A stretch of DNA of 64,000 nucleotides from assembly GCA_040752595.1 (NCBI GenBank), contig JBFMGX010000020.1, forward strand, positions 21,622 to 85,621, given 5' to 3'. The number at the start of each line of letters is the position of its first letter. The stretch's first letter is position 1. The DNA comes from Candidatus Zixiibacteriota bacterium. GTDB lineage: Bacteria > Zixibacteria > MSB-5A5 > WJJR01. This document shows positions 1-64,000 of this stretch, one piece after another. The notes under the pieces were generated by a model. That model did no database searches, had not been told where the DNA came from, and saw only the letters and a program-made list of their open reading frames with translations. The translations under genes were made by a program, and so were the position numbers.

Positions 1-337
1 GGCAAGTGGGTCTTGTGCCTCTCTGGCTGGTGTGGGTCGACGCCCTCCGGGTCGTATCGCTGCTCCTGCTGTTGATCGGTGTCAGCCGTATCCGGAAGGT
101 CCTGGCGTGATCTTCCTGTCGGCGACGATCTGCCGTGACGGCAACATCTTCGCGTCCCATGCCTTCCCGGCCATGGCCCCACGCCAGGCCACTCGAGTCT
201 TGGCACTTCGCCGGTAAAGTCACGCCGCGCGAAAGTCGATATCAATAATTGTCCTATGAGAAGACTCCCGCTGCAGTCGGAGGGCGACTTTCCGGCGCAT
301 CGGGGGCGGGCTTGGGGTCCATCGTCACCGGAACCGT

Positions 338-1240
338 ATGCTGAGCGTTGCACACCTCGACGAGCGCATTGAGAAGTGCCTGGCGATTCTGGCGGACAAT
401 CCGCATTCGCAGGTCTTTGCCGCGTTGGCCGAGGCCTACCGCAAGCGCGGCGACTTCGGCCGTGCCTTTTCGATCTGCCGGGGCGGGTTGAAACACCACC
501 CGAACTACGCTCCGGCGCACCTCGTGCTGGCCAAGTTGTACCTGCATCAGGGGATGGTGGTGGAGTCGTTGGCCTCTCTGCAACGTGCGGCAGAGATCGA
601 CGGCGCGACGCGAGCCACCGATTTCGTTGAGGCCGAGATCCGCCTGGCGATGGGGGACGTCGAAAGTGCGCGCACCATCATCGATCGTCTCCGCGCCACC
701 GACCGCCACGATCCCGTCGTCAAAGATCTCGGTGACCGTCTCAAGGGGCTTCAACAGGCCGCCGCCTCTGCATCGTCGCACATCGCGGAGTCGGCGCCGC
801 CGGTGACCACCAGGACAGAGTTGCTACCGGGAGATACCGTCGAGTCGGCGACACACTCGATCATCGACTGGCCCCAATGGAGCAGCGTCGTGCGGGAGCA
901 GCCGCACGTGACCTGTGCCTTTGTGTTTGTGCCGTCGGATCCGGCCGGCGGCGCGGCGACCGTGGAGGTCGAAGCGCCTCCATCGCCATCGCCGATCGCC
1001 ATGGTCTGTGCCCGTCTGTTTCAGGAGGCAGGGGCAGAGCTGAGCCGCGCCGGTGGGGGCAGTCTCGACGAATTGCGCGTCGAACACCCCGGCGGCGAGG
1101 TCTGGTGCCGTCGCTACGGCGACCGTGTCGTGGGCTTCGCCGGCGATGCGGGTCTGTCGTTTGGCGCCGTGCGCCGGATTGCACTCAACACGGCTGAACG
1201 CGTGAACGCATGCACTGTCGATTCGACATCAACCTGTTGA
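338..1240 (+). CDS. TPR-repeat protein with C-terminal Roadblock/LC7-like region; first gene of the mglA cluster
   Basis: 300-aa ORF. The N-terminal ~165 aa read as TPR-type helical repeats (FAALAEAYRKRGDFGRAFSICRGGLKHHPNYAPAHLVLAKLYLHQG). The C-terminal ~120 aa (VTCAFVFVPSD...LRVEHPGGEVWCRRYGDRVVGFAGD...GAVRR) resemble a Roadblock fold by eye only. The next co-directional ORF starts 14 nt later. Confidence 0.55.
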   Translation: MLSVAHLDERIEKCLAILADNPHSQVFAALAEAYRKRGDFGRAFSICRGGLKHHPNYAPAHLVLAKLYLHQGMVVESLASLQRAAEIDGATRATDFVEAEIRLAMGDVESARTIIDRLRATDRHDPVVKDLGDRLKGLQQAAASASSHIAESAPPVTTRTELLPGDTVESATHSIIDWPQWSSVVREQPHVTCAFVFVPSDPAGGAATVEVEAPPSPSPIAMVCARLFQEAGAELSRAGGGSLDELRVEHPGGEVWCRRYGDRVVGFAGDAGLSFGAVRRIALNTAERVNACTVDSTSTC

Positions 1241-1253
1241 CGAGGATGACGGA

Positions 1254-2207
1254 ATGCCCAGCGCCCCAAGACGTCGCGCCGCCGCCCCCGGCGTTCTGGT
1301 TCGTCAGACGGTTCTCTACACCGGCGCGGTGATCGCCGTGCCTCTGATGCTGTACCCCCGGCGGTTGGGGTTCCCCTCCCTCGAGTTGAACCCGACTTTG
1401 GGCGTGCTGGAGTGGGGCTTCTATCTGGGCGTGTTCGTTGTCGCCGGCCTGCAGGTCTCCTGGTCGACGCGCATCGTGGCGGCGGGGTTCACGGTTCTTT
1501 ACCGGTTGTTGACCGGTGTGTTCTTGGGCACGTTGATCGTCGCGGCTCATGGCCGTCCCTGGGGCGCGACGATGTTCGAGATGATGTGGTCGTACCCTCT
1601 GGCGGTCATACCACAGGTGCTGTTGGCGCCGATCGTCCTGCGACCGGTGTGGGAGCGACTGTTGGTTGATGGGATGGCCCGTGGCGCCCGCCGCCCGGTC
1701 ACTTCACAACGGCGCGTTGTCATCGGGGATCGCACCGGGCTCCGTCCGTCCGCCTCGGCGGCCCGGCTGGCATCGACCATGCCGCCGACCAGTGCGAAGC
1801 CGTACGAGCCGTCACTCGATGATGCCGTTTCCTATGTCGGTGAGTACGACGGCGTGCGGATGTCCTGGATTGTGGACGGTGAGGGGCTGCCGCTGGCCGT
1901 GTGGCAACGGCAGCAGTATACCGGCGATGCGGATTTCTGGGCTCCGGTGGCGGTGGAGATGACGGAGTTTCATCGTCGGCGGTTGTCGGCGGCTGGACCC
2001 TGCCGCCCCGAGCGGGTGGAGGTCCGCACCGATCAGGGGCGTGTGATCGTGGAGGCGGTCGGGGGGTATTGGCTCGGCGTCCTGACCGATCCGGACGCGG
2101 ATGAACTGATCAACCTTCGCCTGGGCCGCGCGCGGGAGATGGCGGCCAGGAGTTTGCAGGAGAACGGTCGCCGGTTGGTGGGCGCCGGGGAGGTTCGCCA
2201 TGTATGA
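1254..2207 (+). CDS. Polytopic membrane protein with C-terminal Roadblock/LC7-like domain
   Basis: 317-aa ORF with GAGGA 7 nt upstream of the ATG. Residues ~15-135 form 4-5 hydrophobic helices. The C-terminus (VSYVGEYDGVRMSWIVDGEGLPLAV...RVEVRTDQGRVIVEAVGGYWLGVLTD...LRLGRAREMA) is Roadblock-like. Its stop overlaps the next start (ATGTATGA at 2200-2207). Confidence 0.55.
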   Translation: MPSAPRRRAAAPGVLVRQTVLYTGAVIAVPLMLYPRRLGFPSLELNPTLGVLEWGFYLGVFVVAGLQVSWSTRIVAAGFTVLYRLLTGVFLGTLIVAAHGRPWGATMFEMMWSYPLAVIPQVLLAPIVLRPVWERLLVDGMARGARRPVTSQRRVVIGDRTGLRPSASAARLASTMPPTSAKPYEPSLDDAVSYVGEYDGVRMSWIVDGEGLPLAVWQRQQYTGDADFWAPVAVEMTEFHRRRLSAAGPCRPERVEVRTDQGRVIVEAVGGYWLGVLTDPDADELINLRLGRAREMAARSLQENGRRLVGAGEVRHV

Positions 2208-2538
2208 GACGTTGTCGCAATTGAACAAGACCACCGGTGTGACCGGCAGCATGATCGTCGGCAATGACGGGATCGTGATTGCCGCGGACCTGGACGAGAA
2301 ATCGGACGACGAGACGCTGGGAGCGCTGGCTTCATCGATTGCCGCCACCGTGCGACGTTCGATGTCGGAGTTGGGGGCGCAGGATTTCTCCCAGATCACG
2401 GTGGAGGCCGAGAACCAGAAGATCTTCCTGACCGACGCGGGGGTCGGCACTTTGGTGGTGACCACCGAGCCGCGCGTCAACATCGGTTTGGTGCGTCTGG
2501 AGATCCGCAACGCCGTGCAGACGATCCAGCGCGGTTGA
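2200..2538 (+). CDS. Stand-alone Roadblock/LC7 domain protein (MglB paralog, MglC-like)
   Basis: 112 aa. The full length fits the Roadblock pattern: GVTGSMIVGNDGIVIAADL...LASSIAATV...ITVEAENQKIFLTDAGVGTLVVTTEPRVNIGLVRLEI. GGGGAGG lies 6 nt upstream of the ATG. Confidence 0.8.
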   Translation: MYETLSQLNKTTGVTGSMIVGNDGIVIAADLDEKSDDETLGALASSIAATVRRSMSELGAQDFSQITVEAENQKIFLTDAGVGTLVVTTEPRVNIGLVRLEIRNAVQTIQRG

Positions 2539-2587
2539 CGGCGTCGCATCCACCACAGGGCGTTCACCCGGAGAGAATAGACACCTT

Positions 2588-3535
2588 ATGGTTGCGATCA
2601 ACTATGCGTTTCGCGAGATCAGCTGCAAGATCGTCTACTACGGTCCGGGGTTGTCCGGCAAGACGACGAACCTGCAGTACGTGCACGACCGGGTGCCGGC
2701 CAAGTCGCGCGGCGAGTTGATCAGTCTGGCCACCGAGGCCGACCGTACGTTGTACTTCGACTTTCTGCCGATTCACGTGGGGGACATCGGCGGCTTTGCC
2801 ACGAAGTTCCAGTTGTACACGGTTCCGGGGCAGGTCTTCTACAACGCCACACGGAAGCTCGTGCTGCGCGGCGTCGACGGCATTGTCTTCGTAGCGGATT
2901 CCCAGCGCGCGAAGATGGATGAGAACGTCGAGTCGCTGGCCAACATGTACGAGAATCTGCGCGAGAACGACATCGATCCCACGCAGATCCCGATCGTGAT
3001 GCAATACAACAAGCGCGACCTGCCCGACATCGCGACGGTCGAGGAACTGGAACGCATTCTGAATCCGGAAGGACGGCCGTACACCGAGGCGTGCGCGGTG
3101 GAGGGGATCGGCGTCTTCGACACGATGAAACGCATCACCAAGCTCGTGCTCGAGGACACGAGACGACGCACGTCGGGGGTGACGGGCACGGTCACGCCGC
3201 CGCCGGCGCGGGGTGTCGTGGGACCGGTGGTGTCGGCCGCGGTCGGCGACGGGGCGCGCGTGATCGACTTTGAACAGTCCTCCCCGGGCATTGCCGTGGC
3301 GGCTCCTTCCGCCTCCGTCGGGGAACCGGCGGCGACGGCATCCGGGCCGATACGGGTTGCGCCGACGGCGGGAGACTCGCAACGGGAGACGTCCACGGCG
3401 CCTCCGGCAAGGCAACCGTCTGTGGCCCCCCGTCCGGAGGGAGCGACCATCATCGCGGCCCAGCGAAGCACACGCATACGCCGTCGACAACGATCATTCT
3501 TCGACCGCCTGTTCGGGTGGTTGTTCGGCCGTTAG
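2588..3535 (+). CDS. mglA: MglA-family Ras-like small GTPase with ~120-aa C-terminal extension
   Basis: The first ~195 aa align by eye along the whole of Myxococcus MglA: INYAFREISCKIVYYGPGLSGKTTNLQY, EADRTLYFDFLP, the MglA-specific LYTVPGQVFY (Thr in place of the G3 Asp), VFVADSQ, QYNKRDLP and GVFDT. A P/A/R-rich tail follows, ending RRRQRSFFDRLFGWLFGR. Confidence 0.9.
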   Translation: MVAINYAFREISCKIVYYGPGLSGKTTNLQYVHDRVPAKSRGELISLATEADRTLYFDFLPIHVGDIGGFATKFQLYTVPGQVFYNATRKLVLRGVDGIVFVADSQRAKMDENVESLANMYENLRENDIDPTQIPIVMQYNKRDLPDIATVEELERILNPEGRPYTEACAVEGIGVFDTMKRITKLVLEDTRRRTSGVTGTVTPPPARGVVGPVVSAAVGDGARVIDFEQSSPGIAVAAPSASVGEPAATASGPIRVAPTAGDSQRETSTAPPARQPSVAPRPEGATIIAAQRSTRIRRRQRSFFDRLFGWLFGR

Positions 3536-3547
3536 GGGAGGTTACTC

Positions 3548-4024
3548 ATGTCCTCGGGAGCATTCGTGCTATACGATGAGCAGATCGACCGGATCAACGC
3601 CGCGATGCTGCGCCTGATCAAGAAGGCGGAGGCGAAGTGCGCCCTGCTGGTGGACAAAGACGGGCATCTGATCACGCGGCAGGGCTTCACCCAGTCGCTG
3701 GACACGACGGCGCTGTCGGCTCTGCTGGCCGGGAGCTTCGCATCGACGCGGGAGATCGCCCGACTGGTCGGTGAACCGGAGTTCTCCGTGCTGTTCCACC
3801 AGGGCAAGCGGGATCATATCCACATTTCGCTGGTGGGCGACCGCAGCATCCTGGCGATCGTGTTTGACGACCGGACAACGATCGGCATGGTGCGGCTATA
3901 CGCCAAGGAAGCGGCCGACCGGCTCAAGGAGTTGATTTCCGCCTCGGTCCAGAAGGAAGCCCAGCTCGATCCGGACTTCGAGCTTCACGCGGGCGCGAAG
4001 ATCGACAGCATGTTCAAGGAGTGA
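3548..4024 (+). CDS. mglB: MglB (Roadblock/LC7 GTPase-activating partner of MglA)
   Basis: 158 aa. Matches Myxococcus MglB end to end: VLYDEQIDRINAAMLRL, LLVDKDGHLITRQG, SLDTTALSALLAGSFA, LVGEPEF, ILAIVFDDRTTIGMVRL and the C-terminal IDSMFKE tail. The SD GGGGAGG overlaps the mglA stop. Confidence 0.88.
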   Translation: MSSGAFVLYDEQIDRINAAMLRLIKKAEAKCALLVDKDGHLITRQGFTQSLDTTALSALLAGSFASTREIARLVGEPEFSVLFHQGKRDHIHISLVGDRSILAIVFDDRTTIGMVRLYAKEAADRLKELISASVQKEAQLDPDFELHAGAKIDSMFKE

Positions 4025-4097
4025 CGCCGGACCCGTCGACAGCACGGAGGCTTGACCGGACTGTGGACTGGGGTGACCGCGCCCGAATGGTGACACG

Positions 4098-5786
4098 GTG
4101 TCTCAGGAACTCGGCCACATGCTGGTTCAGGCGGGGCGGATCACGACGGCCCAGCTTGAAGAAGCACTGAAGACTCAGCGGGATTCCGGTGAGAAGTTCG
4201 TTGACATCCTCGTGCGGATGCGCGCGGTTGCCGACGAGGATGAACTCACCCATTTCATCGGCCGTCAACTCAACATCGGCGCGCTGCGCCTTTCCGACGT
4301 CGAGCTCGATCCCGACGTCATCAAGCTGATTCCCTTCGACATCGCCCGTCGCTTCAACGTCATCGCCGTGTCCCGGGTGGGCAAGACCCTGGTGGTGGCG
4401 ATCTCCGACCCGCACAACATCTACGTTCTCGATGCCATCAAGTTCATCACCGGGTGCACGATCCAGCCCGTAATCTCCCCCGAGCGCGCGATCGCCCGTT
4501 CGATCGACCAATACTATGGCGACGCGGGCGGCATCGGTGATCTGATCAAAGGGTTGGAGGATGGCGAACTGGAGGTCATCGAAGTCGAGGAACAGCTCGA
4601 CGACATGGATCTGCAGTCGCAGGTGCAGGACAAGCCGCTGGTCAAGCTGGTGGACAAGATCATCATGGAGGCGATCCACCGCCACGCTTCCGATATTCAC
4701 ATCGAGACCTACGAGAAGCGCATCCGCGTGCGTTATCGCGTCGACGGCACCCTGCGGGAGACGCAGCCGCTGCCGTTCAAATATCGCGCGGCCATCGTCT
4801 CGCGTGTGAAGATTATGGCCGATCTGGACATCTCCGAACGGCGGTTGCCGCAGGATGGGCGCATCAAGATCAAGATCGGCAAACGCGCGGTCGACCTGCG
4901 CGTCTCGGTCCTGCCGACGATCTTCGGGGAGAAGGTCGTCATGCGTATCCTGGACCCCGAGGCGCTGATGGCCGACCTGACCAAGCTCGGTTTCCCGGAA
5001 AATGCCCTGAACAACTTCCGCAAGGCGATCAGTCTTCCGTACGGCATGATTCTGGTCACCGGGCCGACCGGCTCGGGCAAGACGACGACGCTCTACTCGG
5101 CGCTGAAGACCCTCAACCGCCCGGAAGTCAACATCCTCACCGCCGAAGACCCGGTCGAGTTCAACTTCGAGGGCATCAATCAGGTCCTCGTGCGCAGCGA
5201 CATCGGGCTGACGTTCGCGGCCTCGCTGCGTTCCTTCCTGCGCCAGGACCCCGACATCGTGATGGTGGGAGAGATCCGCGACGGCGAGACGGCGGAGATC
5301 GCCATTCGCGCGGCGCTGACCGGGCATTTGGTCTTCTCCACGCTGCACACGAACGACGCCCCCTCGACGGTGCACCGTCTTGTGGACATGGGCGTACCCA
5401 GTTACCTCGTGGCCTCGGCGACCAAACTGATCATGGCGCAGCGAATGACCAAGAAGATCTGCACGGGATGCCGCGAGGAAGTCCCGGTGACCGACGAGCA
5501 CATCAATGCCCTGTCGCTGTCGCCGGCGGAAGCCAAAGGTCTGCGCGTCTTTGCCGGCAAGGGATGCGCCGAGTGCAATGGCACCGGATTGTCCGGGCGG
5601 ACGGGTATCTTCGAGGTCATGTTGATCACCCCGGCGCTGGAGACCATGATCCTGCAAAACGCTCCGGTCGAGACCATACGGCAGCAGGCGATTGCCGAGG
5701 GGATGCAGACGCTGCGTTCGGCGGCGATCGAGAAGATGAAGATCGGGCAGATCCCCTTTGAGCAGGTGCTGGCGGAGTCGGCCTGA
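4098..5786 (+). CDS. pilB: Type IV pilus assembly ATPase PilB (GspE family)
   Basis: 562 aa. GspII_E N-terminal domain, Walker A GPTGSGKTTT, DPDIVMVGEIRD, FSTLHTND, and the tetracysteine CTGC...CAECNGTG. Start is GTG 4098 or ATG 4119. Confidence 0.92.
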   Translation: MSQELGHMLVQAGRITTAQLEEALKTQRDSGEKFVDILVRMRAVADEDELTHFIGRQLNIGALRLSDVELDPDVIKLIPFDIARRFNVIAVSRVGKTLVVAISDPHNIYVLDAIKFITGCTIQPVISPERAIARSIDQYYGDAGGIGDLIKGLEDGELEVIEVEEQLDDMDLQSQVQDKPLVKLVDKIIMEAIHRHASDIHIETYEKRIRVRYRVDGTLRETQPLPFKYRAAIVSRVKIMADLDISERRLPQDGRIKIKIGKRAVDLRVSVLPTIFGEKVVMRILDPEALMADLTKLGFPENALNNFRKAISLPYGMILVTGPTGSGKTTTLYSALKTLNRPEVNILTAEDPVEFNFEGINQVLVRSDIGLTFAASLRSFLRQDPDIVMVGEIRDGETAEIAIRAALTGHLVFSTLHTNDAPSTVHRLVDMGVPSYLVASATKLIMAQRMTKKICTGCREEVPVTDEHINALSLSPAEAKGLRVFAGKGCAECNGTGLSGRTGIFEVMLITPALETMILQNAPVETIRQQAIAEGMQTLRSAAIEKMKIGQIPFEQVLAESA

Positions 5787-5828
5787 TGCTGGGCCTCCAG
5801 TCGTCTGATGATCCGCTTGGGATGTTGT

Positions 5829-6035
5829 GCCGCGGGTCTTCAGACCCGTGCTGCCAGCCCCCCGACAATGGGGACCCACGGGTCTAAAGGGCCTGTTGAA
5901 AAAGCTCGCGTTCCCGTGGCGCCGGGTGCCCACACCCGGCGCAAGTGACGGTGAATCACGGTCGGGTGAGGGCACCCGACCGCACATCTGCTCCATTCGG
6001 GCCTTGTTCAACACTCCCTAAAGACCCGTGGCACC
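5829..6035. repeat. Cluster of CACGGGTCT(T/G)(T/A)AGACCCGTG hairpin repeats (family F3)
   Basis: Hairpin cgggtcttcagacccg at 5833-5848. An inverted pair, ccacgggtctaaagggcctgttgaa (5877-5900) and ttcaacactccctaaagacccgtgg (6006-6031), bounds ~155 bp in the pilB-pilT spacer. The same hairpin recurs at 20771-20844. Confidence 0.8.
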
Positions 6036-6163
6036 CGGTATCCGGGTAGGACTGATTCCCAGCACGTCAGAGTCAAGTGCGCCCCTTGGGCGGCCGATAT
6101 TGGTAAAGAAGCGCCAAAGGTGGATTGGTAGGTCGCGGAGGGGAAGGCCGCAGCCGATTATCT

Positions 6164-7276
6164 ATGATGACATTGCGTGAATTGCTGGAGTTGATGGCGG
6201 AGCGCCGCGCCTCCGATCTGCATCTGACTGTGGGATCGCCCCCCCAGTTGCGGATCGACGGGCGCTTGGTCCGGCTGGAGGGTGAAGTGCTGACGCCGGA
6301 TCAGACCAAGAAACTCGCCTACAGCGTGATGAACGAGAAACAGCGCAAACGCTTCGAGGAAATCTGGGAGCTTGATCTGTCGTTCGGGATCGAGAATCTG
6401 AGCCGGTTCCGCTGCAATGTCTTCGTGCAGCGCGGCAACGTCGCCATCGCCATCCGCCAGATCCCCTTTAAGATTTCCTCGTTCGATGAATTGGGGCTGC
6501 CCAAGGTCGTGGCCGATCTGGCGAACCTGCCCCGGGGTCTGGCCCTGGTGACCGGGCCGACCGGCTCGGGGAAGTCGACGACACTGGCGGCACTCATCGA
6601 CCGGATCAACCGCGAACGCTACTGCCACATTCTCACGGTGGAGGACCCGATCGAGTACCTCCACCGCCACCAATGCTCCGTGGTCAACCAACGCGAAGTG
6701 CACACTGACACGACGTCCTTCGGTTCGGCGCTGAAGTACGCATTGCGTGAGGATCCCGACGTCGTGCTGATCGGCGAGATGCGCGACCTGGAGACGGTGG
6801 AGTCGGCGCTCAATATCTCGGAGACCGGCCACCTGGCCTTCGCGACCCTGCACACCAACTCCTGCGCCGAATCGGTCAACCGCATCATCGATGTCTTCCC
6901 GGTCAACCAACAGGAGCAGGTGCGCGTCACGTTGTCGTTTGTGCTGCAGGCGATCGTTTCCCAGCAATTGATTCCCCGCATCGGCGGCGGCCGCGTGGTG
7001 GCGCTGGAGATTCTCATCTGCACGCCGGCCATCCGCGCCTGCATTCGTGACGATAAAATCCACCAGATCTACTCGCTGATCCAGGCCGGGCAGAAGTTCG
7101 GCATGCGCACGATGAATCAATCACTGGCCGAGCTGTACATGTCCCACAAGATCACTTACGGCGACGCGGTGGCGCGATCGTCCAGCCCGCAGGAGTTGGA
7201 CGACACCATCGCGCGTGCCCGTGACAGCGGCGTGCGTCTGGGAGCCGCCGTGGGAGGAGAACGTGCCGCAGTTTGA
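6164..7276 (+). CDS. pilT: Twitching-motility retraction ATPase PilT
   Basis: Walker A GPTGSGKSTT, DPDVVLIGEMRD, AFATLHTNS, and the PilT-type AIRACIRDDKIHQIY motif. Start trimmed to ATG 6164 (MMTLRELLELM). Confidence 0.92.
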   Translation: MMTLRELLELMAERRASDLHLTVGSPPQLRIDGRLVRLEGEVLTPDQTKKLAYSVMNEKQRKRFEEIWELDLSFGIENLSRFRCNVFVQRGNVAIAIRQIPFKISSFDELGLPKVVADLANLPRGLALVTGPTGSGKSTTLAALIDRINRERYCHILTVEDPIEYLHRHQCSVVNQREVHTDTTSFGSALKYALREDPDVVLIGEMRDLETVESALNISETGHLAFATLHTNSCAESVNRIIDVFPVNQQEQVRVTLSFVLQAIVSQQLIPRIGGGRVVALEILICTPAIRACIRDDKIHQIYSLIQAGQKFGMRTMNQSLAELYMSHKITYGDAVARSSSPQELDDTIARARDSGVRLGAAVGGERAAV

Positions 7277-8462
7277 GTACAAAGGCAAGACGCTGGCCGG
7301 AACCGCAGTGGCGGGGGAGATCAAGGCCAAGGACCGGGCCGAATTGGACCGTCTCTTGCGCCGCAAGAAGATCATCCCCACCGCGGTCAACCGCAAGCCG
7401 TCGCAGCTCAACATTCGCATCGGGACCGGGGTCAAGAAGGTCCACATCTCGCGGTTCACCCGGCAATTTGCGACGATGATCGGCGCCGGGCTGCCGATGG
7501 TGCAATGCCTGGACATTTTGTCCAAGCAAATGGAGTCGGCCGAGTTGCGCAACGTGGTCGGCCAGATCAAGGATGCCGTCGCGTCCGGCTCGACCCTGGC
7601 CGAGGCGCTGGGGAAGCACAAGAAGATCTTCGACGACCTGTACGTGAATATGGTGGAGGCCGGGGAAATCGGCGGGGCGCTGGACACGATTCTCGTGCGT
7701 CTGGCGAATTACCGCGAGAAGGCGGATGCCTTGATCCGCAAGGTGCGTGGCGCGCTGGTGTACCCGTCGGTGATCGTGGTCGTGGCCATCGGCGTAACCT
7801 TCGCCATGCTCACCTACATCGTGCCTGTCTTCGCCAAGATGTTCTCCAATCTGGGCGCGGCGCTGCCGGCGCCGACGCAGATCATTCTCAATATCTCCCA
7901 TTTCCTGCGGGCCAATCTGCTCAAGATGTTTGTGGCCTTCGTGGCCCTTGGATTCGGCTTCCGCATGGCGTTGCGCACCGAGCGCGGGCGGTTGGCGTTT
8001 GACCGGGCCATCCTGAAGGCACCACTGATCGGAACGCTGATCCGCAAGAGCGCCGTGTCGCGGTTCACGCGCACGCTGGGGACGCTGCTCTCCTCGGGTG
8101 TTTCGATCCTCGATGCTCTGGAGATCACCGCCAAGACCGCCGGCAACCGCGTGATCCACGATGCGATCCGCCGCTCGGTGCTGGCGATCGCCGAGGGCGA
8201 CACCATCACCGGGCCGTTGCGCGAGACCGGCGTCTTCCCGCCGATGGTGACGCAGATGATCTCGGTCGGCGAAAAGACCGGCGGCCTCGACGACATGCTG
8301 GGGAAGATCGCCGACTTCTATGACGAGGAGGTGGATGCCGCGGTCTCGGCTCTGACCTCGATCATCGAGCCGGTGATCATCGTGTTCATGGGCGTGGTGA
8401 TCGGCGGCATTCTGATCGCGATGTACCTGCCGATGTTCGACATCATCGGCAAAATCCAATAG
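7263..8462 (+). CDS. pilC: Type IV pilus platform protein PilC (GspF family)
   Basis: Two GspF-type repeats and three hydrophobic segments. The N-terminus PQFEYKGKTLAGTAVAGEIKA is typical of PilC. Start set to the in-frame GTG at 7263, overlapping the pilT stop by 14 nt; the ORF-track start 7215 is probably too long. Confidence 0.9.
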   Translation: MPQFEYKGKTLAGTAVAGEIKAKDRAELDRLLRRKKIIPTAVNRKPSQLNIRIGTGVKKVHISRFTRQFATMIGAGLPMVQCLDILSKQMESAELRNVVGQIKDAVASGSTLAEALGKHKKIFDDLYVNMVEAGEIGGALDTILVRLANYREKADALIRKVRGALVYPSVIVVVAIGVTFAMLTYIVPVFAKMFSNLGAALPAPTQIILNISHFLRANLLKMFVAFVALGFGFRMALRTERGRLAFDRAILKAPLIGTLIRKSAVSRFTRTLGTLLSSGVSILDALEITAKTAGNRVIHDAIRRSVLAIAEGDTITGPLRETGVFPPMVTQMISVGEKTGGLDDMLGKIADFYDEEVDAAVSALTSIIEPVIIVFMGVVIGGILIAMYLPMFDIIGKIQ

Positions 8463-8542
8463 GATGCTCAAGCAGGAATCTGACCTGACGCGCCGTTCGC
8501 CGTGAACACCGGCGGACGGCGCCCGTCGCTTGTGCCAAAGCC

Positions 8543-10288
8543 GTGCTGGTCTATTCGCGTCGCCATGGCTCCATCGAAATCCGTCCCGCCTGGGTGATCG
8601 GCATGCGGCTGGTCACGCTGGCGGTGACGGCGGCCGTGGCCCGCCCCCTGTGGACCGATGCGTCGCTCCATGCGTCGGTGCTGGTCTATGCCGGGATGAC
8701 GGCGGTGGCCGTGCTGGCGCTGCTGTCGTCGCGGCGCCGGCATCGGCCGATTCTTCTCCCCACGGCCCTGGCACTGCAGACCGTCTGCGAGATCCTCGTC
8801 ATCTCGCAGGTCGTCTATCTGACCGGGGGGCTGAGATCCCCCTCCCACTCACTGTACATGATGACGATCGTGTCGGCGGCGCTGTGCTTCCGACTGGCGG
8901 GGACACTGGTCGTGGCGGCGGTCGCATCGGCGTCGTTTGTGACGGCGATCTGGGTCGGGGCCGGACATCAGGCCGGCGTGCTCTGGTCGCGCGACTGGTT
9001 CGCCGCCATGCGTCAACTGTCCGACCAGGACTTCTATACGGTCTTCCTACGGCTGTGCATCTTCTTTCTCTGCGCGTTCGCGGGGGGATACCTCGCCGAA
9101 CGGCTTCACACCAAGGACAAAGCGCTGGCGCACACCTCCGAGGCGCTGCAACTGGCCAAATGGGAGACCGGGGACATTCTCAAGCATCTGCGCTCGGGGG
9201 TGCTGACGCTCGACATCGCCGGGCACATCGCCTATTTCAACCGCGCCGCCGAGGAGATTCTGGGGCTCACTGAGCGGCGTGTCCGCGGGCGGCCGATCCG
9301 CGAAATTCTCGGGGCGCATTACCCCGAACTCGCAGATCGGCTGGAGTGGGTGCTGGCCTCGCAACAGATGGACATCCGCACCGAGCTTCTGCTGCGACGA
9401 CCCGATGGCCGGGTCATCCCGGTCGGGCTCTCTACATCAGTCCTCAGTGGGACCGGCGGTCGACCGCGCGGCGTGATCGCGGTCTTTGCCGATCTGACCG
9501 AGGCGAAGCAACTGGAGGAACGGGCACGGCGGCAGGATCGGCTGGCCGCCGTGGGTGAGCTTTCCGCCGCCATCGCCCATGAGATTCGCAACCCCCTGGC
9601 GGCGATCTCCGGCTCGGTGGAGGTGCTGCGGAGCGAGTTGGATGTCGCCGATGAAAACCGCAAGTTGCTCGAGTTGATCATCGCCGAGTCGGCGCGTCTC
9701 AACAAAATTCTCAGCGACTTTCTGCTCTATGCCCGTCTCAGTCCGGTCGTCACGGGCCGGGTCTGTGTGGCGACGGCGTTGGACGAGGTGCTGGAGATCG
9801 CGCGTCGGCATTTCCGTCGCAATGACGGATCGCCTCCGGTCGATCTGCGCACCGACGTCGCCGACCGCGCGCTGACCGTCGCGGCCGACCCCGACCACCT
9901 CAAGCAGATGCTGATCAACCTTGTCTTCAACGCCGTCGAGGCGTGCGCGGACAGACCGTGTACCGTGACTGTCCGCGTGCGCAGCTTGGGTCCGACACCA
10001 GAGTGGTCGAGCTTCCGTGAACCCGTGGCGGGCAATGGCGACGATTGGGTGACGATTGCGGTCGTCGACAACGGCGGCGGGATTCCCGATTCGGTCATGG
10101 AACGGCTCTATGAGCCGTTTGTCTCCTCGAAGCCGAGCGGGACAGGGCTGGGGCTGGCGATTGTGAAACGCCTGGTCGACAGCGCCGGCGGCCGCATCCA
10201 TGCCGAAAGCACCCCCGGCCTCGGCACGACCTTCACGGTTCACCTCAAACGCTGCCCGATGGTCGCGCCGACGCGGGCCGCGGTCTAA
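8543..10288 (+). CDS. PilS-like membrane sensor histidine kinase (multi-TM, PAS, HisKA, HATPase)
   Basis: The N-terminal ~190 aa are hydrophobic (about 6 helices). PAS-like GHIAYFNRAAEEILGL, H-box AAIAHEIRNPLAAISG, N-box LINLVFNAVEA, and G-boxes DNGGGIP and GTGLGLAIV. Confidence 0.8.
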   Translation: MLVYSRRHGSIEIRPAWVIGMRLVTLAVTAAVARPLWTDASLHASVLVYAGMTAVAVLALLSSRRRHRPILLPTALALQTVCEILVISQVVYLTGGLRSPSHSLYMMTIVSAALCFRLAGTLVVAAVASASFVTAIWVGAGHQAGVLWSRDWFAAMRQLSDQDFYTVFLRLCIFFLCAFAGGYLAERLHTKDKALAHTSEALQLAKWETGDILKHLRSGVLTLDIAGHIAYFNRAAEEILGLTERRVRGRPIREILGAHYPELADRLEWVLASQQMDIRTELLLRRPDGRVIPVGLSTSVLSGTGGRPRGVIAVFADLTEAKQLEERARRQDRLAAVGELSAAIAHEIRNPLAAISGSVEVLRSELDVADENRKLLELIIAESARLNKILSDFLLYARLSPVVTGRVCVATALDEVLEIARRHFRRNDGSPPVDLRTDVADRALTVAADPDHLKQMLINLVFNAVEACADRPCTVTVRVRSLGPTPEWSSFREPVAGNGDDWVTIAVVDNGGGIPDSVMERLYEPFVSSKPSGTGLGLAIVKRLVDSAGGRIHAESTPGLGTTFTVHLKRCPMVAPTRAAV

Positions 10289-10371
10289 GGAGGACGGACA
10301 TTCTTGTCTGTCCAGGACAGGCAGGGTCACGTTAGGCGACCGAGAATGCCTGTCCTCCTGACGTCACCGAT

Positions 10372-10486
10372 GCGGACAGGGGGCTTTCAGCCCCCTGATG
10401 GTGGGTCCAGAGGATCCACCCTACAATTGGCCGTTGAGGACAGGGAGCTTCCAGCCCCCTGATGGCGGGCAAAGCCCGCCCTACAA
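10372..10486. repeat. Tandem duplication of a composite hairpin unit (families F1 + F2)
   Basis: gcggacagggggctttcagccccctg plus ggtgggtccagaggatccaccctacaa (10372-10426), repeated as gaggacagggagcttccagccccctg plus ggcgggcaaagcccgccctacaa (10436-10486). Confidence 0.85.
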
Positions 10487-10507
10487 TCCGACAACACACG
10501 TTCCCCT

Positions 10508-10617
10508 GTCATCCCGAGTGAAGCACGGCCCGGAGGGTCGGGCGAAACGAGGGATCTGCTTTCCACGCCTTGGTAAGATCGAAGAAACAGCAGATCCCTC
10601 GCTGCGCTCGGGATGAC
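10508..10617. repeat. ~110-bp palindromic element, family F4 (GTCATCCCGAGCG...GGGATCTGCT // AGCAGATCCCTC...CGGGATGAC)
   Basis: Left arm gtcatcccgag...gagggatctgct and right arm agcagatccctcgctgcgctcgggatgac, read directly. Related copies at 21717, 24413, 31711, 34090, 36634 and 63822. Confidence 0.85.
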
Positions 10618-10846
10618 AGAATGGTGGGTACAAGCGAGACCGTGCGTATGTTGCAGACTACGCGATGAGGTCTTTGGAGGTGCGGGTCAGCCCTTCAGGG
10701 TGAATCCTTCAGGATGAACCCTTGGGCTGACCTTCGGACCCAACGGGTCCGAGAGAGCACAGCCGCCGGCGCAAGACATCGCCCGCTTGCGCGGGCGAAC
10801 GTCAGCCCAAGGGCTGACGGGCACATGAAGTTCCGAATCGACGATG

Positions 10847-11326
10847 CTATTGCTTCGGCAGATTGCTGACGATGTCCTGGCTTTGGGAAACGAGGTTCTG
10901 GAATCTCGCAACAAATCCGTTCCGTCGATCCCTCACCTGTTGCGGTTGTTGCGGTTGTGCGCTCTGCGCCCATTGCTCGTTGCCCCTCGCTTCACGACAT
11001 GCGGAACGGACGTTTTGGAAGAAATCAACCAACTGCGCACGATACGATTCCTGCTTCAGGAGAAACAACCATCCGCGATTCGACTCGAAGCGAAACGTCG
11101 CACTATCAATGTCGTCGAGGGAGCCGAACGGAATGTACTGAAGATTCGGCACGTCCTTGGTGATTTGTGCAATCGTCCTCGCAATGGTATCGCTCTCTCT
11201 CTTGATCAGCTCCCTGAACAGCCGTTTGGATCGCCAATCTCCGATCTTGAGGCGCAGGAATTCCATAGCAAGACTCACAAACAGGGCCAAGACCGCCCCG
11301 AGAACCACATGCCACGTTTGTTCCAT
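10847..11326 (-). CDS. Hypothetical single-pass membrane protein (orphan, visibly lower GC)
   Basis: 159-aa ORF, 28 nt downstream of the sigma-54 activator stop on the same strand. Has an N-terminal hydrophobic helix VVLGAVLALFVSLAMEFL and non-GC-biased composition (K/Q/F/S rich). No family recognised. Confidence 0.4.
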   Translation of the reverse strand: MEQTWHVVLGAVLALFVSLAMEFLRLKIGDWRSKRLFRELIKRESDTIARTIAQITKDVPNLQYIPFGSLDDIDSATFRFESNRGWLFLLKQESYRAQLVDFFQNVRSACREARGNEQWAQSAQPQQPQQVRDRRNGFVARFQNLVSQSQDIVSNLPKQ

Positions 11327-11353
11327 CCGTATCCTCCTTCCCTGTATCTACTG

Positions 11354-12823
11354 CTACAACCCATACTCCCTGATCTTCCGGTACAGCGTTCGCGTGCCGA
11401 TGCCGAGGAGACGGGCGGCCCGGGAACGGTTGCCGTGGGATTCCTTCAGGGCCAAAGCGATGCGGTCGCGCTCGACCTGCTTCATCGAGGCGAAGTCGGC
11501 GTCCTCTGAGTCGCCGGAGGACAGCAATCTCAAGCGGTCGACACGGCGCTTGAGATACTCAAGATCGCGCTTGAGTTCGGAGAGGGCGGCAAAGATCATC
11601 TCGCGTTCGACATTCTCGGCGCGACGGCCGGTCACGACGGGGAGATTGAGGGGTGTGCGGACGGTTTCCAAGAGCGTCCCGACGTGATCGGCATTCAGAA
11701 CGTCGTTCGGATGCCCCTCGCGGGTTCCGCTCGGGATAAACCGCACCTGCGCGCGTTCGATGAAGTTGCGCAGCTCGCGGACGTTCCCCGGCCAATCGTA
11801 GTCGAGCAGGCGGACCAGCGCGGATTCATCGAGGCGGTCGATCAGTCGCGACGGCGGTCTGCCGGCGGCCAGATGATGCGCCAGCAGCGCGGGGACATCG
11901 CTGGGGCGCTCGCGCAGGGGACGCAGCGTCAACTGCACCACGGCCAGGCGATAGTACAGATCCTGCCGGAAGGCACCTTCGATAACGGTGCGTCCCAGGT
12001 CGCGGTTGGTCGCCGCGACGATGCGGAAATCGACTGGGATCGCCTTCGTGGCGCCGATCGGCCGGACCTGACGTTCCTCCAGCACACGCAAGAGGCGCGC
12101 CTGCAACGACGGTTTGGTTTCGCCGATTTCATCGAGGAAGATCGTCCCGCCCTCGACCGCCTCGAAGATCCCCTTCTTGCGGCCGAAGGCATCGGTGAAG
12201 GCGCCCTTCTCATGGCCGAAGAGTTCGCTTTCCAGCAACGTCTCGGGAAAGGCGGTGCAGTTGAGCGCCAGAAATGCCTTCCCGGCGCGGGGGCTGTTGT
12301 TGTGGAGGGCGCGTGCCGCCAACTCCTTGCCGGTTCCCGATTCGCCCTCGATCAACACAGTCGTGTCGGAGCGCGATGCGGCCAAAAGCAAATCGGAGGC
12401 GGCGCGCAACGATTGCGACAATCCAACCCAGCCACACCGGGCAACGTGCTCGCGGTCGGCGAGGATCGCGCCGATGCGCGACCGCAGACGCGCCGGTTCA
12501 CAGGAGCGCATTACGGCCGCGGCAAGACCCCAGCGATCATGCACGGCGTCCTCCGGCGATCCCAGCTCTTCACCGGCCACGAGAATGTCCGCGATAGGAG
12601 CCCGCAGACGCAACTTCACGGCAAGCTGGTCGGTTGACAGGCCGCCACCCGTGGGGTCAATCAGGAGGACATCGGGTGCGCCGTCGGCGAGCCGACGCAA
12701 TGCCGTCAGAAAACCATCGACCGCGGTGTGCGTGCCGCCGAGCGGTTGGAGCGCTTCACGCCACGATCGCGACAGTTCGCCATCCGCGGTGATGGTCAGG
12801 AATTGGGGATGAATCTCCGGCAT
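11354..12823 (-). CDS. Sigma-54-dependent transcriptional activator (divergent receiver-like N-terminus, AAA+, Fis HTH)
   Basis: [30 protein letters not shown], the [11 protein letters not shown] motif, and a C-terminal [24 protein letters not shown]. Start trimmed to ATG 12823 (MPEIHPQF). The ORF-track extension to 13054 runs through repeat F5. Confidence 0.85.
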
Positions 12824-12950
12824 TCGCAATGCCCCTGCTTGACGCCTGCGACGTTGTGATGATAGGCGTTGGAGGGGGTGATTGGCAAATCGGGAGTTGG
12901 GCTTGTTCCACGACTCCCGTGGCCGACGGATGCCGTGGAACGGAGACAAT

Positions 12951-13041
12951 TCCCTCACCCGCCTGCCTGCGGCGGGCGACCTCTCCCGTAGGGAGAGGTT
13001 ACCATTCCCCCTCGCCCTCCGGGAGAGGGTTGGGGTGAGGG
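12951..13041. repeat. Family F5 imperfect palindrome (TCCCTCACCC...GACCTCTCCC...GGGAGAGGTTA...GGGGTGAGGG)
   Basis: Read directly. Homologous copies at 27737-27852 and 61749-61868. Lies between the rnr stop and the activator start. Confidence 0.85.
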
Positions 13042-13069
13042 AAGCCATGGCCAACTGGTGGACGTGTAA

Positions 13070-15256
13070 TCAGCTTCGGTGGTGCGGGCGTCGGTGCATG
13101 GAGTGTCTGGCGGTGGTTGCCGCCGGGGAATCGGCGAGGACCAGATCGATCTCCCGCCGTTCGGCGTCGGTGCGAACCAGACGCACCCGAACCTGATCGC
13201 CGAGCCGGAACGTGCGGCCGCGACGGCGCCCCTTCACGCGCCAGCGCTCTTTTTCCCAGGTGTAGTAGTCGTCATCGATCCCGGAGAAGCGCACCAGCCC
13301 ATCGGCGCCGATCCCCGACAGGGTCACGAAGAAGCCGAATTCGAGGAAGCCGGAGATGATGCCGACGAACTCGTCACCGAGATGCGACGAGAGGTACTCC
13401 AGTTGCTTGATGCGCACCGATTCGCGTTCGGCCTCCTCGGCGAGACGTTCGCGTTCGGAGGTCTGCCGTCCGATCGCCGGTAGCGCGGCGCGCGCCGTGT
13501 GCTGAGCCGCCGTCCTCCAACTTCCGGTGGTGATCCGCTTCAGGTGGCGATGGACCCAGAGATCGGGGTAGCGACGGATCGGCGAGGTGAAGTGGGCATA
13601 GTGCGGGAAGGCAAGCCCGAAGTGGCCGATGTTCTCGGGTTGATAGACGGCCTTCATCAAAGAACGCAGCAGGATCTGGTGGATCATTTCCTTGCGCGGA
13701 TCGTCCTGAACCGAGTCGAGGAAGCGCGACAGCTTGCGCGAGGTCACCGTCTCTTCGGCGGAGAATCGAAAACCGAGCGTCTCCACGAATCCCGCGAATT
13801 CCGCCATCTTCTCCGGCGCGGGCGGGGCATGGACGCGGTACAGGCAGGGGAGGTTTCGCCGGAGGAAACGGTGCGCGGCGCACTGATTGGCCACGAGCAT
13901 GAACTCCTCGATCAACTGCGTGGCGTCATTGGCGTGACGCAACTCGATGCGCTCGGGGCGACCATCCTGGTCGAGGATCACCTTGGGCTCGGGGACCTCG
14001 AGATCGAGACTGCCATTGGCAAAGCGACGCTGCCGCAGGAGCTGCGACAGCCCGCGCATGTCGTCCAGCGTCAGGGCGAGCGGCGCGATCGTCCGGCTTT
14101 TCTTTCCCGCCGCGAAATAGTCCATCACGGCATCGTAGCTGAGCTTGGCGCGGGAGTGGATCACGCTCTCGCAGAACTCATAACGCACGATCTCACCGGC
14201 ATCGGTCAGATCGATCAAACAACTGACGGTGAGGCGGTCGCGCCGCGGCCGGAGACTGCACAGGTCATTGGACAGCCGTTCCGGGAGCATGGGAATCACG
14301 CGGTCCACGAGATAGACGGAGGTGCCGCGGTCGTAGGCCTCGCGGTCGAGCGCACCTGCTTCCGGAACATAGTGGCCGACATCGGCGATGTGCACGCCGA
14401 GACGCCAGTGACGGCCATGACGCTCCAGCGAGACCGCATCGTCATGATCTTTGGCGTCGGCCGGGTCGATCGTGAACGTGGTCAGGTCGCGGAGATCCTC
14501 GCGCCCGCGCAACACGGAAGGGGAGAGGTCGCCCTCACAGGCGCGGGCCTCCGCCAGGGCCTCGGCGGGGAAGCGGCGCGGCAGTTGATATGCTCCGATA
14601 ATACGTTCGATATCCACACCGGGCTCATCGGGGAAGCCGAGCACGTCGGTGATCTTCCCGGAGGGCGTGGCGTCAGGCGACGCCCATTCTGTGATCTGCA
14701 CGACCACTTGTTGGCCGACCGTCGCGCCCTTGGCCGCGCTCGGGGGGACATGGATTTCGCGCAACGGGTGGGGGGCATCGGGAACGACATAGGAGAAATG
14801 CCGCGCCTGATGATAGATGCCGACGATCGGTTTGTTGCCGCGCGCCAGTATCTTGATGATCGCCCCTTCCGGACTGGGGCCATCGCGCTCGGCGTGGAGA
14901 CGAACCAGCACACGGTCGCCATCGAGCGCGGTCATTCGATCGTGAGGACGGATGAAGACCTCCTGCGGCAGCGGCGCGGCCGGGTCGATGGGCTCCGCAT
15001 CGAGGCGGCAGAACATGTGGGCGCCGCGGCGTACTGCGGCGGTGCCGACCACGAGGTTCAACGGCTTTGGTGGTGCCAAACGTCCACGCTTGAGGCGTAC
15101 GAGTCGGCCCTGGGCGACCAACGACTTGACGGCGGTACGAAACGCGGAGTAGTCCCGCTCGGTGATTCCCATCGCGCGCGCCAACTCGCGCGCGCGGACA
15201 GGGCGACCGATCTGATCGGCGAGGAAACGGATGATGCGGTCGGCATCAGCGTGCAT
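13070..15256 (-). CDS. rnr: Ribonuclease R (RNB family 3'-5' exoribonuclease with C-terminal S1 domain)
   Basis: The RNB motifs HIADVGHYV and DRVIPMLPERLSNDLCSL, plus an S1-like C-terminus (FVGIISGFLEFGFFVTL). Start trimmed to ATG 15256 (MHADADRIIRF). Confidence 0.9.
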   Translation of the reverse strand: MHADADRIIRFLADQIGRPVRARELARAMGITERDYSAFRTAVKSLVAQGRLVRLKRGRLAPPKPLNLVVGTAAVRRGAHMFCRLDAEPIDPAAPLPQEVFIRPHDRMTALDGDRVLVRLHAERDGPSPEGAIIKILARGNKPIVGIYHQARHFSYVVPDAPHPLREIHVPPSAAKGATVGQQVVVQITEWASPDATPSGKITDVLGFPDEPGVDIERIIGAYQLPRRFPAEALAEARACEGDLSPSVLRGREDLRDLTTFTIDPADAKDHDDAVSLERHGRHWRLGVHIADVGHYVPEAGALDREAYDRGTSVYLVDRVIPMLPERLSNDLCSLRPRRDRLTVSCLIDLTDAGEIVRYEFCESVIHSRAKLSYDAVMDYFAAGKKSRTIAPLALTLDDMRGLSQLLRQRRFANGSLDLEVPEPKVILDQDGRPERIELRHANDATQLIEEFMLVANQCAAHRFLRRNLPCLYRVHAPPAPEKMAEFAGFVETLGFRFSAEETVTSRKLSRFLDSVQDDPRKEMIHQILLRSLMKAVYQPENIGHFGLAFPHYAHFTSPIRRYPDLWVHRHLKRITTGSWRTAAQHTARAALPAIGRQTSERERLAEEAERESVRIKQLEYLSSHLGDEFVGIISGFLEFGFFVTLSGIGADGLVRFSGIDDDYYTWEKERWRVKGRRRGRTFRLGDQVRVRLVRTDAERREIDLVLADSPAATTARHSMHRRPHHRS

Positions 15257-15365
15257 GGACAGCGGAGTCTCCGGGTGGCACGGACAAACCCTCAGGGACC
15301 AACGCCCCTGAGGGCTTGTGCGTGGCACACCGATGGGTCGAACGAGGTCTTTGTGCCATGGTCTT

Positions 15366-15390
15366 GGTCAGGAGCACAGGGCTCCTGACC
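15366..15390. repeat. Hairpin GGTCAGGAGC-n4-GCTCCTGACC (family F6)
   Basis: Perfect 10-bp stem just downstream of the mreB stop. Related hairpins at 32484-32506 and 62299-62319. Confidence 0.7.
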
Positions 15391-15426
15391 TACGAATGCA
15401 GGAGAAGCCAAGGCGTTCCGCGCCCG

Positions 15427-16455
15427 TCAGTCGCGGCGGCTGCGCATCAGCACCTTGCTGTACTGGCCCATGTTTTCGAGCACCTTGCCGGTGCCGCGCA
15501 CGACGCAGGTCAGCGGATCATCGGCGACAATGACCGGGAGATTGGTTTCTTGGCGCAGGCGTTTGTCGAGCCCGCGCAAGAGCGCGCCGCCGCCGGTGAG
15601 GATGATGCCGCGATCGAGGATGTCGGCGGACAATTCCGGTGGAGTGCGTTCCAGCGACTGGCGGACCGCTTCGACGATCGCATCGACCGGCTCGGAGAGC
15701 GCTTCGCGCACCTGGACGGATGAGAGCTTCATCGTCTTGGGCACGCCGGCGATGAGGTCGCGTCCCTTGATCTCCGTCGACTCCTCGCGGTCCAGCGCGA
15801 ACGCCGACCCGACGCGGACCTTGATGTCCTCGGCGGTCAGCTCGCCGATTAGAATGTTGTAGTTCTTCTTCAGGTAGAGGACGATGGCCTCGTTCATTTC
15901 GTCGCCCGCAATGCGGATCGACATGTTGTTGACGATTCCGGACAGGGCGATCACCGCGATCTCGGAGGTGCCGCCGCCGACGTCGATCACCATGTTCCCG
16001 GAGGGTTGGTCGACCGGGAGGCCGACGCCGATGGCCGCTGCCATCGGCTCCTGCAAAAGGTAGACCTCGCGGGCACCGGCGTTTTCCGCCGAGTCGCGGA
16101 CGGCGCGCTTTTCCACCTCGGTGATTCCGGAGGGGACCGAGACCACGACCTTCGGCTTCATCAAGTACCGGTGACGGACGACGCGGCGGATGAAGTCCGA
16201 GAGGAGTTTCTCGGTGATTTCGAAGTCGGCGATGACGCCATCCTTGAGCGGCCGCACGGCGCGGATTGCCTCGGGTGTGCGTCCCAGCATCTCCTTGGCG
16301 GCGGCGCCGACGGCCAGGATGCGTCCGGTCGAGACCTCGGTGGCGACGACCGACGGTTCGTTGAGTACGATCCCGACGCCGCGGACCCACACCAGAGTAT
16401 TGGCGGTACCGAGGTCGATGCCGATGTCGCTGGAAATCAGATCGAAGAGTCCCAC
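15427..16455 (-). CDS. mreB: Rod-shape-determining actin homolog MreB
   Basis: 342 aa. DIGIDLGTANTLVW, VIDVGGGTSEIAV and GIILTGGGALLRGLD are canonical MreB/actin-fold motifs. Confidence 0.95.
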   Translation of the reverse strand: MGLFDLISSDIGIDLGTANTLVWVRGVGIVLNEPSVVATEVSTGRILAVGAAAKEMLGRTPEAIRAVRPLKDGVIADFEITEKLLSDFIRRVVRHRYLMKPKVVVSVPSGITEVEKRAVRDSAENAGAREVYLLQEPMAAAIGVGLPVDQPSGNMVIDVGGGTSEIAVIALSGIVNNMSIRIAGDEMNEAIVLYLKKNYNILIGELTAEDIKVRVGSAFALDREESTEIKGRDLIAGVPKTMKLSSVQVREALSEPVDAIVEAVRQSLERTPPELSADILDRGIILTGGGALLRGLDKRLRQETNLPVIVADDPLTCVVRGTGKVLENMGQYSKVLMRSRRD

Positions 16456-16462
16456 GGTGTCC

Positions 16463-17419
16463 CTATGCTTCCTGCTCCGGTGTCGCGCGGCGATGGCCGA
16501 AGTAGATATGGCGATTGATGAGATTCACATAGTCACTCCAGTCACGATCCCCGGTCTTCTCGGCGATGTGACGCAGTGCCCCCATCTTCGAGTCCAACTC
16601 GTCCGCATAGTAGAGGACGAACGCCTCCGGCGTCTGGGGCACGATCGGCGAGCCATACTCCAATCCACCCTGGTGCGAGACGATCAGATGGCGGAGTACG
16701 CGTTCCAATCCGGCGGGGAATCCGTCGAGGGCACGAATGGCCGTGGCCACGCGGAAATCGCCGGTGTTGATGTGGCCGATCAGGCGACCCGCGTCGGAAT
16801 AGTCGATCAGGGCACTGACTTCGTACTGCTCGATCTTGCCGATATCATGCAAGAGTGCGCCGCAGACCAGAAGGTCGCGGTCGAGATCGGGATACAGGGA
16901 GACGGTGAATTCGCAGAGGCGCGCCATGTTCAAGGAGTGCTCCGCCAGCCCGCCGATCGTGTCATGATGCCACAGTTTTCCCGCCGGGGCGGAGAGGTAC
17001 TGTGATCGGAGCGGTTCTTCACACAAGAGCTTTGCGAGCAGCGCGCGCAGATGAGGGTTGCTCAACGAATCGATGAACCGGTCGAGCTCGCGGGCCAATA
17101 CTGCCGGTTCAACCGGGGACCGGGGCAGGAAATCCTCGGGTCGGACCTCCTGTGTTTGAGCGGGGCGGATCCTCTCGACGCGAATCTGCGGGCGATCTCG
17201 GTATGTGCCGACGACACCGCGTACTTTCACCGGCCACCCGACCACGAGATCGTCGATGACGTCGTTGAATCCCTCCCACATCACGCCATCGATACGCCCG
17301 GAACGATCACCGAATTCGAGGGCGAGACGTTCACCGCCCTGGAATTCGCGCCGTTCGATCTTGCGCAGGGCAAAGAAGCCCTCCACATGCTCACCCGGAA
17401 CCAATTCACGAATGGTCAT
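16463..17419 (-). CDS. OB-fold + HD-domain protein (YhaM-like 3'-5' exoribonuclease family)
   Basis: N-terminal OB-like region (FALRKIERREF...VKVRGVVGTYRDRPQIRVERI) and an HD motif (LAEHSL...GALLHDIGKIEQY). Confidence 0.7.
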   Translation of the reverse strand: MTIRELVPGEHVEGFFALRKIERREFQGGERLALEFGDRSGRIDGVMWEGFNDVIDDLVVGWPVKVRGVVGTYRDRPQIRVERIRPAQTQEVRPEDFLPRSPVEPAVLARELDRFIDSLSNPHLRALLAKLLCEEPLRSQYLSAPAGKLWHHDTIGGLAEHSLNMARLCEFTVSLYPDLDRDLLVCGALLHDIGKIEQYEVSALIDYSDAGRLIGHINTGDFRVATAIRALDGFPAGLERVLRHLIVSHQGGLEYGSPIVPQTPEAFVLYYADELDSKMGALRHIAEKTGDRDWSDYVNLINRHIYFGHRRATPEQEA

Positions 17420-17670
17420 GGTTGTGGTCCGCTCACGGTGGTGGCCATCCCGTTAAACTCGCTCCCCCCCAACGGGTTCCACCGCCAGGCGAACAACTTT
17501 CCCTCAGGACGCTATGAAAGTCAAGCGGAAAGGACCAGGTCCCGGCTGCTGAGTCGTCCGCGCCAAACCCTGAATGCTTGTCGCCGACGGTCGAGGAGAG
17601 CGTCCATCGGAGTCATTGGCTCAGCCGGTATGCGCTGTTGGGGAGCGGTGCGCGATTCTATATTCCCGCC

Positions 17671-19101
17671 ATGAAACGGCTCGACCGCTACATTCTGCAC
17701 GAACACAATGGGCCGTTTTGGTTTGCGTTGGTCGTGATCATGCTCGTCTTGGTCGTCGATTTTGTGCCCGATGTTGTGCGCATGGTGGTCACCAAGGGGA
17801 TACCGGCCACGGTCATCTTGCAGGTATTCGTTCTGAACCTGGCTTGGATGTTTGCCTTGTCGGTGCCGATGGCGGTGTTGTCGGCGACGTTGATGGCATT
17901 TGGACGTCTGTCGGCAGACTCGGAGACACTGGCGCTGAAGGCCGCAGGGGTCTCCCTGTACCGGCTGATTGCGCCGGTGCTGATCGTGGCGACGCTCTTG
18001 GGGTCGGGGCTGGTGGTATTCAACAATGACGTACTGCCCGGTGCGAATCACGAGGCCCGACGCCTGATGTCGGACATCCGTCGCAAACGTCCGACTCTCG
18101 ATTTGAAGGCCAACGTCATGGAGGACCGGATTCCCGGATACCACCTGTTGATCAAGCACATCGATCAGAGGTCTTCCGACATTGCCGACATCACGATCTT
18201 TGACCACAAGAACCGCAATGCCCCGCGCACGGTGGTGGCCAAGACCGGGACGATGCGTCACTCGCCCGATGGACACACGCTGATCCTGGAGTTGCGGGAC
18301 GGTGAGATCCATGAACCCGATCCTCAGGATCGGCGCAAGTACCGGCGCACGGAGTTTCGTCAGCAGACATTCTACCTCGGCGGCGTCGGCGATGAATGGA
18401 CACGGACCGACTCGGAGTACCGCACCGATCGCGAGAAATCGTCGGCGCAGATGCGGGAGGACGTCGCCGCGTGGCGGGTTTCGATCCGCGCCCGCCGTGT
18501 CGCCATCAACACGGCCTGCTCCACCGCGGTCAGGGCGTATTTCGTGGCCGAACCGGACACGCAGATCGCCGAGGTCAGTCTGCCGACCGCGCGCGGCACG
18601 TTCCGGCCCGCGGCGAATGCGACCAGTGCCGTCTTGCGGGCCAAGGAACGGGCGCAGCGACTCGGCCAGTTGATCGAGCGCGAGACCAGCGCCATCGAGA
18701 ATCAGAATCGACTGGTCGACCAGTACCTGATTGAAATCCACAAGAAGTACTCGATTCCCGCCGCCTGCATCGTGTTCGCGTTGATCGGTTGCCCTTTGGG
18801 CGTACGTTCGCGACGGGGCGGGATCGCCGCCGGATTGGGAATCTCGATCGGATTGTTCCTTCTGTATTGGGCATTCCTGATCGGTGGCGAGGATTTGGCG
18901 GATCGCGATCTTGTCTCCCCATTGGTCGCCATGTGGAGCGCCGATCTACTGATCGGCTTGGTCGGGTTGGTGATGCTGTGGTCGGTGACCAATGAAACAT
19001 CGCCGACGCCACGGGCGATCGCCTCGCACATGGCACGAGGCCGGCGACGGTTCCTGGTCGGACGCGGCGCCGTCACAGCGAGCACGGGGGGCGAGCCATG
19101 A
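17671..19101 (+). CDS. LptF/LptG-family LPS export permease (YjgP/YjgQ)
   Basis: MKRLDRYILHEHNGPFWFALVVIMLVLVV is a typical family N-terminus. Six hydrophobic segments with a large periplasmic insert. Start trimmed to ATG 17671. Confidence 0.8.
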   Translation: MKRLDRYILHEHNGPFWFALVVIMLVLVVDFVPDVVRMVVTKGIPATVILQVFVLNLAWMFALSVPMAVLSATLMAFGRLSADSETLALKAAGVSLYRLIAPVLIVATLLGSGLVVFNNDVLPGANHEARRLMSDIRRKRPTLDLKANVMEDRIPGYHLLIKHIDQRSSDIADITIFDHKNRNAPRTVVAKTGTMRHSPDGHTLILELRDGEIHEPDPQDRRKYRRTEFRQQTFYLGGVGDEWTRTDSEYRTDREKSSAQMREDVAAWRVSIRARRVAINTACSTAVRAYFVAEPDTQIAEVSLPTARGTFRPAANATSAVLRAKERAQRLGQLIERETSAIENQNRLVDQYLIEIHKKYSIPAACIVFALIGCPLGVRSRRGGIAAGLGISIGLFLLYWAFLIGGEDLADRDLVSPLVAMWSADLLIGLVGLVMLWSVTNETSPTPRAIASHMARGRRRFLVGRGAVTASTGGEP

Positions 19102-20183
19102 ACCGCATCGACCGCTATCTCATCGGCCGGTTCCTGTTCAACTTTGCCTGGTCGCTTTTGGCCTTTTGGGTGGTGTTCATCATCGTCGACTTGGTCGAGC
19201 AACTCGACAAGTTCATCGACAAGGGCGTACCGCCGTCAATCGTTGCCCTGTACTATCTCTACTTCACGCCCTCTGTGTTGATTCTGGTGGCGCCGATCGG
19301 CGTCCTGTTGGCGACGCTCTTTGCGGTCGGCTTTCTGGCGAAGCGCAATGAGCTTCTGGCGATGCGTGCGGCGGGGCTGTCGCTGTGGCGGTTGGCGTTT
19401 CCCTTCCTGTTCATGGGGCTGATCGTCACCGGTGCGGTCTTTGCCGCCGGGGAGACCGTCTATCCCCAGGCCGAGGCACGACGCGCGGATCTGCGCTCGC
19501 GCGTGATCAAAGGGACCGTGCAGCCGGCGCAGTTTCTGTTGCAGAATCTGTATGTGTCCGGTGCGTCCGGGAGGGTGTACTACTTTCGCAGCTACAATAC
19601 CGGACAGAATGTCGGCACCGGCGCCACGGTGCAGACTTTCGCGGACGGGCGATTGGTCGAATCCATCGAGATGAAGAGTCTGCGCTACTCCGATTCGCTA
19701 TGGATCGGTGAAGGGGGAGACCGGCGCATCTTCGCCGCCGCCGGGGACAGCGTCGTGCGCTTCGAGAGTTTCGCGACCCGGAGCTTCCCCCAATGGACCG
19801 AGACGCCCGAGGACGTCGTGCGCAAACGGGTCGATCCGCAGCAAATGACCTACCGTCAGTTGAGGGAGACAGTCGAACGTCTGCGTCGCGGCGGCGCCGA
19901 ACCGGTGGAAGAGGAGACGGAGCTGGCGCTCAAGCTCGCTTTCCCATTCATCAATTTCATCGTGGTGCTGATCGGTTTCCCCATTGCCGCGCGCACCCGG
20001 CAGTCGGGCATGGCGCTGAATTTCGGCATCGCGATGCTCATCTCATTTGTGGTACGCGTCCTCTATGAGATCTTCCGTTCCCTGGGCCACAATGGCGAGG
20101 TGTCGCCATTGCTGGCCGCCTGGGCGCCGAACCTCATCTGTCTGGTGGCGGGGATCGCCGTGTTGCTGCGCGTGCGGAAGTAG
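19098..20183 (+). CDS. LptF/LptG-family LPS export permease (second paralog)
   Basis: MNRIDRYLIGRFLFNFAWSLLAFWVVFIIVDLVEQLDKFI. An ATGA start/stop overlap with the preceding paralog gives the usual lptFG pair arrangement. Confidence 0.8.
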   Translation: MNRIDRYLIGRFLFNFAWSLLAFWVVFIIVDLVEQLDKFIDKGVPPSIVALYYLYFTPSVLILVAPIGVLLATLFAVGFLAKRNELLAMRAAGLSLWRLAFPFLFMGLIVTGAVFAAGETVYPQAEARRADLRSRVIKGTVQPAQFLLQNLYVSGASGRVYYFRSYNTGQNVGTGATVQTFADGRLVESIEMKSLRYSDSLWIGEGGDRRIFAAAGDSVVRFESFATRSFPQWTETPEDVVRKRVDPQQMTYRQLRETVERLRRGGAEPVEEETELALKLAFPFINFIVVLIGFPIAARTRQSGMALNFGIAMLISFVVRVLYEIFRSLGHNGEVSPLLAAWAPNLICLVAGIAVLLRVRK

Positions 20184-20210
20184 AACGGAAGTTCCGCCGG
20201 AGGAACTACC

Positions 20211-20573
20211 ATGTGCATTCAATGGCTGACGTTCGCGGTGCTCACACTCACACTCGTCGCGGTTGTATGGTACGCTTGGGAAACGCGACGGATCGTAAGG
20301 CTTCAACAGGAGGAAGTCGGTCTGAAGAAGCGCCCCGTTGTGACTGTCAGAAACAGATGCGAGACAGAACCGATGTTTCATACTGAGATTGCAAATCTAT
20401 CGAATGTCCACGCCGAAGCTCACGTTGAGGCTACAATAAACTGGCAAGAGAGGCAGGTTTCCCTCGATTCCTCTCATCCCTATTCTGGCAAGCGAGCGTG
20501 GCTGCTCCAAGCGAGTAACACGTTCAACGGAAATCTGGACTTGGCCAACGTTTTGAGCAAAAGCTGGGCTTGA
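20211..20573 (+). CDS. Hypothetical small membrane protein (orphan, lower GC; possibly frameshifted)
   Basis: 120-aa ORF with N-terminal helix WLTFAVLTLTLVAVVWYAW. No family recognised. A coding-looking stretch continues in another frame to 20733. Confidence 0.35.
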   Translation: MCIQWLTFAVLTLTLVAVVWYAWETRRIVRLQQEEVGLKKRPVVTVRNRCETEPMFHTEIANLSNVHAEAHVEATINWQERQVSLDSSHPYSGKRAWLLQASNTFNGNLDLANVLSKSWA

Positions 20574-20770
20574 CCGTACGCAACACGCTGGTGCGCGCGT
20601 GAGGCCAGAAGTCCGTGTCCGAAGCTATGATGCCAAAGACAAGAGTGCGCCGTATTGGAAGAACCCTCCGGTAGAGTACTACTGGGACAATGGCAGATGG
20701 ATACCGGAAGCCGCACCTCAAGAAACAAGCTAAACGGGATTTCATAACCTCGAAAGGGCTCAAGTGCTTG

Positions 20771-20844
20771 GTGCCACGGGTCTTTAGACCCGTGAACTCC
20801 CGATGTACGGATGCAATCAGCACGGGTCTGAAGACCCGTGGCAC
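20771..20844. repeat. Composite palindrome of two F3 hairpins
   Basis: gtgccacgggtctttagacccgtg (20771-20794) and cacgggtctgaagacccgtggcac (20821-20844) are mutually inverted. F2-like hairpins follow: gtagggtgcgtgcttcgcatgca at ~20878-20900, and ggtgcgttcagagaacgcaccctacag at 20917-20943. Confidence 0.8.
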
Positions 20845-20958
20845 ATCTGGTATGTGAATCTGATTATAGGGGCAGAAGTAGGGTGCGTGCTTCGCATGCA
20901 GCGTCCGACAGAGAACGGTGCGTTCAGAGAACGCACCCTACAGATGGGAGCCGGTTCC

Positions 20959-21663
20959 CTACGGATGCGCTGCCAGCTCGGCGAGACTGTTCACGACCAG
21001 GTCGGGTTTGATCGGGGCGCCGGGCGGTGCAGTCGCGCCCCAACCGGGTCGGTCGTGGCGACGGTCCACCCAGACGGTCGCCAGGCCGAGTGCCTTGGCG
21101 GGCACGTGATCATGATAGAGACTCTGGGCGACATGGAGTGTTCTGTCTCTGCGAATGCCCATGTCCGCCAGGACGGAGAGCGCGCGCTCGAACATGCGCG
21201 GGTCGGGCTTGTAGGCACCGACATCCTCAGCGGTGACAATGGCATCGAACGCCACGCCGAGTATGGCATTTGTGCGCGCGAAGGCGGCGCGGTCGACGTT
21301 CGAAATGATGACCAGTCGATGTCGCTGCTTCAGGTCCTGCAATGCCGCCACGGTGTCAGGAAAGGGCGGCCAGTCGCCGACCGATTGCGCGAAGGCCTCC
21401 GCCTCGGCCGTCGTGACGGGCACATTGAGGGCCTGCGCGATGCGGGCATGGACGCTGCGCAGGATGTCCGAGTATCGGACACGGGGCAATTCCCCTTCCA
21501 GGTGTGCCTCGGCCTCGGCGAAGATCTCCAGAAGGCGTTCATCGGACACGCGCACGCCATGGCGGGCCGCCCAGGGACGCAGGGAGTTGAGCAGCCCGGT
21601 CTCCCAATCGATCAGGGTGCCGTAGCAGTCGAAGGTGAGGGCTTGGAAGTCGCGGATGGTCAT
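20959..21663 (-). CDS. HAD-superfamily hydrolase, haloacid dehalogenase type II-like
   Basis: Motif I FDCYGTLIDWE, ISNVD, and YKPDPRMFERAL. Start trimmed to ATG 21663 (MTIRDFQALTFD). Confidence 0.8.
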   Translation of the reverse strand: MTIRDFQALTFDCYGTLIDWETGLLNSLRPWAARHGVRVSDERLLEIFAEAEAHLEGELPRVRYSDILRSVHARIAQALNVPVTTAEAEAFAQSVGDWPPFPDTVAALQDLKQRHRLVIISNVDRAAFARTNAILGVAFDAIVTAEDVGAYKPDPRMFERALSVLADMGIRRDRTLHVAQSLYHDHVPAKALGLATVWVDRRHDRPGWGATAPPGAPIKPDLVVNSLAELAAHP

Positions 21664-21716
21664 GATGGCGAGGATGGGCGAATCACAGACATACCGACCC
21701 ACGAGAGCACAACCAT

Positions 21717-21815
21717 GTCATCCTGAACGAGTCCCGCCATCAGGCGGGGCAAAGTGAAGGATCTGCTGTTGCTGTTCCCCGTCAAAAGCAGATCCCTCGC
21801 TGCGCTCGGGATGAC
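21717..21815. repeat. Family F4 palindromic element
   Basis: gtcatcctgaacgag...gaaggatctgctg // aagcagatccctcgctgcgctcgggatgac, between the ahcY stop and the HAD gene start. Confidence 0.85.
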
Positions 21816-21838
21816 AAGTAAGGTAGCCTCGATCCGGG

Positions 21839-23095
<1,257 letters not shown>

Positions 23096-23217
23096 CAGTC
23101 ACTCCTCTTTCGGTTAGTCTCCACATCGGTGGGGGGGGCAGCGAGTCGGGCGCACAGCCGTGCGCCCCTGCAAACGCGACGGTACTGTTTCTGTGACTGG
23201 ATGGCATACTATGTACG

Positions 23218-24372
23218 TTATGCGTCCTTTGCCAGATCCGCGGCGTGATCGGTCTTCTCCCAGGTGAATGACTCCTCGTCGCGGCCGAAGTGGCCGTAGG
23301 CGGCGGTGGCGCGGTAGATGGGCCTTCGGAGTTGCAGGTAGTCGATGATCGCGCGCGGCGTGAGGTCAAAGTGTTTGCGAATCAACTCAGCCAACCGGCC
23401 GTTGGGCACCTTCTCGGTGTCGTCGCAGAAGACCATGACCGACACCGGCTCGGCGATGCCGATGGCATAGGCGAGTTGCACCGTGCAGCGGTCGGCGAGA
23501 CCGGCCGCGACGATGTTCTTGGCGATGTAACGCGCCATGTAGGCGGCCGAGCGGTCGACCTTGGACGGATCTTTGCCGGAGAAGGCACCGCCGCCGTGCG
23601 CGGCCATGCCGCCGTAGGTGTCGACGATGATCTTGCGGCCGGTCATTCCGGTGTCGGACTGCGGTCCCCCGACGACGAACTTGCCGGTGGGATTGACATG
23701 GAAGATCGTTTGGGCATCCAACAGCGACGGATCGATGACGACACGTGCCACCTGATCGATGATCTGGCGGCGGGCATTGGCGGTGATGTGCTTCCCGGTC
23801 GCATCGAGGATCGCCTCGCTGTGCTGGGCGGCCAGGACGACGGTGTGGACACGGGCGGGTCGCCCCCCGCGATACTCCACGGTCACCTGCGACTTGCCGT
23901 CGGGACCGAGGTACGGGAGAATGCCGCGTTTGCGCACCTCGGCGAGGCGGCGGGTCAGTTGGTGGGCCAACATGATCGGCAGCGGCATCAGTTGCGGCGT
24001 TTCACGGCAGGCGAACCCGACCATCAGTCCCTGATCGCCGGCGCCCCCCGTGTCGACTCCCTGGGCGATGTCCGGCGATTGCGGCCCGATGGCATTCAAG
24101 ATGGCGCAACTGGTGTAGCTGAAGCCGCTGTCGGTGTAGCCGATGTCGCGCAACAAATCGCGCACGAGCCGGTGGATGTCGACATAGGCGGTCGTGGTGA
24201 TCTCGCCGCCGACGATCACCAGGCCGACGGTGACGAATGTCTCGCAGGCGACGCGCCCGGCCGGATCCTGACGGATGACGTCATCGAGGACGGCGTCGGA
24301 GATCTGGTCGCACACTTTGTCGGGGTGCCCTTCGGTCACCGATTCCGATGTGAACAGGAAGTCGTTGGTCAT
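23218..24372 (-). CDS. metK: S-adenosylmethionine synthetase
   Basis: [38 protein letters not shown] and [19 protein letters not shown]. Start trimmed to ATG 24372, with GAGGT upstream. Confidence 0.95.
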
Positions 24373-24412
24373 ACTACCTCGTACGCTCAACAGGTGACTG
24401 ACTCACTTGAGA

Positions 24413-24446
24413 GAAACAGCAGATCCTTCGCTCCGCCCAGGATGAC
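24413..24446. repeat. Half-copy of family F4 element
   Basis: gaaacagcagatccttcgctccgcccaggatgac. Only the right arm is present. Confidence 0.6.
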
Positions 24447-24491
24447 AGGGTTGCTTCCAAAGGTGTGCTCTTCATGCGCTCTGCGGCCGGG

Positions 24492-25475
24492 CTAAGGCAG
24501 CACGACTTCGGAGGATTCGCCCACACTGAGACGTCGGCCGAATCCCTCGACCAAAGCATGCGCTCCGATGATGGAATCCTCCAAGACGCAACCTGAAACC
24601 CGGGCATCCTCGGCGATGATCGAGTTCTTGATCACGGCTTCTGTGATCCGCGTCCGCTCGCCGATCGACACGTAGGGGCCGATGATGGACCGCTCAATAG
24701 TGGCGGACGGGGCAATCGACACCGGAGACACGACGACCGATCCCTCGATGGCATAGCGCGCCGGGTATTTGGCCAGTAGATGCCGGTTTGTCGCCAGCAA
24801 CGTTTCCGGCTTGCCGCAGTCGTACCATCCCTCCACCGGGACAGCGCGCAGCCGTGCCCCATGATCGATCATCATTTGCAGCGCATCGGTCATCTGGATC
24901 TCGCCGGTGGCTCCCTCGCCGAGTCGCACAACCTGCGCCAGACAATCGCGGAAAAGCCGCGTCGATCGGATTCCGTACAACCCCACCACCGCCCAGTGCG
25001 AAGGCGGGACGGCGGGCTTCTCCACCAGACGTTGCACGAAGCCGTCGGCAACCTCGGCCACACCGAAACGGCGCGGGTCGTCCACTTCCTTCACGCCAAG
25101 GTAATCCTCGTCGCCGGAGGCGATCGCCGGGAAGTCTACATCGAGGATGGTGTCACCCAAAATCACCACGAGCGCATCATCGCCGGGGAGTGATGCCAGC
25201 GCCAGGTGGACGGCATACCCCAGTCCACGGAGTTCGGACTGCTGGATGAAATCGACGTCCAATTTGTAATGTTCGTGAACGAACGCCTCAATCTGTTCAC
25301 CGAGGAAGCCGACCACGAGGCAGATCCTTCCCAGATCGGGGATGCCGACGATCCGGTCGAGGATATGGCCGAGAATGGGTTGCCCGGCCACCGGCAGGAG
25401 CGGTTTGGGTGCTGTGTGCGTGTGCGGACGGAGGCGAGTTCCGACTCCGGCCGCAGGAATAATGACATTCACCAT
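24492..25475 (-). CDS. Sugar-phosphate nucleotidyltransferase with C-terminal left-handed beta-helix
   Basis: MVNVIIPAAGVGTRLRPHTHTAPKPLLPV (G-x-G-T-R-x motif). The C-terminus has hexapeptide-like repeats (IGPYVSIGERTRI..., IIAEDARVSGCVLEDSIIGAHA). Start trimmed to ATG 25475. Confidence 0.8.
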   Translation of the reverse strand: MVNVIIPAAGVGTRLRPHTHTAPKPLLPVAGQPILGHILDRIVGIPDLGRICLVVGFLGEQIEAFVHEHYKLDVDFIQQSELRGLGYAVHLALASLPGDDALVVILGDTILDVDFPAIASGDEDYLGVKEVDDPRRFGVAEVADGFVQRLVEKPAVPPSHWAVVGLYGIRSTRLFRDCLAQVVRLGEGATGEIQMTDALQMMIDHGARLRAVPVEGWYDCGKPETLLATNRHLLAKYPARYAIEGSVVVSPVSIAPSATIERSIIGPYVSIGERTRITEAVIKNSIIAEDARVSGCVLEDSIIGAHALVEGFGRRLSVGESSEVVLP

Positions 25476-25792
25476 CGATGATTCCATTCGGGACGGCACC
25501 GGGGCCGACCCATCGTGCCATTGTACCGTCTGAAACACGGAGAAGAAACAGGTTTTCTCGCTTCCGCTTCGGCGATGGCCAGGCTGTGCGAACGGCAGTC
25601 AGACCTGTCGAGTGGATGGCCTCCGGCGGCAGTGACGAAGCGAGCGTGGCGGCCGACAATGGAGTTGAAGGGGTATAATGCTGTGCCGGCGGCGTGCGGC
25701 CCCGCCTTGACATGCCCGCCGGAAGGGGTATACTTGCCTGACTGTCCGGAGAACGACACGCCCCGGACAAGATGTGGGAGGTTGCGGTGTCG

Positions 25793-26845
25793 ATGCACAT
25801 CGGGATTCTGACTTCTGGTGGTGACTGCCCCGGTCTTAACGCCGTTGTGCGTGCCGTCGTGGTCAAAGCGATCAAGCACAACAAGTGGCAAGTGACCGGC
25901 ATTCTCGAAGGTTGGCGCGGTCTGATGCGCGAGGGCAAGACCCGTCCTCTGGCCCTCCATGAGATGTCCGGCATTTTGGGACTCGGGGGGACGCTGCTAA
26001 AGACCTCGCGGACCAATCCCGCGACCCGCTCCGGAGGGGTCGAAGAGGTTCTCCAGAAGGTCTCGGATCTCAAGCTGGATGCCGTGATCGCCATCGGCGG
26101 CGAGGACACGCAGGGTGTCGCCCATGCCTTCTCCGAGCGCGGTCTGCCCATTGTCGGGATACCCAAGACCATCGACAACGATCTGGCCGGGACGGACTAC
26201 TCGTTTGGATTCGACACGGCCATCAACACGGTGATGCACGCCATCGACAGCGTGCGCACGACGACCGAATCGCATCAACGGGTGATGGTCGTCGAGGTCA
26301 TGGGTCGCCACGCCGGCTGGATTGCGCTTCAGGGGGGAATCGCCGGAGGCGCCGATGCCATTCTCATCCCCGAGCGCCCGACCGATCTGGATGAGGTCTG
26401 CGCGTTGGTGCGGCGTCGGCACGAGGGCGGCAAAAACTTCTCCATCGTCGTCGTGGCCGAAGGGGCCAAGGTCACCGTCGACAAGACCGACGATTCGGTC
26501 GGGAGTCTCATTTTGCAGGATTTGGCCAAGGACGAGTTCGGACATGTGCGGCTCGGAGGAATCGGACAGGTCCTGGCGCGGGAAATCGAGAAGCGGACCG
26601 GATACGAGACGCGCGAGGTGATGCTGGGTCACGTGCAACGGGGCGGAACCCCCACGGCCTTTGATCGCTATTTGTGTACGCGGTACGGTCTGCACGCCGT
26701 GCATCTGATCGAGACGGGTCAGTTTGGGTGTATGGTGTGCCTCCGTGGCAATCAAATCACCTCGGTCCCGCTGTCTGAGGTCGCCGGAAGAACCAAGACC
26801 GTTCCGCATGAGCTGTTTGAGGAGGCAGCCGTCTTCTTCGGCTGA
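25793..26845 (+). CDS. pfkA: 6-phosphofructokinase (ATP- or PPi-dependent; specificity cannot be told by eye)
   Basis: GILTSGGDCPGLNAVVRAVV, IGGEDTQGVA, GIPKTIDNDL, MGRHAGWIAL and LGHVQRGG. Confidence 0.9.
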   Translation: MHIGILTSGGDCPGLNAVVRAVVVKAIKHNKWQVTGILEGWRGLMREGKTRPLALHEMSGILGLGGTLLKTSRTNPATRSGGVEEVLQKVSDLKLDAVIAIGGEDTQGVAHAFSERGLPIVGIPKTIDNDLAGTDYSFGFDTAINTVMHAIDSVRTTTESHQRVMVVEVMGRHAGWIALQGGIAGGADAILIPERPTDLDEVCALVRRRHEGGKNFSIVVVAEGAKVTVDKTDDSVGSLILQDLAKDEFGHVRLGGIGQVLAREIEKRTGYETREVMLGHVQRGGTPTAFDRYLCTRYGLHAVHLIETGQFGCMVCLRGNQITSVPLSEVAGRTKTVPHELFEEAAVFFG

Positions 26846-26913
26846 CCAAGAGGATAGTCACCCGACGGCCAAGGCTCAGACCTTGGGGACAGGCACGTCG
26901 GTCCGGGAGGGAC

Positions 26914-27690
26914 ATGCAGACGATTGGGAGGATCTCCAACGTAATGCAGGTGTCTGGTTGCCGTGTTCCTCTTCGCGGGCATCGGGTCCTGGCTGTAACC
27001 ATGGTATTGGTTTCGACGCTGGCGACGGCAGAGCCTGGCACCGCCGCCCGGCGACAAGGTGATCGCTTCAGTCTGCGGCTCGGAGCCTGGCCGCAGCGCG
27101 ATGTCTCCGGTGTCCTCGGTCGCATCGACTTCCAGGCGCCGGAAGATACGGTCTATGCCGCCACGGTGACGGAAGACGGCACGGTGATTCCATTTGTTGA
27201 GTTGTCCGGCATGTTCCACATCCGCGGCGCGTGGTGGGCCGAGGGAGGAATCGGCTGGTCGCGTCGATCGGATGTCCAGGTCGCCGGCGTGCGCGAGGAT
27301 GTACCGGCGACCGATAGTCTGGCGCGCATTCTCTTGGGGGACGGGAAGGTCGATTTCTTGCCGATGTTTGTCGGGGCGCGCGCGATGCACGATTTCGGGG
27401 CACACCCACGCCCCCACAATATCTATGCCCGTGGCGGTCTGTCACTGATCGTGGCGAGCGAGTCCCCCAATGTCGTCCACCCGCGAGTCGGGCGGAGGAT
27501 CTACAGCGAGGGGACCAAGGGGGGATTCGGGTTCCTCGTCGGCGTCGGCGGCGAGTACTATGTGGCGCCGAAGCTGGGCCTGCTCGTCGATCTGCAGTAC
27601 CGCTATGCCAAACTGCACTACACTGATGAGGCCGATTTCGATTTGTCTGGTTTTTGGCTGGCTGTCGGCATGACGGTGATGACGCGATGA
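26914..27690 (+). CDS. Putative outer-membrane beta-barrel protein
   Basis: Signal-like LAVTMVLVSTLATAEPG, alternating beta-strand pattern, and an aromatic-rich C-terminal strand (FWLAVGMTVMTR). The start codon is uncertain. Confidence 0.5.
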   Translation: MQTIGRISNVMQVSGCRVPLRGHRVLAVTMVLVSTLATAEPGTAARRQGDRFSLRLGAWPQRDVSGVLGRIDFQAPEDTVYAATVTEDGTVIPFVELSGMFHIRGAWWAEGGIGWSRRSDVQVAGVREDVPATDSLARILLGDGKVDFLPMFVGARAMHDFGAHPRPHNIYARGGLSLIVASESPNVVHPRVGRRIYSEGTKGGFGFLVGVGGEYYVAPKLGLLVDLQYRYAKLHYTDEADFDLSGFWLAVGMTVMTR

Positions 27691-27736
27691 CACGCTGCAT
27701 TGATAGAGCTTCGAGCAAGATGAACGAATCGTGGAA

Positions 27737-27852
27737 TCCCTCACCCGATCCGTCCTGCGGACGGATCGACCTCTCCCCCTCGAGTGCGCTCGGGGCAAGC
27801 CGGAGGGAGAGGTTATCGTTCCCCCTCTCCCTTCGAGAGATGGTCGGGGTGG
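27737..27852. repeat. Family F5 imperfect palindrome
   Basis: tccctcacccgatccgtcc...gacctctccccctcgagtgcgctcggggcaagccggagggagaggttatcgttccccctctccc...gagagatggtcggggtgg. Its right end covers the ATG (27840) of the next gene. Confidence 0.85.
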
Positions 27853-28523
27853 CGGTGTTCATTGCGGTTGCAGTTCTGACCGTCGCATCGGCATCCGCCC
27901 AACACCGCATGCGCGGGATTCCGCCACCGGCGATGCCGCCCACGCCCGGGATTTGGGGAAAGACACTGGTGGGTGGGCAGTTGGGGCCATGGTTCTCCGG
28001 CAACTTGCAGGACGATTTTGTACAATCCGACGTGCGGCTGTCCGCCAGCGGCACCGCCTTCCATTTGGAGCTTTTCTATCAGCCGCATCTGACGGGGGCG
28101 TTGAATCTCGATTTGAACTTCGGTGCCGTTAGCCGGGGCGACTTGCGCGCCAGCGTGACCGGTGGATCGGCGCTGGGCAACGCCACGCTCTACCCCCTTG
28201 GGGCAGGAATGATCGTGTTCCCATTGGCGAAGAAGGAGAAGACCAGACTGCAGCCGTTCCTCCGCGCCGGCGGATCGCTCGTGATCGGGACCGAACGTCT
28301 GGATGTGGTCACCCAGGATCTCTACGCCGTGGGGACCGCGTCGCGTTCGCGCACGGCCTGGGGGTACTATGCCGGAGGCGGCGCCACCTGGCTTCTGGGC
28401 ACAAGCATGGCAATCGTCGGAACCGTGAAATACCAATACGTCAAGTTCGATCAGGAGCTGTTTGGCGTTCGCGACTACTCGGGAACTCAAGTGCTCGTCG
28501 GCATTGCCTATCTCTACCGCTGA
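27840..28523 (+). CDS. Putative outer-membrane beta-barrel protein (paralog-like neighbour)
   Basis: Signal peptide MVGVAVFIAVAVLTVASASAQ, beta-strand periodicity, and terminal GTQVLVGIAYLYR. The ORF-track start 27654 reads through repeat F5. Confidence 0.5.
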   Translation: MVGVAVFIAVAVLTVASASAQHRMRGIPPPAMPPTPGIWGKTLVGGQLGPWFSGNLQDDFVQSDVRLSASGTAFHLELFYQPHLTGALNLDLNFGAVSRGDLRASVTGGSALGNATLYPLGAGMIVFPLAKKEKTRLQPFLRAGGSLVIGTERLDVVTQDLYAVGTASRSRTAWGYYAGGGATWLLGTSMAIVGTVKYQYVKFDQELFGVRDYSGTQVLVGIAYLYR

Positions 28524-28576
28524 TCGCGGGGGCGCTGGCCGAACCGCGCGGTCGCAGAAGATTCCAGGGAGGGTGC

Positions 28577-29572
28577 ATGGCGATCAAGATCGGGATCAAC
28601 GGATTTGGGCGGATCGGGCGGTTGGTGTACCGCGCCGCCATGGGGCGCAAGGATCTGGAGATCGTCGCCGTCAATGACATCACCGATGCCAGGACGCTGG
28701 CGCATCTGCTGAAGTACGACTCGGTCCACCGTCGGTTGGACGCGGACATCACGGCGGACGACAAGGGACTGGTGGTCAATGGACACCATGTGCGCGTGAC
28801 CGCCGAGCGCGACCCGGCCAAGCTCCCATGGAAGGAGCTCGGTGTCGAGACGGTGCTGGAGTCGACCGGGTTGTTCACCGATCGCGACAAGGCCGCGGCC
28901 CACCTGACTGCGGGTGCCAAGCGTGTCCTCATCTCGGCGCCGGCCAAGAAGGGCGATGGCACCTTTGTGCTTGGCGTCAACGACAAGGACTACGATCCCC
29001 AAAAGCACATCATCATCTCGATCGGCTCCTGCACCACCAACTGTCTCGCACCGGTGGCGAAAGTTCTGGTCGACACGTTCGGAATCGAATCGGGATTCAT
29101 GACCACCATCCATGCATACACGAACGATCAGCGCATCCTTGATCTGCCGCACAAGGACCTCAGGCGGGCACGGGCGGCGGCGATGTCACTCATCCCAACG
29201 TCGACCGGAGCCGCCAAGGCGATCGGGCAGGTGATTCCGCAGTTGGACGGGAAACTCGATGGGATTGCCGTGCGGGCGCCGGTGCCGGATGGATCGCTGG
29301 TTGATCTGACCTGCGTCACCACCAAACCGGCGACCGCAGAAGCAATCAACGCCGCCATGAAGGCAGCCGCACAGGGTCCCATGAAGGGAATCCTGCGTTA
29401 CTGTGATGAGCCGATTGTCTCCATCGACGTCGTCGGCGATCCACATTCGTCCGTGTTTGATGCGATGGAGACCCGGGCCAAAGGGAACCTTGTCAAGGTA
29501 TTGTCCTGGTACGACAATGAGTGGGGATTCTCGGTCCGCACCGTCGAGATGCTGGCGCGGATGGATGATTGA
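28577..29572 (+). CDS. gap: Glyceraldehyde-3-phosphate dehydrogenase
   Basis: MAIKIGINGFGRIGRLV, the active site GSCTTNCLAPVAKVL, and WYDNEWGFS. Confidence 0.95.
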   Translation: MAIKIGINGFGRIGRLVYRAAMGRKDLEIVAVNDITDARTLAHLLKYDSVHRRLDADITADDKGLVVNGHHVRVTAERDPAKLPWKELGVETVLESTGLFTDRDKAAAHLTAGAKRVLISAPAKKGDGTFVLGVNDKDYDPQKHIIISIGSCTTNCLAPVAKVLVDTFGIESGFMTTIHAYTNDQRILDLPHKDLRRARAAAMSLIPTSTGAAKAIGQVIPQLDGKLDGIAVRAPVPDGSLVDLTCVTTKPATAEAINAAMKAAAQGPMKGILRYCDEPIVSIDVVGDPHSSVFDAMETRAKGNLVKVLSWYDNEWGFSVRTVEMLARMDD

Positions 29573-29583
29573 ACACAACTGTC

Positions 29584-29616
29584 GCGGGAGGGCGAGGCTC
29601 CTGCCGAGCCGCGTTT
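29584..29616. repeat. Family F7 repeat arm (GCGGGAGGGCGARGCTCCTGCYGAGCCGCRTTT)
   Basis: Nearly identical to 61947-61979. Lies in the gap-pgk spacer. Confidence 0.7.
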
Positions 29617-29618
29617 GA

Positions 29619-30815
29619 GTGATGAACAAGAAGACCATCGACGACATCCCGCTCAAGGGACGACGCGTCCTGGTGCGCGTGGATTTCAATGTGCCGTTGA
29701 AAGACGGCCGGGTGGCGGATGATACCCGTTTGACCGCTTCACTGCCGACGATCCGCAAGCTGCGCGACTCGGGGGCGCGCACGGTGTTGGTGTCGCATCT
29801 GGGCCGTCCGAAGGGGAAGCCGGAGGAGAAATACTCGCTGGCCCCTGTGGCACGACACTTGGGCGGGTTGCTGGAGACGACAGTGCCGTTCGGGGAAGAT
29901 TGTATAGGGCCCAAGGCCGCCGCGGTTGTGGACAACGTGGGTGATGGTGGGCTCTGCCTCCTGGAAAACCTCCGGTTCCATCCCGGCGAGGAAAAGAACG
30001 ACGTGGAATTCGCCCGGCAGTTGGCCGCATGGGGCGACAGCTATGTCAATGACGCGTTTGGTACCGCACACCGCGCCCATGCCTCCACGGAGGGGGTGAC
30101 CCACCACATTGAGACCTGCGTGGCCGGCTATCTCATGCAGAAGGAGCTCGAATACCTCAGCCGGCTGCTGAACGTCCCGAAGCGGCCGATGGTGGCCTTG
30201 TTGGGCGGGGCGAAAGTCTCGGGCAAGCTCGAAGTGTTGACCAACCTGATGAAGACGGTCGACACGTTCTTGATCGGCGGCGGGATGGCGTTCACGTTTC
30301 TCAAAGCGCAAGGACGCGCAATCGGAAAATCCCTCGTGGAAGATGAACTGCTCGACACCGCGCGTCAGGTGCTGAGCAGCGCCACGGCAGAGAAGAAACG
30401 TCTCCTGCTCCCCTCCGACTGCGTGGCGGCGCCGGACCTGAATGGGACCGGGAAGCCGGTCATTGCCGGGATTGGTCAGATACCGCCCGACTTGGCCGCG
30501 TATGACATCGGCCCGCAGACCGCCAAGTCCTTCAGCGCTGAACTCAAACAGGCGGGGACGATCTTCTGGAATGGTCCCATGGGTGTGTTCGAGACACCGC
30601 CCTTCGATGCCGGGACAAAAGTGGTCGCACATGCGGTCGCCGATGCGACCAGTGGCGGGGCGACGTCTGTGATCGGTGGGGGCGACTCGGTCGCGGCGGT
30701 GCAGCAGGTCGGAGTTGCCGACAAAATCTCCCACATCTCGACCGGTGGCGGGGCCTCGCTGGAGTTTCTGGAAGGGAAGACCCTCCCCGGCGTGGCAGCG
30801 CTGAATGACCGATGA
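29619..30815 (+). CDS. pgk: Phosphoglycerate kinase
   Basis: [33 protein letters not shown] and [15 protein letters not shown]. Confidence 0.95.
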
Positions 30816-30820
30816 CATGG

Positions 30821-30892
30821 CAGGGGGTTGAAAACCCCCTGTCCGCGCATGTGAAGTCGAGCTTCTGAGGACAGGGGGCTTTCAGCCCCCTG
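30821..30892. repeat. Inverted pair of F1 hairpins
   Basis: cagggggttgaaaaccccctgtccgc (30821-30846) and gaggacagggggctttcagccccctg (30867-30892), in the pgk-tpiA spacer. Confidence 0.85.
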
Positions 30893-30918
30893 CGTCACCC
30901 AGGGGAGACGACGAATAG

Positions 30919-31692
30919 ATGCCTCGCACCCCTTTCATCGCCGGCAACTGGAAGATGAACTGCGATATTCCGCGCACACGCGAGCTTTGTGAGGCCCTCA
31001 TGGCACGGTTGGCGCCATGGCCGGAGGCTGCCGGACAACCGGTCGATGTCGCTGTATTCCCGCCCTTTGTCTCGCTGTCCGCAGCGCATGACTGCCTACG
31101 TGGCAGCCGTATCCAATTGGGCGCCCAAAACATGCATGAGGCGGCATCGGGAGCGTTCACCGGAGAGGTCTCAGCCGCCATGTTGTTGACCGCGGGGTGC
31201 ACTTTGGTTATCTTGGGACACTCCGAGCGGCGCCAACTGTTTGGCGAGACCGACGCGGGGATCAACAGGAAGGCCCACGCGGCACTGTCGGCCGGACTGA
31301 GGCCGATTGTCTGTGTGGGCGAAACATTGGAGGAGCGGGAAACCGGCCGAACCTTTGCCGTGCTCGAATCGCAACTGGCCGGTTCACTGGCGGGGATGAC
31401 CGCGGCGCAGATGTCGCTGATGACCATTGCCTACGAGCCGGTCTGGGCCATCGGTACCGGTCGCGTGGCGACCGTCGAGCAGGCGGGCGAGGCGCACCGG
31501 TTCATCCGTGGCTGGGTCGCGCGCGTCCATTCATCAGAGTTGTCTGAGCGGGTGCGAATCCAGTATGGCGGATCAGTCAAGGCGGCCAATGCCGCGACGC
31601 TCTTGGCGCAAGCCGATATCGATGGATGCCTCGTCGGTGGCGCCTCACTGGATCCCGATGAATTCGTGGCCATCGCCCGCGCCGCCACATAG
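30919..31692 (+). CDS. tpiA: Triosephosphate isomerase
   Basis: PFIAGNWKMN, VILGHSERR, AYEPVWAIGTG and YGGSVK. Confidence 0.95.
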   Translation: MPRTPFIAGNWKMNCDIPRTRELCEALMARLAPWPEAAGQPVDVAVFPPFVSLSAAHDCLRGSRIQLGAQNMHEAASGAFTGEVSAAMLLTAGCTLVILGHSERRQLFGETDAGINRKAHAALSAGLRPIVCVGETLEERETGRTFAVLESQLAGSLAGMTAAQMSLMTIAYEPVWAIGTGRVATVEQAGEAHRFIRGWVARVHSSELSERVRIQYGGSVKAANAATLLAQADIDGCLVGGASLDPDEFVAIARAAT

Positions 31693-31710
31693 AATCCGAA
31701 TGAATCCACT

Positions 31711-31765
31711 GTCATTCCGAGCGACTTGTCCCGAACGAAGTTGAGGGAAGCGAGGAATCTGCTTT
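31711..31765. repeat. Half-copy of family F4 element
   Basis: gtcattccgagcgacttgtcccgaacgaagttgagggaagcgaggaatctgcttt, in the tpiA-secG spacer. Confidence 0.65.
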
Positions 31766-31798
31766 TTCTATTCAGTGATGGGCGCGTAAGGAGGAGTT

Positions 31799-32236
31799 GT
31801 GTACGGTTTACTGATCGCACTGCATTTGATCATCTGCTGCGCGTTGATCATCTCGGTCTTGCTGCAGTCGGCCAAAGGCGAAGGATTGGCCGGGGCATTC
31901 GGCGGTTCATCGCTGACCGGGACCGTCTTCGGCGGCCGCGGCGCGGCGACCTTTCTGTCCAAGGCGACCACGGTGCTGGCCATTGCCTTCTTCTCCTCGG
32001 CGTTGGTCTTGGGATTCATGCGTCCGGCGGTCGGGACCCGGGCGGTCAGCGGCGGTGAAAGCGCAGTCGAAGAGGCGGCGCGTCAGGCGCCGGCCCCGGT
32101 CGAGCAACCGGTGACGCAGGATCAGCCGCAGGGTCAGCCGGCACAGCAGCCATCCGGCCAGGAGGCGACGCCGATCGACCAGTTGAATCCCGAAACGCCG
32201 CAGCAGACGCCGCCGGGGGATTCAGGAAAACGATAG
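31799..32236 (+). CDS. secG: Preprotein translocase subunit SecG with Q/P-rich C-terminal extension
   Basis: LLIALHLIICCALIISVLLQSAKGEGLAGAFGG...FLSKATTVLAIAFFSSALVLGF gives the typical SecG two-helix core. It sits in the conserved position after tpiA. Confidence 0.8.
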   Translation: MYGLLIALHLIICCALIISVLLQSAKGEGLAGAFGGSSLTGTVFGGRGAATFLSKATTVLAIAFFSSALVLGFMRPAVGTRAVSGGESAVEEAARQAPAPVEQPVTQDQPQGQPAQQPSGQEATPIDQLNPETPQQTPPGDSGKR

Positions 32237-32325
32237 TGCCGTCTTGCCCGGCGCCACCGACCCTCGGGTGACGTCGGGGATAATGTGAGCGCAGGACGCG
32301 CCAGTCCTCAAGTGCCTGCAGGCAC

Positions 32326-32410
32326 GCCGAAGTGGTGGAATTGGCAGACACGCCATCTTGAGGGGGTGGTGGGGAGACCCGTGCGGGTTCAAATCCCGCC
32401 TTCGGCACCA
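32326..32410 (+). tRNA. leuU: tRNA-Leu (anticodon GAG), class II with long variable arm, CCA encoded
   Basis: Hand-folded. Acceptor GCCGAAG/CTTCGGC; D-arm GTGG-AATTGGCAGA-CAC; anticodon arm CCATC-TTGAGGG-GGTGG; variable arm TGGGGAGACCCGT; T-arm GCGGG-TTCAAAT-CCCGC; then ACCA. Collinear with E. coli tRNA-Leu. Confidence 0.9.
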
Positions 32411-32431
32411 AGATCCGACGACATACCGCGT

Positions 32432-32607
32432 GCGGACAGGGGGCTTTCAGCCCCCTGATTCTATTTTGGGTTTGCAGTCGTTGGTCAGGAGCCCTGCGCT
32501 CCTGACGGATGGTGTCTGGAGCACGGTTCGACTTCGCTCACCGCAAGCGGGGTTCCCGACCTACACGAGAACCTCTTCTTGCAGGGGGTTGAAAACCCCC
32601 TGTCCTC
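32432..32607. repeat. F1 hairpin, F6 hairpin and inverted F1 hairpin between tRNA-Leu and tag
   Basis: gcggacagggggctttcagccccctg (32432-32457), gtcaggagccctgcgctcctgac (32484-32506), and cagggggttgaaaaccccctgtcctc (32582-32607). Confidence 0.8.
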
Positions 32608-32618
32608 AGGAGGGGAAG

Positions 32619-33191
32619 GTGCCCAGCAAGACGCGTTGCCCGTGGCCGACTGATGATCCGCTCATGATCGAGTACCATGATCGTGAGTGGGGTAAACCGC
32701 TCCATGACGACCGCCGGCTGTTTGAATTCCTCGTGCTGGAAGGTATGCAGGCCGGGCTGTCGTGGCGGACGGTTTTGCACAAGCGGGAGAACTACCGCCG
32801 GGCATTTGATGGTCTCGATCCGGAGAAGATCGCGCACTACACGAGGCGTAAGGTCGAACGGTTGCTTGCGGACCCGGGGATCATCCGCAATCGTCTGAAG
32901 ATCGAGGCGGCCATCGGCAATGCGCGGGCGTTCCTGCGGGTCGTCGACGAGTTCGGCAGTTTTGATCGGTATGTCTGGCGGTTCGTCGACGGTCGGCCGA
33001 TTGTGAATCGTTGGCGAACACTGAAGCAACTGCCCGCCATCAGTCCCGAGGCGGAGGCGCTGTCAAAGGATCTCAGGCTGCGCGGCTTTCGTTTCGTCGG
33101 CCCCACGATCGTTTATGCTCATATGCAAGCCACCGGCATGGTGAATGACCACCTGGTCAGTTGCTTCCGTCACCGCGAACTATCGCGATGA
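32619..33191 (+). CDS. tag: DNA-3-methyladenine glycosylase I
   Basis: CPWPTDDPLMIEYHDREWGKPLHDDRRLFEFLVLEGMQAGLSWRTVLHKRENYR. Start set to GTG 32619, after AGGAGGGG. The ORF-track start 32358 lies inside the tRNA gene. Confidence 0.85.
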   Translation: MPSKTRCPWPTDDPLMIEYHDREWGKPLHDDRRLFEFLVLEGMQAGLSWRTVLHKRENYRRAFDGLDPEKIAHYTRRKVERLLADPGIIRNRLKIEAAIGNARAFLRVVDEFGSFDRYVWRFVDGRPIVNRWRTLKQLPAISPEAEALSKDLRLRGFRFVGPTIVYAHMQATGMVNDHLVSCFRHRELSR

Positions 33192-33236
33192 GGGCCGGGG
33201 GCCTCAGGCCCTTGCGGTTCGACGCGGTCAGCACAA

Positions 33237-33302
33237 CAGGGGGTTGAAAACCCCTGTCCTCAAGGATTCGCTTCTCGCGGACAGGGGGCTTTCAGCCCGC
33301 TG
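33237..33302. repeat. Inverted pair of F1 hairpins
   Basis: cagggggttgaaaacccctgtcctc (33237-33261) and gcggacagggggctttcagcccgctg (33277-33302). The second overlaps the last codons of the DUF5131 ORF. Confidence 0.8.
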
Positions 33303-34056
33303 TGGTTAGACCCGAGCGGCTCCGAGCGGCCACCTGTCTGTCCCTGTCCGGCTCCGGCATTTCGTCCCAGGTGCGGCCATCGAGAACGCGTCCCTGTCGC
33401 TTCTTGTGGACGCCGCCCCACTGTTTGAAGAAGAACGGAACTTCCCTGACAAGACACTGGTCGCGGATATCACGGACCCAATCGGCCTGCATCGGACGGC
33501 AACCGGGGCCGGATTCGCCGCCGGCAATGACCCAGTCAATCCCATCAAGCGGCAACCTGGGAATCGGACCAAGCAACGGCTCGACTGAGAGGAAGCGCAC
33601 CGCCGCCGGGACCTCTTTCAGGTAGTGGACGCGGTGAACGTACCTGTGGTCTTCGACGCTCACGCCCATCCACACGTTCCTAGGCCACGGCAACTGACGC
33701 CAGACCTCGGCAAGACGCTCGGCGCGTTTGGTCAAAATCTGGAACTGGTGCCAGCCCGCCTCCTGCATCACCCAGAAGACCTTCTGGATGAACTCCAACG
33801 GCACATCGCGGTGGAACAGATCGCTCATCGAGTTGACGAAGATCGTCTGTGGCTTCGGCCACAGTAGCGGCAGGGGAAGGGCATTGTCATGAATCGTGAG
33901 CTCGAAGCCATTGCGATAGTTCTCCGACCCCATGGCCCGCAGGCGTCTGGCCATGCGCTCCGCATAGCAGAATTTGCATCCCGGGCTGACCTTGTCGCAC
34001 CCGGTGACCGGGTTCCAGGTCGAGTTCGTCCATTCGATGGGGGAGGAGAGGGCCAT
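33292..34056 (-). CDS. Phage Gp37/Gp68-family protein (DUF5131)
   Basis: [30 protein letters not shown]..., [49 protein letters not shown] and FFFKQWGG are the family hallmarks. Start trimmed to ATG 34056; the upstream extension runs through repeat F4. Confidence 0.8.
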
Positions 34057-34089
34057 GGACGCTGCTATATAGCCGATTCCCAGTCCCAT

Positions 34090-34193
34090 GTCATCCCGAG
34101 CGAGTTTCTCCACCTGCGGCGGAGAGACGACACGAGGGATCTGCTGTTTTGCCGCTGTTAAGAAAGCAGATGCCTTGCTGCGCTCGGCATGAC
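34090..34193. repeat. Family F4 palindromic element
   Basis: gtcatcccgagcgag...cacgagggatctgctg // aagcagatgccttgctgcgctcggcatgac, in the divergent spacer between the DUF5131 and protease genes. Confidence 0.85.
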
Positions 34194-34298
34194 ATATTCT
34201 GCCAAGGACTTCGAAGGACACCGCCGCCCTCATCGGCCGGGCGAGAAAGGGCGCGATGGGTTGCGCGGTGGGCGTGACTTCGAGGTGAGAAAACCACC

Positions 34299-35162
34299 GT
34301 GGGTAGCAGACATAACGACAGGGTTCGGAGAATGGCCGCCCTTTTCGGCAGCGCTGCCATCGCACTCTTCTTGTATTCTGGAGCCGCGACGCCACTGCGC
34401 AGTCAACCTTGGAGTGTTGTAGAACAAAAGGAGGTCATTAAGAGCTGGGAGCTGCCTGTTTGCTACGTCGTGTCACACGGGGACAGCACGAAGTATGGCT
34501 CCGGATTCTTGATGGGCACTGCAGATTCCAACATGTTTCTGTTCTTCACCGCGCTGCACGTGGTGCAAGGCAGCGATTCGGTCCAGGTTCAACTCGGGAT
34601 CTATGACGGTGACTGCAATCGTAGGAGATGGGAGTTCAGGTGGGTCCCCCATGAAGCTGGGCAAAGGGTCTACTACGTATCGGACCCTTCCTACGACTGT
34701 GCGTGGATCCCGATCCGGCGGGAGTTGATCGTCAGGGGACTTCCAGCGACATGGCGCTTCTGGTTTGTGAAGAAGAACCAATTGGTCCCGGTCGACAGCC
34801 TCTGCGTTGGACTTCCGGTCGTGTTCGCTGGTTACCCTGCGGGCCTTTCTGTGGGATCAAAGGTCCCGGTCGTACGGTTCGGACGAATTGCCGCAATAGG
34901 CCTGGACCCCAGACAGGTCCTTCTGGATGCGAACGTATTCCAAGGATCGAGCGGAAGCCCAGTTCTTCTTGATAAGACAGATCCCCGCACCAGGGCATTC
35001 GAAGGGAGTCTCGTGGGCCTGATCTTTGAGAATCTGGATGTACTGAGGCAGTCCCCCGAGAGTCAGTTCCGATCGACGGAGAACCTTGGCATCGGGTGTG
35101 TGGTGCCAGCCGACGTTCTGCTCAGGAGCGTTGAGCTCTTCGAGAAGCCGCCTCAGCGCTGA
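34299..35162 (+). CDS. Secreted trypsin-like (S1/chymotrypsin-fold) serine protease
   Basis: Signal-like [19 protein letters not shown] (alternative start 34332). Catalytic His context FTALHVV, candidate Asp in YDCAWIPI, and Ser in [12 protein letters not shown]. Visibly lower GC than its neighbours. Confidence 0.7.
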
Positions 35163-35201
35163 GCCCCGATTAGCCCTCGCACCTGATCACAGAGGCCAGT
35201 G

Positions 35202-36545
35202 TCAGACCCGCTCCCCCAGCCACTGCGACAGGCGGTCCATAGCGACGCGGACCTGTTCCATCGAGTCGCGGTCGCGGATGGTGACGGTTTGGTCCTCCAG
35301 GGTCTGGGAGTCGACGGTGACGCAGAAGGGGGTGCCGACTTCATCCATGCGGCGGTAACGGCGGCCGACTGCACCTTTGTCATCGTAGAAGACCTTGAAC
35401 TTCTTGCGCAGATCGGCGTCGAGTTTGAGCGCGATCTCCGGCATGCCGTCACGATTGACGAGGGGGAAGACGGCGACTTTGATCGGCGCCAGACGCGGAT
35501 CGAGCGCGATTACGGTGCGTTGCTCGCCCCGCACGACTTCCTCACGGTAGCCGTCGACCAGACAGACCAACGCAGTCCGGTCAGCGCCCGCTGAGGTCTC
35601 GATGATGTAGGGGACAAAGCGCTCGCGCGTCTCTTCCTCGAAATACGAGAGATCGACGCCGGTCGCTTCTTTGTGGCGCGACAGATCGAAATCGGTGCGG
35701 TTGTGAATCCCCTCAAACTCCTTCCAGCCGAAGGGGAATTCATACTCGATGTCGTAGGCGTCCTTGGCATAGTGCGCCAGCTCACCGGCGCCATGCTGGT
35801 GGAAGCGCAGCTTCTCTTTGCGGATGCCCAGATCGAGATACCAGTCGTAGCGGGTCTGCTTCCAATACTCAAACCACTTCTGGTCTTCCTTGGGGTTCAC
35901 GAAATACTGCATCTCCATCTGCTCGAATTCGCGCGAGCGGAAGATGAAATTCCCCGGCGAAATCTCATTGCGGAACGCCTTGCCGATCTGCGCGATCCCG
36001 AACGGCAGCTTGCGTCGCATCGGTCCCTGCACGTTGAGGAAGTTGACATAAATCCCCTGCGCGGTCTCGGGGCGCATGTAGACAATGGCGGCGTCATCCT
36101 CGACCGGGCCCATGAAGGTCTTGAACATCAGATTGAACTGGCGCGGCTCGGTGAACTTGCCCTCGGCGTGGCACTTCGCCGCCTTGCGACCTTTGTAAGC
36201 GGGGCTGCCGCACATCGCCTCTTCGATCTGGTCGAGACGGAAGCGGGCCTTGCACTCCTTGCAGTCCACCAAGGGATCGGTGAAACCGGCGACGTGACCT
36301 GAGGTCACCCACACTTGCGGATGCATGAGGATGGCGGCATCGATGCCCTCCACGTCATCGCGCCGGTGGGTCATCGATTGCCACCAGTGCTCCTTGATGT
36401 TGCGCTTGAGCTCGACCCCTAACGGACCGAAGTCCCAGCAGGAATTGAGCCCGCCGTAGATTTCCGAGGAGCCGAATACGAAACCGCGCCGTTTGCAGAG
36501 CGCGACGAGTTTGTCCATGGTTTGATCGGTGCCGGTTTGCGCCAC
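35202..36545 (-). CDS. glyQS: Glycine--tRNA ligase (dimeric class II, GlyQS type)
   Basis: LCKRRGFVFGSSEIYGGLNSCWDFGPLGVELKRNIKEHWW, QIGKAFRNEISP, and ETSAGADR. Confidence 0.95.
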   Translation of the reverse strand: MAQTGTDQTMDKLVALCKRRGFVFGSSEIYGGLNSCWDFGPLGVELKRNIKEHWWQSMTHRRDDVEGIDAAILMHPQVWVTSGHVAGFTDPLVDCKECKARFRLDQIEEAMCGSPAYKGRKAAKCHAEGKFTEPRQFNLMFKTFMGPVEDDAAIVYMRPETAQGIYVNFLNVQGPMRRKLPFGIAQIGKAFRNEISPGNFIFRSREFEQMEMQYFVNPKEDQKWFEYWKQTRYDWYLDLGIRKEKLRFHQHGAGELAHYAKDAYDIEYEFPFGWKEFEGIHNRTDFDLSRHKEATGVDLSYFEEETRERFVPYIIETSAGADRTALVCLVDGYREEVVRGEQRTVIALDPRLAPIKVAVFPLVNRDGMPEIALKLDADLRKKFKVFYDDKGAVGRRYRRMDEVGTPFCVTVDSQTLEDQTVTIRDRDSMEQVRVAMDRLSQWLGERV

Positions 36546-36633
36546 GAGGCCTCCGTGAATGTGTTATGTCAGACGGTCGGCGGCTTGTCCTGAGCGTAGC
36601 CGAAGGAAGTCCACGACCATTCATATACTACTT

Positions 36634-36734
36634 GTCATGCCGAACGGAGTGAGGCATCTGCTTTCTCTTGATAGGACAACAGCAGATTCCTCTCGTCGTC
36701 GTCGCCCTTCGGGCGACGACTCGCTCGGAATGAC
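36634..36734. repeat. Family F4 palindromic element
   Basis: gtcatgccgaacggagtgaggcatctgct // aacagcagattcctctcgtcgtcgtcgcccttcgggcgacgactcgctcggaatgac, in the recO-glyQS spacer. Confidence 0.85.
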
Positions 36735-36752
36735 ATAGGGTGGTTTCGTTGT

Positions 36753-37529
36753 TCAATACGATCCCATGCGCCGGGCGAAGTCGAGCGCATTCAAGCGTCC
36801 GCCGCCGAGATGATAGCGGACAAAATCCTCGACCGCCGCGGCGATCTCCTCCAGCGTCCCCGCCGGCAAAGGCGGAGCACTTGCCTCTAATATCGGCGCT
36901 TCCTGACGGGATCGCAACTCGGCCAGTGCCGCCGACGAGAGACGGTGCGGGTGCGCCTGGTCGGGCCGCTTCGGACGGCAGTCGCGGCAGATGATCTTTC
37001 CGGCGGCGGCATCGAAGATGACCGGTTGATCGTCGCGCGGAGCCCGTCCACAGGAATCACACCCGGCGAACTCCGGACGGAATCCCAGTGTTCCTGCAGC
37101 CGCCAACAGAAAGCTCCAGAATTGCCGGGCCAACTGGTCCTCTGGGATGTGCGCCAGCGATTCCAGAGCGGCGCGGGCCAGAGGGTAGAGTGCCGGTTCC
37201 GATTCTTCGTATGTATGGCGATACAGGAATTCCGCGACGGCGAAGCCGTATCCGGCCCGGGCGACCGAGGCGGTCAAGGGGAACCACGGGATGACCGCCC
37301 GGCAGGACGACAGCAGGTGCAACTGTTCGCGACTCTTCTTGTAGATCACGCACTCGGCGATCGACAGCGGTTCGAGATGTCCCCAGAACTGCGATTTGGG
37401 GCGGAAGGCCCCCTTGGCGACGACGGAGATGCGTCCCCAGTCGCGGGTGTACAGGACGGCGATCTTGGAGGTTTCGGAGAACTTCTGCACCGACAGGCAG
37501 ATCGCCTCGGTGACTTCAGGGGGTGGCAT
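36753..37529 (-). CDS. recO: DNA repair protein RecO
   Basis: N-terminal OB-like region (AICLSVQKFSETSKIAVLYTRDWGRISVVAKGA), a zinc-binding CDSCGR...CRDC cluster, and a length of 258 aa. Confidence 0.85.
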   Translation of the reverse strand: MPPPEVTEAICLSVQKFSETSKIAVLYTRDWGRISVVAKGAFRPKSQFWGHLEPLSIAECVIYKKSREQLHLLSSCRAVIPWFPLTASVARAGYGFAVAEFLYRHTYEESEPALYPLARAALESLAHIPEDQLARQFWSFLLAAAGTLGFRPEFAGCDSCGRAPRDDQPVIFDAAAGKIICRDCRPKRPDQAHPHRLSSAALAELRSRQEAPILEASAPPLPAGTLEEIAAAVEDFVRYHLGGGRLNALDFARRMGSY

Positions 37530-37929
37530 CGCCTTTGGGCGGAGCGGGACGCACAGGACGCGTCGTCAGCTCGTAGATCGTTTCATCGGGACGCGACAGG
37601 CGGTACTCGGTGCGCGCGATCATCTCGATGTACGTGGTGTCGGATTCGAGCAGACGGTGGCGCGTATCCAGGTCGACCAGTTCTGCGGACAGGGACAGTT
37701 CCTGGGCGGCCAGTTCCTGACGCAATCGCAACAGGGACAAGAGCCGCCAGGCGCCGCGATCGCCGATGACGAACAAGTAGAGCAATACGATTCCGCCGGT
37801 TACCCACAGCGCCTTGCGGGCGCGCGGCGGGAGTCCCGCTCGGCGCGGCATGGCGCGCAACGAGAACTCGCTGATGGTCACCAGCGCCGGTGACCGGCGT
37901 TTCTTGCGGCGGCGGAAGAGACCCATCAA
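37516..37929 (-). CDS. Septum formation initiator (FtsB/DivIC family)
   Basis: Single TM helix (WVTGGIVLLYLFVIG) followed by a coiled coil (LRLRQELAAQELSLSAELVDLD) and IEMIARTEYRLSRPDETIYEL. Sits directly downstream of eno, a common synteny. Confidence 0.65.
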   Translation of the reverse strand: MMGLFRRRKKRRSPALVTISEFSLRAMPRRAGLPPRARKALWVTGGIVLLYLFVIGDRGAWRLLSLLRLRQELAAQELSLSAELVDLDTRHRLLESDTTYIEMIARTEYRLSRPDETIYELTTRPVRPAPPKGDATP

Positions 37930-37947
37930 TATCTCGAATTCTCAGGC

Positions 37948-41711
<3,764 letters not shown>

Positions 41712-41868
41712 ACGTGTCCCGCCCGATTTTGAGACGGTCAGGCACGGCGTCGATTGTACACTCGAAACGGCATCGCGAGCGGAACTTCGTCGGAAATCGC
41801 CGGACAGTCACGGAACCCGTTGCCGGGATGGAGAAGGAGTGACACACGCGGGACGCCGACACAGAGCC

Positions 41869-42840
41869 TTAGGACCGGCGGCTGACGGAGTGGTTGACCA
41901 GGGATTCGAGCGCCCGCTTGTACGGCGAGTCCGGGATGTCGCCGATCAGCGCCAAAGCCTGGCTGCGGAAGTCGTCGGCGCGCCTTTGCGCATAGTCGAA
42001 GCCGCCCCGTTCGCGGACGAACGTGGACACGGCACCGAGATTGGCCCCGTTGTCCGTCGACAGAAGCTGGGCGAGACGGCGCCGCTCGTTGTCATCCGCC
42101 TGCCGCAGGGCGAAGATCAAAGGTAGTGTGATCTTGCCCGCCTTGAGGTCGTTGCCCGGCAACTTGCCCGTTTGCGCCTGATCGCCCACGAAATCCAGCA
42201 GATCGTCGGCAATCTGAAACCCCAAGCCGACCAACTCGCCGAAGGCCCGGAACCGTTCCCCCGAAGCGCCGTTGCCTCGTGCCAGGGCGCCGGCTTCGCA
42301 GGCGGCGGCAAAGAGCGAGGCCGTCTTGTCGCCGATGATGCGCATATACTCCTGTTCGGTGACGGCGAGATTGTGGGTCTCCTGCAATTGGAGAAGCTCC
42401 CCGACGGCCACGCGCTCGGAGGCGACCGAAATCGTCCGCAAAACCCGCGGATCGCCGCAGTCGACCATCACGCGAAAGGCCCGCGCGAACAAATGATCGC
42501 CCATGAGGACAGCGGCGAGGTTGCCCCAGATCCGATTGGCCGCCGGTCGGCCGCGGCGCTGGTCGGCGCCGTCGTTGACGTCATCATGCAGCAGCGTGGC
42601 CGTGTGAATCAACTCGATGGCGACCGCGCCGTCCACCCTGGCCGGATGATCGGCCCCATGGACATAGGCGGAGAGGAGATACATCGCCGGACGGATGCGT
42701 TTGCCGGGCGAGGCCAGGACATGGGACGACATCGCCCCGATGATCCCGGCGTGCGCGCCCAACTCGCGCGCAAATGCCCCCTCGAACTCATTCAGTCCGT
42801 CGGCGATCAGTGACAACGTCTCTTTCAGGCCCTGATCCAT
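41869..42840 (-). CDS. Long-chain polyprenyl diphosphate synthase (IspB-like)
   Basis: First DDxxD region, LLHDDVNDGADQRRGRPAA; second, GFQIADDLLDF. Start trimmed to ATG 42840. Confidence 0.85.
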   Translation of the reverse strand: MDQGLKETLSLIADGLNEFEGAFARELGAHAGIIGAMSSHVLASPGKRIRPAMYLLSAYVHGADHPARVDGAVAIELIHTATLLHDDVNDGADQRRGRPAANRIWGNLAAVLMGDHLFARAFRVMVDCGDPRVLRTISVASERVAVGELLQLQETHNLAVTEQEYMRIIGDKTASLFAAACEAGALARGNGASGERFRAFGELVGLGFQIADDLLDFVGDQAQTGKLPGNDLKAGKITLPLIFALRQADDNERRRLAQLLSTDNGANLGAVSTFVRERGGFDYAQRRADDFRSQALALIGDIPDSPYKRALESLVNHSVSRRS

Positions 42841-43044
42841 CGCTCCAAGTCCAGACCAGCATTTAACTTGCCCGTGCAATTGGAGTCAACCAAAAAAGCC
42901 GATGGTGGCCAGAGTCTGGGTTGTTTGAAACCCCGACAGGCTGCCGCCGCCGGCGGTGAGCGAAAAGCGCACACGCAAAGTCAGGGGACAGACTCCTTCA
43001 GCACTCTCCACGGCGGACCGGCCGTTACCGACCGCCGCACGCGC

Positions 43045-43440
43045 TTATCGCCGCGGGTCCGCTTGAGTAGCATCAGAAGCGGCGTAACCTGAGATGGAAT
43101 CGGCTGGTGGGGAGGGATTGAGGTAAGCGCGCGACACGCACACCGGCTCGCGCTCGACCAACTTGGACCCGCCGACTCCGAGGGCGATTCCGAAGACAAT
43201 GAGGGCTGCCGCCCGCAGAAGCGGATACAGGGCCAGGCGTCTTGGACTCGGGCTCCACGCCATCGCGTCCTGCCACTGGGGCCGGACGCTCCCGATAGTG
43301 CACAGATCCCTCCTGATCCTCTCCAGTCGCGCACGACAGTCGGCGCAGGCTGCCAGGTGTGCTTCGATCACACTCGCCGCATCGGGGCGCAAGACCTCCA
43401 ACGCGTGTGCCAAGAGCTCGTCTTCATCAACGTGGTTCAT
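43045..43440 (-). CDS. Anti-sigma factor (zf-HC2 type, single TM)
   Basis: HLAACADCRARL (H-x3-C-x2-C), a TM helix ALYPLLRAAALIVFGIALGVGG, and a 4-nt overlap with the upstream ECF sigma gene. Confidence 0.65.
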   Translation of the reverse strand: MNHVDEDELLAHALEVLRPDAASVIEAHLAACADCRARLERIRRDLCTIGSVRPQWQDAMAWSPSPRRLALYPLLRAAALIVFGIALGVGGSKLVEREPVCVSRAYLNPSPPADSISGYAASDATQADPRR

Positions 43441-43997
43441 TCCAAAATCCCCTTCTGTCTCAGCATTTGACGGCAGGACTTGACAGCGTAGAAGATCCGC
43501 GACTTCACCGTTCCGAGCGGAGCCCGCACGAGTTCGGCGATCTCTTCATAGCTGTGGCTCCCGTAGAATCGCAGGACCAAGACATCGCGATGTTCCGCAC
43601 TCAGCGCGCGAATCACTTCGACCACGAGACGATCACGTTCATCGGCCAGGATCCGCTCCAGCGCGTTCTGTCGATGGTCCTGTGGATCCTGCCCGTCGAG
43701 CTTCACGTTTCGCCTCGACCTCTCGGTCTCCTTCACCGCCAGCCGATAGGCGATGGTGCCGAGGTACCCTCCCACCGTCCCCTGGTGGTGGCCGATATCA
43801 GCTCGCAATGCCCGGATGAATGTCTCCTGCACCACGTCGTCTGCGGCCGCGTCCGATCCGGTGATGAGAAGCGCCAGCGCGCCGAGGCGTGCCCGGTGCT
43901 CTTTTATCAGAACACGCCATGCACGATCGTCTCCACGACGGGCCCGGTGGAAGTACTCCCATCCTGGAGTCAGCGATGAATGCTCGGATTCCGGCAC
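43437..43997 (-). CDS. ECF-type RNA polymerase sigma factor
   Basis: Region 2 is DDVVQETFIRAL...GYLGTIAYRLA. Region 4 is EHRDVLVLRFYGSHSYEEIAELVRAPLGTVKSRIFYA. Confidence 0.85.
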   Translation of the reverse strand: MPESEHSSLTPGWEYFHRARRGDDRAWRVLIKEHRARLGALALLITGSDAAADDVVQETFIRALRADIGHHQGTVGGYLGTIAYRLAVKETERSRRNVKLDGQDPQDHRQNALERILADERDRLVVEVIRALSAEHRDVLVLRFYGSHSYEEIAELVRAPLGTVKSRIFYAVKSCRQMLRQKGILE

Positions 43998-45277
43998 GAT
44001 ATGCCTTGTTCCCTACACCATGCCTCGACTTCCTCAATCTCAGAACAGCAGGAGCCGCACCATGCCCTCGCCGTCTCGCCCCGACGCTCATCAGTCAGGA
44101 GCTTCTCCACGTGCTCCACGTACCAGTGGAAGAGCCCGCTGCGCAAGCTCGGCGCGTGCTCTTTCAGTGGCATCAAGTTCGCCACGGCGGCGCCCGCGTA
44201 GTTGGAGACCAGCATTCGCCCGGCATCGGTTTCGGGTGCATGGCGCAGCCGCCAGCCGTCCAGTCCCCCGGTTCGAAAGGCGCCGATCCACCGGCCATAT
44301 ACGGTCTGGAGTTGTTCGCCGTAGGGGATACGGGGTACGGTCACAAGGGTCGCCAGGCCCAGGTCCCTTCCGTTGGCGACAACCTCTTTCAGCCGGTCGG
44401 TGGCATGGACAGTTCTCGACACGAAGACGGGGCGTCCGGCACGCTCCGCGGAGGCGATGATCCGGAGGATCAGCGTATCGCCGAATGGTCCTCCCGGCGA
44501 CGGCTGCATCTTCTTGTTCTTCATTCTCTCGAGAATCGCGCTTCGCAGGTTGTCCAACTCTTTCTCGTCGATGAACCGCGGCAAACCCTGTTCGATCATT
44601 CGCATCGGATACCACGAGGTGTTCAGCAGGCTGCGGTTGACAATGCTGACATCCGGACGTACGTGCAGGAGGCGCGTGAGAATCCAACCGGGGTAGGTGT
44701 CATTGTCACCGTTGGTGATGAGAATCGCGTTTTCCTCCAAGCTGATCAGTAGGTTGTAGTTATAGTCCATCACCTCATCGGCGATGATCCCGCTCTCCAA
44801 CAGACGACGTAGCGCCAAATCCAGACGCTCCGCGTCGCGGGAGTCCATGTAGTGAGTGACCAGCGGAAACCATGGGTCAACAAAACCCGGCTCGATGGCG
44901 ACGGCGCGTTCCAGATACTCCCGACCGGCCGTGTCATCATGCGCCCCAAGACGTTCACAGGCCTTCAGGTAGAGCAGAGTGGGATTGGCAGGGTATTTCT
45001 CCAGGCCCGCGGCCAGGAGCTGCGAGTAATTTCCATCCCCTGCGTAGCGCGCGGCATACATCCAGTTGGCGTAGGCGTATTCGGAGGGAAAGGCATCGTA
45101 GTAGTCCTTCCACAACGTTGCCAGCTTCGCGTACGTGGCGTCGTCATAGACGACCTGTCGCTTGCTTCTGATTTCCTCCGGTCGCACGATCTCTCTGGCC
45201 GCTGAGTCCTTCGGCGCCAGGACACCGAGCAGCATCACCAGCGCTGTGCCCACCGCCGCGAGATTCTTCCGCATCAT
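43970..45277 (-). CDS. Hypothetical secreted protein (helical-repeat N-terminal half), upstream of the ECF sigma gene
   Basis: AGGAG lies 8 nt before ATG 45277. Signal peptide MMRKNLAAVGTALVMLLGVLAPKDSAA. The segment ILITNGDNDTYPGWILTRLLHVRPDVSIVNRSLL recalls DUF2723-type proteins, a weak call from memory. Confidence 0.5.
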   Translation of the reverse strand: MMRKNLAAVGTALVMLLGVLAPKDSAAREIVRPEEIRSKRQVVYDDATYAKLATLWKDYYDAFPSEYAYANWMYAARYAGDGNYSQLLAAGLEKYPANPTLLYLKACERLGAHDDTAGREYLERAVAIEPGFVDPWFPLVTHYMDSRDAERLDLALRRLLESGIIADEVMDYNYNLLISLEENAILITNGDNDTYPGWILTRLLHVRPDVSIVNRSLLNTSWYPMRMIEQGLPRFIDEKELDNLRSAILERMKNKKMQPSPGGPFGDTLILRIIASAERAGRPVFVSRTVHATDRLKEVVANGRDLGLATLVTVPRIPYGEQLQTVYGRWIGAFRTGGLDGWRLRHAPETDAGRMLVSNYAGAAVANLMPLKEHAPSLRSGLFHWYVEHVEKLLTDERRGETARAWCGSCCSEIEEVEAWCREQGISCRNPSIHR

Positions 45278-45668
45278 GAGATTGTCTCCTTTCCCAATCA
45301 TACAATCCCTGACAGAGCGAGAAGTTCAACGAAAAAGGGAGCCCTGGCTTACGAGAAGGAGCGTGGGGATTTCAAGCGCAGTGTTCTCATGTGGCGCGCC
45401 GCGGTGGGGGGAGCGAGTTTGGCGAGGTCAACAGGCGATTCGCGCAGTGTGTAGCGGTGAATGGGAGGTGGACGAATCGCCTGAGCCCTGCCTCGGCGAG
45501 CCGGGCTGCCTGTCACCAGATCTGTGTGAGGCCGGTCTTACTCCGTCCTGCAGCGGTTCGGAAGAACGCCGCAGGCAACTCGACACCCGTCGGATGTGCA
45601 AGCAGTCCGAGAGAGCGGCCAGAACACTGACGGTTGACGAACAATGACTCAATCAGGATGAACTTGAT

Positions 45669-45750
45669 TGGTGGAGGCGGGGGGAATCGAACCCCGTTTT
45701 GCGATACGGGACATGGGGTTAAGTGGTACTGTGGCCAAATCGTGACCACA
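45669..45750 (-). repeat. Copy A: displaced tmRNA 3'-end fragment (att-like) plus shared ~55-bp arm
   Basis: tggtggaggcggggggaatcgaaccccg matches ssrA 48255-48280 (one C fewer) and carries an encoded CCA. The following gttttgcgatacgggacatggggttaagtggtactgtggccaaatcgtgacc is shared only with copy B. Confidence 0.8.
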
Positions 45751-45784
45751 TTCTGCACCCGTCTGGCCGACGCTGTGGGTGTGT

Positions 45785-46225
45785 CTATAGCAGCTCAGGA
45801 TGATGCGTCTTCAGCCAGTCCTTAAGCAACTTCGCGAGTTCACGCGCGAGCCTCAGCACCTCGGCGACCTCGGTCTCCGAAACCGTACCGGCTGCATCAT
45901 AGCTGACGATGCTCCGCTTCTTCCGAAATGCGTGGAGGGTGGGGATCAACCCGGCAGGTGGCTTCATAGTGAATCTCCAGGACTCGATTGTGCGGTAGTG
46001 ATGGCCGTCGCCTTCAGGTGCGCGGTATCCGCTGGCGCGCAGGGCGACCGTGGCACAGCCGAGACAGGCGTTGTATGCAATGGCCAGCCGCCAGTCGGCG
46101 GAAATCTCGGACTTCCCGGCTTCCGCAATGTCGCGATCGACTTTCTCCAGGAGCGCTTTCACCTCGGCGGCGCTGGTCGTGTGGGCTTTCAGCCAGCCGC
46201 TATTCAGCCAGTCGGCCAAGCTCAT
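45785..46225 (-). CDS. HEPN-like domain protein (putative toxin partner of the adjacent nucleotidyltransferase)
   Basis: 146 aa from ATG 46225 (MSLADWLNSGWLK). All-helical, with the segment HAFRKKRSIVSYD resembling the R-x(4-6)-H/Y region of HEPN proteins. Overlaps the MNT gene stop by 26 nt. Confidence 0.55.
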   Translation of the reverse strand: MSLADWLNSGWLKAHTTSAAEVKALLEKVDRDIAEAGKSEISADWRLAIAYNACLGCATVALRASGYRAPEGDGHHYRTIESWRFTMKPPAGLIPTLHAFRKKRSIVSYDAAGTVSETEVAEVLRLARELAKLLKDWLKTHHPELL

Positions 46226-46862
46226 CTGGACCTCCGATGAGGAAGATCTTGTCTGAAGCCAGCACGCTGAGAACGAAGTGGTTCTTCTGTTGAATCTTCC
46301 CGACAAACTCCTTTTGCGAGAACACCGATGGATTGACTGATCTGCCCAACACTTGCTCAGTCTTCTCCAATGCAGAGGCCAGGTCGCGCAGCTTCACACC
46401 GCCAATGACCATAACGTCAACATCGCTGCGTCCTGTCTGGGTCTCTGAGGCGATCGACCCGTAGACAAACGCGATCTTGATCTTGCGCGATTGCGGACGT
46501 AAGGCGGCCCGGAGGGTGTCGGCGATGCCAAAGGTCTTCACAACGATCGCACGAAGCTCTGGGAAGATGGGGCAATCGCGTTCGGCCGAGTAATAGCGTT
46601 GACGGCCGACGAGTTCCGATTTGAGAACCCCGGCCTGCGTGAGCGCAGCCAGCTCGCGCTGTACGGTGCCAGGCGATCCTCGGACAAGCCGGGCGATTTC
46701 GCGAAAATACAGGCGGCGGTCAGGGGTGGACAGAAAGGTCGTGAGCAGTTGCCTGCGGATCTTGGAGAAGAGGATCTCACCTGCCGTTCGCTTCGGTCTT
46801 TGCGATGGACTCGTTGATCTCATCTTGAGATCAATTGATCTCAATTTGAGTACGACTGTCAA
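46200..46862 (-). CDS. Winged-HTH + minimal nucleotidyltransferase (MNT) fusion protein (putative antitoxin)
   Basis: The wHTH is LYFREIARLVRGSPGTVQRELAALTQAGVLKSELVGRQRYY. The NTase motif is FVYGSIASETQTGRSDVDVMVIG. Confidence 0.75.
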   Translation of the reverse strand: MTVVLKLRSIDLKMRSTSPSQRPKRTAGEILFSKIRRQLLTTFLSTPDRRLYFREIARLVRGSPGTVQRELAALTQAGVLKSELVGRQRYYSAERDCPIFPELRAIVVKTFGIADTLRAALRPQSRKIKIAFVYGSIASETQTGRSDVDVMVIGGVKLRDLASALEKTEQVLGRSVNPSVFSQKEFVGKIQQKNHFVLSVLASDKIFLIGGPDELGRLAE

Positions 46863-47038
46863 GCCAATTCGTGGAAGAGAATTGACTAGGCCACGGGTTA
46901 CCCGTGCCCATGTAGTGTGGCCAGATTGTGACCAGGATTATTCCGCGTTATCCGATGCGGTTGAACGATATAGCAGGGCGACCGGGGGGACAAGACCCCC
47001 GTCCGTCTCGTAACATATTGACGCGCAACGAAGTGAAC

Positions 47039-47120
47039 TGGTGGAGGCGGGGGGAATCGGACCCCCGTTTTGCGATACGGGACATGGGGTTAAGTGGTAC
47101 TGTGGCCAAATCGCGACCGG
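47039..47120 (-). repeat. Copy B: displaced tmRNA 3'-end fragment (att-like) plus shared arm
   Basis: tggtggaggcggggggaatcggacccccgttttgcgatacgggacatggggttaagtggtactgtggccaaatcgcgacc. Differs from copy A by only 2 substitutions and 1 indel over ~80 nt. Confidence 0.8.
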
Positions 47121-47202
47121 ATGCAATACAGGACATGGTGCCAAATGGGCACTCCGCCCGAATCGTGATCACTTCCTGCGCTGTTTGTCAGCGGCCACGA
47201 AC

Positions 47203-47877
47203 CTACCGAAACCACCGCACACCGCCGTCTGCCCCATCGCCTTGGACCCGTCCGCAATGGGGACAACGAGTCCATGAATCCACTCGCTTCCCCGCCACAA
47301 CATACCGCCCACCACATGACTGGCAGACAGACTCAAGACCTCGTTGAGGAGATGGCTCGTTCTCCCTTGGGCGCGCGTCTATCCGTCCATCCGTAGTGTC
47401 CTGAGACAAGTCGGAGTTCTGGTCGATGGGATAGCAGCCACAGATTCTGACCACCACTCGCAACGCGTCCTTCAACGGCAGTTGAAAGAACTCACTCCTC
47501 TCAACGCGGTACTCCGACAGTTCCTCGTGGATCCTCCGTTCCGCAGAATGGTGATCGCTGACCAATTCCTCGTAGACAACCTCAAAGCGGCCGGGCACGC
47601 CGGTCGGCTCCGATAGTTCACTGGCCCGCTCCTCAGGAGGATGGCTGGTCTTGCCTATCTTGTACAGGTCCGGGGAATGACGCGGGTTTCTCAGCACGTA
47701 GATGTAGCCTGCCGTCCCGGAGTCAGGTGGGTGTTTCGCATCAACGGGATAGAGTCGGTCGAACCAATCAAGTACGTTGTGGCCGCAAGCCGGGCACAGC
47801 TCACAACGTGCCGTCAGCCGTGCGCCGCAACCAGGGCAAAATGTGTGGGGTTGGTCTATGTGGTCTTCCTCAACCAC
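47203..47877 (-). CDS. T5orf172 / MUG113-type GIY-YIG-superfamily protein flanked by two zinc ribbons
   Basis: Core is GYIYVLRNPRHSPDLYKIGKTSHPPEERASEL...FEVVYEELVSDHHSAERRIHEELSEYRVERSEFFQLPL. N-terminal CPGCGARLTARCELCPACGH and C-terminal CQSCGG...CPHCGR. Confidence 0.75.
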   Translation of the reverse strand: MVEEDHIDQPHTFCPGCGARLTARCELCPACGHNVLDWFDRLYPVDAKHPPDSGTAGYIYVLRNPRHSPDLYKIGKTSHPPEERASELSEPTGVPGRFEVVYEELVSDHHSAERRIHEELSEYRVERSEFFQLPLKDALRVVVRICGCYPIDQNSDLSQDTTDGRIDARPRENEPSPQRGLESVCQSCGGRYVVAGKRVDSWTRCPHCGRVQGDGADGGVRWFR

Positions 47878-47895
47878 TGCGGGATTGCCAAGGGC

Positions 47896-48141
47896 TCAGG
47901 ACCAGAAGTGTCGTTTTGCGAACGCGTGGCCGGAGCCGGATTTCAAGTATCGCTCGAATGCTACCGCGCACGAATCGGCCCTGAACCGGATGGCGACTTC
48001 GACTTCCCAAGGCACATTCTTGGACGTGTGCACGGACTTGCCGGTGTTGTGCTCGTTCAGACGGCGGTTCAGGTCGTCGGTAATACCGATGCAGGTCTCT
48101 GTCGGGTTGGAGAGACTACGGAGGAGATAGACGTACTTCAC
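47896..48141 (-). CDS. Small GIY-YIG nuclease-family protein (UPF0213-like)
   Basis: 81 aa: MKYVYLLRSLSNPTETCIGITDDLNRRLNEHNTGKSVHTSKNVPWEVEV..., with the GIY-YIG core Y-x-Y...G-x-T...R...H/E...N. Lies 18 nt upstream of the T5orf172 gene. Confidence 0.8.
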   Translation of the reverse strand: MKYVYLLRSLSNPTETCIGITDDLNRRLNEHNTGKSVHTSKNVPWEVEVAIRFRADSCAVAFERYLKSGSGHAFAKRHFWS

Positions 48142-48215
48142 TGATGCGACTCCAGTGGATGGTATCCGCCCTGCTTCGCAAGCATCGCCTCAGGCGCCGT
48201 TTGCTTTGCAGGGCA

Positions 48216-48254
48216 TTCTGCATAGCGAGGCGCGAGGCGCCTCGCGGCGCAGAA
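48216..48254 (-). terminator. GC-rich nested hairpin immediately 3' of ssrA
   Basis: Outer stem ttctgc/gcagaa (48216-21 / 48249-54) and an inner perfect 16-nt palindrome cgcgaggcgcctcgcg (48231-48246). No U-tract. Confidence 0.4.
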
Positions 48255-48609
48255 TGGAGGCGGGGGGAATCGAACCCCCGTCCGAAAGTGCCTACAAGAG
48301 GCCGTCTACCCGCGTAGTCGGTCGTTTGTATCTCGCCCCGTCAGGCGCCGAGCGACAGGCTCCCGGCAGAGCCATCCCGGTTTAGCTTCGCCGGATGCTC
48401 CCGGGAGCGGCGTCCAGCTATCCCTCCTTATCGTCGAGCGGTCAGGCGCCGAGGGCGGGCCCCTGAGCCGTCGGGCTACCTGAGATTAGGCAGCCAGCGC
48501 ATACGAATAGTCGTCTGCGTTTCGTTGTGTCCCAATGGTTTAACGAGGATCTTGGGGACCTCGGCGGGCAAACCTCCCTTCGGCGACTCCGTCGAAACCA
48601 GTCGCCCCC
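48255..48609 (-). ncRNA. ssrA: tmRNA (ssrA), one-piece, ~355 nt, CCA not encoded
   Basis: The 5' end is GGGGGCGACUGGUUUCGACGG and the 3' end is GGACGGGGGUUCGAUUCCCCCCGCCUCCA. The acceptor pairs GGGGGCG with CGCCUCC, including the G3:U wobble. The internal tag reading frame is GCA GAC GAC UAU UCG UAU GCG CUG GCU GCC UAA = ADDYSYALAA* (48486-48518). The resume codon is not certain. Confidence 0.9.
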
Positions 48610-48677
48610 ATGACGTTTACATACGTCCATGCCGACTACGGGTTACAGGGGGGTGCTGTTTGCCTTAGGGGGGTGCA

Positions 48678-48707
48678 GGAATCGTCGGGAATCGTCGGAA
48701 ATCGTGG
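48678..48707. repeat. Three tandem 10-bp repeats (GGAATCGTCG, GGAATCGTCG, GAAATCGTGG), 70-100 bp upstream of ssrA
   Basis: Read directly, with one-helical-turn spacing. Followed by cggaaatccgccg. Confidence 0.7.
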
Positions 48708-49270
48708 CGGAAATCCGCCGCGTCGCGGGTGGCCCTTGACCCTTACGTTTGTTGGATTCCGGGCGGCAAATACCGCTTGACAACGGGCAACTTAGCCTTA
48801 TTGTATTAATCGGGTTAGATGGCCCGGAACGACGCCAAGGACCATTGAGACAACAGGGTTGACCTCGGTCGAGACCGCGTTTTTTCGGAACCAGCTTACT
48901 CCCATTTACTTGCCCCTTCGTCCGGGTCCTCTCCCCGGACCGCGTGTCGGCAGGCACTGATTGGACCATACGGGGAAGACTGTCGCCCCGATAGCGCATC
49001 GTCAATCGCGATATCCGGATTGTGCAGGTGAGTACGTTTTCTGAGAGATTTGGCAGAACGTCTACCATTCGCTAACGATCAAACATCAAGCCCACGGCTT
49101 GGGGCAAGGGAGGTGGTTGCGCACAACAGACTCTTGGGTTGGATCGGCAAGTCAGTTCGACCTGGTGGTCGTTCACCGATTTCGATCGGTGGCCGATACA
49201 ACAGGAGAAGTGAACAACATTCCGCCGCGGGGCGGGATGGGAACGAGGCCTCGAGTTCAAGGAGAGACGC

Positions 49271-52200
49271 ATGACGGGGAAGATTATCAGGACGGGGATT
49301 GTGCTGGCACTGGCCGCCGCCATCGGTGGCGTGGCCGCGTGGGCAGCCGATTCTCCGCAAACAGTCGAGAAGATGATCAAACAGCGCCGGATGAAGCAGT
49401 TGATGAACACCGAGCGCTATCGCATGACGCCCAACGTTCGTTGGGGCTATCGGGTCGATGGCGGCACGAACCCGTTTGCCGCGGGCTCGGGCATGTCGAT
49501 CGTAAACGACAACGGCTACGCCGTCAACCCGATGTTCCAGGCAGCCGGTGTGCCACCGCCCGATCCGGTCGGATCGCTGGCAGTGGGCAACACCAGCTAC
49601 GACTACCAGCACAACAGCACGATGCACCACGAAGTCGGTCGGTGGGCCACTGGGACCATCGTTCACTTCACCTGGATGTTCTGGGACAAGGTCCCTCCAG
49701 ACATCGAGGACGCCGACCGCTTTGTGAGCTACAGCTCCTACACGATTGGGGGCGGGTTCAACCAGCCGTACAACGGCGTGACGATCTCTCTGGGCGTCTT
49801 TGCCCGTGGCGGTTACTGCGGCGGCGAGCCGGACGGTGACAACGCCTGGCATGCGTCGTTCCACCAGAAGGCCGAAGCGGGCAGCCCGTACTCGTCATGG
49901 CACCTGTACTTCCCGACACCGGGTTCGGCGTTGCACATCGACGACGAGTTGACCAGCACGCCGGTGTTCGGCGAGGTGCTGTGGCCGGTCGTGGGCATCC
50001 AGGAGAACGGTGCGGGAACGGACATCTACCACTCGGTATCGCACGGCGCCAACGAGGACCCGCGGGACCGCATCGTGTACTGGCGGTTCGACGGCACGAA
50101 CTGGATCGGTCCGGTGGCGATCGACTCCAACGGCCGGTTGGCCTATGTCGTCGCGGCCGATCCCAACAGCCAGAAGGTGGCGATTGGGATGTGCACGGAT
50201 CGGGAGTTCTCCAGCGGGAACCTGAACATCGCCTACTACGAGTCGCAGACCGAGGGCGCCGGCTGGATTTCCGGGACCGAACTCGGCCCGGCGAACAAGA
50301 ACATCATCACGAACTACAACAGCCCGACCGGTCCGCAGGCGTGGGGTCACACTTCGGTCCGGTATGACCTGTCGGGATACCTGCACTTCGTGTGGGACGA
50401 GCAGCGCGTGGCCAACGAGAGCTACGACATTGCCATCCGTCACTGGTCCGACTCGGCGTTCCAGATTCGTCCGGTGGCGCTGGGGTACTGGGAGAATCTG
50501 CACTCGACCGGCGCCTTCAATCTGCACCTGGCGAAGGTGACGATGGGGATCGGCGACGGCGGGACGCTCTGCCAGGGCGGTGCGTGGTCGAACAAGAACT
50601 ACGTGTATGTCGTGTACACGCAGTTGGGCGGTTCGGACCCGACCTCGCAGGCGGACGCCTCGGCGGCCGACTACTACAACGGTGAGTTGTACCTGTCGGT
50701 GTCGAACTCCGGTGGCCGGACCTGGGCGCCGCCGGTGAATATCACCAACACCAAGACCCCGGGATGCAACCCCGGCGCGACCCCGGCGGGACAGACCAAT
50801 CCGCCGCGTCCGGATGAGGTCTGCCGGTCGGAGCACTGGGCGACGATTGGCCCGTATGTGCACGACATCGACGTTTCCTTCATCGAGGACAACGACGCGG
50901 GCGGCATTCCGCAGGGTGAGGGGACCTGGCAGATCAACCGGTTCATGTATCTGCGGTTCCCGGGCGGCACGACGGATGCGCCCAACGTATGTCCGGTGAT
51001 TGCGGCGAACTACGCCGGATTCATCACGGCGATTCCGGAGTGCGAGTACCATGCGGATCGTGGTGCGACGAACGTCGAGACGTTCACGCTGATCAACCTG
51101 GGCAACGCGACGATGACCGGGAACATCAGCAAGGTGCTGGGCGCGTCCTGGTTGACTCTGGGGACGAGCGGCCCCTACACGATCAACGCCGGCGATCCGG
51201 ACATCATCTTTTCGGTGACGATGAGCGCGGTGGGGATCACGACGCAGGGGTTGTATCAGGACACGATCCGGATCACGCACGATGCGCCGAACGTGGCCTC
51301 GCCGCAGAACTATCCGATCGACTTCTTTGTGGTCGACGACTTCTTCTGCCCGCAGGACGACAACTTGAAGACGGGCGTGTACACTGCGGTGAAGGCCCCC
51401 GGGGACCACATCGGCTCATTGGAGTTGGATGTGCGCACCAACGCCCGGTTTGGGTCGCAGGACGACGAGGGCGGCCTGTGGCGGTGGGGTGACTCCAGCA
51501 CGACCATCTTCGATGCGTCGCTGCTGGTGGCGCATGGTCCGCAGCCGGTCGGGGACACGGTGGTCTATCATCGTTTCTTCGACCGCAACGATCCGGGCCA
51601 GTTCGGCTACCGCGCGCAGGGTGATCTGTTCATCGACACCGCGAAGTACACGACGGATGGCGGCTTCGCCATGGCGTGCGGGCGGATGACGACCTCAGAT
51701 TCGCTCGTCGGCGTCGTGATGGAGTGGTACTTCCCGCAGGACGCCGATTCGGACGAGTTCGTGCTGGCGCGCTACAGCTTCTACAGCTACGCCGTGGAGC
51801 CCTCCGGTGCCCACGCGCAACTCCCCGACGTGGTGGCTGGTCTGCTGGGTGACCTCGACGTGGTGCCGGCGAGCCGCTATGGCACGGTCCAGAGCGGCGT
51901 CGAGAACCAGAACGGCGGCGACCTGCTGAAGGGTCTGGTGTGGCAGCAGGGTCAGGATACCGCCGGTCACGTGCCGCCGAACCCGCTGTACACGGCGGAG
52001 CGGTATCGTGGCGGTGTCGAATTCATTGCGCCTGGAACGCTGATCGGCGCCCAGGTCGGCAACAACGTGCAGGACATCCAGCCGGGCGGCGGTCCGAAGA
52101 GCGAATGGCTCTATCGGACGTTGGTGTCGCTGTCGGGGATCAACACGCCGGCGTTGCCGGATACCGACATGTACACGATCATGACGATTGCCAAGGGTCA

Positions 52201-52603
52201 GGAGCTGGGCAATTCGCGCAAGGCGTACAAGGTCGTTGTGGCGTTCGTTTCGGACACGGTCGATGAGGCCAGCTTCAAGACGACCGCCGACAAGGCGAAG
52301 GACTACGCTGGAAAGATCGGCCTGACCGGCGCGACGACCAAAGTGGGTCTCTACAACCGCCCGCCTCACGCCAACCCGCAGTGGGACGACGTGATCAGCG
52401 TTCAGGATGTCGTGAAGACGGTGGACGTGGCGTTCCGTGGTGTGGCGGCGACGAAGGATCCGTGCTGCACGTACGCGCGGACGGACGTCAACTGCGACCT
52501 GGTGACCTCGGTGACCGACGTCGTGAAGGTGGTGAACGTCGCCTTCCGCGGCGGTGCGGACTACGGTACGGGTGGTAACTTCTGCGATCCGTGCCCGTTC
52601 TAA
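49271..52603 (+). CDS. Large secreted protein with BNR/Asp-box motif and C-terminal dockerin-like double repeat
   Basis: 1110 aa. Signal peptide MTGKIIRTGIVLALAAAIGGVAAWAADS. Asp-box SVSNSGGRTWAPP (50695-50727). The C-terminus has DDVISVQDVVKTVDVAFRG and TDVNCDLVTSVTDVVKVVNVAFRGG, resembling two dockerin calcium-binding segments. Confidence 0.7.
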   Translation: MTGKIIRTGIVLALAAAIGGVAAWAADSPQTVEKMIKQRRMKQLMNTERYRMTPNVRWGYRVDGGTNPFAAGSGMSIVNDNGYAVNPMFQAAGVPPPDPVGSLAVGNTSYDYQHNSTMHHEVGRWATGTIVHFTWMFWDKVPPDIEDADRFVSYSSYTIGGGFNQPYNGVTISLGVFARGGYCGGEPDGDNAWHASFHQKAEAGSPYSSWHLYFPTPGSALHIDDELTSTPVFGEVLWPVVGIQENGAGTDIYHSVSHGANEDPRDRIVYWRFDGTNWIGPVAIDSNGRLAYVVAADPNSQKVAIGMCTDREFSSGNLNIAYYESQTEGAGWISGTELGPANKNIITNYNSPTGPQAWGHTSVRYDLSGYLHFVWDEQRVANESYDIAIRHWSDSAFQIRPVALGYWENLHSTGAFNLHLAKVTMGIGDGGTLCQGGAWSNKNYVYVVYTQLGGSDPTSQADASAADYYNGELYLSVSNSGGRTWAPPVNITNTKTPGCNPGATPAGQTNPPRPDEVCRSEHWATIGPYVHDIDVSFIEDNDAGGIPQGEGTWQINRFMYLRFPGGTTDAPNVCPVIAANYAGFITAIPECEYHADRGATNVETFTLINLGNATMTGNISKVLGASWLTLGTSGPYTINAGDPDIIFSVTMSAVGITTQGLYQDTIRITHDAPNVASPQNYPIDFFVVDDFFCPQDDNLKTGVYTAVKAPGDHIGSLELDVRTNARFGSQDDEGGLWRWGDSSTTIFDASLLVAHGPQPVGDTVVYHRFFDRNDPGQFGYRAQGDLFIDTAKYTTDGGFAMACGRMTTSDSLVGVVMEWYFPQDADSDEFVLARYSFYSYAVEPSGAHAQLPDVVAGLLGDLDVVPASRYGTVQSGVENQNGGDLLKGLVWQQGQDTAGHVPPNPLYTAERYRGGVEFIAPGTLIGAQVGNNVQDIQPGGGPKSEWLYRTLVSLSGINTPALPDTDMYTIMTIAKGQELGNSRKAYKVVVAFVSDTVDEASFKTTADKAKDYAGKIGLTGATTKVGLYNRPPHANPQWDDVISVQDVVKTVDVAFRGVAATKDPCCTYARTDVNCDLVTSVTDVVKVVNVAFRGGADYGTGGNFCDPCPF

Positions 52604-52663
52604 TGGGGCATCAACGGCTTGGTTCGTCGAGCTGACGACACGAAGCCGGGGATTGTGAAGTCA

Positions 52664-52703
52664 AAGTGGGATGGGAGATTGCCTCCCATCCCACTTTCTG
52701 TTT
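52664..52703 (+). terminator. Rho-independent terminator after the 1110-aa gene
   Basis: Perfect 14-bp stem aagtgggatgggag / ctcccatcccactt with loop attgc, followed by tctgttt. Confidence 0.7.
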
Positions 52704-52812
52704 GGACGCGCTTGGAGTTCGACGCGAGACCAGTCGTCTCTCGACACAAGTGGCATTGCGCTATGCGGCCCCTCTCACGTTCTTGATGGGTACTGGGGTG
52801 TGCGGGCGGTCG

Positions 52813-53808
52813 ATGGACGACAGCGAGTTCACTTGGATAGCTGAGTTGGCCGCACGGTTCGGAGCGGGGGTCCTCACGGATGGCCTTCTTGGCATTGGGG
52901 ACGACGCGGCGATTCTGCCCGCTACTTCCAACTGGGTGGTGTCAGCCGATTCCCAAGTCAGCGGCGTGCACTTTGAGCCGGGATGGCTCAGTTGGCAGGA
53001 TTTGGGAAGGCGGTTGCTGCACGTCGGCTTCTCGGACATTGCCGCCATGGGAGCCGAGCCAAAGTTCGCTCTGGTGTCAGTCGAAGTCGGCCGCCAGATG
53101 ACGGCGCAAGATCGTCAGTTCTTTGCCGATGGTATTGGCCTCGCGTGCAACGACTTAACGGCTCGGCTGATCGGCGGGAACGTCTCGGCGCGGAGCGAGG
53201 GGTTCTCCGCTCATGTGACCGCGATCGGTTCGCCGCGGGGCAAGGGTCCGTTGCTGCGGTCGGGAGCCCGTCCGGGCGATGCATTGTACGTCACCGGGCC
53301 GTTGGGAGATGCCGCTGCGGGAGTCGCCATCTTGCGCGGCGAGCCGTCAACCGGTTCAGTTGGAGAAGAGGCGCTGGCAGATGCATACCGTCATCCGCGA
53401 GCTCACTGGCGGGAAGGGCTGGCATTGGCACAGGCCGACTGGGTCCATGCCGCCATCGATGTGTCCGATGGTCTGGCGGCGGACCTCGGCCATCTTTGCG
53501 CGGCCAGCGGTGTGGGAGCAGAGTTGAGTGCGGAGGCGATTCCCCTGAGTGAACCGCTGGTCGGCTGGTGCCATGACAACGGCCGGGATCCGCTCGAGTT
53601 TGCGCTGGGCGGGGGCGAGGATTACGTCTTGTTGTTTGCCGCCGATCCCGACGAGACCCGGGAGAGAGAACTGCGGGCGCGATTCGGGGTATTCTCGGGC
53701 CAGATCTGGCGGGTTGGCAAGATCACATCGGACAGACAGATGAAGATGATCCGCGCCGGCGAGGAAGAGTTATTGCCGCCGCTTGGGCACGACCACCTGG
53801 CACGATAG
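52813..53808 (+). CDS. thiL: Thiamine-monophosphate kinase
   Basis: GIGDDAAILP, VVSADSQVSGVHF, GFSDIAAMGAEP, IGGNVS and AIDVSDGLAADLGHL (AIR-synthase-related fold). Start trimmed to ATG 52813. Confidence 0.85.
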   Translation: MDDSEFTWIAELAARFGAGVLTDGLLGIGDDAAILPATSNWVVSADSQVSGVHFEPGWLSWQDLGRRLLHVGFSDIAAMGAEPKFALVSVEVGRQMTAQDRQFFADGIGLACNDLTARLIGGNVSARSEGFSAHVTAIGSPRGKGPLLRSGARPGDALYVTGPLGDAAAGVAILRGEPSTGSVGEEALADAYRHPRAHWREGLALAQADWVHAAIDVSDGLAADLGHLCAASGVGAELSAEAIPLSEPLVGWCHDNGRDPLEFALGGGEDYVLLFAADPDETRERELRARFGVFSGQIWRVGKITSDRQMKMIRAGEEELLPPLGHDHLAR

Positions 53809-54563
53809 ACCCGCACCAAAGCCGACCGCCCGGTGCCTGATCGCTCCGGTATCTGCTTCCCGATTAAGATCAGATTTCCGTCGGCCCCGGGGTCAACCGG
53901 GGTCAATCTGAGACTGCATCATCTGTGCAGGACATTGCAATGTCCCAGCACGAACCGCACTACGGATCAGGGCAGGTCGCTGATTGTCGGAACATCAACG
54001 GGTTGTGCGACAATCAGTTATCCTGCGAGCGCCGGGGCGTGTGCAGAATCACGACGCACGCGGATCGGAATGCGACATTGGCACAGAGGATGCGAAAGAA
54101 GCGGTGCTCAGTGTCTTTGAGTGCGATGTTCTGTCGTGGCTGTTGGGTCAAGTGATTTCGGAAACGTTCTTGACAACTCAATGAAAAGCATTATCATAAA
54201 TGACAGCGGCGCGACCGGCATGGCTTCGGTGACGGGGTCAGGCGGGTGCGTTGCTTGTGAAACCGCGAGACCGTGGTCGATCGGCGACAGAGCGGCGGGA
54301 TCGCGGGGATATGACCTGCAGCCCAGTGTAGCGTTCCTCACACGCGACCCCGCGTCGTTGATGTCGGCTGGCTTTGTTCGTCCGTGGCCTCGAATCATAA
54401 CGCCGCAACTGCCTATTGAATCTTGCGAGAGCAACCACAGAGACCGTGACCAGCAATATGCGGGTGGTGGTCTTGGTGAGTCTCTTCGGCTTGGGCGCAA
54501 ACACGATTGTCAGGATAGGATGGCAGACTTAACATAACTCTCACAGATGAGGAGGAACCAGGA

Positions 54564-57500
54564 ATGAGACGCGTACTGTTAATCGCCTTCGTGCTGGCCT
54601 TGGTGGTGGCGCCGCAGGCGATGGCGGCCAACGTGGTCGTCGCGGACTCAAAGGTCTTCACCAAAGCCCAAGACTTCTGTACCGTTGGCGTCTGGGTCAC
54701 CAACGACGTCGACCTCGTGGGATTCGTGCTGCCGCTTGAGCTGCGTGCTGATGGCGCGGTGCCGTCGTACCCCGCCGCGGGGCTTGTCTTCCGGGCGCTG
54801 ACGAGCACGCCTGGGCGGCGTGTGCCGACCAGTCCGCTGAAGGGGTCGGCATTGCTGCGGACCATGGGCGCGCCGGACGCGAATACATGTAGCGGACCGG
54901 TGTCCAGCACGTACTCCACAAACGCCTCGTTCGACGGAATCAGCCCCGATGGTTTCTTCTGGGCGGGCGTCAGCACCAGTGGACCGCCCGATCTCTTCGT
55001 GCTGCCGCCGGGTACGGACAGTGTGGCGGGCCAGTTTGTCGATTGGCCGTTTGAGGGTGACGTGACCGACTATTTGGCCGCGCCGTCGTTCTTCTTCAAG
55101 TTCTCGACCGCGGACCAGGACGGGTGCTTCTACGTTGACACCTGTTGCGTAACGCCGGCCAACCACTTGGAAGCGGTAGACGTAAGCGGTCCTTCGGTGC
55201 CGTTCGACTTCGTCATGGGGAAGATCACGGTCGGAGCCGGCTGCGAAGTTGTCAACCAGCCGCCGAATGCGATCTGCCAGAACGTCAACAAGAACACCGA
55301 TCCCGACTCGTGTACCGCGGAGGTAACGGCGGCGGAAGTCGATAATGGATCGAACGATCCCGATGGCGATCCGATCACGTTTGAGTTGGTTCCTCCGGGG
55401 CCTTATGCCACGGGTGTGACCAACGTGCAGTTGGTTGTCAGCGATGATCATGGAAACAAGGACACCTGCGACGCGACGGTCACAGTGACGGACGCGCAGA
55501 AGCCGGTCGTGACCGACTGTCCGGCGCCGATCGTGCTTAGCAACGATGCCGGTCAGTGCAGCAGGGCGAACGTAACCTACAGCGTTACGATCATCGATAA
55601 CTGCCCCGGCGCGACGTTGGCCTACAATCCTCCGTCGGGCTCGACGTTCCCGGTCGGCGTGGACACAGTCTGGGCGATCGGGACCGATGCGGCGGGGAAC
55701 ATGGACTCGTGCTCGTTCACTGTGACGATCAACGACACGGAAAAGCCGGTGATCGTCTGTCCGGCTGACATGCACATTCCGAACGACCCGGGTCAGTGCG
55801 GGGCGACCTTTACGCGTGGGTATACGGCAACCGATAACTGTGCTGTTACTTACATGAGCGTCGATCCGGTGAACGGGTCATTCTTGCCGGTGGGCGACAA
55901 CCTCATTACCGTCATCGCCAAAGACGATGCCGGGAACGCGGACACGTGCTTCTGCCACGTGTTTGTCGACGACACCGAGAAGCCGGTGGCGCTCTGCCAC
56001 GGTGACACGACGGTTGTGATTCCGAACGGCCAGACGAGCGCGGTCGTGAACTACACGACGCCGGATCCGACCGACAATTGTCCGGGCGCGACGACTGTCT
56101 GCAACCCGCCGTCGGGATCGACATTCCCGTTGGGGCCGACGCTTGTGACCTGTATCGCCACAGACGCGGCCGGCAATGAGGACACTTGCACCTTCACGAT
56201 CACCGTTCAGGAAGAGCAGCCGCAGGAAGTCCCGCCGGTGGCGATGTGCAAGAACGTGACGGCGAACGCCGACGGCGACTGCCAGGCAAACGCCTCGATC
56301 GATGACGGGTCGTATGACCCCGACGGCGGCGCGGTGACGCTCGAGCAGATTCCGCCGGGACCATACTCCTTGGGCGCTACGCCGGTCATGTTGATCGTGA
56401 CCGACGATGAAGGCGACAAGGACACCTGCGAGGCGACGGTGACGGTGGAGGATCACATTCCACCGCACGTTGCGTGTCCTCCGGACCAGAGCATCGAGAG
56501 CAGCCCAGGTGAATGTGGGACGAACTACGGATTCGGGTATGCGTCGATTGACAATTGCGACCCGAACCCGACGGTTGTCGCCTCACCGCCGAATGGGTCA
56601 TTCCTGCCGGTGGGGGACAACCTGATCGTCGTGATCGCCACTGACGCCTCCGGGAACGAGGACACCTGCCAGTACCATGTCATCGTCCATGACGGCGAGG
56701 CGCCGGTGATCGAGCGCCCGCAGGTCGCTATGCAGGTCAACAACGACATCGGCCAGTGCGGCGCGATCGTCAACTACGATCTGAACTCCACCGACAACTG
56801 CGCGGTCGTGGGTGAGACATACGAGCCGCCGTCGGGATCGTTCCTGCCGATTGGCTTGACGGTCGTCCGCTGCATCGCCACGGATGCCGCCGGTAATGAA
56901 GACACGTGCTTCTTCAACGTGTATGTCAACGACGTCGAGCCGCCGGTGGCGAGCTGCTCGCCGGACATCATCCGCGACGCGGGCGTGTTGGATACGGTCT
57001 CTTGGGTTTCGACCGCGACCGACAACTGCCCCGGCGCCAAGATCGACTCGTGCGTGCCGCCGTCGGGTTCGGTATTCCCGATCGGCACCACGCCAGTGAC
57101 ATGCTACGCCTCCGACGCCGCCGGGAACACGGATGAGTGCCAGTTCAACGTCACGATCCGTCCGGCAGCGGGACCGCAGGTCTATGTCGATCCGCACGAG
57201 TTGCTCTTTGAGGGGCAGGAGTGCTGTGTTCCCGATAAGACTCCGCCGGAATGCATCAATCCCGATCCGCAGCGTGTTAATGTCTACTATGGCACGCCGC
57301 CGGCGAAGATCAGCGGAGTACCGTGGTACACCGAGGAGAACATCCCCTGGCTGTATGTCAGCCCGCCGAATGGGATGACCGAGTCGTTCTTTGACGTGTA
57401 CGTCGACGTGGCTGGCCTGATTCCGGATCAGTACAAGGGCACGATCTACGTTTTCGAGGGGCCGACGAAGGGCATTGACCCCTCCGATTCGGTCGTAGTG

Positions 57501-60284
57501 ACCCTGAACGTCCTGCCCGGCCCGCTGCCGCGGCTGGTGGCTTCCGTCGACACGTTGTACTTCACGTACGACGGACCGCAGAGCGACACCTGTCTGTCGT
57601 TCACGTTGACCAGCAACGGTTGTCAGCAGATCGACTGGTGCTACGTGCCGCTGCCGCAGGAGGACTTCTTCGTCTCCTCAATAACACCGGAATTCGGCAC
57701 GACGCCGAGCCAGGTCCAGGTCTGCATCAATCCGTGCAACCGCCCGGCGGGCGAGTATGAAGACACCTTGATCTTCTGTCCGTGCGAGATCCCGGAGAAG
57801 AACGCCAACGTCCCGGCCTGCGTGGCGGTGATCGTGCACCTGACGGTCACGAGCTCGCCGGCGCTGGTGGCTGAACCAGATACCCTGTACTTTGAGTACC
57901 CCGGCCAGGGCGAGTTCGACTCCTGCCGGACCGTTACGCTGACCAGCACCGGCTGCGGCGAGATGTCGTGGTGCTACGAAGGGTTCGGTCCGGGGTCTGA
58001 CCCGTTCGAAGGCCAAGTCAGCGTCAAGCCGACGTTCGGCATCACGCCGAGCCAGGTCGAAGTCTGCGTCGATCCGTGCGGGCTGGACGAGGGCACGTAT
58101 GTGGCGACGCTGATCTTCTGCGAGTGTGAGATCAAGCCCCAAGTCGGCTCGTGCGATACCGTGGTTCTGGTCCTTAATGTCATCAATCCGCCCGAGCTGG
58201 CGATCGACGACAACTTCTTTGAATTCACCGTGACGGAGGGCGATGATCCGCCGGCGCAGCAGTTGAATGTCATGAACATCGGCGGCGGAGTTCTGGACTG
58301 GACCTCGCGGATTGCCCCGTGCGATCCGGCCGACCCGCGCGATTGGCTGCTGATGAGCCCGATGGGCGGCACCGCGCCGACAACGGTCGATCTCGACATC
58401 GACTACAGCGGTCTGGTGGCTCCGGATACGCTGTGCGACTCGATCGAGATCAACTCCGAGTGCGCGCTGGGTTCGCCCCAGTACGTCATCGTGCTGCTCT
58501 ATCTGTTGAAGAAGCCGGTGACCCCGTGCGACTCGATCTGCGGCTGGGTGTATGACGTGGCCGGCAACGTGATCGAAGGCGCGCACGTGCAGGCGTGGAG
58601 CGGGTATCCGAGTGGGGTGATTGTCGATGAGACGAACACCGACCCGACCGGACACTACTGCCTCGAAGTCTCCGAGGGTGTGTTCGAAATCCGCGTGACG
58701 GCGGAAGGGTTCTGCCCGGCGCTCGACACGGTCGAGTGTGGCAACGCCGAGGCCGTCATTCAACTGACGCCGATTCCGTTTACGCCGCTGCCGAACTGGC
58801 CGTTCCGGGCGGACTACTTCTCGCAGGACGCGCGGTTGTATGGTGTACCGCTGATGCCGGGCGACGTGATCGTGGCGACCGACCCGCAAGGTGTGTACTG
58901 CGGTGTGGCGATCGTGACGGTTCCCGGCCAGTACCTGATCCACGTGTTGGGCGACGATCCGTCGACGCCGCAGGATGAAGGGGCGGTGTTTGGCGACAAG
59001 ATCACCTTGTGGCTGAACTGCTACTGCCCGGCGATGGCGCCGCAGACGTGGGCCAACGGCGACTTCGACAACCAGTTTGACGTGGACTTCGACTGCAACC
59101 GGCGCACGATCGAGTGCTATCTGTGCGAAGGTTGGAACATGATCTCGTTCAACGTCCTGCCGGACAACAGCGATCTGGAGACGGTGTTGACGTCGCTGGA
59201 TCCGAACTATGACCGGGTGGCCAGCGGCACGTGCGGGTATGGTCCGCGCACGTGGGACAAGAGCCGTCCGCCGCAGTTGAACGACCTGACGACGATGGGT
59301 CCGGATTTCGGGTACGAGATCCACATGCTGGACAAGGACATGTTGGTGTTGACCGGGACGGTGGTTCCGGTGGACAATCCGCTGCCCTTGTGTGCGGGTT
59401 GGAATGCGATCCCGTACCTGCCCGAGTATCCGGACACGCTGCCGCAGGCGTTGGCGAGTTTGGCCGGAAACTACCGCTACGTCTTTGGGATGGAGTGTGG
59501 GTACGGCGTGCGGTCGTGGGACGCCAACCGTCCGGCGATCCTCAATGACCTGTCGTGCCTGGAGCCGTGCCACGGGTACTGGATCAACATGACCGACAGC
59601 GACGTGTTGACATATCCGACCGCGGACTACTACTGTCCGCCGTTGGACGACTTCGTCGTGGCGCCGAAGCGGCCGGTGAACGTGACGACCCGGTTGACGG
59701 TGACGACACACTTTGCCGACTTCTGGTCGGTGGCGGACGCGGGCATTCACGAGGGTGACCTGATCACGGTGAAGGCGCCGGGCGGGATCATCGTCGGTGA
59801 GTGTCTGGCGGGTGCGAACGGTGCGTTCCTGGTGCACGCGTACGGGGACGATCCGCAGACGTCGTCGGTGGAAGGGGCGCATGACGGTGAGGCGCTGATG
59901 TTCGAGGTCAACGGGGCGTCGGCGGGTGTGGCCGATGGCCGGGCGATCTGGAGCGACCGGGCGTCGAACCGCATCACGCTCAGCCTCAGTGGTGCGTCGC
60001 CGGTACCGACCGAGTACGCGCTGTTGCAGAACTACCCGAACCCGTTCAACGCCGGGACGGTGATGCCGTTCTCCTTGAAGAACGCCTCGGACTGGACACT
60101 GACGGTCTACAACATCGTTGGTCAGTCGGTGCGGAGCTTCAGTGGTCATGACGGTGCCGGGATCGTGCGCGTCTCCTGGGATGGCACGTCGGACAATGGC
60201 GCGGCGGTGTCGAGCGGGATCTACTTCTACCGGGTAACGACGCCGGAGTGGTCGGCGTCCAAGAAGATGACGTTGGTGAAGTAA
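54564..60284 (+). CDS. Giant (1906-aa) secreted surface protein: cohesin-like N-terminus, ~8 HYR-like modules, Cys-rich and BACON-like modules, CarboxypepD_reg-like domain, T9SS-type C-terminal sorting domain
   Basis: GAGGAGGA SD and signal peptide MRRVLLIAFVLALVVAPQAMA. Repeated ~80-aa modules follow the pattern ...DNCPGATxxxxPPSGSxFPxGxTxVxCxAxDAAGNxDxCxFxVxV. The C-terminus LLQNYPNPFNAGTVMPF...SGIYFYRV...KKMTLVK is a type A sorting / FlgD-Ig-like CTD. Confidence 0.85.
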   Translation: MRRVLLIAFVLALVVAPQAMAANVVVADSKVFTKAQDFCTVGVWVTNDVDLVGFVLPLELRADGAVPSYPAAGLVFRALTSTPGRRVPTSPLKGSALLRTMGAPDANTCSGPVSSTYSTNASFDGISPDGFFWAGVSTSGPPDLFVLPPGTDSVAGQFVDWPFEGDVTDYLAAPSFFFKFSTADQDGCFYVDTCCVTPANHLEAVDVSGPSVPFDFVMGKITVGAGCEVVNQPPNAICQNVNKNTDPDSCTAEVTAAEVDNGSNDPDGDPITFELVPPGPYATGVTNVQLVVSDDHGNKDTCDATVTVTDAQKPVVTDCPAPIVLSNDAGQCSRANVTYSVTIIDNCPGATLAYNPPSGSTFPVGVDTVWAIGTDAAGNMDSCSFTVTINDTEKPVIVCPADMHIPNDPGQCGATFTRGYTATDNCAVTYMSVDPVNGSFLPVGDNLITVIAKDDAGNADTCFCHVFVDDTEKPVALCHGDTTVVIPNGQTSAVVNYTTPDPTDNCPGATTVCNPPSGSTFPLGPTLVTCIATDAAGNEDTCTFTITVQEEQPQEVPPVAMCKNVTANADGDCQANASIDDGSYDPDGGAVTLEQIPPGPYSLGATPVMLIVTDDEGDKDTCEATVTVEDHIPPHVACPPDQSIESSPGECGTNYGFGYASIDNCDPNPTVVASPPNGSFLPVGDNLIVVIATDASGNEDTCQYHVIVHDGEAPVIERPQVAMQVNNDIGQCGAIVNYDLNSTDNCAVVGETYEPPSGSFLPIGLTVVRCIATDAAGNEDTCFFNVYVNDVEPPVASCSPDIIRDAGVLDTVSWVSTATDNCPGAKIDSCVPPSGSVFPIGTTPVTCYASDAAGNTDECQFNVTIRPAAGPQVYVDPHELLFEGQECCVPDKTPPECINPDPQRVNVYYGTPPAKISGVPWYTEENIPWLYVSPPNGMTESFFDVYVDVAGLIPDQYKGTIYVFEGPTKGIDPSDSVVVTLNVLPGPLPRLVASVDTLYFTYDGPQSDTCLSFTLTSNGCQQIDWCYVPLPQEDFFVSSITPEFGTTPSQVQVCINPCNRPAGEYEDTLIFCPCEIPEKNANVPACVAVIVHLTVTSSPALVAEPDTLYFEYPGQGEFDSCRTVTLTSTGCGEMSWCYEGFGPGSDPFEGQVSVKPTFGITPSQVEVCVDPCGLDEGTYVATLIFCECEIKPQVGSCDTVVLVLNVINPPELAIDDNFFEFTVTEGDDPPAQQLNVMNIGGGVLDWTSRIAPCDPADPRDWLLMSPMGGTAPTTVDLDIDYSGLVAPDTLCDSIEINSECALGSPQYVIVLLYLLKKPVTPCDSICGWVYDVAGNVIEGAHVQAWSGYPSGVIVDETNTDPTGHYCLEVSEGVFEIRVTAEGFCPALDTVECGNAEAVIQLTPIPFTPLPNWPFRADYFSQDARLYGVPLMPGDVIVATDPQGVYCGVAIVTVPGQYLIHVLGDDPSTPQDEGAVFGDKITLWLNCYCPAMAPQTWANGDFDNQFDVDFDCNRRTIECYLCEGWNMISFNVLPDNSDLETVLTSLDPNYDRVASGTCGYGPRTWDKSRPPQLNDLTTMGPDFGYEIHMLDKDMLVLTGTVVPVDNPLPLCAGWNAIPYLPEYPDTLPQALASLAGNYRYVFGMECGYGVRSWDANRPAILNDLSCLEPCHGYWINMTDSDVLTYPTADYYCPPLDDFVVAPKRPVNVTTRLTVTTHFADFWSVADAGIHEGDLITVKAPGGIIVGECLAGANGAFLVHAYGDDPQTSSVEGAHDGEALMFEVNGASAGVADGRAIWSDRASNRITLSLSGASPVPTEYALLQNYPNPFNAGTVMPFSLKNASDWTLTVYNIVGQSVRSFSGHDGAGIVRVSWDGTSDNGAAVSSGIYFYRVTTPEWSASKKMTLVK

Positions 60285-60297
60285 ACGCATGCAGACC

Positions 60298-60327
60298 GGG
60301 TCCCGCGCCTGAGACGGCGCGGGACCC
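60298..60327 (+). terminator. Perfect 12-bp GC hairpin after the giant gene (no U-tract)
   Basis: gggtcccgcgcc tgagac ggcgcgggaccc, 14 nt after the stop codon. Confidence 0.35.
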
Positions 60328-60358
60328 ACTGAACGAGGTGGTCACATTGAACAAGGCA

Positions 60359-61654
60359 ATGGGGCAAATGATCCGAGGGGCCTTGATTCTGGGGACGGTG
60401 CTCCTGAGTGCGCAGGCGACCCTGGCGCAGGTAGCGGGCCGAGTCACCACCGGCGATGGGACCGCCATCAACGGCGCCACGGTCGAAGTCTGGGATGCGT
60501 ACCCGGGCGGCACAATCCTCAATTCAACGGCCTCCAACAGCGGCAGCGGTGAGTTCGCGTTGCCGGCGGTTGCTGGGGATTTCTTTGATTTGCGGGTGTA
60601 CAAGTACGGGTATTTTCCGACGGTTGTCCGTGATCTGCCTGATCCGACGACGAATGCACTCGTGATGCTCTTTCCGGTGCCGACGGCGGTGGGTGGAACA
60701 ACCGTGGCCGATTTCTGGGACGACAACAGCACATTCCTGAGCGCGAGTATTCGCGCCGGAGACGTGATCGAGTCAATCGATCCTCGCAGCATGGCGTGCG
60801 GCGTGTCGCAGTACATCCCGGCTCTGGGGAATTACCTGCTTCATGCCAAGGGTGATGACCCGGTCACGCCGGAGACGGATGGGGCCCTGGCAGGGGAAGA
60901 CCTGACGATCAAAGTGAACGGTCTGGCCGCCTCGACCGATGTGACGCCGAAGTTCCTGCCGGCTCCGCCCAGCTACCAGGTTCGCCTCACGGGTGCGACG
61001 GCGGCGCCGGGTGTCACGATGACCGGTGAACTGGAGCGGCCGGGAAAGGCGGGGAACATCGCGATCATCCCGGTCACGGTGACAAACACGGGGGATGTGA
61101 CTGTGAACGTGACCGTGACGGCGGACCTTGACCAGCCGTGGGCGTTCACGATCGAGCTGGCGCCGACGAAGTCGCTGCCTTTGACGATTGCGCCGGGGGC
61201 ATCCGAGGACGTGGTCGTGAAGATTGATGTGCCCATCGGCGAGCCGGATCAGGATGTCGAGGTTCGTGTGCACGTGCAGGTGGACGACTACGCACCGGCG
61301 AACTCCGGTGTCTGGACCAACCTGAAGGTGCAGGCGATCTCCGATGCCGGCAATGGCGGCAACGGGCTCGTGCCGGATCAGTTTGCGCTGGCGCAGAATT
61401 ACCCGAACCCGTTCAACCCGGCGACATCGATCTCGTACAGTCTCAAGGTGGATGGGATTGTTCGCCTCGATGTGATCAACCTTCTGGGGCAGAATATCTG
61501 CACCCTGGTTGACGGCTATCGTGCCCGCGGGATGCACATGGAAACGTGGGATGGACGTGACCGCAACGGCGCCACGGTGCCGTCGGGGATCTACTTCTAC
61601 CGTCTGACGCAGAACGCCGAATCGCTGACGCGCAAAATGGTGCTGCTGAAGTAG
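60359..61654 (+). CDS. Secreted protein with CarboxypepD_reg-like N-domain and T9SS-type C-terminal sorting domain
   Basis: Signal peptide MGQMIRGALILGTVLLSAQATLAQ (alternative TTG start at 60347, after GAGGTGG). VAGRVTTGDGTAINGATVEVWD. The CTD is LAQNYPNPFNPATSISY...SGIYFYRL...RKMVLLK. Confidence 0.75.
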   Translation: MGQMIRGALILGTVLLSAQATLAQVAGRVTTGDGTAINGATVEVWDAYPGGTILNSTASNSGSGEFALPAVAGDFFDLRVYKYGYFPTVVRDLPDPTTNALVMLFPVPTAVGGTTVADFWDDNSTFLSASIRAGDVIESIDPRSMACGVSQYIPALGNYLLHAKGDDPVTPETDGALAGEDLTIKVNGLAASTDVTPKFLPAPPSYQVRLTGATAAPGVTMTGELERPGKAGNIAIIPVTVTNTGDVTVNVTVTADLDQPWAFTIELAPTKSLPLTIAPGASEDVVVKIDVPIGEPDQDVEVRVHVQVDDYAPANSGVWTNLKVQAISDAGNGGNGLVPDQFALAQNYPNPFNPATSISYSLKVDGIVRLDVINLLGQNICTLVDGYRARGMHMETWDGRDRNGATVPSGIYFYRLTQNAESLTRKMVLLK

Positions 61655-61683
61655 CAGCGTTCAGAACCTCCTTGGGCAATTGT

Positions 61684-61717
61684 GAACCCCCCGTCGGTAG
61701 CGGGGGGTTCTTGTTTT
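61684..61717 (+). terminator. Rho-independent terminator
   Basis: gaaccccccg tcggtag cggggggttc, followed by ttgtttt. Confidence 0.7.
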
Positions 61718-61748
61718 GGGCTCAGGGAAGATGAGCGGGCGAGAAGAC

Positions 61749-61868
61749 TCCCTCACCCGCTTGGACCTCCGGTCCAAGCGACCTCTCCCCCTCGACGCCG
61801 CTCGGGGCAAGCCGGAGGGAGAGGTTAAACTTCCCCTCTCCCCTCTGGGGAGAGGGCAGGGTGAGGGG
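61749..61868. repeat. Family F5 imperfect palindrome
   Basis: tccctcacccgcttggacc...gacctctccccctcgacgccgctcggggcaagccggagggagaggttaaacttcccctctcccctctggggagagggcagggtgagggg. Confidence 0.85.
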
Positions 61869-61946
61869 TCCTGCCGCACATGGGTGAACAGGGGGCTTAG
61901 GGGAGTATTGAGAAAGGCGACGTTCAGTACTGAGTCTCAGCGCTCT

Positions 61947-62020
61947 GCGGGAGGGCGAAGCTCCTGCTGAGCCGCATTTCGTTGCGGGACAAGACGGCTC
62001 GGCGGGAGCCTCGCCCTCCC
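61947..62020. repeat. Family F7 palindrome
   Basis: The left arm gggagggcgaagctcctgctgagcc and right arm ggctcggcgggagcctcgccctccc are inverted copies. The left arm matches 29584-29616. Confidence 0.75.
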
Positions 62021-62383
62021 AAAGACCGGGTACCGATTGCGCAATGCCAATCGGTGACTTCTTCAACATTCCCTTAAGCCCTTGTTTGCCGGTGGTGGTC
62101 GTAGTCTCGGAGGGTTGTGCATGGTTTTGCGGGTTGGCGGCTCCAATTGGTGTTGAATCAAGGCGCGGATTGCGTAGTTTGTTGTTTACAGCGGATCAGC
62201 AAGGGGCTGAGACCCTTGTCTTCGACGACGGAGGTCCGGAGGTCTGCAATCGATTAGCACAGTGTGTAGGTCAGGTGCCCTGTGCACTTGACGAGGCCGC
62301 AGGAGCGCGGGGCTCCTGCGCTACGAACTGATGACGAATTGTCTCGTAATGGGTATCATGGCATTGGTACACTGATGTGATTC

Positions 62384-63751
62384 ATGAATGCGACGCAATC
62401 CCATCGGGGGCGGACAGTGACGGCGGCCGTCGTCGCTTCTGTCGTCGTGTTCTATGTCATCACCGACCTGCGTTGGGGATATGGTCCTCTGGGGCATTGG
62501 GTGGGATCGGCGGATGCGGAGAGGTCGACGGCGGCACCTCTGTACATCACGAGCGTCCCGGACAGCGCGGACGTCTACATCAACAACGACTGGGTGGGCA
62601 CGACACCGTACCCGTACGAGACGTTCGATCCGGGGATCCTGCGGGTTCGTCTGGAACGCGAAGGGCTGGTGCCGGTGGAGACGGTCCTGATCATACGCGA
62701 GGATGCGCCGCCGCCGGTCTTTCCGCCTTTCATATTCTCGATGCATGTGGAGCTGCTGTCCGTCCCTGAGGGCGGGCAGCCGATTGTAGACGGTCGTCCG
62801 TTGCGTCCGTATGATGCGGTGAATTTCAATCTTCCCGCGACCGAGACGGTGGCGGTGGCCTTCGAGCTCGACGGCAGGCGCTCGACATCCGCGATCAAGT
62901 TGAATCCGGTGAAGGGATTGGTGGGTGGGGACACGGCGCTCTGGCGCTGGCAGAAGCCGGGAACGACAGGCACGGCGGCGCTGGTTGGTCTGTTTGCCCG
63001 ACGCGTCATCTTCCGGTCGGAGCCATCGGGGGCTGAGCTCTTCTTGGATGGTCAGCCGATGCCGGTCGGTCGAGCAAACGGCGGCGTCGAGATCCCCTAT
63101 GGCTCGCATGTCGTCAGGTTCGTGCGTGCACCGTTCCGGGATCATCGTACAGAGGTAGTCGTCACAGCGGATGCACCGGACACGTTTGCGGTGGTTCTTC
63201 AGCGCGATGTCCTGTTTGCAGCGGTCGACGCGGCGGATTCGTTGGGAGCAAGACTCCCGGCGCGGATTGCCTGGATCCGCAGCAGCGACGGTGAGGAGAT
63301 CGACAGGGCCCATCATCTACCGACACCGGGCTTAGTCGAATTGGAGGGCCGGTCGTACACGGTGAAGTTCGATTGCAAGGGGTACGCGGACACGACCGTA
63401 CAGTTGGCATGGGACGCGGCGGAGCTGGTGGTGGGGATGCGTTCACTCAGGCCGGAGCCCGGACCGGAGGTGGTGGCGGCCGGGTCGGACATGGGGTGGG
63501 TGAGGTTCGTCGTGAGCGCAGGGCGCAACAAGCCCGTGGCCGGGGCCGAAGTGATTGGCGTTGAAAAGCACCACGGCAATGTGGTACGTTACGGACCGAC
63601 GGATGCCGCGGGACTGCTGCTCGTGCAGGTTCCTGTGGGCGATTACCGGTGGCAGGCGGAAAAGGAAGGATTCGTCGGCAAGACGAATGGCGAACGGGTC
63701 AAGGTCGCCAAGAACCCCAAGAAGATCACTCTGAAGTTGAAGCCCCGTTGA
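62384..63751 (+). CDS. PEGA-domain repeat protein with N-terminal TM anchor
   Basis: TM helix TAAVVASVVVFYVITDL. PEGA-type modules (LYITSVPDSADVYINNDWVGTTPY...; VIFRSEPSGAELFLDGQPMPVG...). The C-terminal module is CarboxypepD_reg-like (VAGAEVIGVEKHHGNVVRYGPTDAAGLLLVQVPVGDYRWQAEKEGF). Confidence 0.75.
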   Translation: MNATQSHRGRTVTAAVVASVVVFYVITDLRWGYGPLGHWVGSADAERSTAAPLYITSVPDSADVYINNDWVGTTPYPYETFDPGILRVRLEREGLVPVETVLIIREDAPPPVFPPFIFSMHVELLSVPEGGQPIVDGRPLRPYDAVNFNLPATETVAVAFELDGRRSTSAIKLNPVKGLVGGDTALWRWQKPGTTGTAALVGLFARRVIFRSEPSGAELFLDGQPMPVGRANGGVEIPYGSHVVRFVRAPFRDHRTEVVVTADAPDTFAVVLQRDVLFAAVDAADSLGARLPARIAWIRSSDGEEIDRAHHLPTPGLVELEGRSYTVKFDCKGYADTTVQLAWDAAELVVGMRSLRPEPGPEVVAAGSDMGWVRFVVSAGRNKPVAGAEVIGVEKHHGNVVRYGPTDAAGLLLVQVPVGDYRWQAEKEGFVGKTNGERVKVAKNPKKITLKLKPR

Positions 63752-63821
63752 GCCGTAGACGCGAGCGGCACGGTTTATCGGGTTACTGAGAAACTGCTTG
63801 CGAAGCAGGGAGAACAGGTTT

Positions 63822-63916
63822 GTCATGCTGAGCGAAGCGAAGCATCTGCTTTCCGTCCCTATGGAAGGAACAGCAGATTCTTCACCCCGCCAAAGAGCGG
63901 CGGGGTTCAGAATGAC
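63822..63916. repeat. Family F4 palindromic element
   Basis: gtcatgctgagcgaagcgaagcatctgct // aacagcagattcttcaccccgccaaagagcggcggggttcagaatgac. Confidence 0.85.
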
Positions 63917-64000
63917 AGTATGGGACGTGTTTTCAGAATCCTGCTAAGGAATCACATTCGGTGCCACCATGCCCAAGTTCACCATCGTCCGAGCCGGGCA

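Follow-up and report, generated by a model that had tools for sequence, protein, structure and literature searches.

In myxobacteria, the genes for MglA, a small GTPase, and for its Roadblock partner MglB are arranged in the order mglBA. In Bdellovibrio bacteriovorus, MglA has Bd2492 as its TPR partner, alongside RomR; to our knowledge, this TPR protein carries no Roadblock domain and the Bdellovibrio system has no MglB. In Myxococcus xanthus, the Roadblock protein MglC docks MglB (PMC7949163), and the TPR protein SgmX connects MglA with PilB (PMC11580455). PATAN proteins were among the candidates in the SgmX study, which dropped two of them for weaker conservation (PMC11580455). In cyanobacteria, regulators of the PATAN type determine pilus polarity and bind PilB/PilC, and in Synechocystis the pilus motor is bound by PATAN response regulators (bioRxiv 10.1101/2021.06.11.447907).

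The stretch of Zixibacteria DNA analysed here (64,000 nucleotides, hereafter the window) encodes an MglA/MglB small-GTPase module with four Roadblock domains, physically linked to type IV pilus motor genes (Table 1). The first-pass annotation had described five co-directional, tightly spaced or overlapping reading frames at 338-4024, and every sequence feature it listed is present at the position given. These genes encode a TPR–Roadblock protein, a 4-TM–Roadblock protein, a short Roadblock protein, a group-1 MglA and MglB, with successive intergenic gaps of 13, -8, 49 and 12 nt. The overlap between ORF2 and ORF3 is kept in 16 of 20 loci and suggests that the two are translationally coupled. 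We found no terminator-like sites in the window sequence, either inside the cluster or between mglB and pilB.

Table 1. Features of the Roadblock-rich MglA/MglB module and its flanks, in window coordinates.
Feature	Position (nt)	Residues	Strand	Basis or remark
Small membrane protein gene, 3' end at window edge	3..110		+	Frame 3 reads ...VVSLLLLLIGVSRIRKVLA, then stop
ORF1, TPR–Roadblock fusion, 300 aa	338..1240		+	Pfam, AF2, Foldseek
ORF1 TPR array	338-787	1-150	+	Pfam TPR_19 E 2.5e-13
ORF1 disordered linker		153-172	+	
ORF1 Roadblock domain (modelled)	863-1222	176-295	+	AF2, Foldseek
ORF2, polytopic membrane anchor and Roadblock, 317 aa	1254..2207		+	Hydropathy, AF2, Foldseek, Pfam
ORF2 predicted TM domain, ~4 TM	1254-1682	1-143	+	Hydropathy
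ORF2 disordered basic linker		144-184	+	
ORF2 Roadblock domain (modelled)	1806-2204	185-317	+	AF2, Foldseek, Pfam
ORF2/ORF3 overlap, 8 nt	2200..2207		+	ATGTATGA, ORF2 stop over ORF3 start; direct read
ORF3, stand-alone short Roadblock/LC7, 112 aa	2200..2538		+	Pfam Robl_LC7 E 2.3e-17
MglA (ORF4), 315 aa	2588..3535		+	Group-1
MglA G domain, group-1 with intrinsic Arg finger	2588..3166	1-193	+	PDB 5ymx/6h17
MglA hypervariable linker, Ala/Pro/Val/Ser/Gly-rich	3167..3436	194-283	+	18% identity among orthologues
MglA C-terminal motif GATIIAAQRSTRIRRRQRSFFDRLFGWLFGR	3437..3535	284-315	+	Polybasic, then aromatic amphipathic helix
MglB (ORF5), Roadblock GAP with C-terminal tail, 158 aa	3548..4024		+	PDB, NCBIfam matches
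PilB-type extension ATPase (MshEN + T2SSE)	4098..5786		+	Pfam T2SSE E 2e-136, MshEN 9e-21
PilT-type retraction ATPase	6125..7276		+	Pfam T2SSE E 2e-43; position conserved
PilC platform protein	7215..8462		+	Pfam T2SSF E 2e-66; longest-ORF start, true start probably further downstream
PilS-like sensor kinase (6TM_PilS, PAS, HisKA, HATPase_c)	8543..10288		+	Pfam; position conserved

Orthologues of all five genes were present, in identical order and strand, in 19 of the 19 related loci examined (mostly Zixibacteria MAGs among the named records), even in lineages where ORF2 is just 25-36% identical. Since the same order recurs in 19 independent loci, the cluster is more than a chance arrangement, and the co-conservation check proposed for it came out positive. 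The conserved unit is actually larger than five genes: a PATAN gene and a small membrane protein gene flank it upstream and pilB-pilT-pilC-pilS downstream, giving the order comEC-PATAN-small TM-ORF1-ORF2-ORF3-mglA-mglB-pilB-pilT-pilC-pilS in all 19 related loci as far as each contig reaches.

The PATAN (PF14332) gene adjoins the module in every related locus and here lies just outside the window; its product has an uncharacterised C-terminal half of ~230 residues, and no receiver domain (Response_reg) match was reported for it. Orthologues of the small membrane protein are 111-129 aa long and show, by eye, an apparent signal peptide and hydrophobic segments that probably span the membrane; they matched no Pfam family. 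A tblastn search with the L001 protein established their conservation among related loci. The same kind of search with the fragment at the window edge gave no match, and the fragment was assigned by its position and its by-eye resemblance to the C-terminus of the gene found between the PATAN and TPR genes in the related loci.

How far this arrangement reflects shared function has to be weighed against gene-order inertia. The genes rpsT, murJ and comEC are likewise syntenic, keeping their upstream positions in many loci; synteny in the phylum thus extends beyond functionally linked genes, and part of the conserved order could be phylum-level inertia. The adjacency to pilBTC might then be gene order only, or, with comEC conserved nearby, the pili might serve DNA uptake and the GTPase competence or another envelope process. 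We consider a role outside pilus motility quite improbable. In every locus, pilB follows mglB on the same strand at a distance of 0-107 nt (here 73 nt) with no terminator-like site; type IV pili are under MglA control in Myxococcus and Bdellovibrio (PMC4316618; PMC11580455), and cyanobacterial PATAN proteins regulate the pilus motor (bioRxiv 10.1101/2021.06.11.447907).

The two fusion proteins had been recognised by eye from TPR repeats in ORF1, four to five TM helices in ORF2 and Roadblock-like C-termini in both, and each of these readings was borne out. By its AF2 model (pLDDT 86; a-b-b-a-b-b-b-a topology at residues 178-295), the C-terminal domain of ORF1 is a Roadblock fold. Its top Foldseek matches in the PDB were LAMTOR2/MP1, bacterial and Asgard Roadblocks and MglB (E 5e-5, TM 0.63-0.77; LAMTOR2 5y3a_G at E 5e-5, TM 0.76). 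A Pfam search with the window ORF1 itself returned no Roadblock match; Robl_LC7 was matched by 5 of 31 family members, at best with 3.8e-8. Conservation in ORF1 is highest in the TPR part (61%, against 31% for the Roadblock domain), and Foldseek matches of the TPR part include those of CHIP/STUB1 and RPAP3. As a candidate SgmX, ORF1 was rejected: it scored 14 bits, where the cut-off is 1800.

The modelled C-terminal domain of ORF2 (pLDDT ~90) is likewise a Roadblock fold of topology a-b-b-a-b-b-b-a. The same set of proteins headed its Foldseek matches in the PDB (E 1e-6, TM 0.75-0.89), including p14 (1veu_B, E 1e-6, TM 0.78) and the MglB of T. thermophilus and M. xanthus. The window ORF2 matched Pfam Robl_LC7 at E 1.2e-3 (19 bits, below the GA of 23), as did 19 of 25 family members at E <= 0.01. 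This family comprises 167 clusters at 50% identity, nearly all full length. Hydropathy identified four hydrophobic spans in ORF2 (residues 13-33, 48-76, 73-100 and 110-134), and AF2 predicted six helices within residues 12-143. The charge distribution indicates an N-in/C-in topology, which is predicted to place the Roadblock domain on the cytoplasmic side of a ~4-TM inner-membrane anchor. The earlier count, with as many as four Roadblock modules of which that of ORF2 is membrane-anchored and that of ORF1 TPR-fused, was correct.

The remaining two Roadblock proteins had also been correctly named, ORF3 as a 112-aa stand-alone paralogue and ORF5 as MglB from end to end. M. xanthus MglB (6h5b) matched ORF5 at E 3e-34 and ~47% identity, and the NCBIfam MglB model covers residues 4-156 (92 bits); conservation is 83% in the core and 58% in the tail. 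Judged from its sequence, ORF5 is a Roadblock of the classical GAP type. Across its orthologues, ORF3 keeps 55-86% identity, and its family profile matched Asgard Roadblocks (1e-11), MglB (2e-4) and CvnB (CvnB5, 2e-4) in the PDB. Its identification as MglC is not supported: at E <= 10, no MglC chain in the PDB was retrieved by the sequence alone or by the profile of its family.

Relations among the four Roadblock families were weak, with pairwise hhalign probabilities of 0.2-76%, and below 2% for MglB against the ORF1 and ORF2 C-terminal domains. These values, together with an ORF3 profile match to MglB of 2e-4 at best, set ORF1-3 apart from MglB and argue against their being catalytic regulators of MglA. 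A further point against it is that Myxococcus MglC, a non-MglB Roadblock, is an adaptor without GAP activity. Under the catalytic reading, the extra modules would be alternative GAPs or GEF-like proteins rather than scaffolds, acting at the membrane through ORF2 and at the pilus base through ORF1, and a cell would hold several spatially separate off- or on-switches. All four modules have the fold of MglB, for which GEF-like as well as GAP activity has been reported (PMC11016934), and two MglB homologues are coupled to some group-1 MglA systems (PMC4316618); we nevertheless regard this as improbable.

ORF4 had been called MglA, as the match to M. xanthus MglA confirmed (5ymx/6h17; E 4e-75, gap-free over residues 3-193). 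GPGLSGKTT, DR53T54, TVPGQ82 and NKRD form an intact group-1 catalytic set. The protein is 315 aa long, not ~195, and a C-terminal tail of ~120 residues had been overlooked. Conservation runs from 86% in the G domain through the linker, whose frame and approximate length are kept in every orthologue, to 65% at the C-terminal end. The protein ends in …RIRRRQRSFFDRLFGWLFGR, and the motif is kept in 14 of 14 close orthologues and, in variant forms retaining the polybasic and hydrophobic character, in 119 of the 120 best homologues. Its last 32 residues carry a net charge of +6 to +9, and the helical wheel separates an F/L/W face from an R/S/D/G face, with a moderate amphipathic moment (0.38) over the last 13 residues. 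We interpret this motif as a putative membrane-targeting sequence. Its end (…SFFDRLFGWLFGR) resembles the E. coli MinD MTS (KGFLKRLFGG) in forming a basic, amphipathic, Phe/Leu/Trp-rich helix; the MglA linker is much longer, and membrane binding by MglA is putative. A non-conserved flexible linker before a basic C-terminus also recalls K-Ras/Rac, although MglA, in contrast to Ras/Rho, carries no signal for lipidation (no CaaX).

A protein-binding short linear motif, recognised for instance by the ORF1 TPR groove or a Roadblock surface, would instead tether MglA to the TPR–Roadblock protein and not to lipid. The TPR domains of CHIP/STUB1 and RPAP3, which ORF1 resembles, clamp C-terminal peptides, the TPR array is the best-conserved part of ORF1, and an [AM][QP]x?S[LT][KR] element, conserved before the basic run in 97 of 120 tails, has more the character of a recognition motif than of something that binds lipid. 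Yet the terminal residues differ by lineage (FGR, NWI, SWK, GGDND), unlike those of carboxylate-clamp ligands, and the exact motif residues vary too. Charge (+7 to +8) and aromatic/hydrophobic content are conserved, as is typical of membrane-targeting sequences. This pattern fits physicochemical membrane binding better than a specific peptide ligand and, with the likeness to MinD, leaves the linear motif unlikely.

We lean modestly towards a reading in which MglA and MglB form a membrane-associated switch, with Roadblock proteins as its docking partners, and this switch regulates the type IV pilus motor. The C-terminal motif would hold MglA at the cytoplasmic membrane on a ~90-residue leash, analogous to the MinD-type helix or the hypervariable-region/polybasic anchor of eukaryotic Ras/Rho, and MglB would turn it off. 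ORF2 would form a membrane-fixed platform, probably together with ORF3, to which it appears to be coupled in translation, because Roadblock domains act as dimers. Such a platform may dock MglA or MglB, as MglC/RomR do in Myxococcus or Ragulator in eukaryotes, and the ORF1 TPR surface may join a Roadblock partner either to PilB/PilT/PilC of the pilus machinery or to the PATAN protein encoded nearby. The output would be to control, in space or in time, whether pili extend or retract. The module could form the self-contained polarity switch proposed earlier.

Several described systems share parts of this arrangement. The PATAN gene beside the module in every related locus recalls the cyanobacterial PATAN-REC proteins PixG, PixE and TaxP1, which differ in their receiver domain. 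Actinobacterial conservons (CvnA-D) similarly combine a membrane protein, an MglB-type Roadblock (CvnB5 matching the ORF3 profile) and an MglA-family GTPase in one operon. Their MglA, however, belongs to group 2 and lacks the Arg finger, a histidine kinase serves as their membrane component, and they have a DUF742 protein and no pilus link (PMC4316618). Bdellovibrio bacteriovorus offers an MglA with a TPR partner in a type IV pilus-related function (cited in PMC4316618). Ragulator (LAMTOR1-5) with the Rag GTPases likewise offers a small GTPase a platform of several Roadblock proteins fixed to the membrane, and both fused domains find their best structural matches in LAMTOR2 and MP1. Its anchor is the lipidated LAMTOR1 rather than transmembrane helices, and Rag GTPases themselves bear Roadblock domains and work as heterodimers; judged from the structural models, the relationship is at the fold level only.

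The M. xanthus module (MglA, MglB, MglC, RomR/RomX, RomY and SgmX) shares with this locus a group-1 MglA with intrinsic Arg finger and TVPGQ, an MglB Roadblock GAP, an additional non-GAP Roadblock protein and a TPR protein joining the switch to PilB, a role proposed here for ORF1. In the Zixibacteria cluster, RomR/RomX/RomY are not encoded, ORF3 lacks detectable similarity to MglC and ORF1 is not SgmX. Instead, it has four Roadblock modules rather than two, two of them fused to a polytopic membrane anchor and a short TPR array, an MglA with a 120-residue tail, and mglA-mglB in place of mglBA, with the genes directly upstream of pilB-pilT-pilC.

The MglA gene lies in a block of five closely packed genes, ORF1-ORF2-ORF3-mglA-mglB, whose order and strand were identical in 19 of 19 related loci as far as the contigs reach, when searched by tblastn (12 loci from a one-genome-per-species scan, and seven distinct ones from exact-protein look-ups). 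A first-pass annotation, made by reading the DNA, had placed five co-directional ORFs here and had named their co-conservation as one of two points on which its proposal should be judged; the ORFs are all present (see table), and their arrangement recurs. The intergenic gaps from ORF1 to ORF5 are 13, -8, 49, and 12 nt. The octamer ATGTATGA, reported earlier at nt 2200-2207 and read again directly from the sequence, overlaps the ORF3 start with the ORF2 stop, and 16 of 20 loci share this 8-nt overlap. Promoter and terminator scans inside the cluster gave nothing exceeding shuffled expectation, and no terminator-like site was found between the five genes or ahead of pilB; the operon structure is thus read from spacing and synteny only. 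Named records of the related loci are mostly Candidatus Zixiibacteriota MAGs, from a phylum of the FCB group; a few others bear the label Acidobacteriota, 'uncultured Ignavibacteria' or just 'bacterium'. Conservation across the block is uneven, and informatively so: mean identity to the window was 86% for the MglA G domain, 83% for the MglB core, 75% for ORF3, 62% and 40% for the Roadblock and TM domains of ORF2, and 61% and 31% for the TPR and Roadblock parts of ORF1.

Features of the window and of its upstream neighborhood in related loci; positions refer to the window unless a locus (L-number) is named
Feature	Position	Strand	Remarks
Small membrane protein, apparent C-terminal end	3-110	+	frame 3; window starts inside gene
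ORF1	338-1240	+	300 aa, TPR–Roadblock
ORF2	1254-2207	+	317 aa, polytopic membrane anchor + Roadblock
ORF3	2200-2538	+	112 aa, short Roadblock/LC7
ORF4 (MglA)	2588-3535	+	315 aa
[A/M][Q/P]x?S[L/T][K/R] element	3437-3460	+	MglA residues ~284-292
ORF5 (MglB)	3548-4024	+	158 aa
pilB, pilT, pilC, PilS-like PAS histidine kinase	4098-10288	+	directly 3' of mglB
Long ORF without Pfam family at E <= 1e-5	13499-15388	+	629 aa
Phosphofructokinase, GAPDH, PGK (glycolysis cluster)	25772-30815	+	
Enolase ORF	37948-39558	-	536 aa
Long ORF without Pfam family at E <= 1e-5	39525-41711	-	728 aa
Long ORF without Pfam family at E <= 1e-5	49271-52603	+	1110 aa
HYR-repeat protein	54564-60284	+	1906 aa; six HYR, CarboxypepD_reg, C-terminal FlgD_ig-like domain
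PEGA-domain protein	62384-63751		downstream of HYR protein
PATAN/DUF4388 protein	L001 4321-5502, equivalents in L003-L020		388-401 aa; upstream, outside window
Small membrane protein, related locus	L001 5520-5873		between PATAN gene and ORF1

ORF4 aligns without gaps to M. xanthus MglA over residues 3-193 (E 4e-75). Judged by the sequence criteria for group-1 MglA proteins (GxxxxGKT, an Arg finger by the switch-I Thr, TVPGQ, and NKxD; Wuichet and Sogaard-Andersen, 2014), it carries every element: the P-loop GPGLSGKTT (residues 19-27), Arg53-Thr54, TVPGQ (T78 to Q82), and NKRD. The mglB coupling expected of this group is also present, and the residue set predicts a catalytically complete group-1 MglA. 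The protein departs from the group in length, reaching 315 aa rather than the single domain of ~195-200 residues. An exact-sequence look-up of the window MglA in public assemblies gave no match. ORF5 combines a Roadblock/LC7 domain (Pfam Robl_LC7, E 2.4e-12) with MglB-specific sequence and a C-terminal extension. It matches the MglB proteins of M. xanthus (E 3e-34) and T. thermophilus (2e-17), and aligns over residues 4-156 to the NCBIfam Thermus-type MglB equivalog model with 92 bits, under the cut-off of 200. The earlier naming of these two ORFs as MglA and MglB is borne out, and the sequence of ORF5 points to a GAP-type MglB.

What the first-pass annotation had missed is the tail of MglA, residues 194-315, which comprises a linker and a conserved terminal motif. 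The linker of ~90 residues is rich in Ala, Pro, Val, Ser, and Gly and merely 18% conserved; the terminal 32 residues, GATIIAAQRSTRIRRRQRSFFDRLFGWLFGR, are 65% conserved. The best 120 homologues in a large database are all long (297-475 aa), and 119 of them end in an Arg/Lys run followed by a Phe/Trp/Leu-rich stretch, with variants such as …KKKRSFWRKLFSWI, …RKKKKRFFLFRWFGGDND, and …KRKSFFARLFGRLFGR. Net charge of the tail end is +6 to +9, the mean over the last 30 residues of the homologues being +7.5 to +8.2. A helical wheel of the 14 C-terminal residues of MglA sets an F/F/L/F/W/L/F face apart from an R/S/D/R/G/G face. The core of the end, S-[LF]-F-x-R-L-F-G, resembles the membrane-targeting sequence of E. 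coli MinD, KGFLKRLFGG (PMC5471200). Because this physicochemical character is kept while the exact and terminal residues vary, we infer that the tail is a flexible leash ending in a putative membrane-binding amphipathic helix. It might alternatively be a protein-binding motif, perhaps a ligand of the ORF1 TPR array, whose structural neighbors include C-terminal-peptide clamps such as CHIP; we consider this unlikely.

The same gene cluster is kept in five loci with divergent MglA tail types, and one cluster of divergent-tail MglAs is assigned to Zixibacteria. Just before the polybasic run, 97 of the 120 tails (homologous MglA proteins P0134-P0253) carry an [A/M][Q/P]x?S[L/T][K/R] element, in which the conserved Ser beside basic residues could be a recognition or phosphorylation site. 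We found no description of such an MglA tail in the searchable literature. A 2014 survey of prokaryotic small GTPases treats these as single-domain proteins, and mentions as fusions only receiver–Roadblock proteins, along with a few group-1 MglA systems that have two MglB homologues (PMC4316618).

The first two genes of the block encode Roadblock domains in unusual company. Four hydrophobic spans lie within residues 13-134 of ORF2, as its multi-span N-terminus had suggested on first reading, and the protein is Arg-rich at its N-terminus and in the stretch following the last span; from these spans and flanks, the Roadblock domain is predicted to face the cytoplasm. Residues 195-277 match Pfam Robl_LC7 (PF03259) with 19 bits (E 1.2e-3), below the gathering score of 23. 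The same model matches 19 of 25 aligned family members at E <= 0.01, and the orthologue in related locus L016 scores 25.7 bits, above the gathering score. In AF2 models built from the respective family alignments, the C-terminal domains of both ORF2 (residues 188-314, pLDDT ~90) and ORF1 (178-295, pLDDT 82-96) run a-b-b-a-b-b-b-a, that is, the a-b-b-a-b-b-b(-a) sandwich fold, and a disordered linker separates each from its N-terminal part. The best 50 of 110 Foldseek matches of ORF2 in the PDB at E <= 1e-3 were all Roadblock proteins. Matches such as 1veu_B, 3kye, 1j3w, 6hjm, and 9jue (E 1e-6 to 4e-5; target-normalised TM-scores 0.75-0.89) take in p14/LAMTOR2, MP1 complexes, Streptomyces and Asgard Roadblocks, and the MglB proteins of T. 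thermophilus and M. xanthus.

The N-terminal TPR array of ORF1, also part of the earlier reading, was recovered as Pfam TPR_19 (E 2.5e-13). Its C-terminal domain gave no match to Pfam Roadblock models at E <= 1 in the window protein; among its 85 relatives, Robl_LC7 was found in five of 31 aligned members (best 3.8e-8). By structure, the best match was LAMTOR2 (5y3a_G, E 5e-5, TM 0.76), other Roadblocks coming next (with 5x6u_B, 7yh1_A, and 3kye_C included, the matches span E 5e-5 to 2e-4 and target TM 0.63-0.77); interleaved TPR proteins aligned to the N-terminal half. In lineages whose ORF2 is 25-31% identical, the C-terminal domains of ORF1 and ORF2 showed marginal matches to Roadblock-clan models (Robl_LC7 9.6e-6 to 0.13, LAMTOR5 0.005, MAPKK1_Int 0.013). 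We conclude that ORF1, a TPR–Roadblock protein, and ORF2, a polytopic membrane anchor with a Roadblock domain, are real fusions, which upholds what had been suspected of both C-termini. ORF1 is not SgmX (14.4 bits with NF052243 against a cut-off of 1800; ~3.5 TPRs vs 14), nor GltE or PilW, for which NCBIfam scores were far under the cut-offs. A set of 5.8 billion proteins contained 48 ORF2 relatives, and an exhaustive representative search yielded 167 clusters at 50% identity, of which almost every one is full length (300-350 aa). With more than 100 such ORF2 clusters, the ORF1 and ORF2 families are not rare in metagenomes; their existing labels are just 'hypothetical' or 'TPR'.

ORF3 was confirmed as a stand-alone Roadblock (Robl_LC7, E 2.3e-17). 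Against the PDB, its family profile matched Asgard archaeal Roadblocks best (1e-11 to 7e-6), followed by M. xanthus MglB and CvnB5 (2e-4); neither this profile nor the single sequence matched an MglC chain at E <= 10, and we reject identity with M. xanthus MglC on sequence. We therefore take ORF3 as a generic short Roadblock that is not demonstrably an MglC orthologue, though it may have an MglC-like adaptor role. No RomR was seen in the cluster. Comparisons between the four Roadblock families by hhalign gave probabilities of 0.2-76% from shallow, 15-sequence alignments and no ordering of relationships, so the case for Roadblock domains was built on Pfam matches across family members and on fold comparison. 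The extra Roadblocks might be additional catalytic regulators and not scaffolds, which strikes us as decidedly unlikely.

Beyond the block, the related loci continue downstream of mglB with pilB, pilT, pilC, and the PilS-like kinase; a pilR-like gene was not recognised in the next ORFs tested in the window (10844-11509 and 11684-12637, without Pfam match). Upstream, wherever the locus is long enough, lie comEC and the genes for a PATAN/DUF4388 protein (PF14332, E 2e-32) and for a small membrane protein. The PATAN gene, always preceded by comEC, encodes a protein with an uncharacterised C-terminal half. The small membrane protein (111-129 aa, without Pfam family), whose gene separates the PATAN gene from ORF1 in all related loci, shows to the eye what look like a signal peptide and hydrophobic segments. 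A tblastn search with the window-edge fragment itself found nothing, so its assignment follows from position and resemblance by eye; the protein could partner the membrane domain of ORF2. In locus L020, pilB (7814-9498) and the PilS-like kinase (12029-13796) are each split into two called genes, probably through frameshifts or assembly errors and not biology.

In cyanobacteria, PATAN proteins regulate the pilus motor, and Synechocystis PATAN response regulators bind it (bioRxiv 10.1101/2021.06.11.447907). Under the control of MglA, the TPR effector SgmX recruits PilB to the pole, and the SgmX study considered PATAN proteins among the candidates, setting two aside as less conserved (PMC11580455). 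That the pilus link in Zixibacteria amounts to conserved gene order alone, or concerns DNA uptake via comEC, is in our view very improbable.

Past the PilS-like kinase come housekeeping genes (LptF/LptG, the glycolysis cluster and enolase of the table, a class II aminoacyl-tRNA synthetase, and an AIR-synthase-related protein) as well as the HYR-repeat and PEGA-domain proteins, none with any bearing on the MglA/Roadblock finding. The enolase ORF runs ~100 residues beyond what its Pfam domain needs, and its true start is therefore probably internal. The HYR-repeat protein is probably a large adhesin, either secreted or on the surface, and some of the three long ORFs without Pfam family may be spurious or wrong-strand in this 62% GC sequence.

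We regard as established a group-1 MglA with a GAP-type MglB, three further Roadblock modules (one on a membrane anchor and predicted to face the cytoplasm) and a TPR adaptor, together with the conserved basic amphipathic MglA end and the invariant linkage to the PATAN gene and pilB-pilT-pilC-pilS. The whole picture, a membrane MglA/MglB switch with Roadblock docking partners and a link to the pilus motor, is one that we favor by a little. The tail would keep MglA at the inner membrane while it cycles, with MglB turning it off. Since Roadblock domains work as dimers, ORF2 would most plausibly form a heterodimer with ORF3, which appears to be translationally coupled to it. By analogy with MglC/RomR in Myxococcus and with Ragulator for Rag GTPases, this pair may serve as a fixed platform at the membrane, to which MglA or MglB docks. 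ORF1 would join the platform via its Roadblock domain, leaving its highly conserved TPR surface free to contact either the pilus motor or the PATAN protein.

More tentatively, we put forward as possible that Zixibacteria have a bacterial equivalent of a eukaryotic design, a membrane-tethered small GTPase with a membrane-fixed Roadblock platform, and that a TPR–Roadblock adaptor wires it directly to the pilus motor. Here a hypervariable linker and a polybasic amphipathic helix would anchor MglA without lipidation; the 4-TM Roadblock and the free Roadblock would make up a Ragulator-like docking or regulatory site; and the whole would be a self-contained polarity system in place of the Myxococcus landmarks RomR/RomX/MglC.

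Ras-like polarity control in bacteria has MglA/MglB as its reference model, which, to our knowledge, is known almost entirely from Myxococcus; there, MglA counts as a single domain of ~195 residues, placed by RomR/RomX, MglC, and RomY. In the searchable literature, outside which most subscription journals fall, we found no description of the five-gene cluster, of MglA membrane anchors, or of TM- or TPR-Roadblock fusions, and no paper with both 'MglA' and 'Zixibacteria'. A whole phylum appears to solve MglA placement differently, with a tail apparently suited to membrane binding and with Roadblock partners hard-wired to a membrane and a TPR adaptor, encoded beside the pilus motor that they presumably control. 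If true, pilus polarity driven by a GTPase could be reconstituted with one compact, genetically self-contained system; the anchoring of a small GTPase through a hypervariable region would have a bacterial precedent; and a prokaryotic membrane-anchored Roadblock platform would bear on the origin of Ragulator-like assemblies. Two families so far labelled only 'hypothetical' or 'TPR' also gain domain assignments.

With Ragulator, the likeness is one of fold and design only: a Roadblock fold and a membrane anchor, here by sequence and model. With the Myxococcus polarity module it goes further, as the Zixibacteria MglA and MglB are members of the same families and the system would work alike. The Zixibacteria system differs, however, in how many Roadblock partners it has and how these are built, in the tail of its MglA, in its gene order, and in the position of the block directly upstream of the pilus motor.

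Follow-up and report, generated by a model that had tools for sequence, protein, structure and literature searches.

The 3' end of the tmRNA gene (ssrA) of a Candidatus Zixiibacteriota bacterium appears to be an insertion hot spot that holds a short array of tiny, integrase-less cassettes. The window, that is, the whole 64-kb stretch of DNA that we analysed (GCA_040752595.1 JBFMGX010000020.1:21622-85621), contains this array at positions 45,669–48,609. Our analysis supports the reading of two displaced tmRNA 3' ends as attR-type boundaries of two successive insertions, and supports tandem accretion as the way in which the array was built. We propose, with a probability of roughly 60%, that the units are cis-mobilisable mini-cassettes integrating at the tmRNA T-loop through a putative trans-acting recombinase.

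The live tmRNA gene and its displaced 3' ends

The live ssrA gene (48255–48609; minus strand, as are all features annotated below) was identified by ARAGORN, which gave the tag peptide ADDYSYALAA, and by a match to Rfam RF00023 (162.7 bits, E = 2e-65). In both analyses the gene is intact at full length, and the inserted units begin at its last base. Its upstream neighbour encodes an 1110-aa protein with a hydrophobic, signal-peptide-like N-terminal start, for which a Pfam search returned zero matches. The T-arm of ssrA reads GGGGG-TTCGATT-CCCCC, and the final 27 nt of the gene (48255–48281), ACGGGGGTTCGATTCCCCCCGCCTCCA, constitute the attL-side core. The live gene has no encoded CCA, and TTC stands directly 3' of it instead.

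The 27-nt terminal block has two displaced copies, a middle one (47042–47068) and a distal one (45672–45697). A search of the window with a 20-nt core pattern returned 3 true matches against 0.01 expected by chance. Both displaced copies start exactly at the 5' strand of the T-stem, end at the discriminator, and are followed by an encoded CCA (47039–47041 and 45669–45671, respectively), the displaced ends with their CCA thus occupying 47039–47068 and 45669–45697. Pairwise alignment of the three tmRNA-end copies revealed a single T>C change in the T-loop of the middle core, which reads TCCGATT, and the loss of one G from the 5' T-stem strand of the distal core, the T-loop of which (TTCGATT) is intact. 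The native chromosomal flank begins after the CCA of the distal copy.

Each displaced core is preceded by an arm, designated the P arm. The middle P arm (52 nt, 47067–47118) holds a palindrome-like GTGGTC(A/G)C-N4-TGGCCAC and a CCATGTCCCGTATCGCA block; the distal P arm (45696–45760) comprises the 52-nt arm and a conserved 13-nt upstream block, GGGTGCAGAATGT. The two arms are identical at 46 of 46 positions (45696–45741 versus 47067–47112; 0.00 expected by chance), and this 46-nt block has no further match elsewhere in the 64-kb window. No alignment was found between the arm and the live tmRNA body. Just upstream of the intact middle arm lies a degenerate, coreless extra arm copy (47122–47179), which matches the two arms locally at 16/19 and 15/17 positions. 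The two units measure 1213 nt and 1370 nt.

The preliminary description, made from the sequence alone, had placed ssrA on the minus strand at 48609–48255 and had reported the two displaced cores, the CCA after both of them and not after the live gene, and a near-identical arm unrelated to the tmRNA body. All of these observations were confirmed, with coordinates accurate within 1–2 nt and unit sizes in agreement.

A composite proximal island and a distal PDC-M05 cassette

The proximal island (island A) opens with a two-hairpin leader (48168–48255) that starts at the tmRNA discriminator base. Its hairpins, H1 (48215–48255, A-TTCTGC...GCAGAA-T) and H2 (48168–48214), are kept with compensatory changes in the related locus L100 and in both copies in the related contig L128; RNAalifold on the 4 aligned sequences gave 35 pairs, of which 5 have changed on both sides. 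The leader is followed by a gene that starts with GTG (47896–48141) and encodes a stand-alone protein of 81 aa with a GIY-YIG nuclease domain (Pfam PF01541, E = 2.7e-9); it shows 73–74% identity to the gene at the equivalent position in L100. The protein has the catalytic domain of GIY-YIG homing endonucleases, at residues 1–69 of the 81 aa, and no separate DNA-binding domain for a long target. GIY-YIG profile matches lie directly 3' of ssrA in L073, L100, L115, L119, L061, and L112, and the leader and GIY-YIG gene immediately follow ssrA in 4 of the 4 Zixibacteria genome loci with downstream sequence as well as in L128. The junction CCTCCA|TTCTGCG is also present in L100 and, twice, in L128. 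The absent CCA belongs to the junction of the GIY-YIG unit.

The cargo of the proximal arm-type cassette is a 224-aa T5orf172/MUG113 protein of the GIY-YIG superfamily (47203–47877; Pfam PF10544, E = 4.8e-19), with an N-terminal zinc ribbon (Pfam DZR, residues 11–32), C-terminal CxxC pairs read from the translation, and a partial match to PADLOC PDC-S57. It has no close relatives, the best homologue being 37% identical. In the window and in L128, the GIY-YIG gene is joined to the next cargo without an intervening att site; in L128 a near-identical GIY-YIG leader stands behind the live core and again behind the displaced one. L128, L130, and, weakly, L127 have remnants of GIY-YIG after their last core, the pattern predicted if T-loop insertions split an older ssrA–GIY pair. 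Island A is a composite: its leader, GIY-YIG gene, and junction without CCA make up a separate unit next to ssrA that is typical of the lineage. The two islands had at first been regarded as two related elements with the same arm that were inserted successively; the shared P arm and the successive insertions stand, but island A and the distal island (island B) are not simple sisters.

The distal PDC-M05 cassette carries a P' module (46824–47038), which is conserved in L127 and L130 (65–80% identity over ~220 nt) and, in part, in L138. The module includes a GTTACG-N4-hairpin, GGACGGGGGTCTTGTCCCCCCG (46983–47014), a third copy (46912–46933) of a 22-nt arm motif that is also present at 45726–45747 and 47097–47118, a conserved TTGACA block (46845–46863), and a perfect 20-nt palindrome, TTGAGATCAATTGATCTCAA (46825–46844). 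In L131, the homologue of the hairpin has a T-run directly 3'. The cassette has arm motifs on either side of the core, and equivalent sites exist in L127 and L130.

The cargo comprises two adjacent genes with a 26-nt overlap. PDC-M05A (46200–46823) encodes a 207-aa protein with a winged-HTH and a Pol-beta-type nucleotidyltransferase domain (PADLOC PDLC04368, E = 1.7e-69; Pfam Polbeta and NTP_transf_2; the MntA match was below threshold). PDC-M05B (45785–46225) encodes a 146-aa helical protein (PADLOC PDLC04377, E = 1.9e-51), the AF2 model of which is a helical bundle; a fold search with it gave no significant match. The matches of both genes to the PADLOC models assign the pair to the PDC-M05 family, and PADLOC PDC families are candidate defence systems only. 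The complete PDC-M05A/B pair and the T5orf172 and GIY-YIG proteins agree with the early impression that the cargo in the window is defence- or nuclease-like.

Conservation of the arm–core module and variability of the locus

The arm and core form a module of ~90 nt, of which we found 11 copies in 7 contigs (the window, L127, L128, L130, L131, L134, and L135), with a mean column identity of 89% over 93 alignment columns; L138 holds a further, diverged copy. The module is not a generic dispersed repeat unrelated to ssrA, since 11 of the 11 copies adjoin a copy of the tmRNA end; in contigs that reach the ssrA end, the copies always lie downstream of the gene. Upstream of the module, the cassettes are unrelated in sequence, and the cargo that the module closes varies. 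Cassette sizes across the family range from 0.3 to 2.3 kb, and the cargo beyond defence includes a hydrolase, an S41-like peptidase, and a TspO–epimerase pair. A cassette of ~290 nt in L131 has no ORF at all, which shows that a unit can consist of the att modules only. In L135, an M05-type P' with its promoter block stands before another gene. DNA folding of the module gave no single-strand fold (z-scores from –0.35 to +0.87), and its consensus fold was confined to the T-arm and a 6-bp palindrome and had zero compensatory pairs.

The first chromosomal gene past the array is TMEM260_2-like (435 aa, 43970–45277), and next to it come genes for a sigma factor and a putative anti-sigma factor. Relatives have kept this block of three genes, which marks the end of the array. 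Related ssrA loci differ in content rather than carrying the same genes without repeats: L100 has the same ssrA neighbourhood as the window with the GIY-YIG gene only and neither cassette, L128 has the GIY-YIG gene and PDC-M05 without T5orf172, and L127 has a hydrolase cassette instead. The locus accordingly shows the intact gene, the distal direct repeat of the 3' end, and the presence/absence polymorphism of a Williams-type tRNA/tmRNA island.

The PDC-M05A/B cassette occurs in 5 other contigs and is always the most distal unit, and its proximal neighbour varies (T5orf172 in the window, the hydrolase in L127, GIY-YIG in L128). Its proteins are 72–92% identical and the entire cassette is 75–85% identical at the nucleotide level, far above the single host gene compared, the one adjoining ssrA (45–49% identity among the window, L100, and L128), whose product is a surface protein that probably evolves fast. 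Arm identity (77–83%) was compared with that of third codon positions (54–79%) and adjacent spacer (38–71%), and in 5 of 6 such comparisons the arms were more conserved than near-neutral sites from the genome pair concerned. Conservation above the third codon positions of adjacent genes marks the arm as a functional site rather than a decaying relic, and these alignments indicate that the arms are under purifying selection.

These data bear on an alternative that we consider unlikely, namely that the units are fixed relics of islands that once bore an integrase, lost their recombination genes by deletion, and are now immobile and vertically inherited. Both displaced cores of L127 have 3-nt T-loop deletions, and units with such overlap-region damage (the window's middle core, TCCGATT, and both L127 copies) may already be immobile; T-loop mutations or deletions in several displaced cores are what relics would show, as is the lack of any recombinase found, and the unvarying, most distal position of PDC-M05 in four contigs fits one old insertion. 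Against vertical inheritance of immobile relics, however, stand the conservation of the arms, that of the cassette relative to the neighbouring host gene, the cassette-free but otherwise similar neighbourhood in L100, and the proximal cassettes that vary between genomes while having the arm type in common. Moreover, at least 9 units in seven contigs, one of them ORF-less, all lack an integrase yet have kept both att modules. The preliminary description had offered decayed or CIME-like elements; the CIME-like part fits, whereas decay is weakened by the selected arms and the intact cargo ORFs.

A putative recombinase acting in trans

As first noted for the units themselves, a recombinase is lacking: profile searches and reading of the remaining ORFs revealed none in the 64-kb window, most ORFs having been identified by eye and not all by profile search. 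The four cargo proteins contain no recombinase domain, none of the related loci yielded a recombinase, and the integrase of its own that a Williams-type island encodes was not found in the window. Beyond the window, the matches listed for the arm in JGI metagenomes were all integrase-less cassette contigs, and those listed for IMG/VR, annotated phages, and plasmids included no true match and no integrase-bearing element. The module recurs in at least seven related metagenome contigs, none with a recombinase, and so looks like the mark of a cassette family moved by an enzyme encoded elsewhere.

We propose that the cassettes move by site-specific recombination catalysed by a tyrosine integrase, the gene of which would lie elsewhere, either on the chromosome or on a helper element. 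The T-stem inverted repeat (GGGGG/CCCCC) would provide the core-type sites and the 7-nt T-loop TTCGATT the overlap region, and the integrase would bind the arm motifs that flank the core on both sides. An arm-type cassette consists of a P' module, 1–2 cargo genes, a conserved ~65-nt P arm, and a duplicate of the T-arm and acceptor 3' strand of the tmRNA. The P' module gives ssrA a replacement 3' flank and a terminator-like hairpin, and the PDC-M05 cargo genes have their own conserved upstream block. Each fresh insertion at the live gene would restore an intact tmRNA end and move the older cassettes further out. For the window, this would mean that PDC-M05A/B arrived first and the T5orf172 cassette later; the separate hairpin and GIY-YIG unit now stands directly after the live gene and explains the absent CCA.

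Improbable, in our view, is RecA-dependent swapping after DNA uptake, in which the core, arm, and P' module serve as portable homology and a double-strand break made by a GIY-YIG-superfamily protein might stimulate the exchange in a homing-like manner. The GIY-YIG gene lies directly 3' of ssrA in every Zixibacteria locus examined and T5orf172 is a second gene of the superfamily, but the 81-aa protein lacks a DNA-binding domain for target recognition, and homing does not leave its target duplicated as a direct repeat. The leader after both the live and displaced cores of L128 suggests intragenomic copying, and shuffled modules (the P' and promoter block in L135, the GIY-YIG fusions in the window and L128) fit this idea. 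The 46/46 identity of the window arms fits gene conversion, although homogenisation is not seen among the arms within L127, L130, or L135. In addition, the junctions lie precisely at the T-stem/T-loop, reportedly described by Williams in 2002 as the classical crossover position of tyrosine integrases, and the arm motifs on both sides of the core resemble arm-type binding sites. Least credible is an assembly artefact in which cassettes of different strains were joined at the ~55-nt exact repeat common to both units of an uncultured lineage, most likely assembled from a metagenome, because two arm–core units bracket a cassette in independent ENA, Logan, and JGI assemblies (L127, L130, and L135), usual reads and the final k-mers of an assembly are longer than the repeat, and the copies have point differences just outside it.

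The reading as cis-mobilisable cassettes can be extended, tentatively and with considerable doubt, to the tmRNA gene as a gene-capture platform in Zixibacteria-like bacteria. A dedicated off-array, possibly chromosomal, recombinase would insert and shuffle minimal cassettes made of two reusable non-coding modules, P' and the ~65-nt P arm with its T-arm core, in an integron-like manner with duplex arm-type att sites and not folded attC sites; P' would re-terminate ssrA and could carry a promoter. The minimal GIY-YIG gene with its structured leader would be an independent second player that repeatedly regains the ssrA-adjacent position.

Comparison with known systems

Both tandem islands at tmRNA genes and cis-mobilisable elements without an integrase are already known; in the literature searched, we found no description of a cassette-sized family sharing only two selected non-coding att modules. 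If the trans-acting recombinase exists, the array would offer a compact natural means of stacking 1–2-gene payloads, including candidate defence genes, at a universally conserved, highly expressed locus, and cassette gain and loss in an uncultured phylum could be tested directly in read data. The lineage-wide association of ssrA with a tiny GIY-YIG gene and its hairpin leader could bear on tmRNA 3'-end biology or represent a new minimal selfish gene.

The ssrA islands of Dehalococcoides are tandem units downstream of a single-copy tmRNA gene, with a conserved non-ssrA 15-nt motif just upstream of each repeat; most are multi-kb, 16 encode a CcrB-like serine recombinase (DsiB) within an integration module of six genes, and some, in which integration genes are missing, were interpreted as cis-mobilisable (McMurdie et al. 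2011, PMC3146451). The present array shares the tandem arrangement at ssrA, the motif before every repeat, and the integrase-less units. It differs in unit size (0.3–2.3 kb), in the recombinase (0 of at least 9 units), and in the ~65-nt arm with its matching P' module; the DsiB/DsiA serine-recombinase module by attL is absent in the window, where GIY-YIG and T5orf172 are found instead.

CIMEs of the Streptococcus ICESt1/ICESt3 type are att-flanked elements without recombination or transfer genes that accrete at the 3' end of a conserved gene. Their definition refers to a known ICE with an integrase that acts on the att sites of the CIME, and their mobilisation has been shown experimentally. 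The term and the accretion concept are cited in the Dehalococcoides study (PMC3146451). The cassettes are likewise flanked by att sites (core repeats, P and P' modules), lack recombination and transfer genes, are accreted in tandem, and are proposed to be mobilised in trans. They differ in their ssrA target and cassette size, and a related autonomous element with an integrase for the same att sites was not found among the matches listed for JGI metagenomes, IMG/VR, phages, and plasmids.

Tycheposons of Prochlorococcus have their own tyrosine recombinase and replication modules, and their integrase-less pieces have been described as degenerate remnants (Hackl et al., bioRxiv 10.1101/2020.12.28.424599). 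The similarity lies in tRNA/tmRNA gene targets, outward stacking, and the partial tRNA repeats and degenerate remnants left in islands; the array described here instead holds a conserved integrase-less cassette family with selected arms.

Integron cassettes are also similar in their 1–2 genes, terminal site-like module, diverse cargo, and order, with the newest nearest the insertion point. However, neither IntI nor attI was found next to the array, nor any tyrosine recombinase in the window, and the module lacks a single-strand fold of the attC kind (z about 0, no covariation). PDC-M05 also has its own upstream TTGACA and palindrome block, and insertion is at the tmRNA T-loop, not attI. Finally, integrative mobile elements exploiting Xer (IMEX) such as CTX phage and TLC use XerCD at dif and have dif-like sites without arm-type sites. 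Like them, the cassettes are integrase-less and stand in tandem at one chromosomal site, with a recombinase presumably encoded elsewhere; unlike them, they occupy ssrA and have conserved arms on both sides of the core.

The tmRNA gene, its displaced 3' ends, and the cargo between them

The tmRNA gene (48255–48609, minus strand) was called by ARAGORN with the tag peptide ADDYSYALAA and matched Rfam RF00023 over its full length (162.7 bits). Its last 27 nt (ACGGGGGTTCGATTCCCCCCGCCTCCA) recur downstream as 2 displaced cores: a middle core (47042–47068), which has one T>C change in the T-loop, and a distal core (45672–45697), which lacks one G; a 20-nt core pattern has 0.01 matches expected by chance. 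CCA follows both displaced cores, and TTC follows the live gene. A 52-nt arm precedes each displaced core; 46 nt of this arm are identical between the 2 copies and absent elsewhere in the window. The arm carries a 22-nt palindromic motif and a CCATGTCCYGTATYGCA block, and does not align with the tmRNA body. The preliminary description of an ssrA 3' end with 2 displaced copies, an encoded CCA, and an arm is accurate in all points. An extra degenerate arm without a core (47122–47179) lies immediately upstream of the intact middle arm. The intact arms of the window are identical at 46/46 positions; the paired arms in the related metagenome contigs L127 (SRR21120500), L130 (ERZ27267356), and L135 (Ga0315273) differ at 7–9 positions.

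The products of unit A (48254–47042) are a GIY-YIG domain protein of 81 aa and a T5orf172 zinc-ribbon protein of 224 aa; for the latter, a homologue search found no close relatives, and genomic context was therefore untraceable. Unit B (47041–45672) contains a complete PDC-M05A/B pair, a PADLOC candidate defence pair composed of a winged-HTH nucleotidyltransferase (M05A; E = 1.7e-69) and a 146-aa helical protein (M05B; E = 1.9e-51). A HEPN identity of PDC-M05B was not confirmed, because it had no sequence match in Pfam, NCBIfam, or PDB, and its AF2 model (pLDDT 72) had no significant fold match. A perfect 20-nt palindrome (TTGAGATCAATTGATCTCAA; 46825–46863 region), which is kept in L127, L130, and the contig L138, is probably an autoregulatory operator; it borders a conserved TTGACA block and ends shortly upstream of the PDC-M05A start codon. 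The ATG of PDC-M05A is 13 nt past an ATCAAT box, a spacing that points to an mRNA with no leader or a very short one. A consensus promoter scan finds nothing there and so gives no support for a canonical sigma-70 promoter at the TTGACA block.

The genome is Zixibacteria/Eisenbacteria-like. The G+C content dips slightly in the array (~0.58, compared with ~0.63 in the flanks). The native flank past the distal core (CCAATCAAG) leads into a TMEM260-like/sigma/anti-sigma block that is conserved in relatives; therefore, the array ends there. As the preliminary description had noted for the units, no recombinase was found in the 64-kb window, where ambiguous regions were settled by third-position GC and then Pfam, and the other ORFs, read directly, were housekeeping genes.

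Elsewhere in the window, a tRNA-Leu(gag) gene (32326–34395 region) is followed by 2 pairs of hairpin-type direct repeats (32432–32457 with 33277–33302, 96%; 32585–32608 with 33239–33262). These repeats, which are not tRNA-end copies, bracket an ORF read by eye as Tag (3-methyladenine glycosylase) and adjoin a DUF5131 (phage Gp37/Gp68-like) gene (33292–34395, minus strand).

An arm–core module closes cassettes with unrelated cargo

Close homologues of M05A (72–89% identity) led to contigs L127, L128/L129 (L128, ERZ27256953), L130, and L138, and searching JGI metagenomes for the arm block ATTTGGCCACAGTACSAYTTAA, which is conserved, added L131 (Ga0315273), L134, and L135. The alternative that the repeat is a generic dispersed element unrelated to ssrA fails, because in every one of these contigs a tmRNA 3'-end copy follows the arm directly. 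Eleven arm–core copies align over 93 columns with a mean identity of 89%; upstream of the module, the sequences of different cassettes are unrelated. Wherever a contig includes the ssrA end (the window, L128, L131, and L127, which begins in the tmRNA T-arm), the units lie downstream of ssrA.

The module closes PDC-M05A/B in the window, L127, L128, L130, and L138; T5orf172 in the window; a Hydrolase_4 protein in L127; a 324-aa protein and, on the opposite strand, an S41-like peptidase in L135; and TspO with an NmrA-type epimerase in L134. In L131, an ORF-less cassette of ~290 nt (L131:4288–4603) directly follows the live ssrA and consists only of the module downstream of the core (P', a hairpin and a T-run) and the arm–core module. 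A distant M05A homologue (49% identity, L139) adjoins an OLD-family nuclease and has no tmRNA repeat; therefore, the association with the tmRNA repeat is specific to this M05A subfamily.

In the last segment of L135 (L135:3845–4630), a PDC-M05-type P' and a CTTGACAGTYGTACYCAAAWTGAGATC block precede a different, 215-aa cysteine-rich ORF, after which there is no terminal arm–core module. This arrangement suggests module shuffling between cassettes.

The arm and P' are conserved on both sides of the core

The arm is 77–83% identical between genome pairs, compared with 54–79% for the third codon positions of the adjacent M05B and 38–71% for the 24 nt of spacer that immediately precede it, and it is more conserved than these comparison sites in 5 of 6 pairs. 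The units, which the preliminary description had likened to decayed islands or cis-mobilisable cassettes, are on this ground better described as selected cassettes.

An attC-like or RNA-like structure of the arm was ruled out: no meaningful single-strand fold was found (z-scores −0.35 to +0.87), and the consensus structure comprises the T-arm and a short palindrome alone, with no compensatory pairs. An Rfam search returned no match in the arm or in the leader of the GIY-YIG gene. Lacking a single-strand fold, the arm therefore acts like protein-binding DNA in duplex form rather than like attC.

Conservation extends to the P' side, with the pattern CAAT...GTTACG-N4-GGAYGGGGG-loop-CCCCC. Because a T-run follows the P' hairpin in L131, the cassette seems to supply ssrA with a substitute terminator. 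A 70% "fourth copy" returned by the repeat finder (46976–47002) is the conserved P' hairpin, behind whose L131 homologue the T-run lies, rather than a decayed core. A further 22-nt arm motif occurs ~110 nt past the core in PDC-M05 cassettes (46912–46933 in the window; L127 and L130 have equivalent sites). The motif therefore stands on both sides of the core in these cassettes. Arm-type sites likewise flank the core in lambda-type attP. The displaced repeat starts at the 5' T-stem strand, and the T-arm offers the classical layout of 2 inverted core sites around a 7-nt overlap.

The GIY-YIG unit as a separate element type

Two hairpins follow the live gene from its discriminator base (H1, 48215–48255; H2, 48168–48214), and a small stand-alone GIY-YIG gene lies behind this long hairpin leader (window 47896–48255). 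The leader and the gene also follow ssrA in L128 and in the Zixibacteria genome locus L100 (JACQFV01), and 5 base pairs are kept by two-sided changes in just 4 leader sequences. With a small profile, a same-strand GIY-YIG gene was found 25–250 nt past ssrA, behind a long hairpin from the tmRNA 3' end, in 6 of the 96 loci with enough downstream sequence among the core matches listed. These include all 4 Zixibacteria loci with downstream sequence among the matches listed (L073, L100, L115, and L119); the others (L061 and L112) are one Kiritimatiellota and one Sedimentisphaerales MAG, both of the PVC group. No description of GIY-YIG genes beside tmRNA or tRNA genes was found in the literature that could be searched.

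In L100 and L119, the GIY-YIG gene lies alone, with the live core on one side and, on the other, a displaced core that lacks the 5' T-stem strand and begins in the T-loop; this junction type is unlike that of the arm cassettes. In the window, 18 nt without an att site separate GIY-YIG from T5orf172. CCA is encoded by the arm-type cassettes and the native flank, and at 76 of 121 GTDB-genome sites with this core among the matches listed; the CCA-less junction CCTCCA|TTCTGCG belongs to the GIY-YIG unit. Unit A is composite, its GIY-YIG/CCA-less part representing a separate element type.

In L128, a second, truncated copy of GIY-YIG lies behind a displaced core and has a near-identical leader, and a further GIY-YIG 3'-end remnant lies between the intact GIY-YIG gene and PDC-M05A (copy and remnant sites, L128:11143–11400 and L128:9846–9935). 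Hairpin 1 of the truncated copy shows compensatory changes relative to the live copy. These sequences suggest that the GIY-YIG unit was copied repeatedly within the L128 locus.

L119 carries an independent Zixibacteria array (L119:600–2140, minus strand), in which ssrA is followed by a GIY-YIG gene of 83 aa and a displaced core, then by an AT-rich pair of small genes (109 aa and, after it, a PIN-like ORF of ~140 aa) and a third core. Its upstream arms are unlike the window type, and the flanks past the second and third cores share TGAGGCTTCCTAA. In L073 (Zixibacteria RBG_16_53_22; L073:6667–6830), the GIY-YIG gene comes after a strongly degenerate core-like stretch, CCCCCCGCTTCCGCCA, and an ORF-free interval of ~140 nt lies between that stretch and the end of the live ssrA. 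This arrangement may represent an insertion that is minimal or very old.

Evidence for movement

The one host gene compared, which adjoins ssrA and encodes a probably fast-evolving protein, shows only 45–49% identity among the window, L100, and L128, and the tmRNAs show 80–87%. M05A and M05B are 72–92% identical, and the whole cassette, including its non-coding parts, is 75–85% identical. Related ssrA loci differ in content: L100 shares the neighbourhood and the tag peptide with the window and has neither cassette. An empty site was not found through the distal flank gene, the homologues of which are at most 67% identical; ssrA is never beside the TMEM260-like/sigma/anti-sigma block in relatives.

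The PDC-M05 cassette invariably takes the outermost place, behind varying proximal neighbours, which fits accretion at the live gene, the newest cassette being nearest ssrA. Behind the last core, decayed GIY-YIG remnants are present in L128 (E = 5e-11), L130 (E = 5e-7), and, as a weak match, L127, as expected if insertions split an older ssrA–GIY-YIG pair. Some displaced cores have damaged overlaps (TCCGATT in the middle copy of the window; 3-nt deletions in both L127 copies), and the live and distal overlaps of the window are identical. The T>C change in the middle T-loop and the identity of the outer overlaps predict joint rather than single excision, so both cassettes would be expected to leave together if any excision still occurs in the window.

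Distribution of the arrays

A genome-collection scan revealed that the 24-nt tmRNA end is common to many phyla (at least 120 loci), and the arm was found in none of these core-bearing loci among the matches listed, to which the genome of the window does not belong. In 8-kb stretches at 120 ssrA loci with the same 3' end, extra degenerate cores occurred, among the matches listed, in L100 and L119 alone. Both are Zixibacteria, so having mini-island arrays at ssrA seems to be a trait of that lineage. A third locus with 2 core matches simply has 2 tRNA-Ala genes. In a Bacillota MAG (L080:2650–2730), the 24-nt tmRNA end with CCA stands behind non-tmRNA sequence in an 8-kb stretch where no tmRNA gene was called; the site is probably a displaced copy or the attP of an unrelated element.

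The first arm patterns had no match in IMG/VR or JGI metagenomes, and a permissive arm and T-loop scan of viral contigs gave 2 chance matches. In BLAST searches of phages and plasmids, the tRNA-like core alone matched.

Comparison with known systems

The array has neither the IntI nor the folded attC that define integrons, and its units lack the integrase of an autonomous island. The units have the structure of a CIME, with no cognate autonomous element found in the collections scanned. We consider it somewhat probable (roughly 0.6) that they are trans-mobilised cassettes, the recombinase being the missing piece. The preliminary interpretation was largely right and now has comparative data behind it, apart from the decay it offered as one option and its inclusion of the GIY-YIG/CCA-less part, which is a separate element type.

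Of the documented systems, the closest is that of the ssrA islands of Dehalococcoides, in which tandem units are inserted in the T-loop and bounded by a 20-nt ssrA repeat, with a conserved 15-nt motif upstream of each repeat; some units lack integration genes, and the authors proposed that they are cis-mobilisable (PMC3146451). Tycheposons, too, accumulate in stacks at tRNA and tmRNA genes, where they leave remnants (bioRxiv 10.1101/2020.12.28.424599). What sets the present units apart is that they are cassette-sized, none of at least 9 carries a recombinase, and both att arms are long, conserved, and reused around unrelated cargo.
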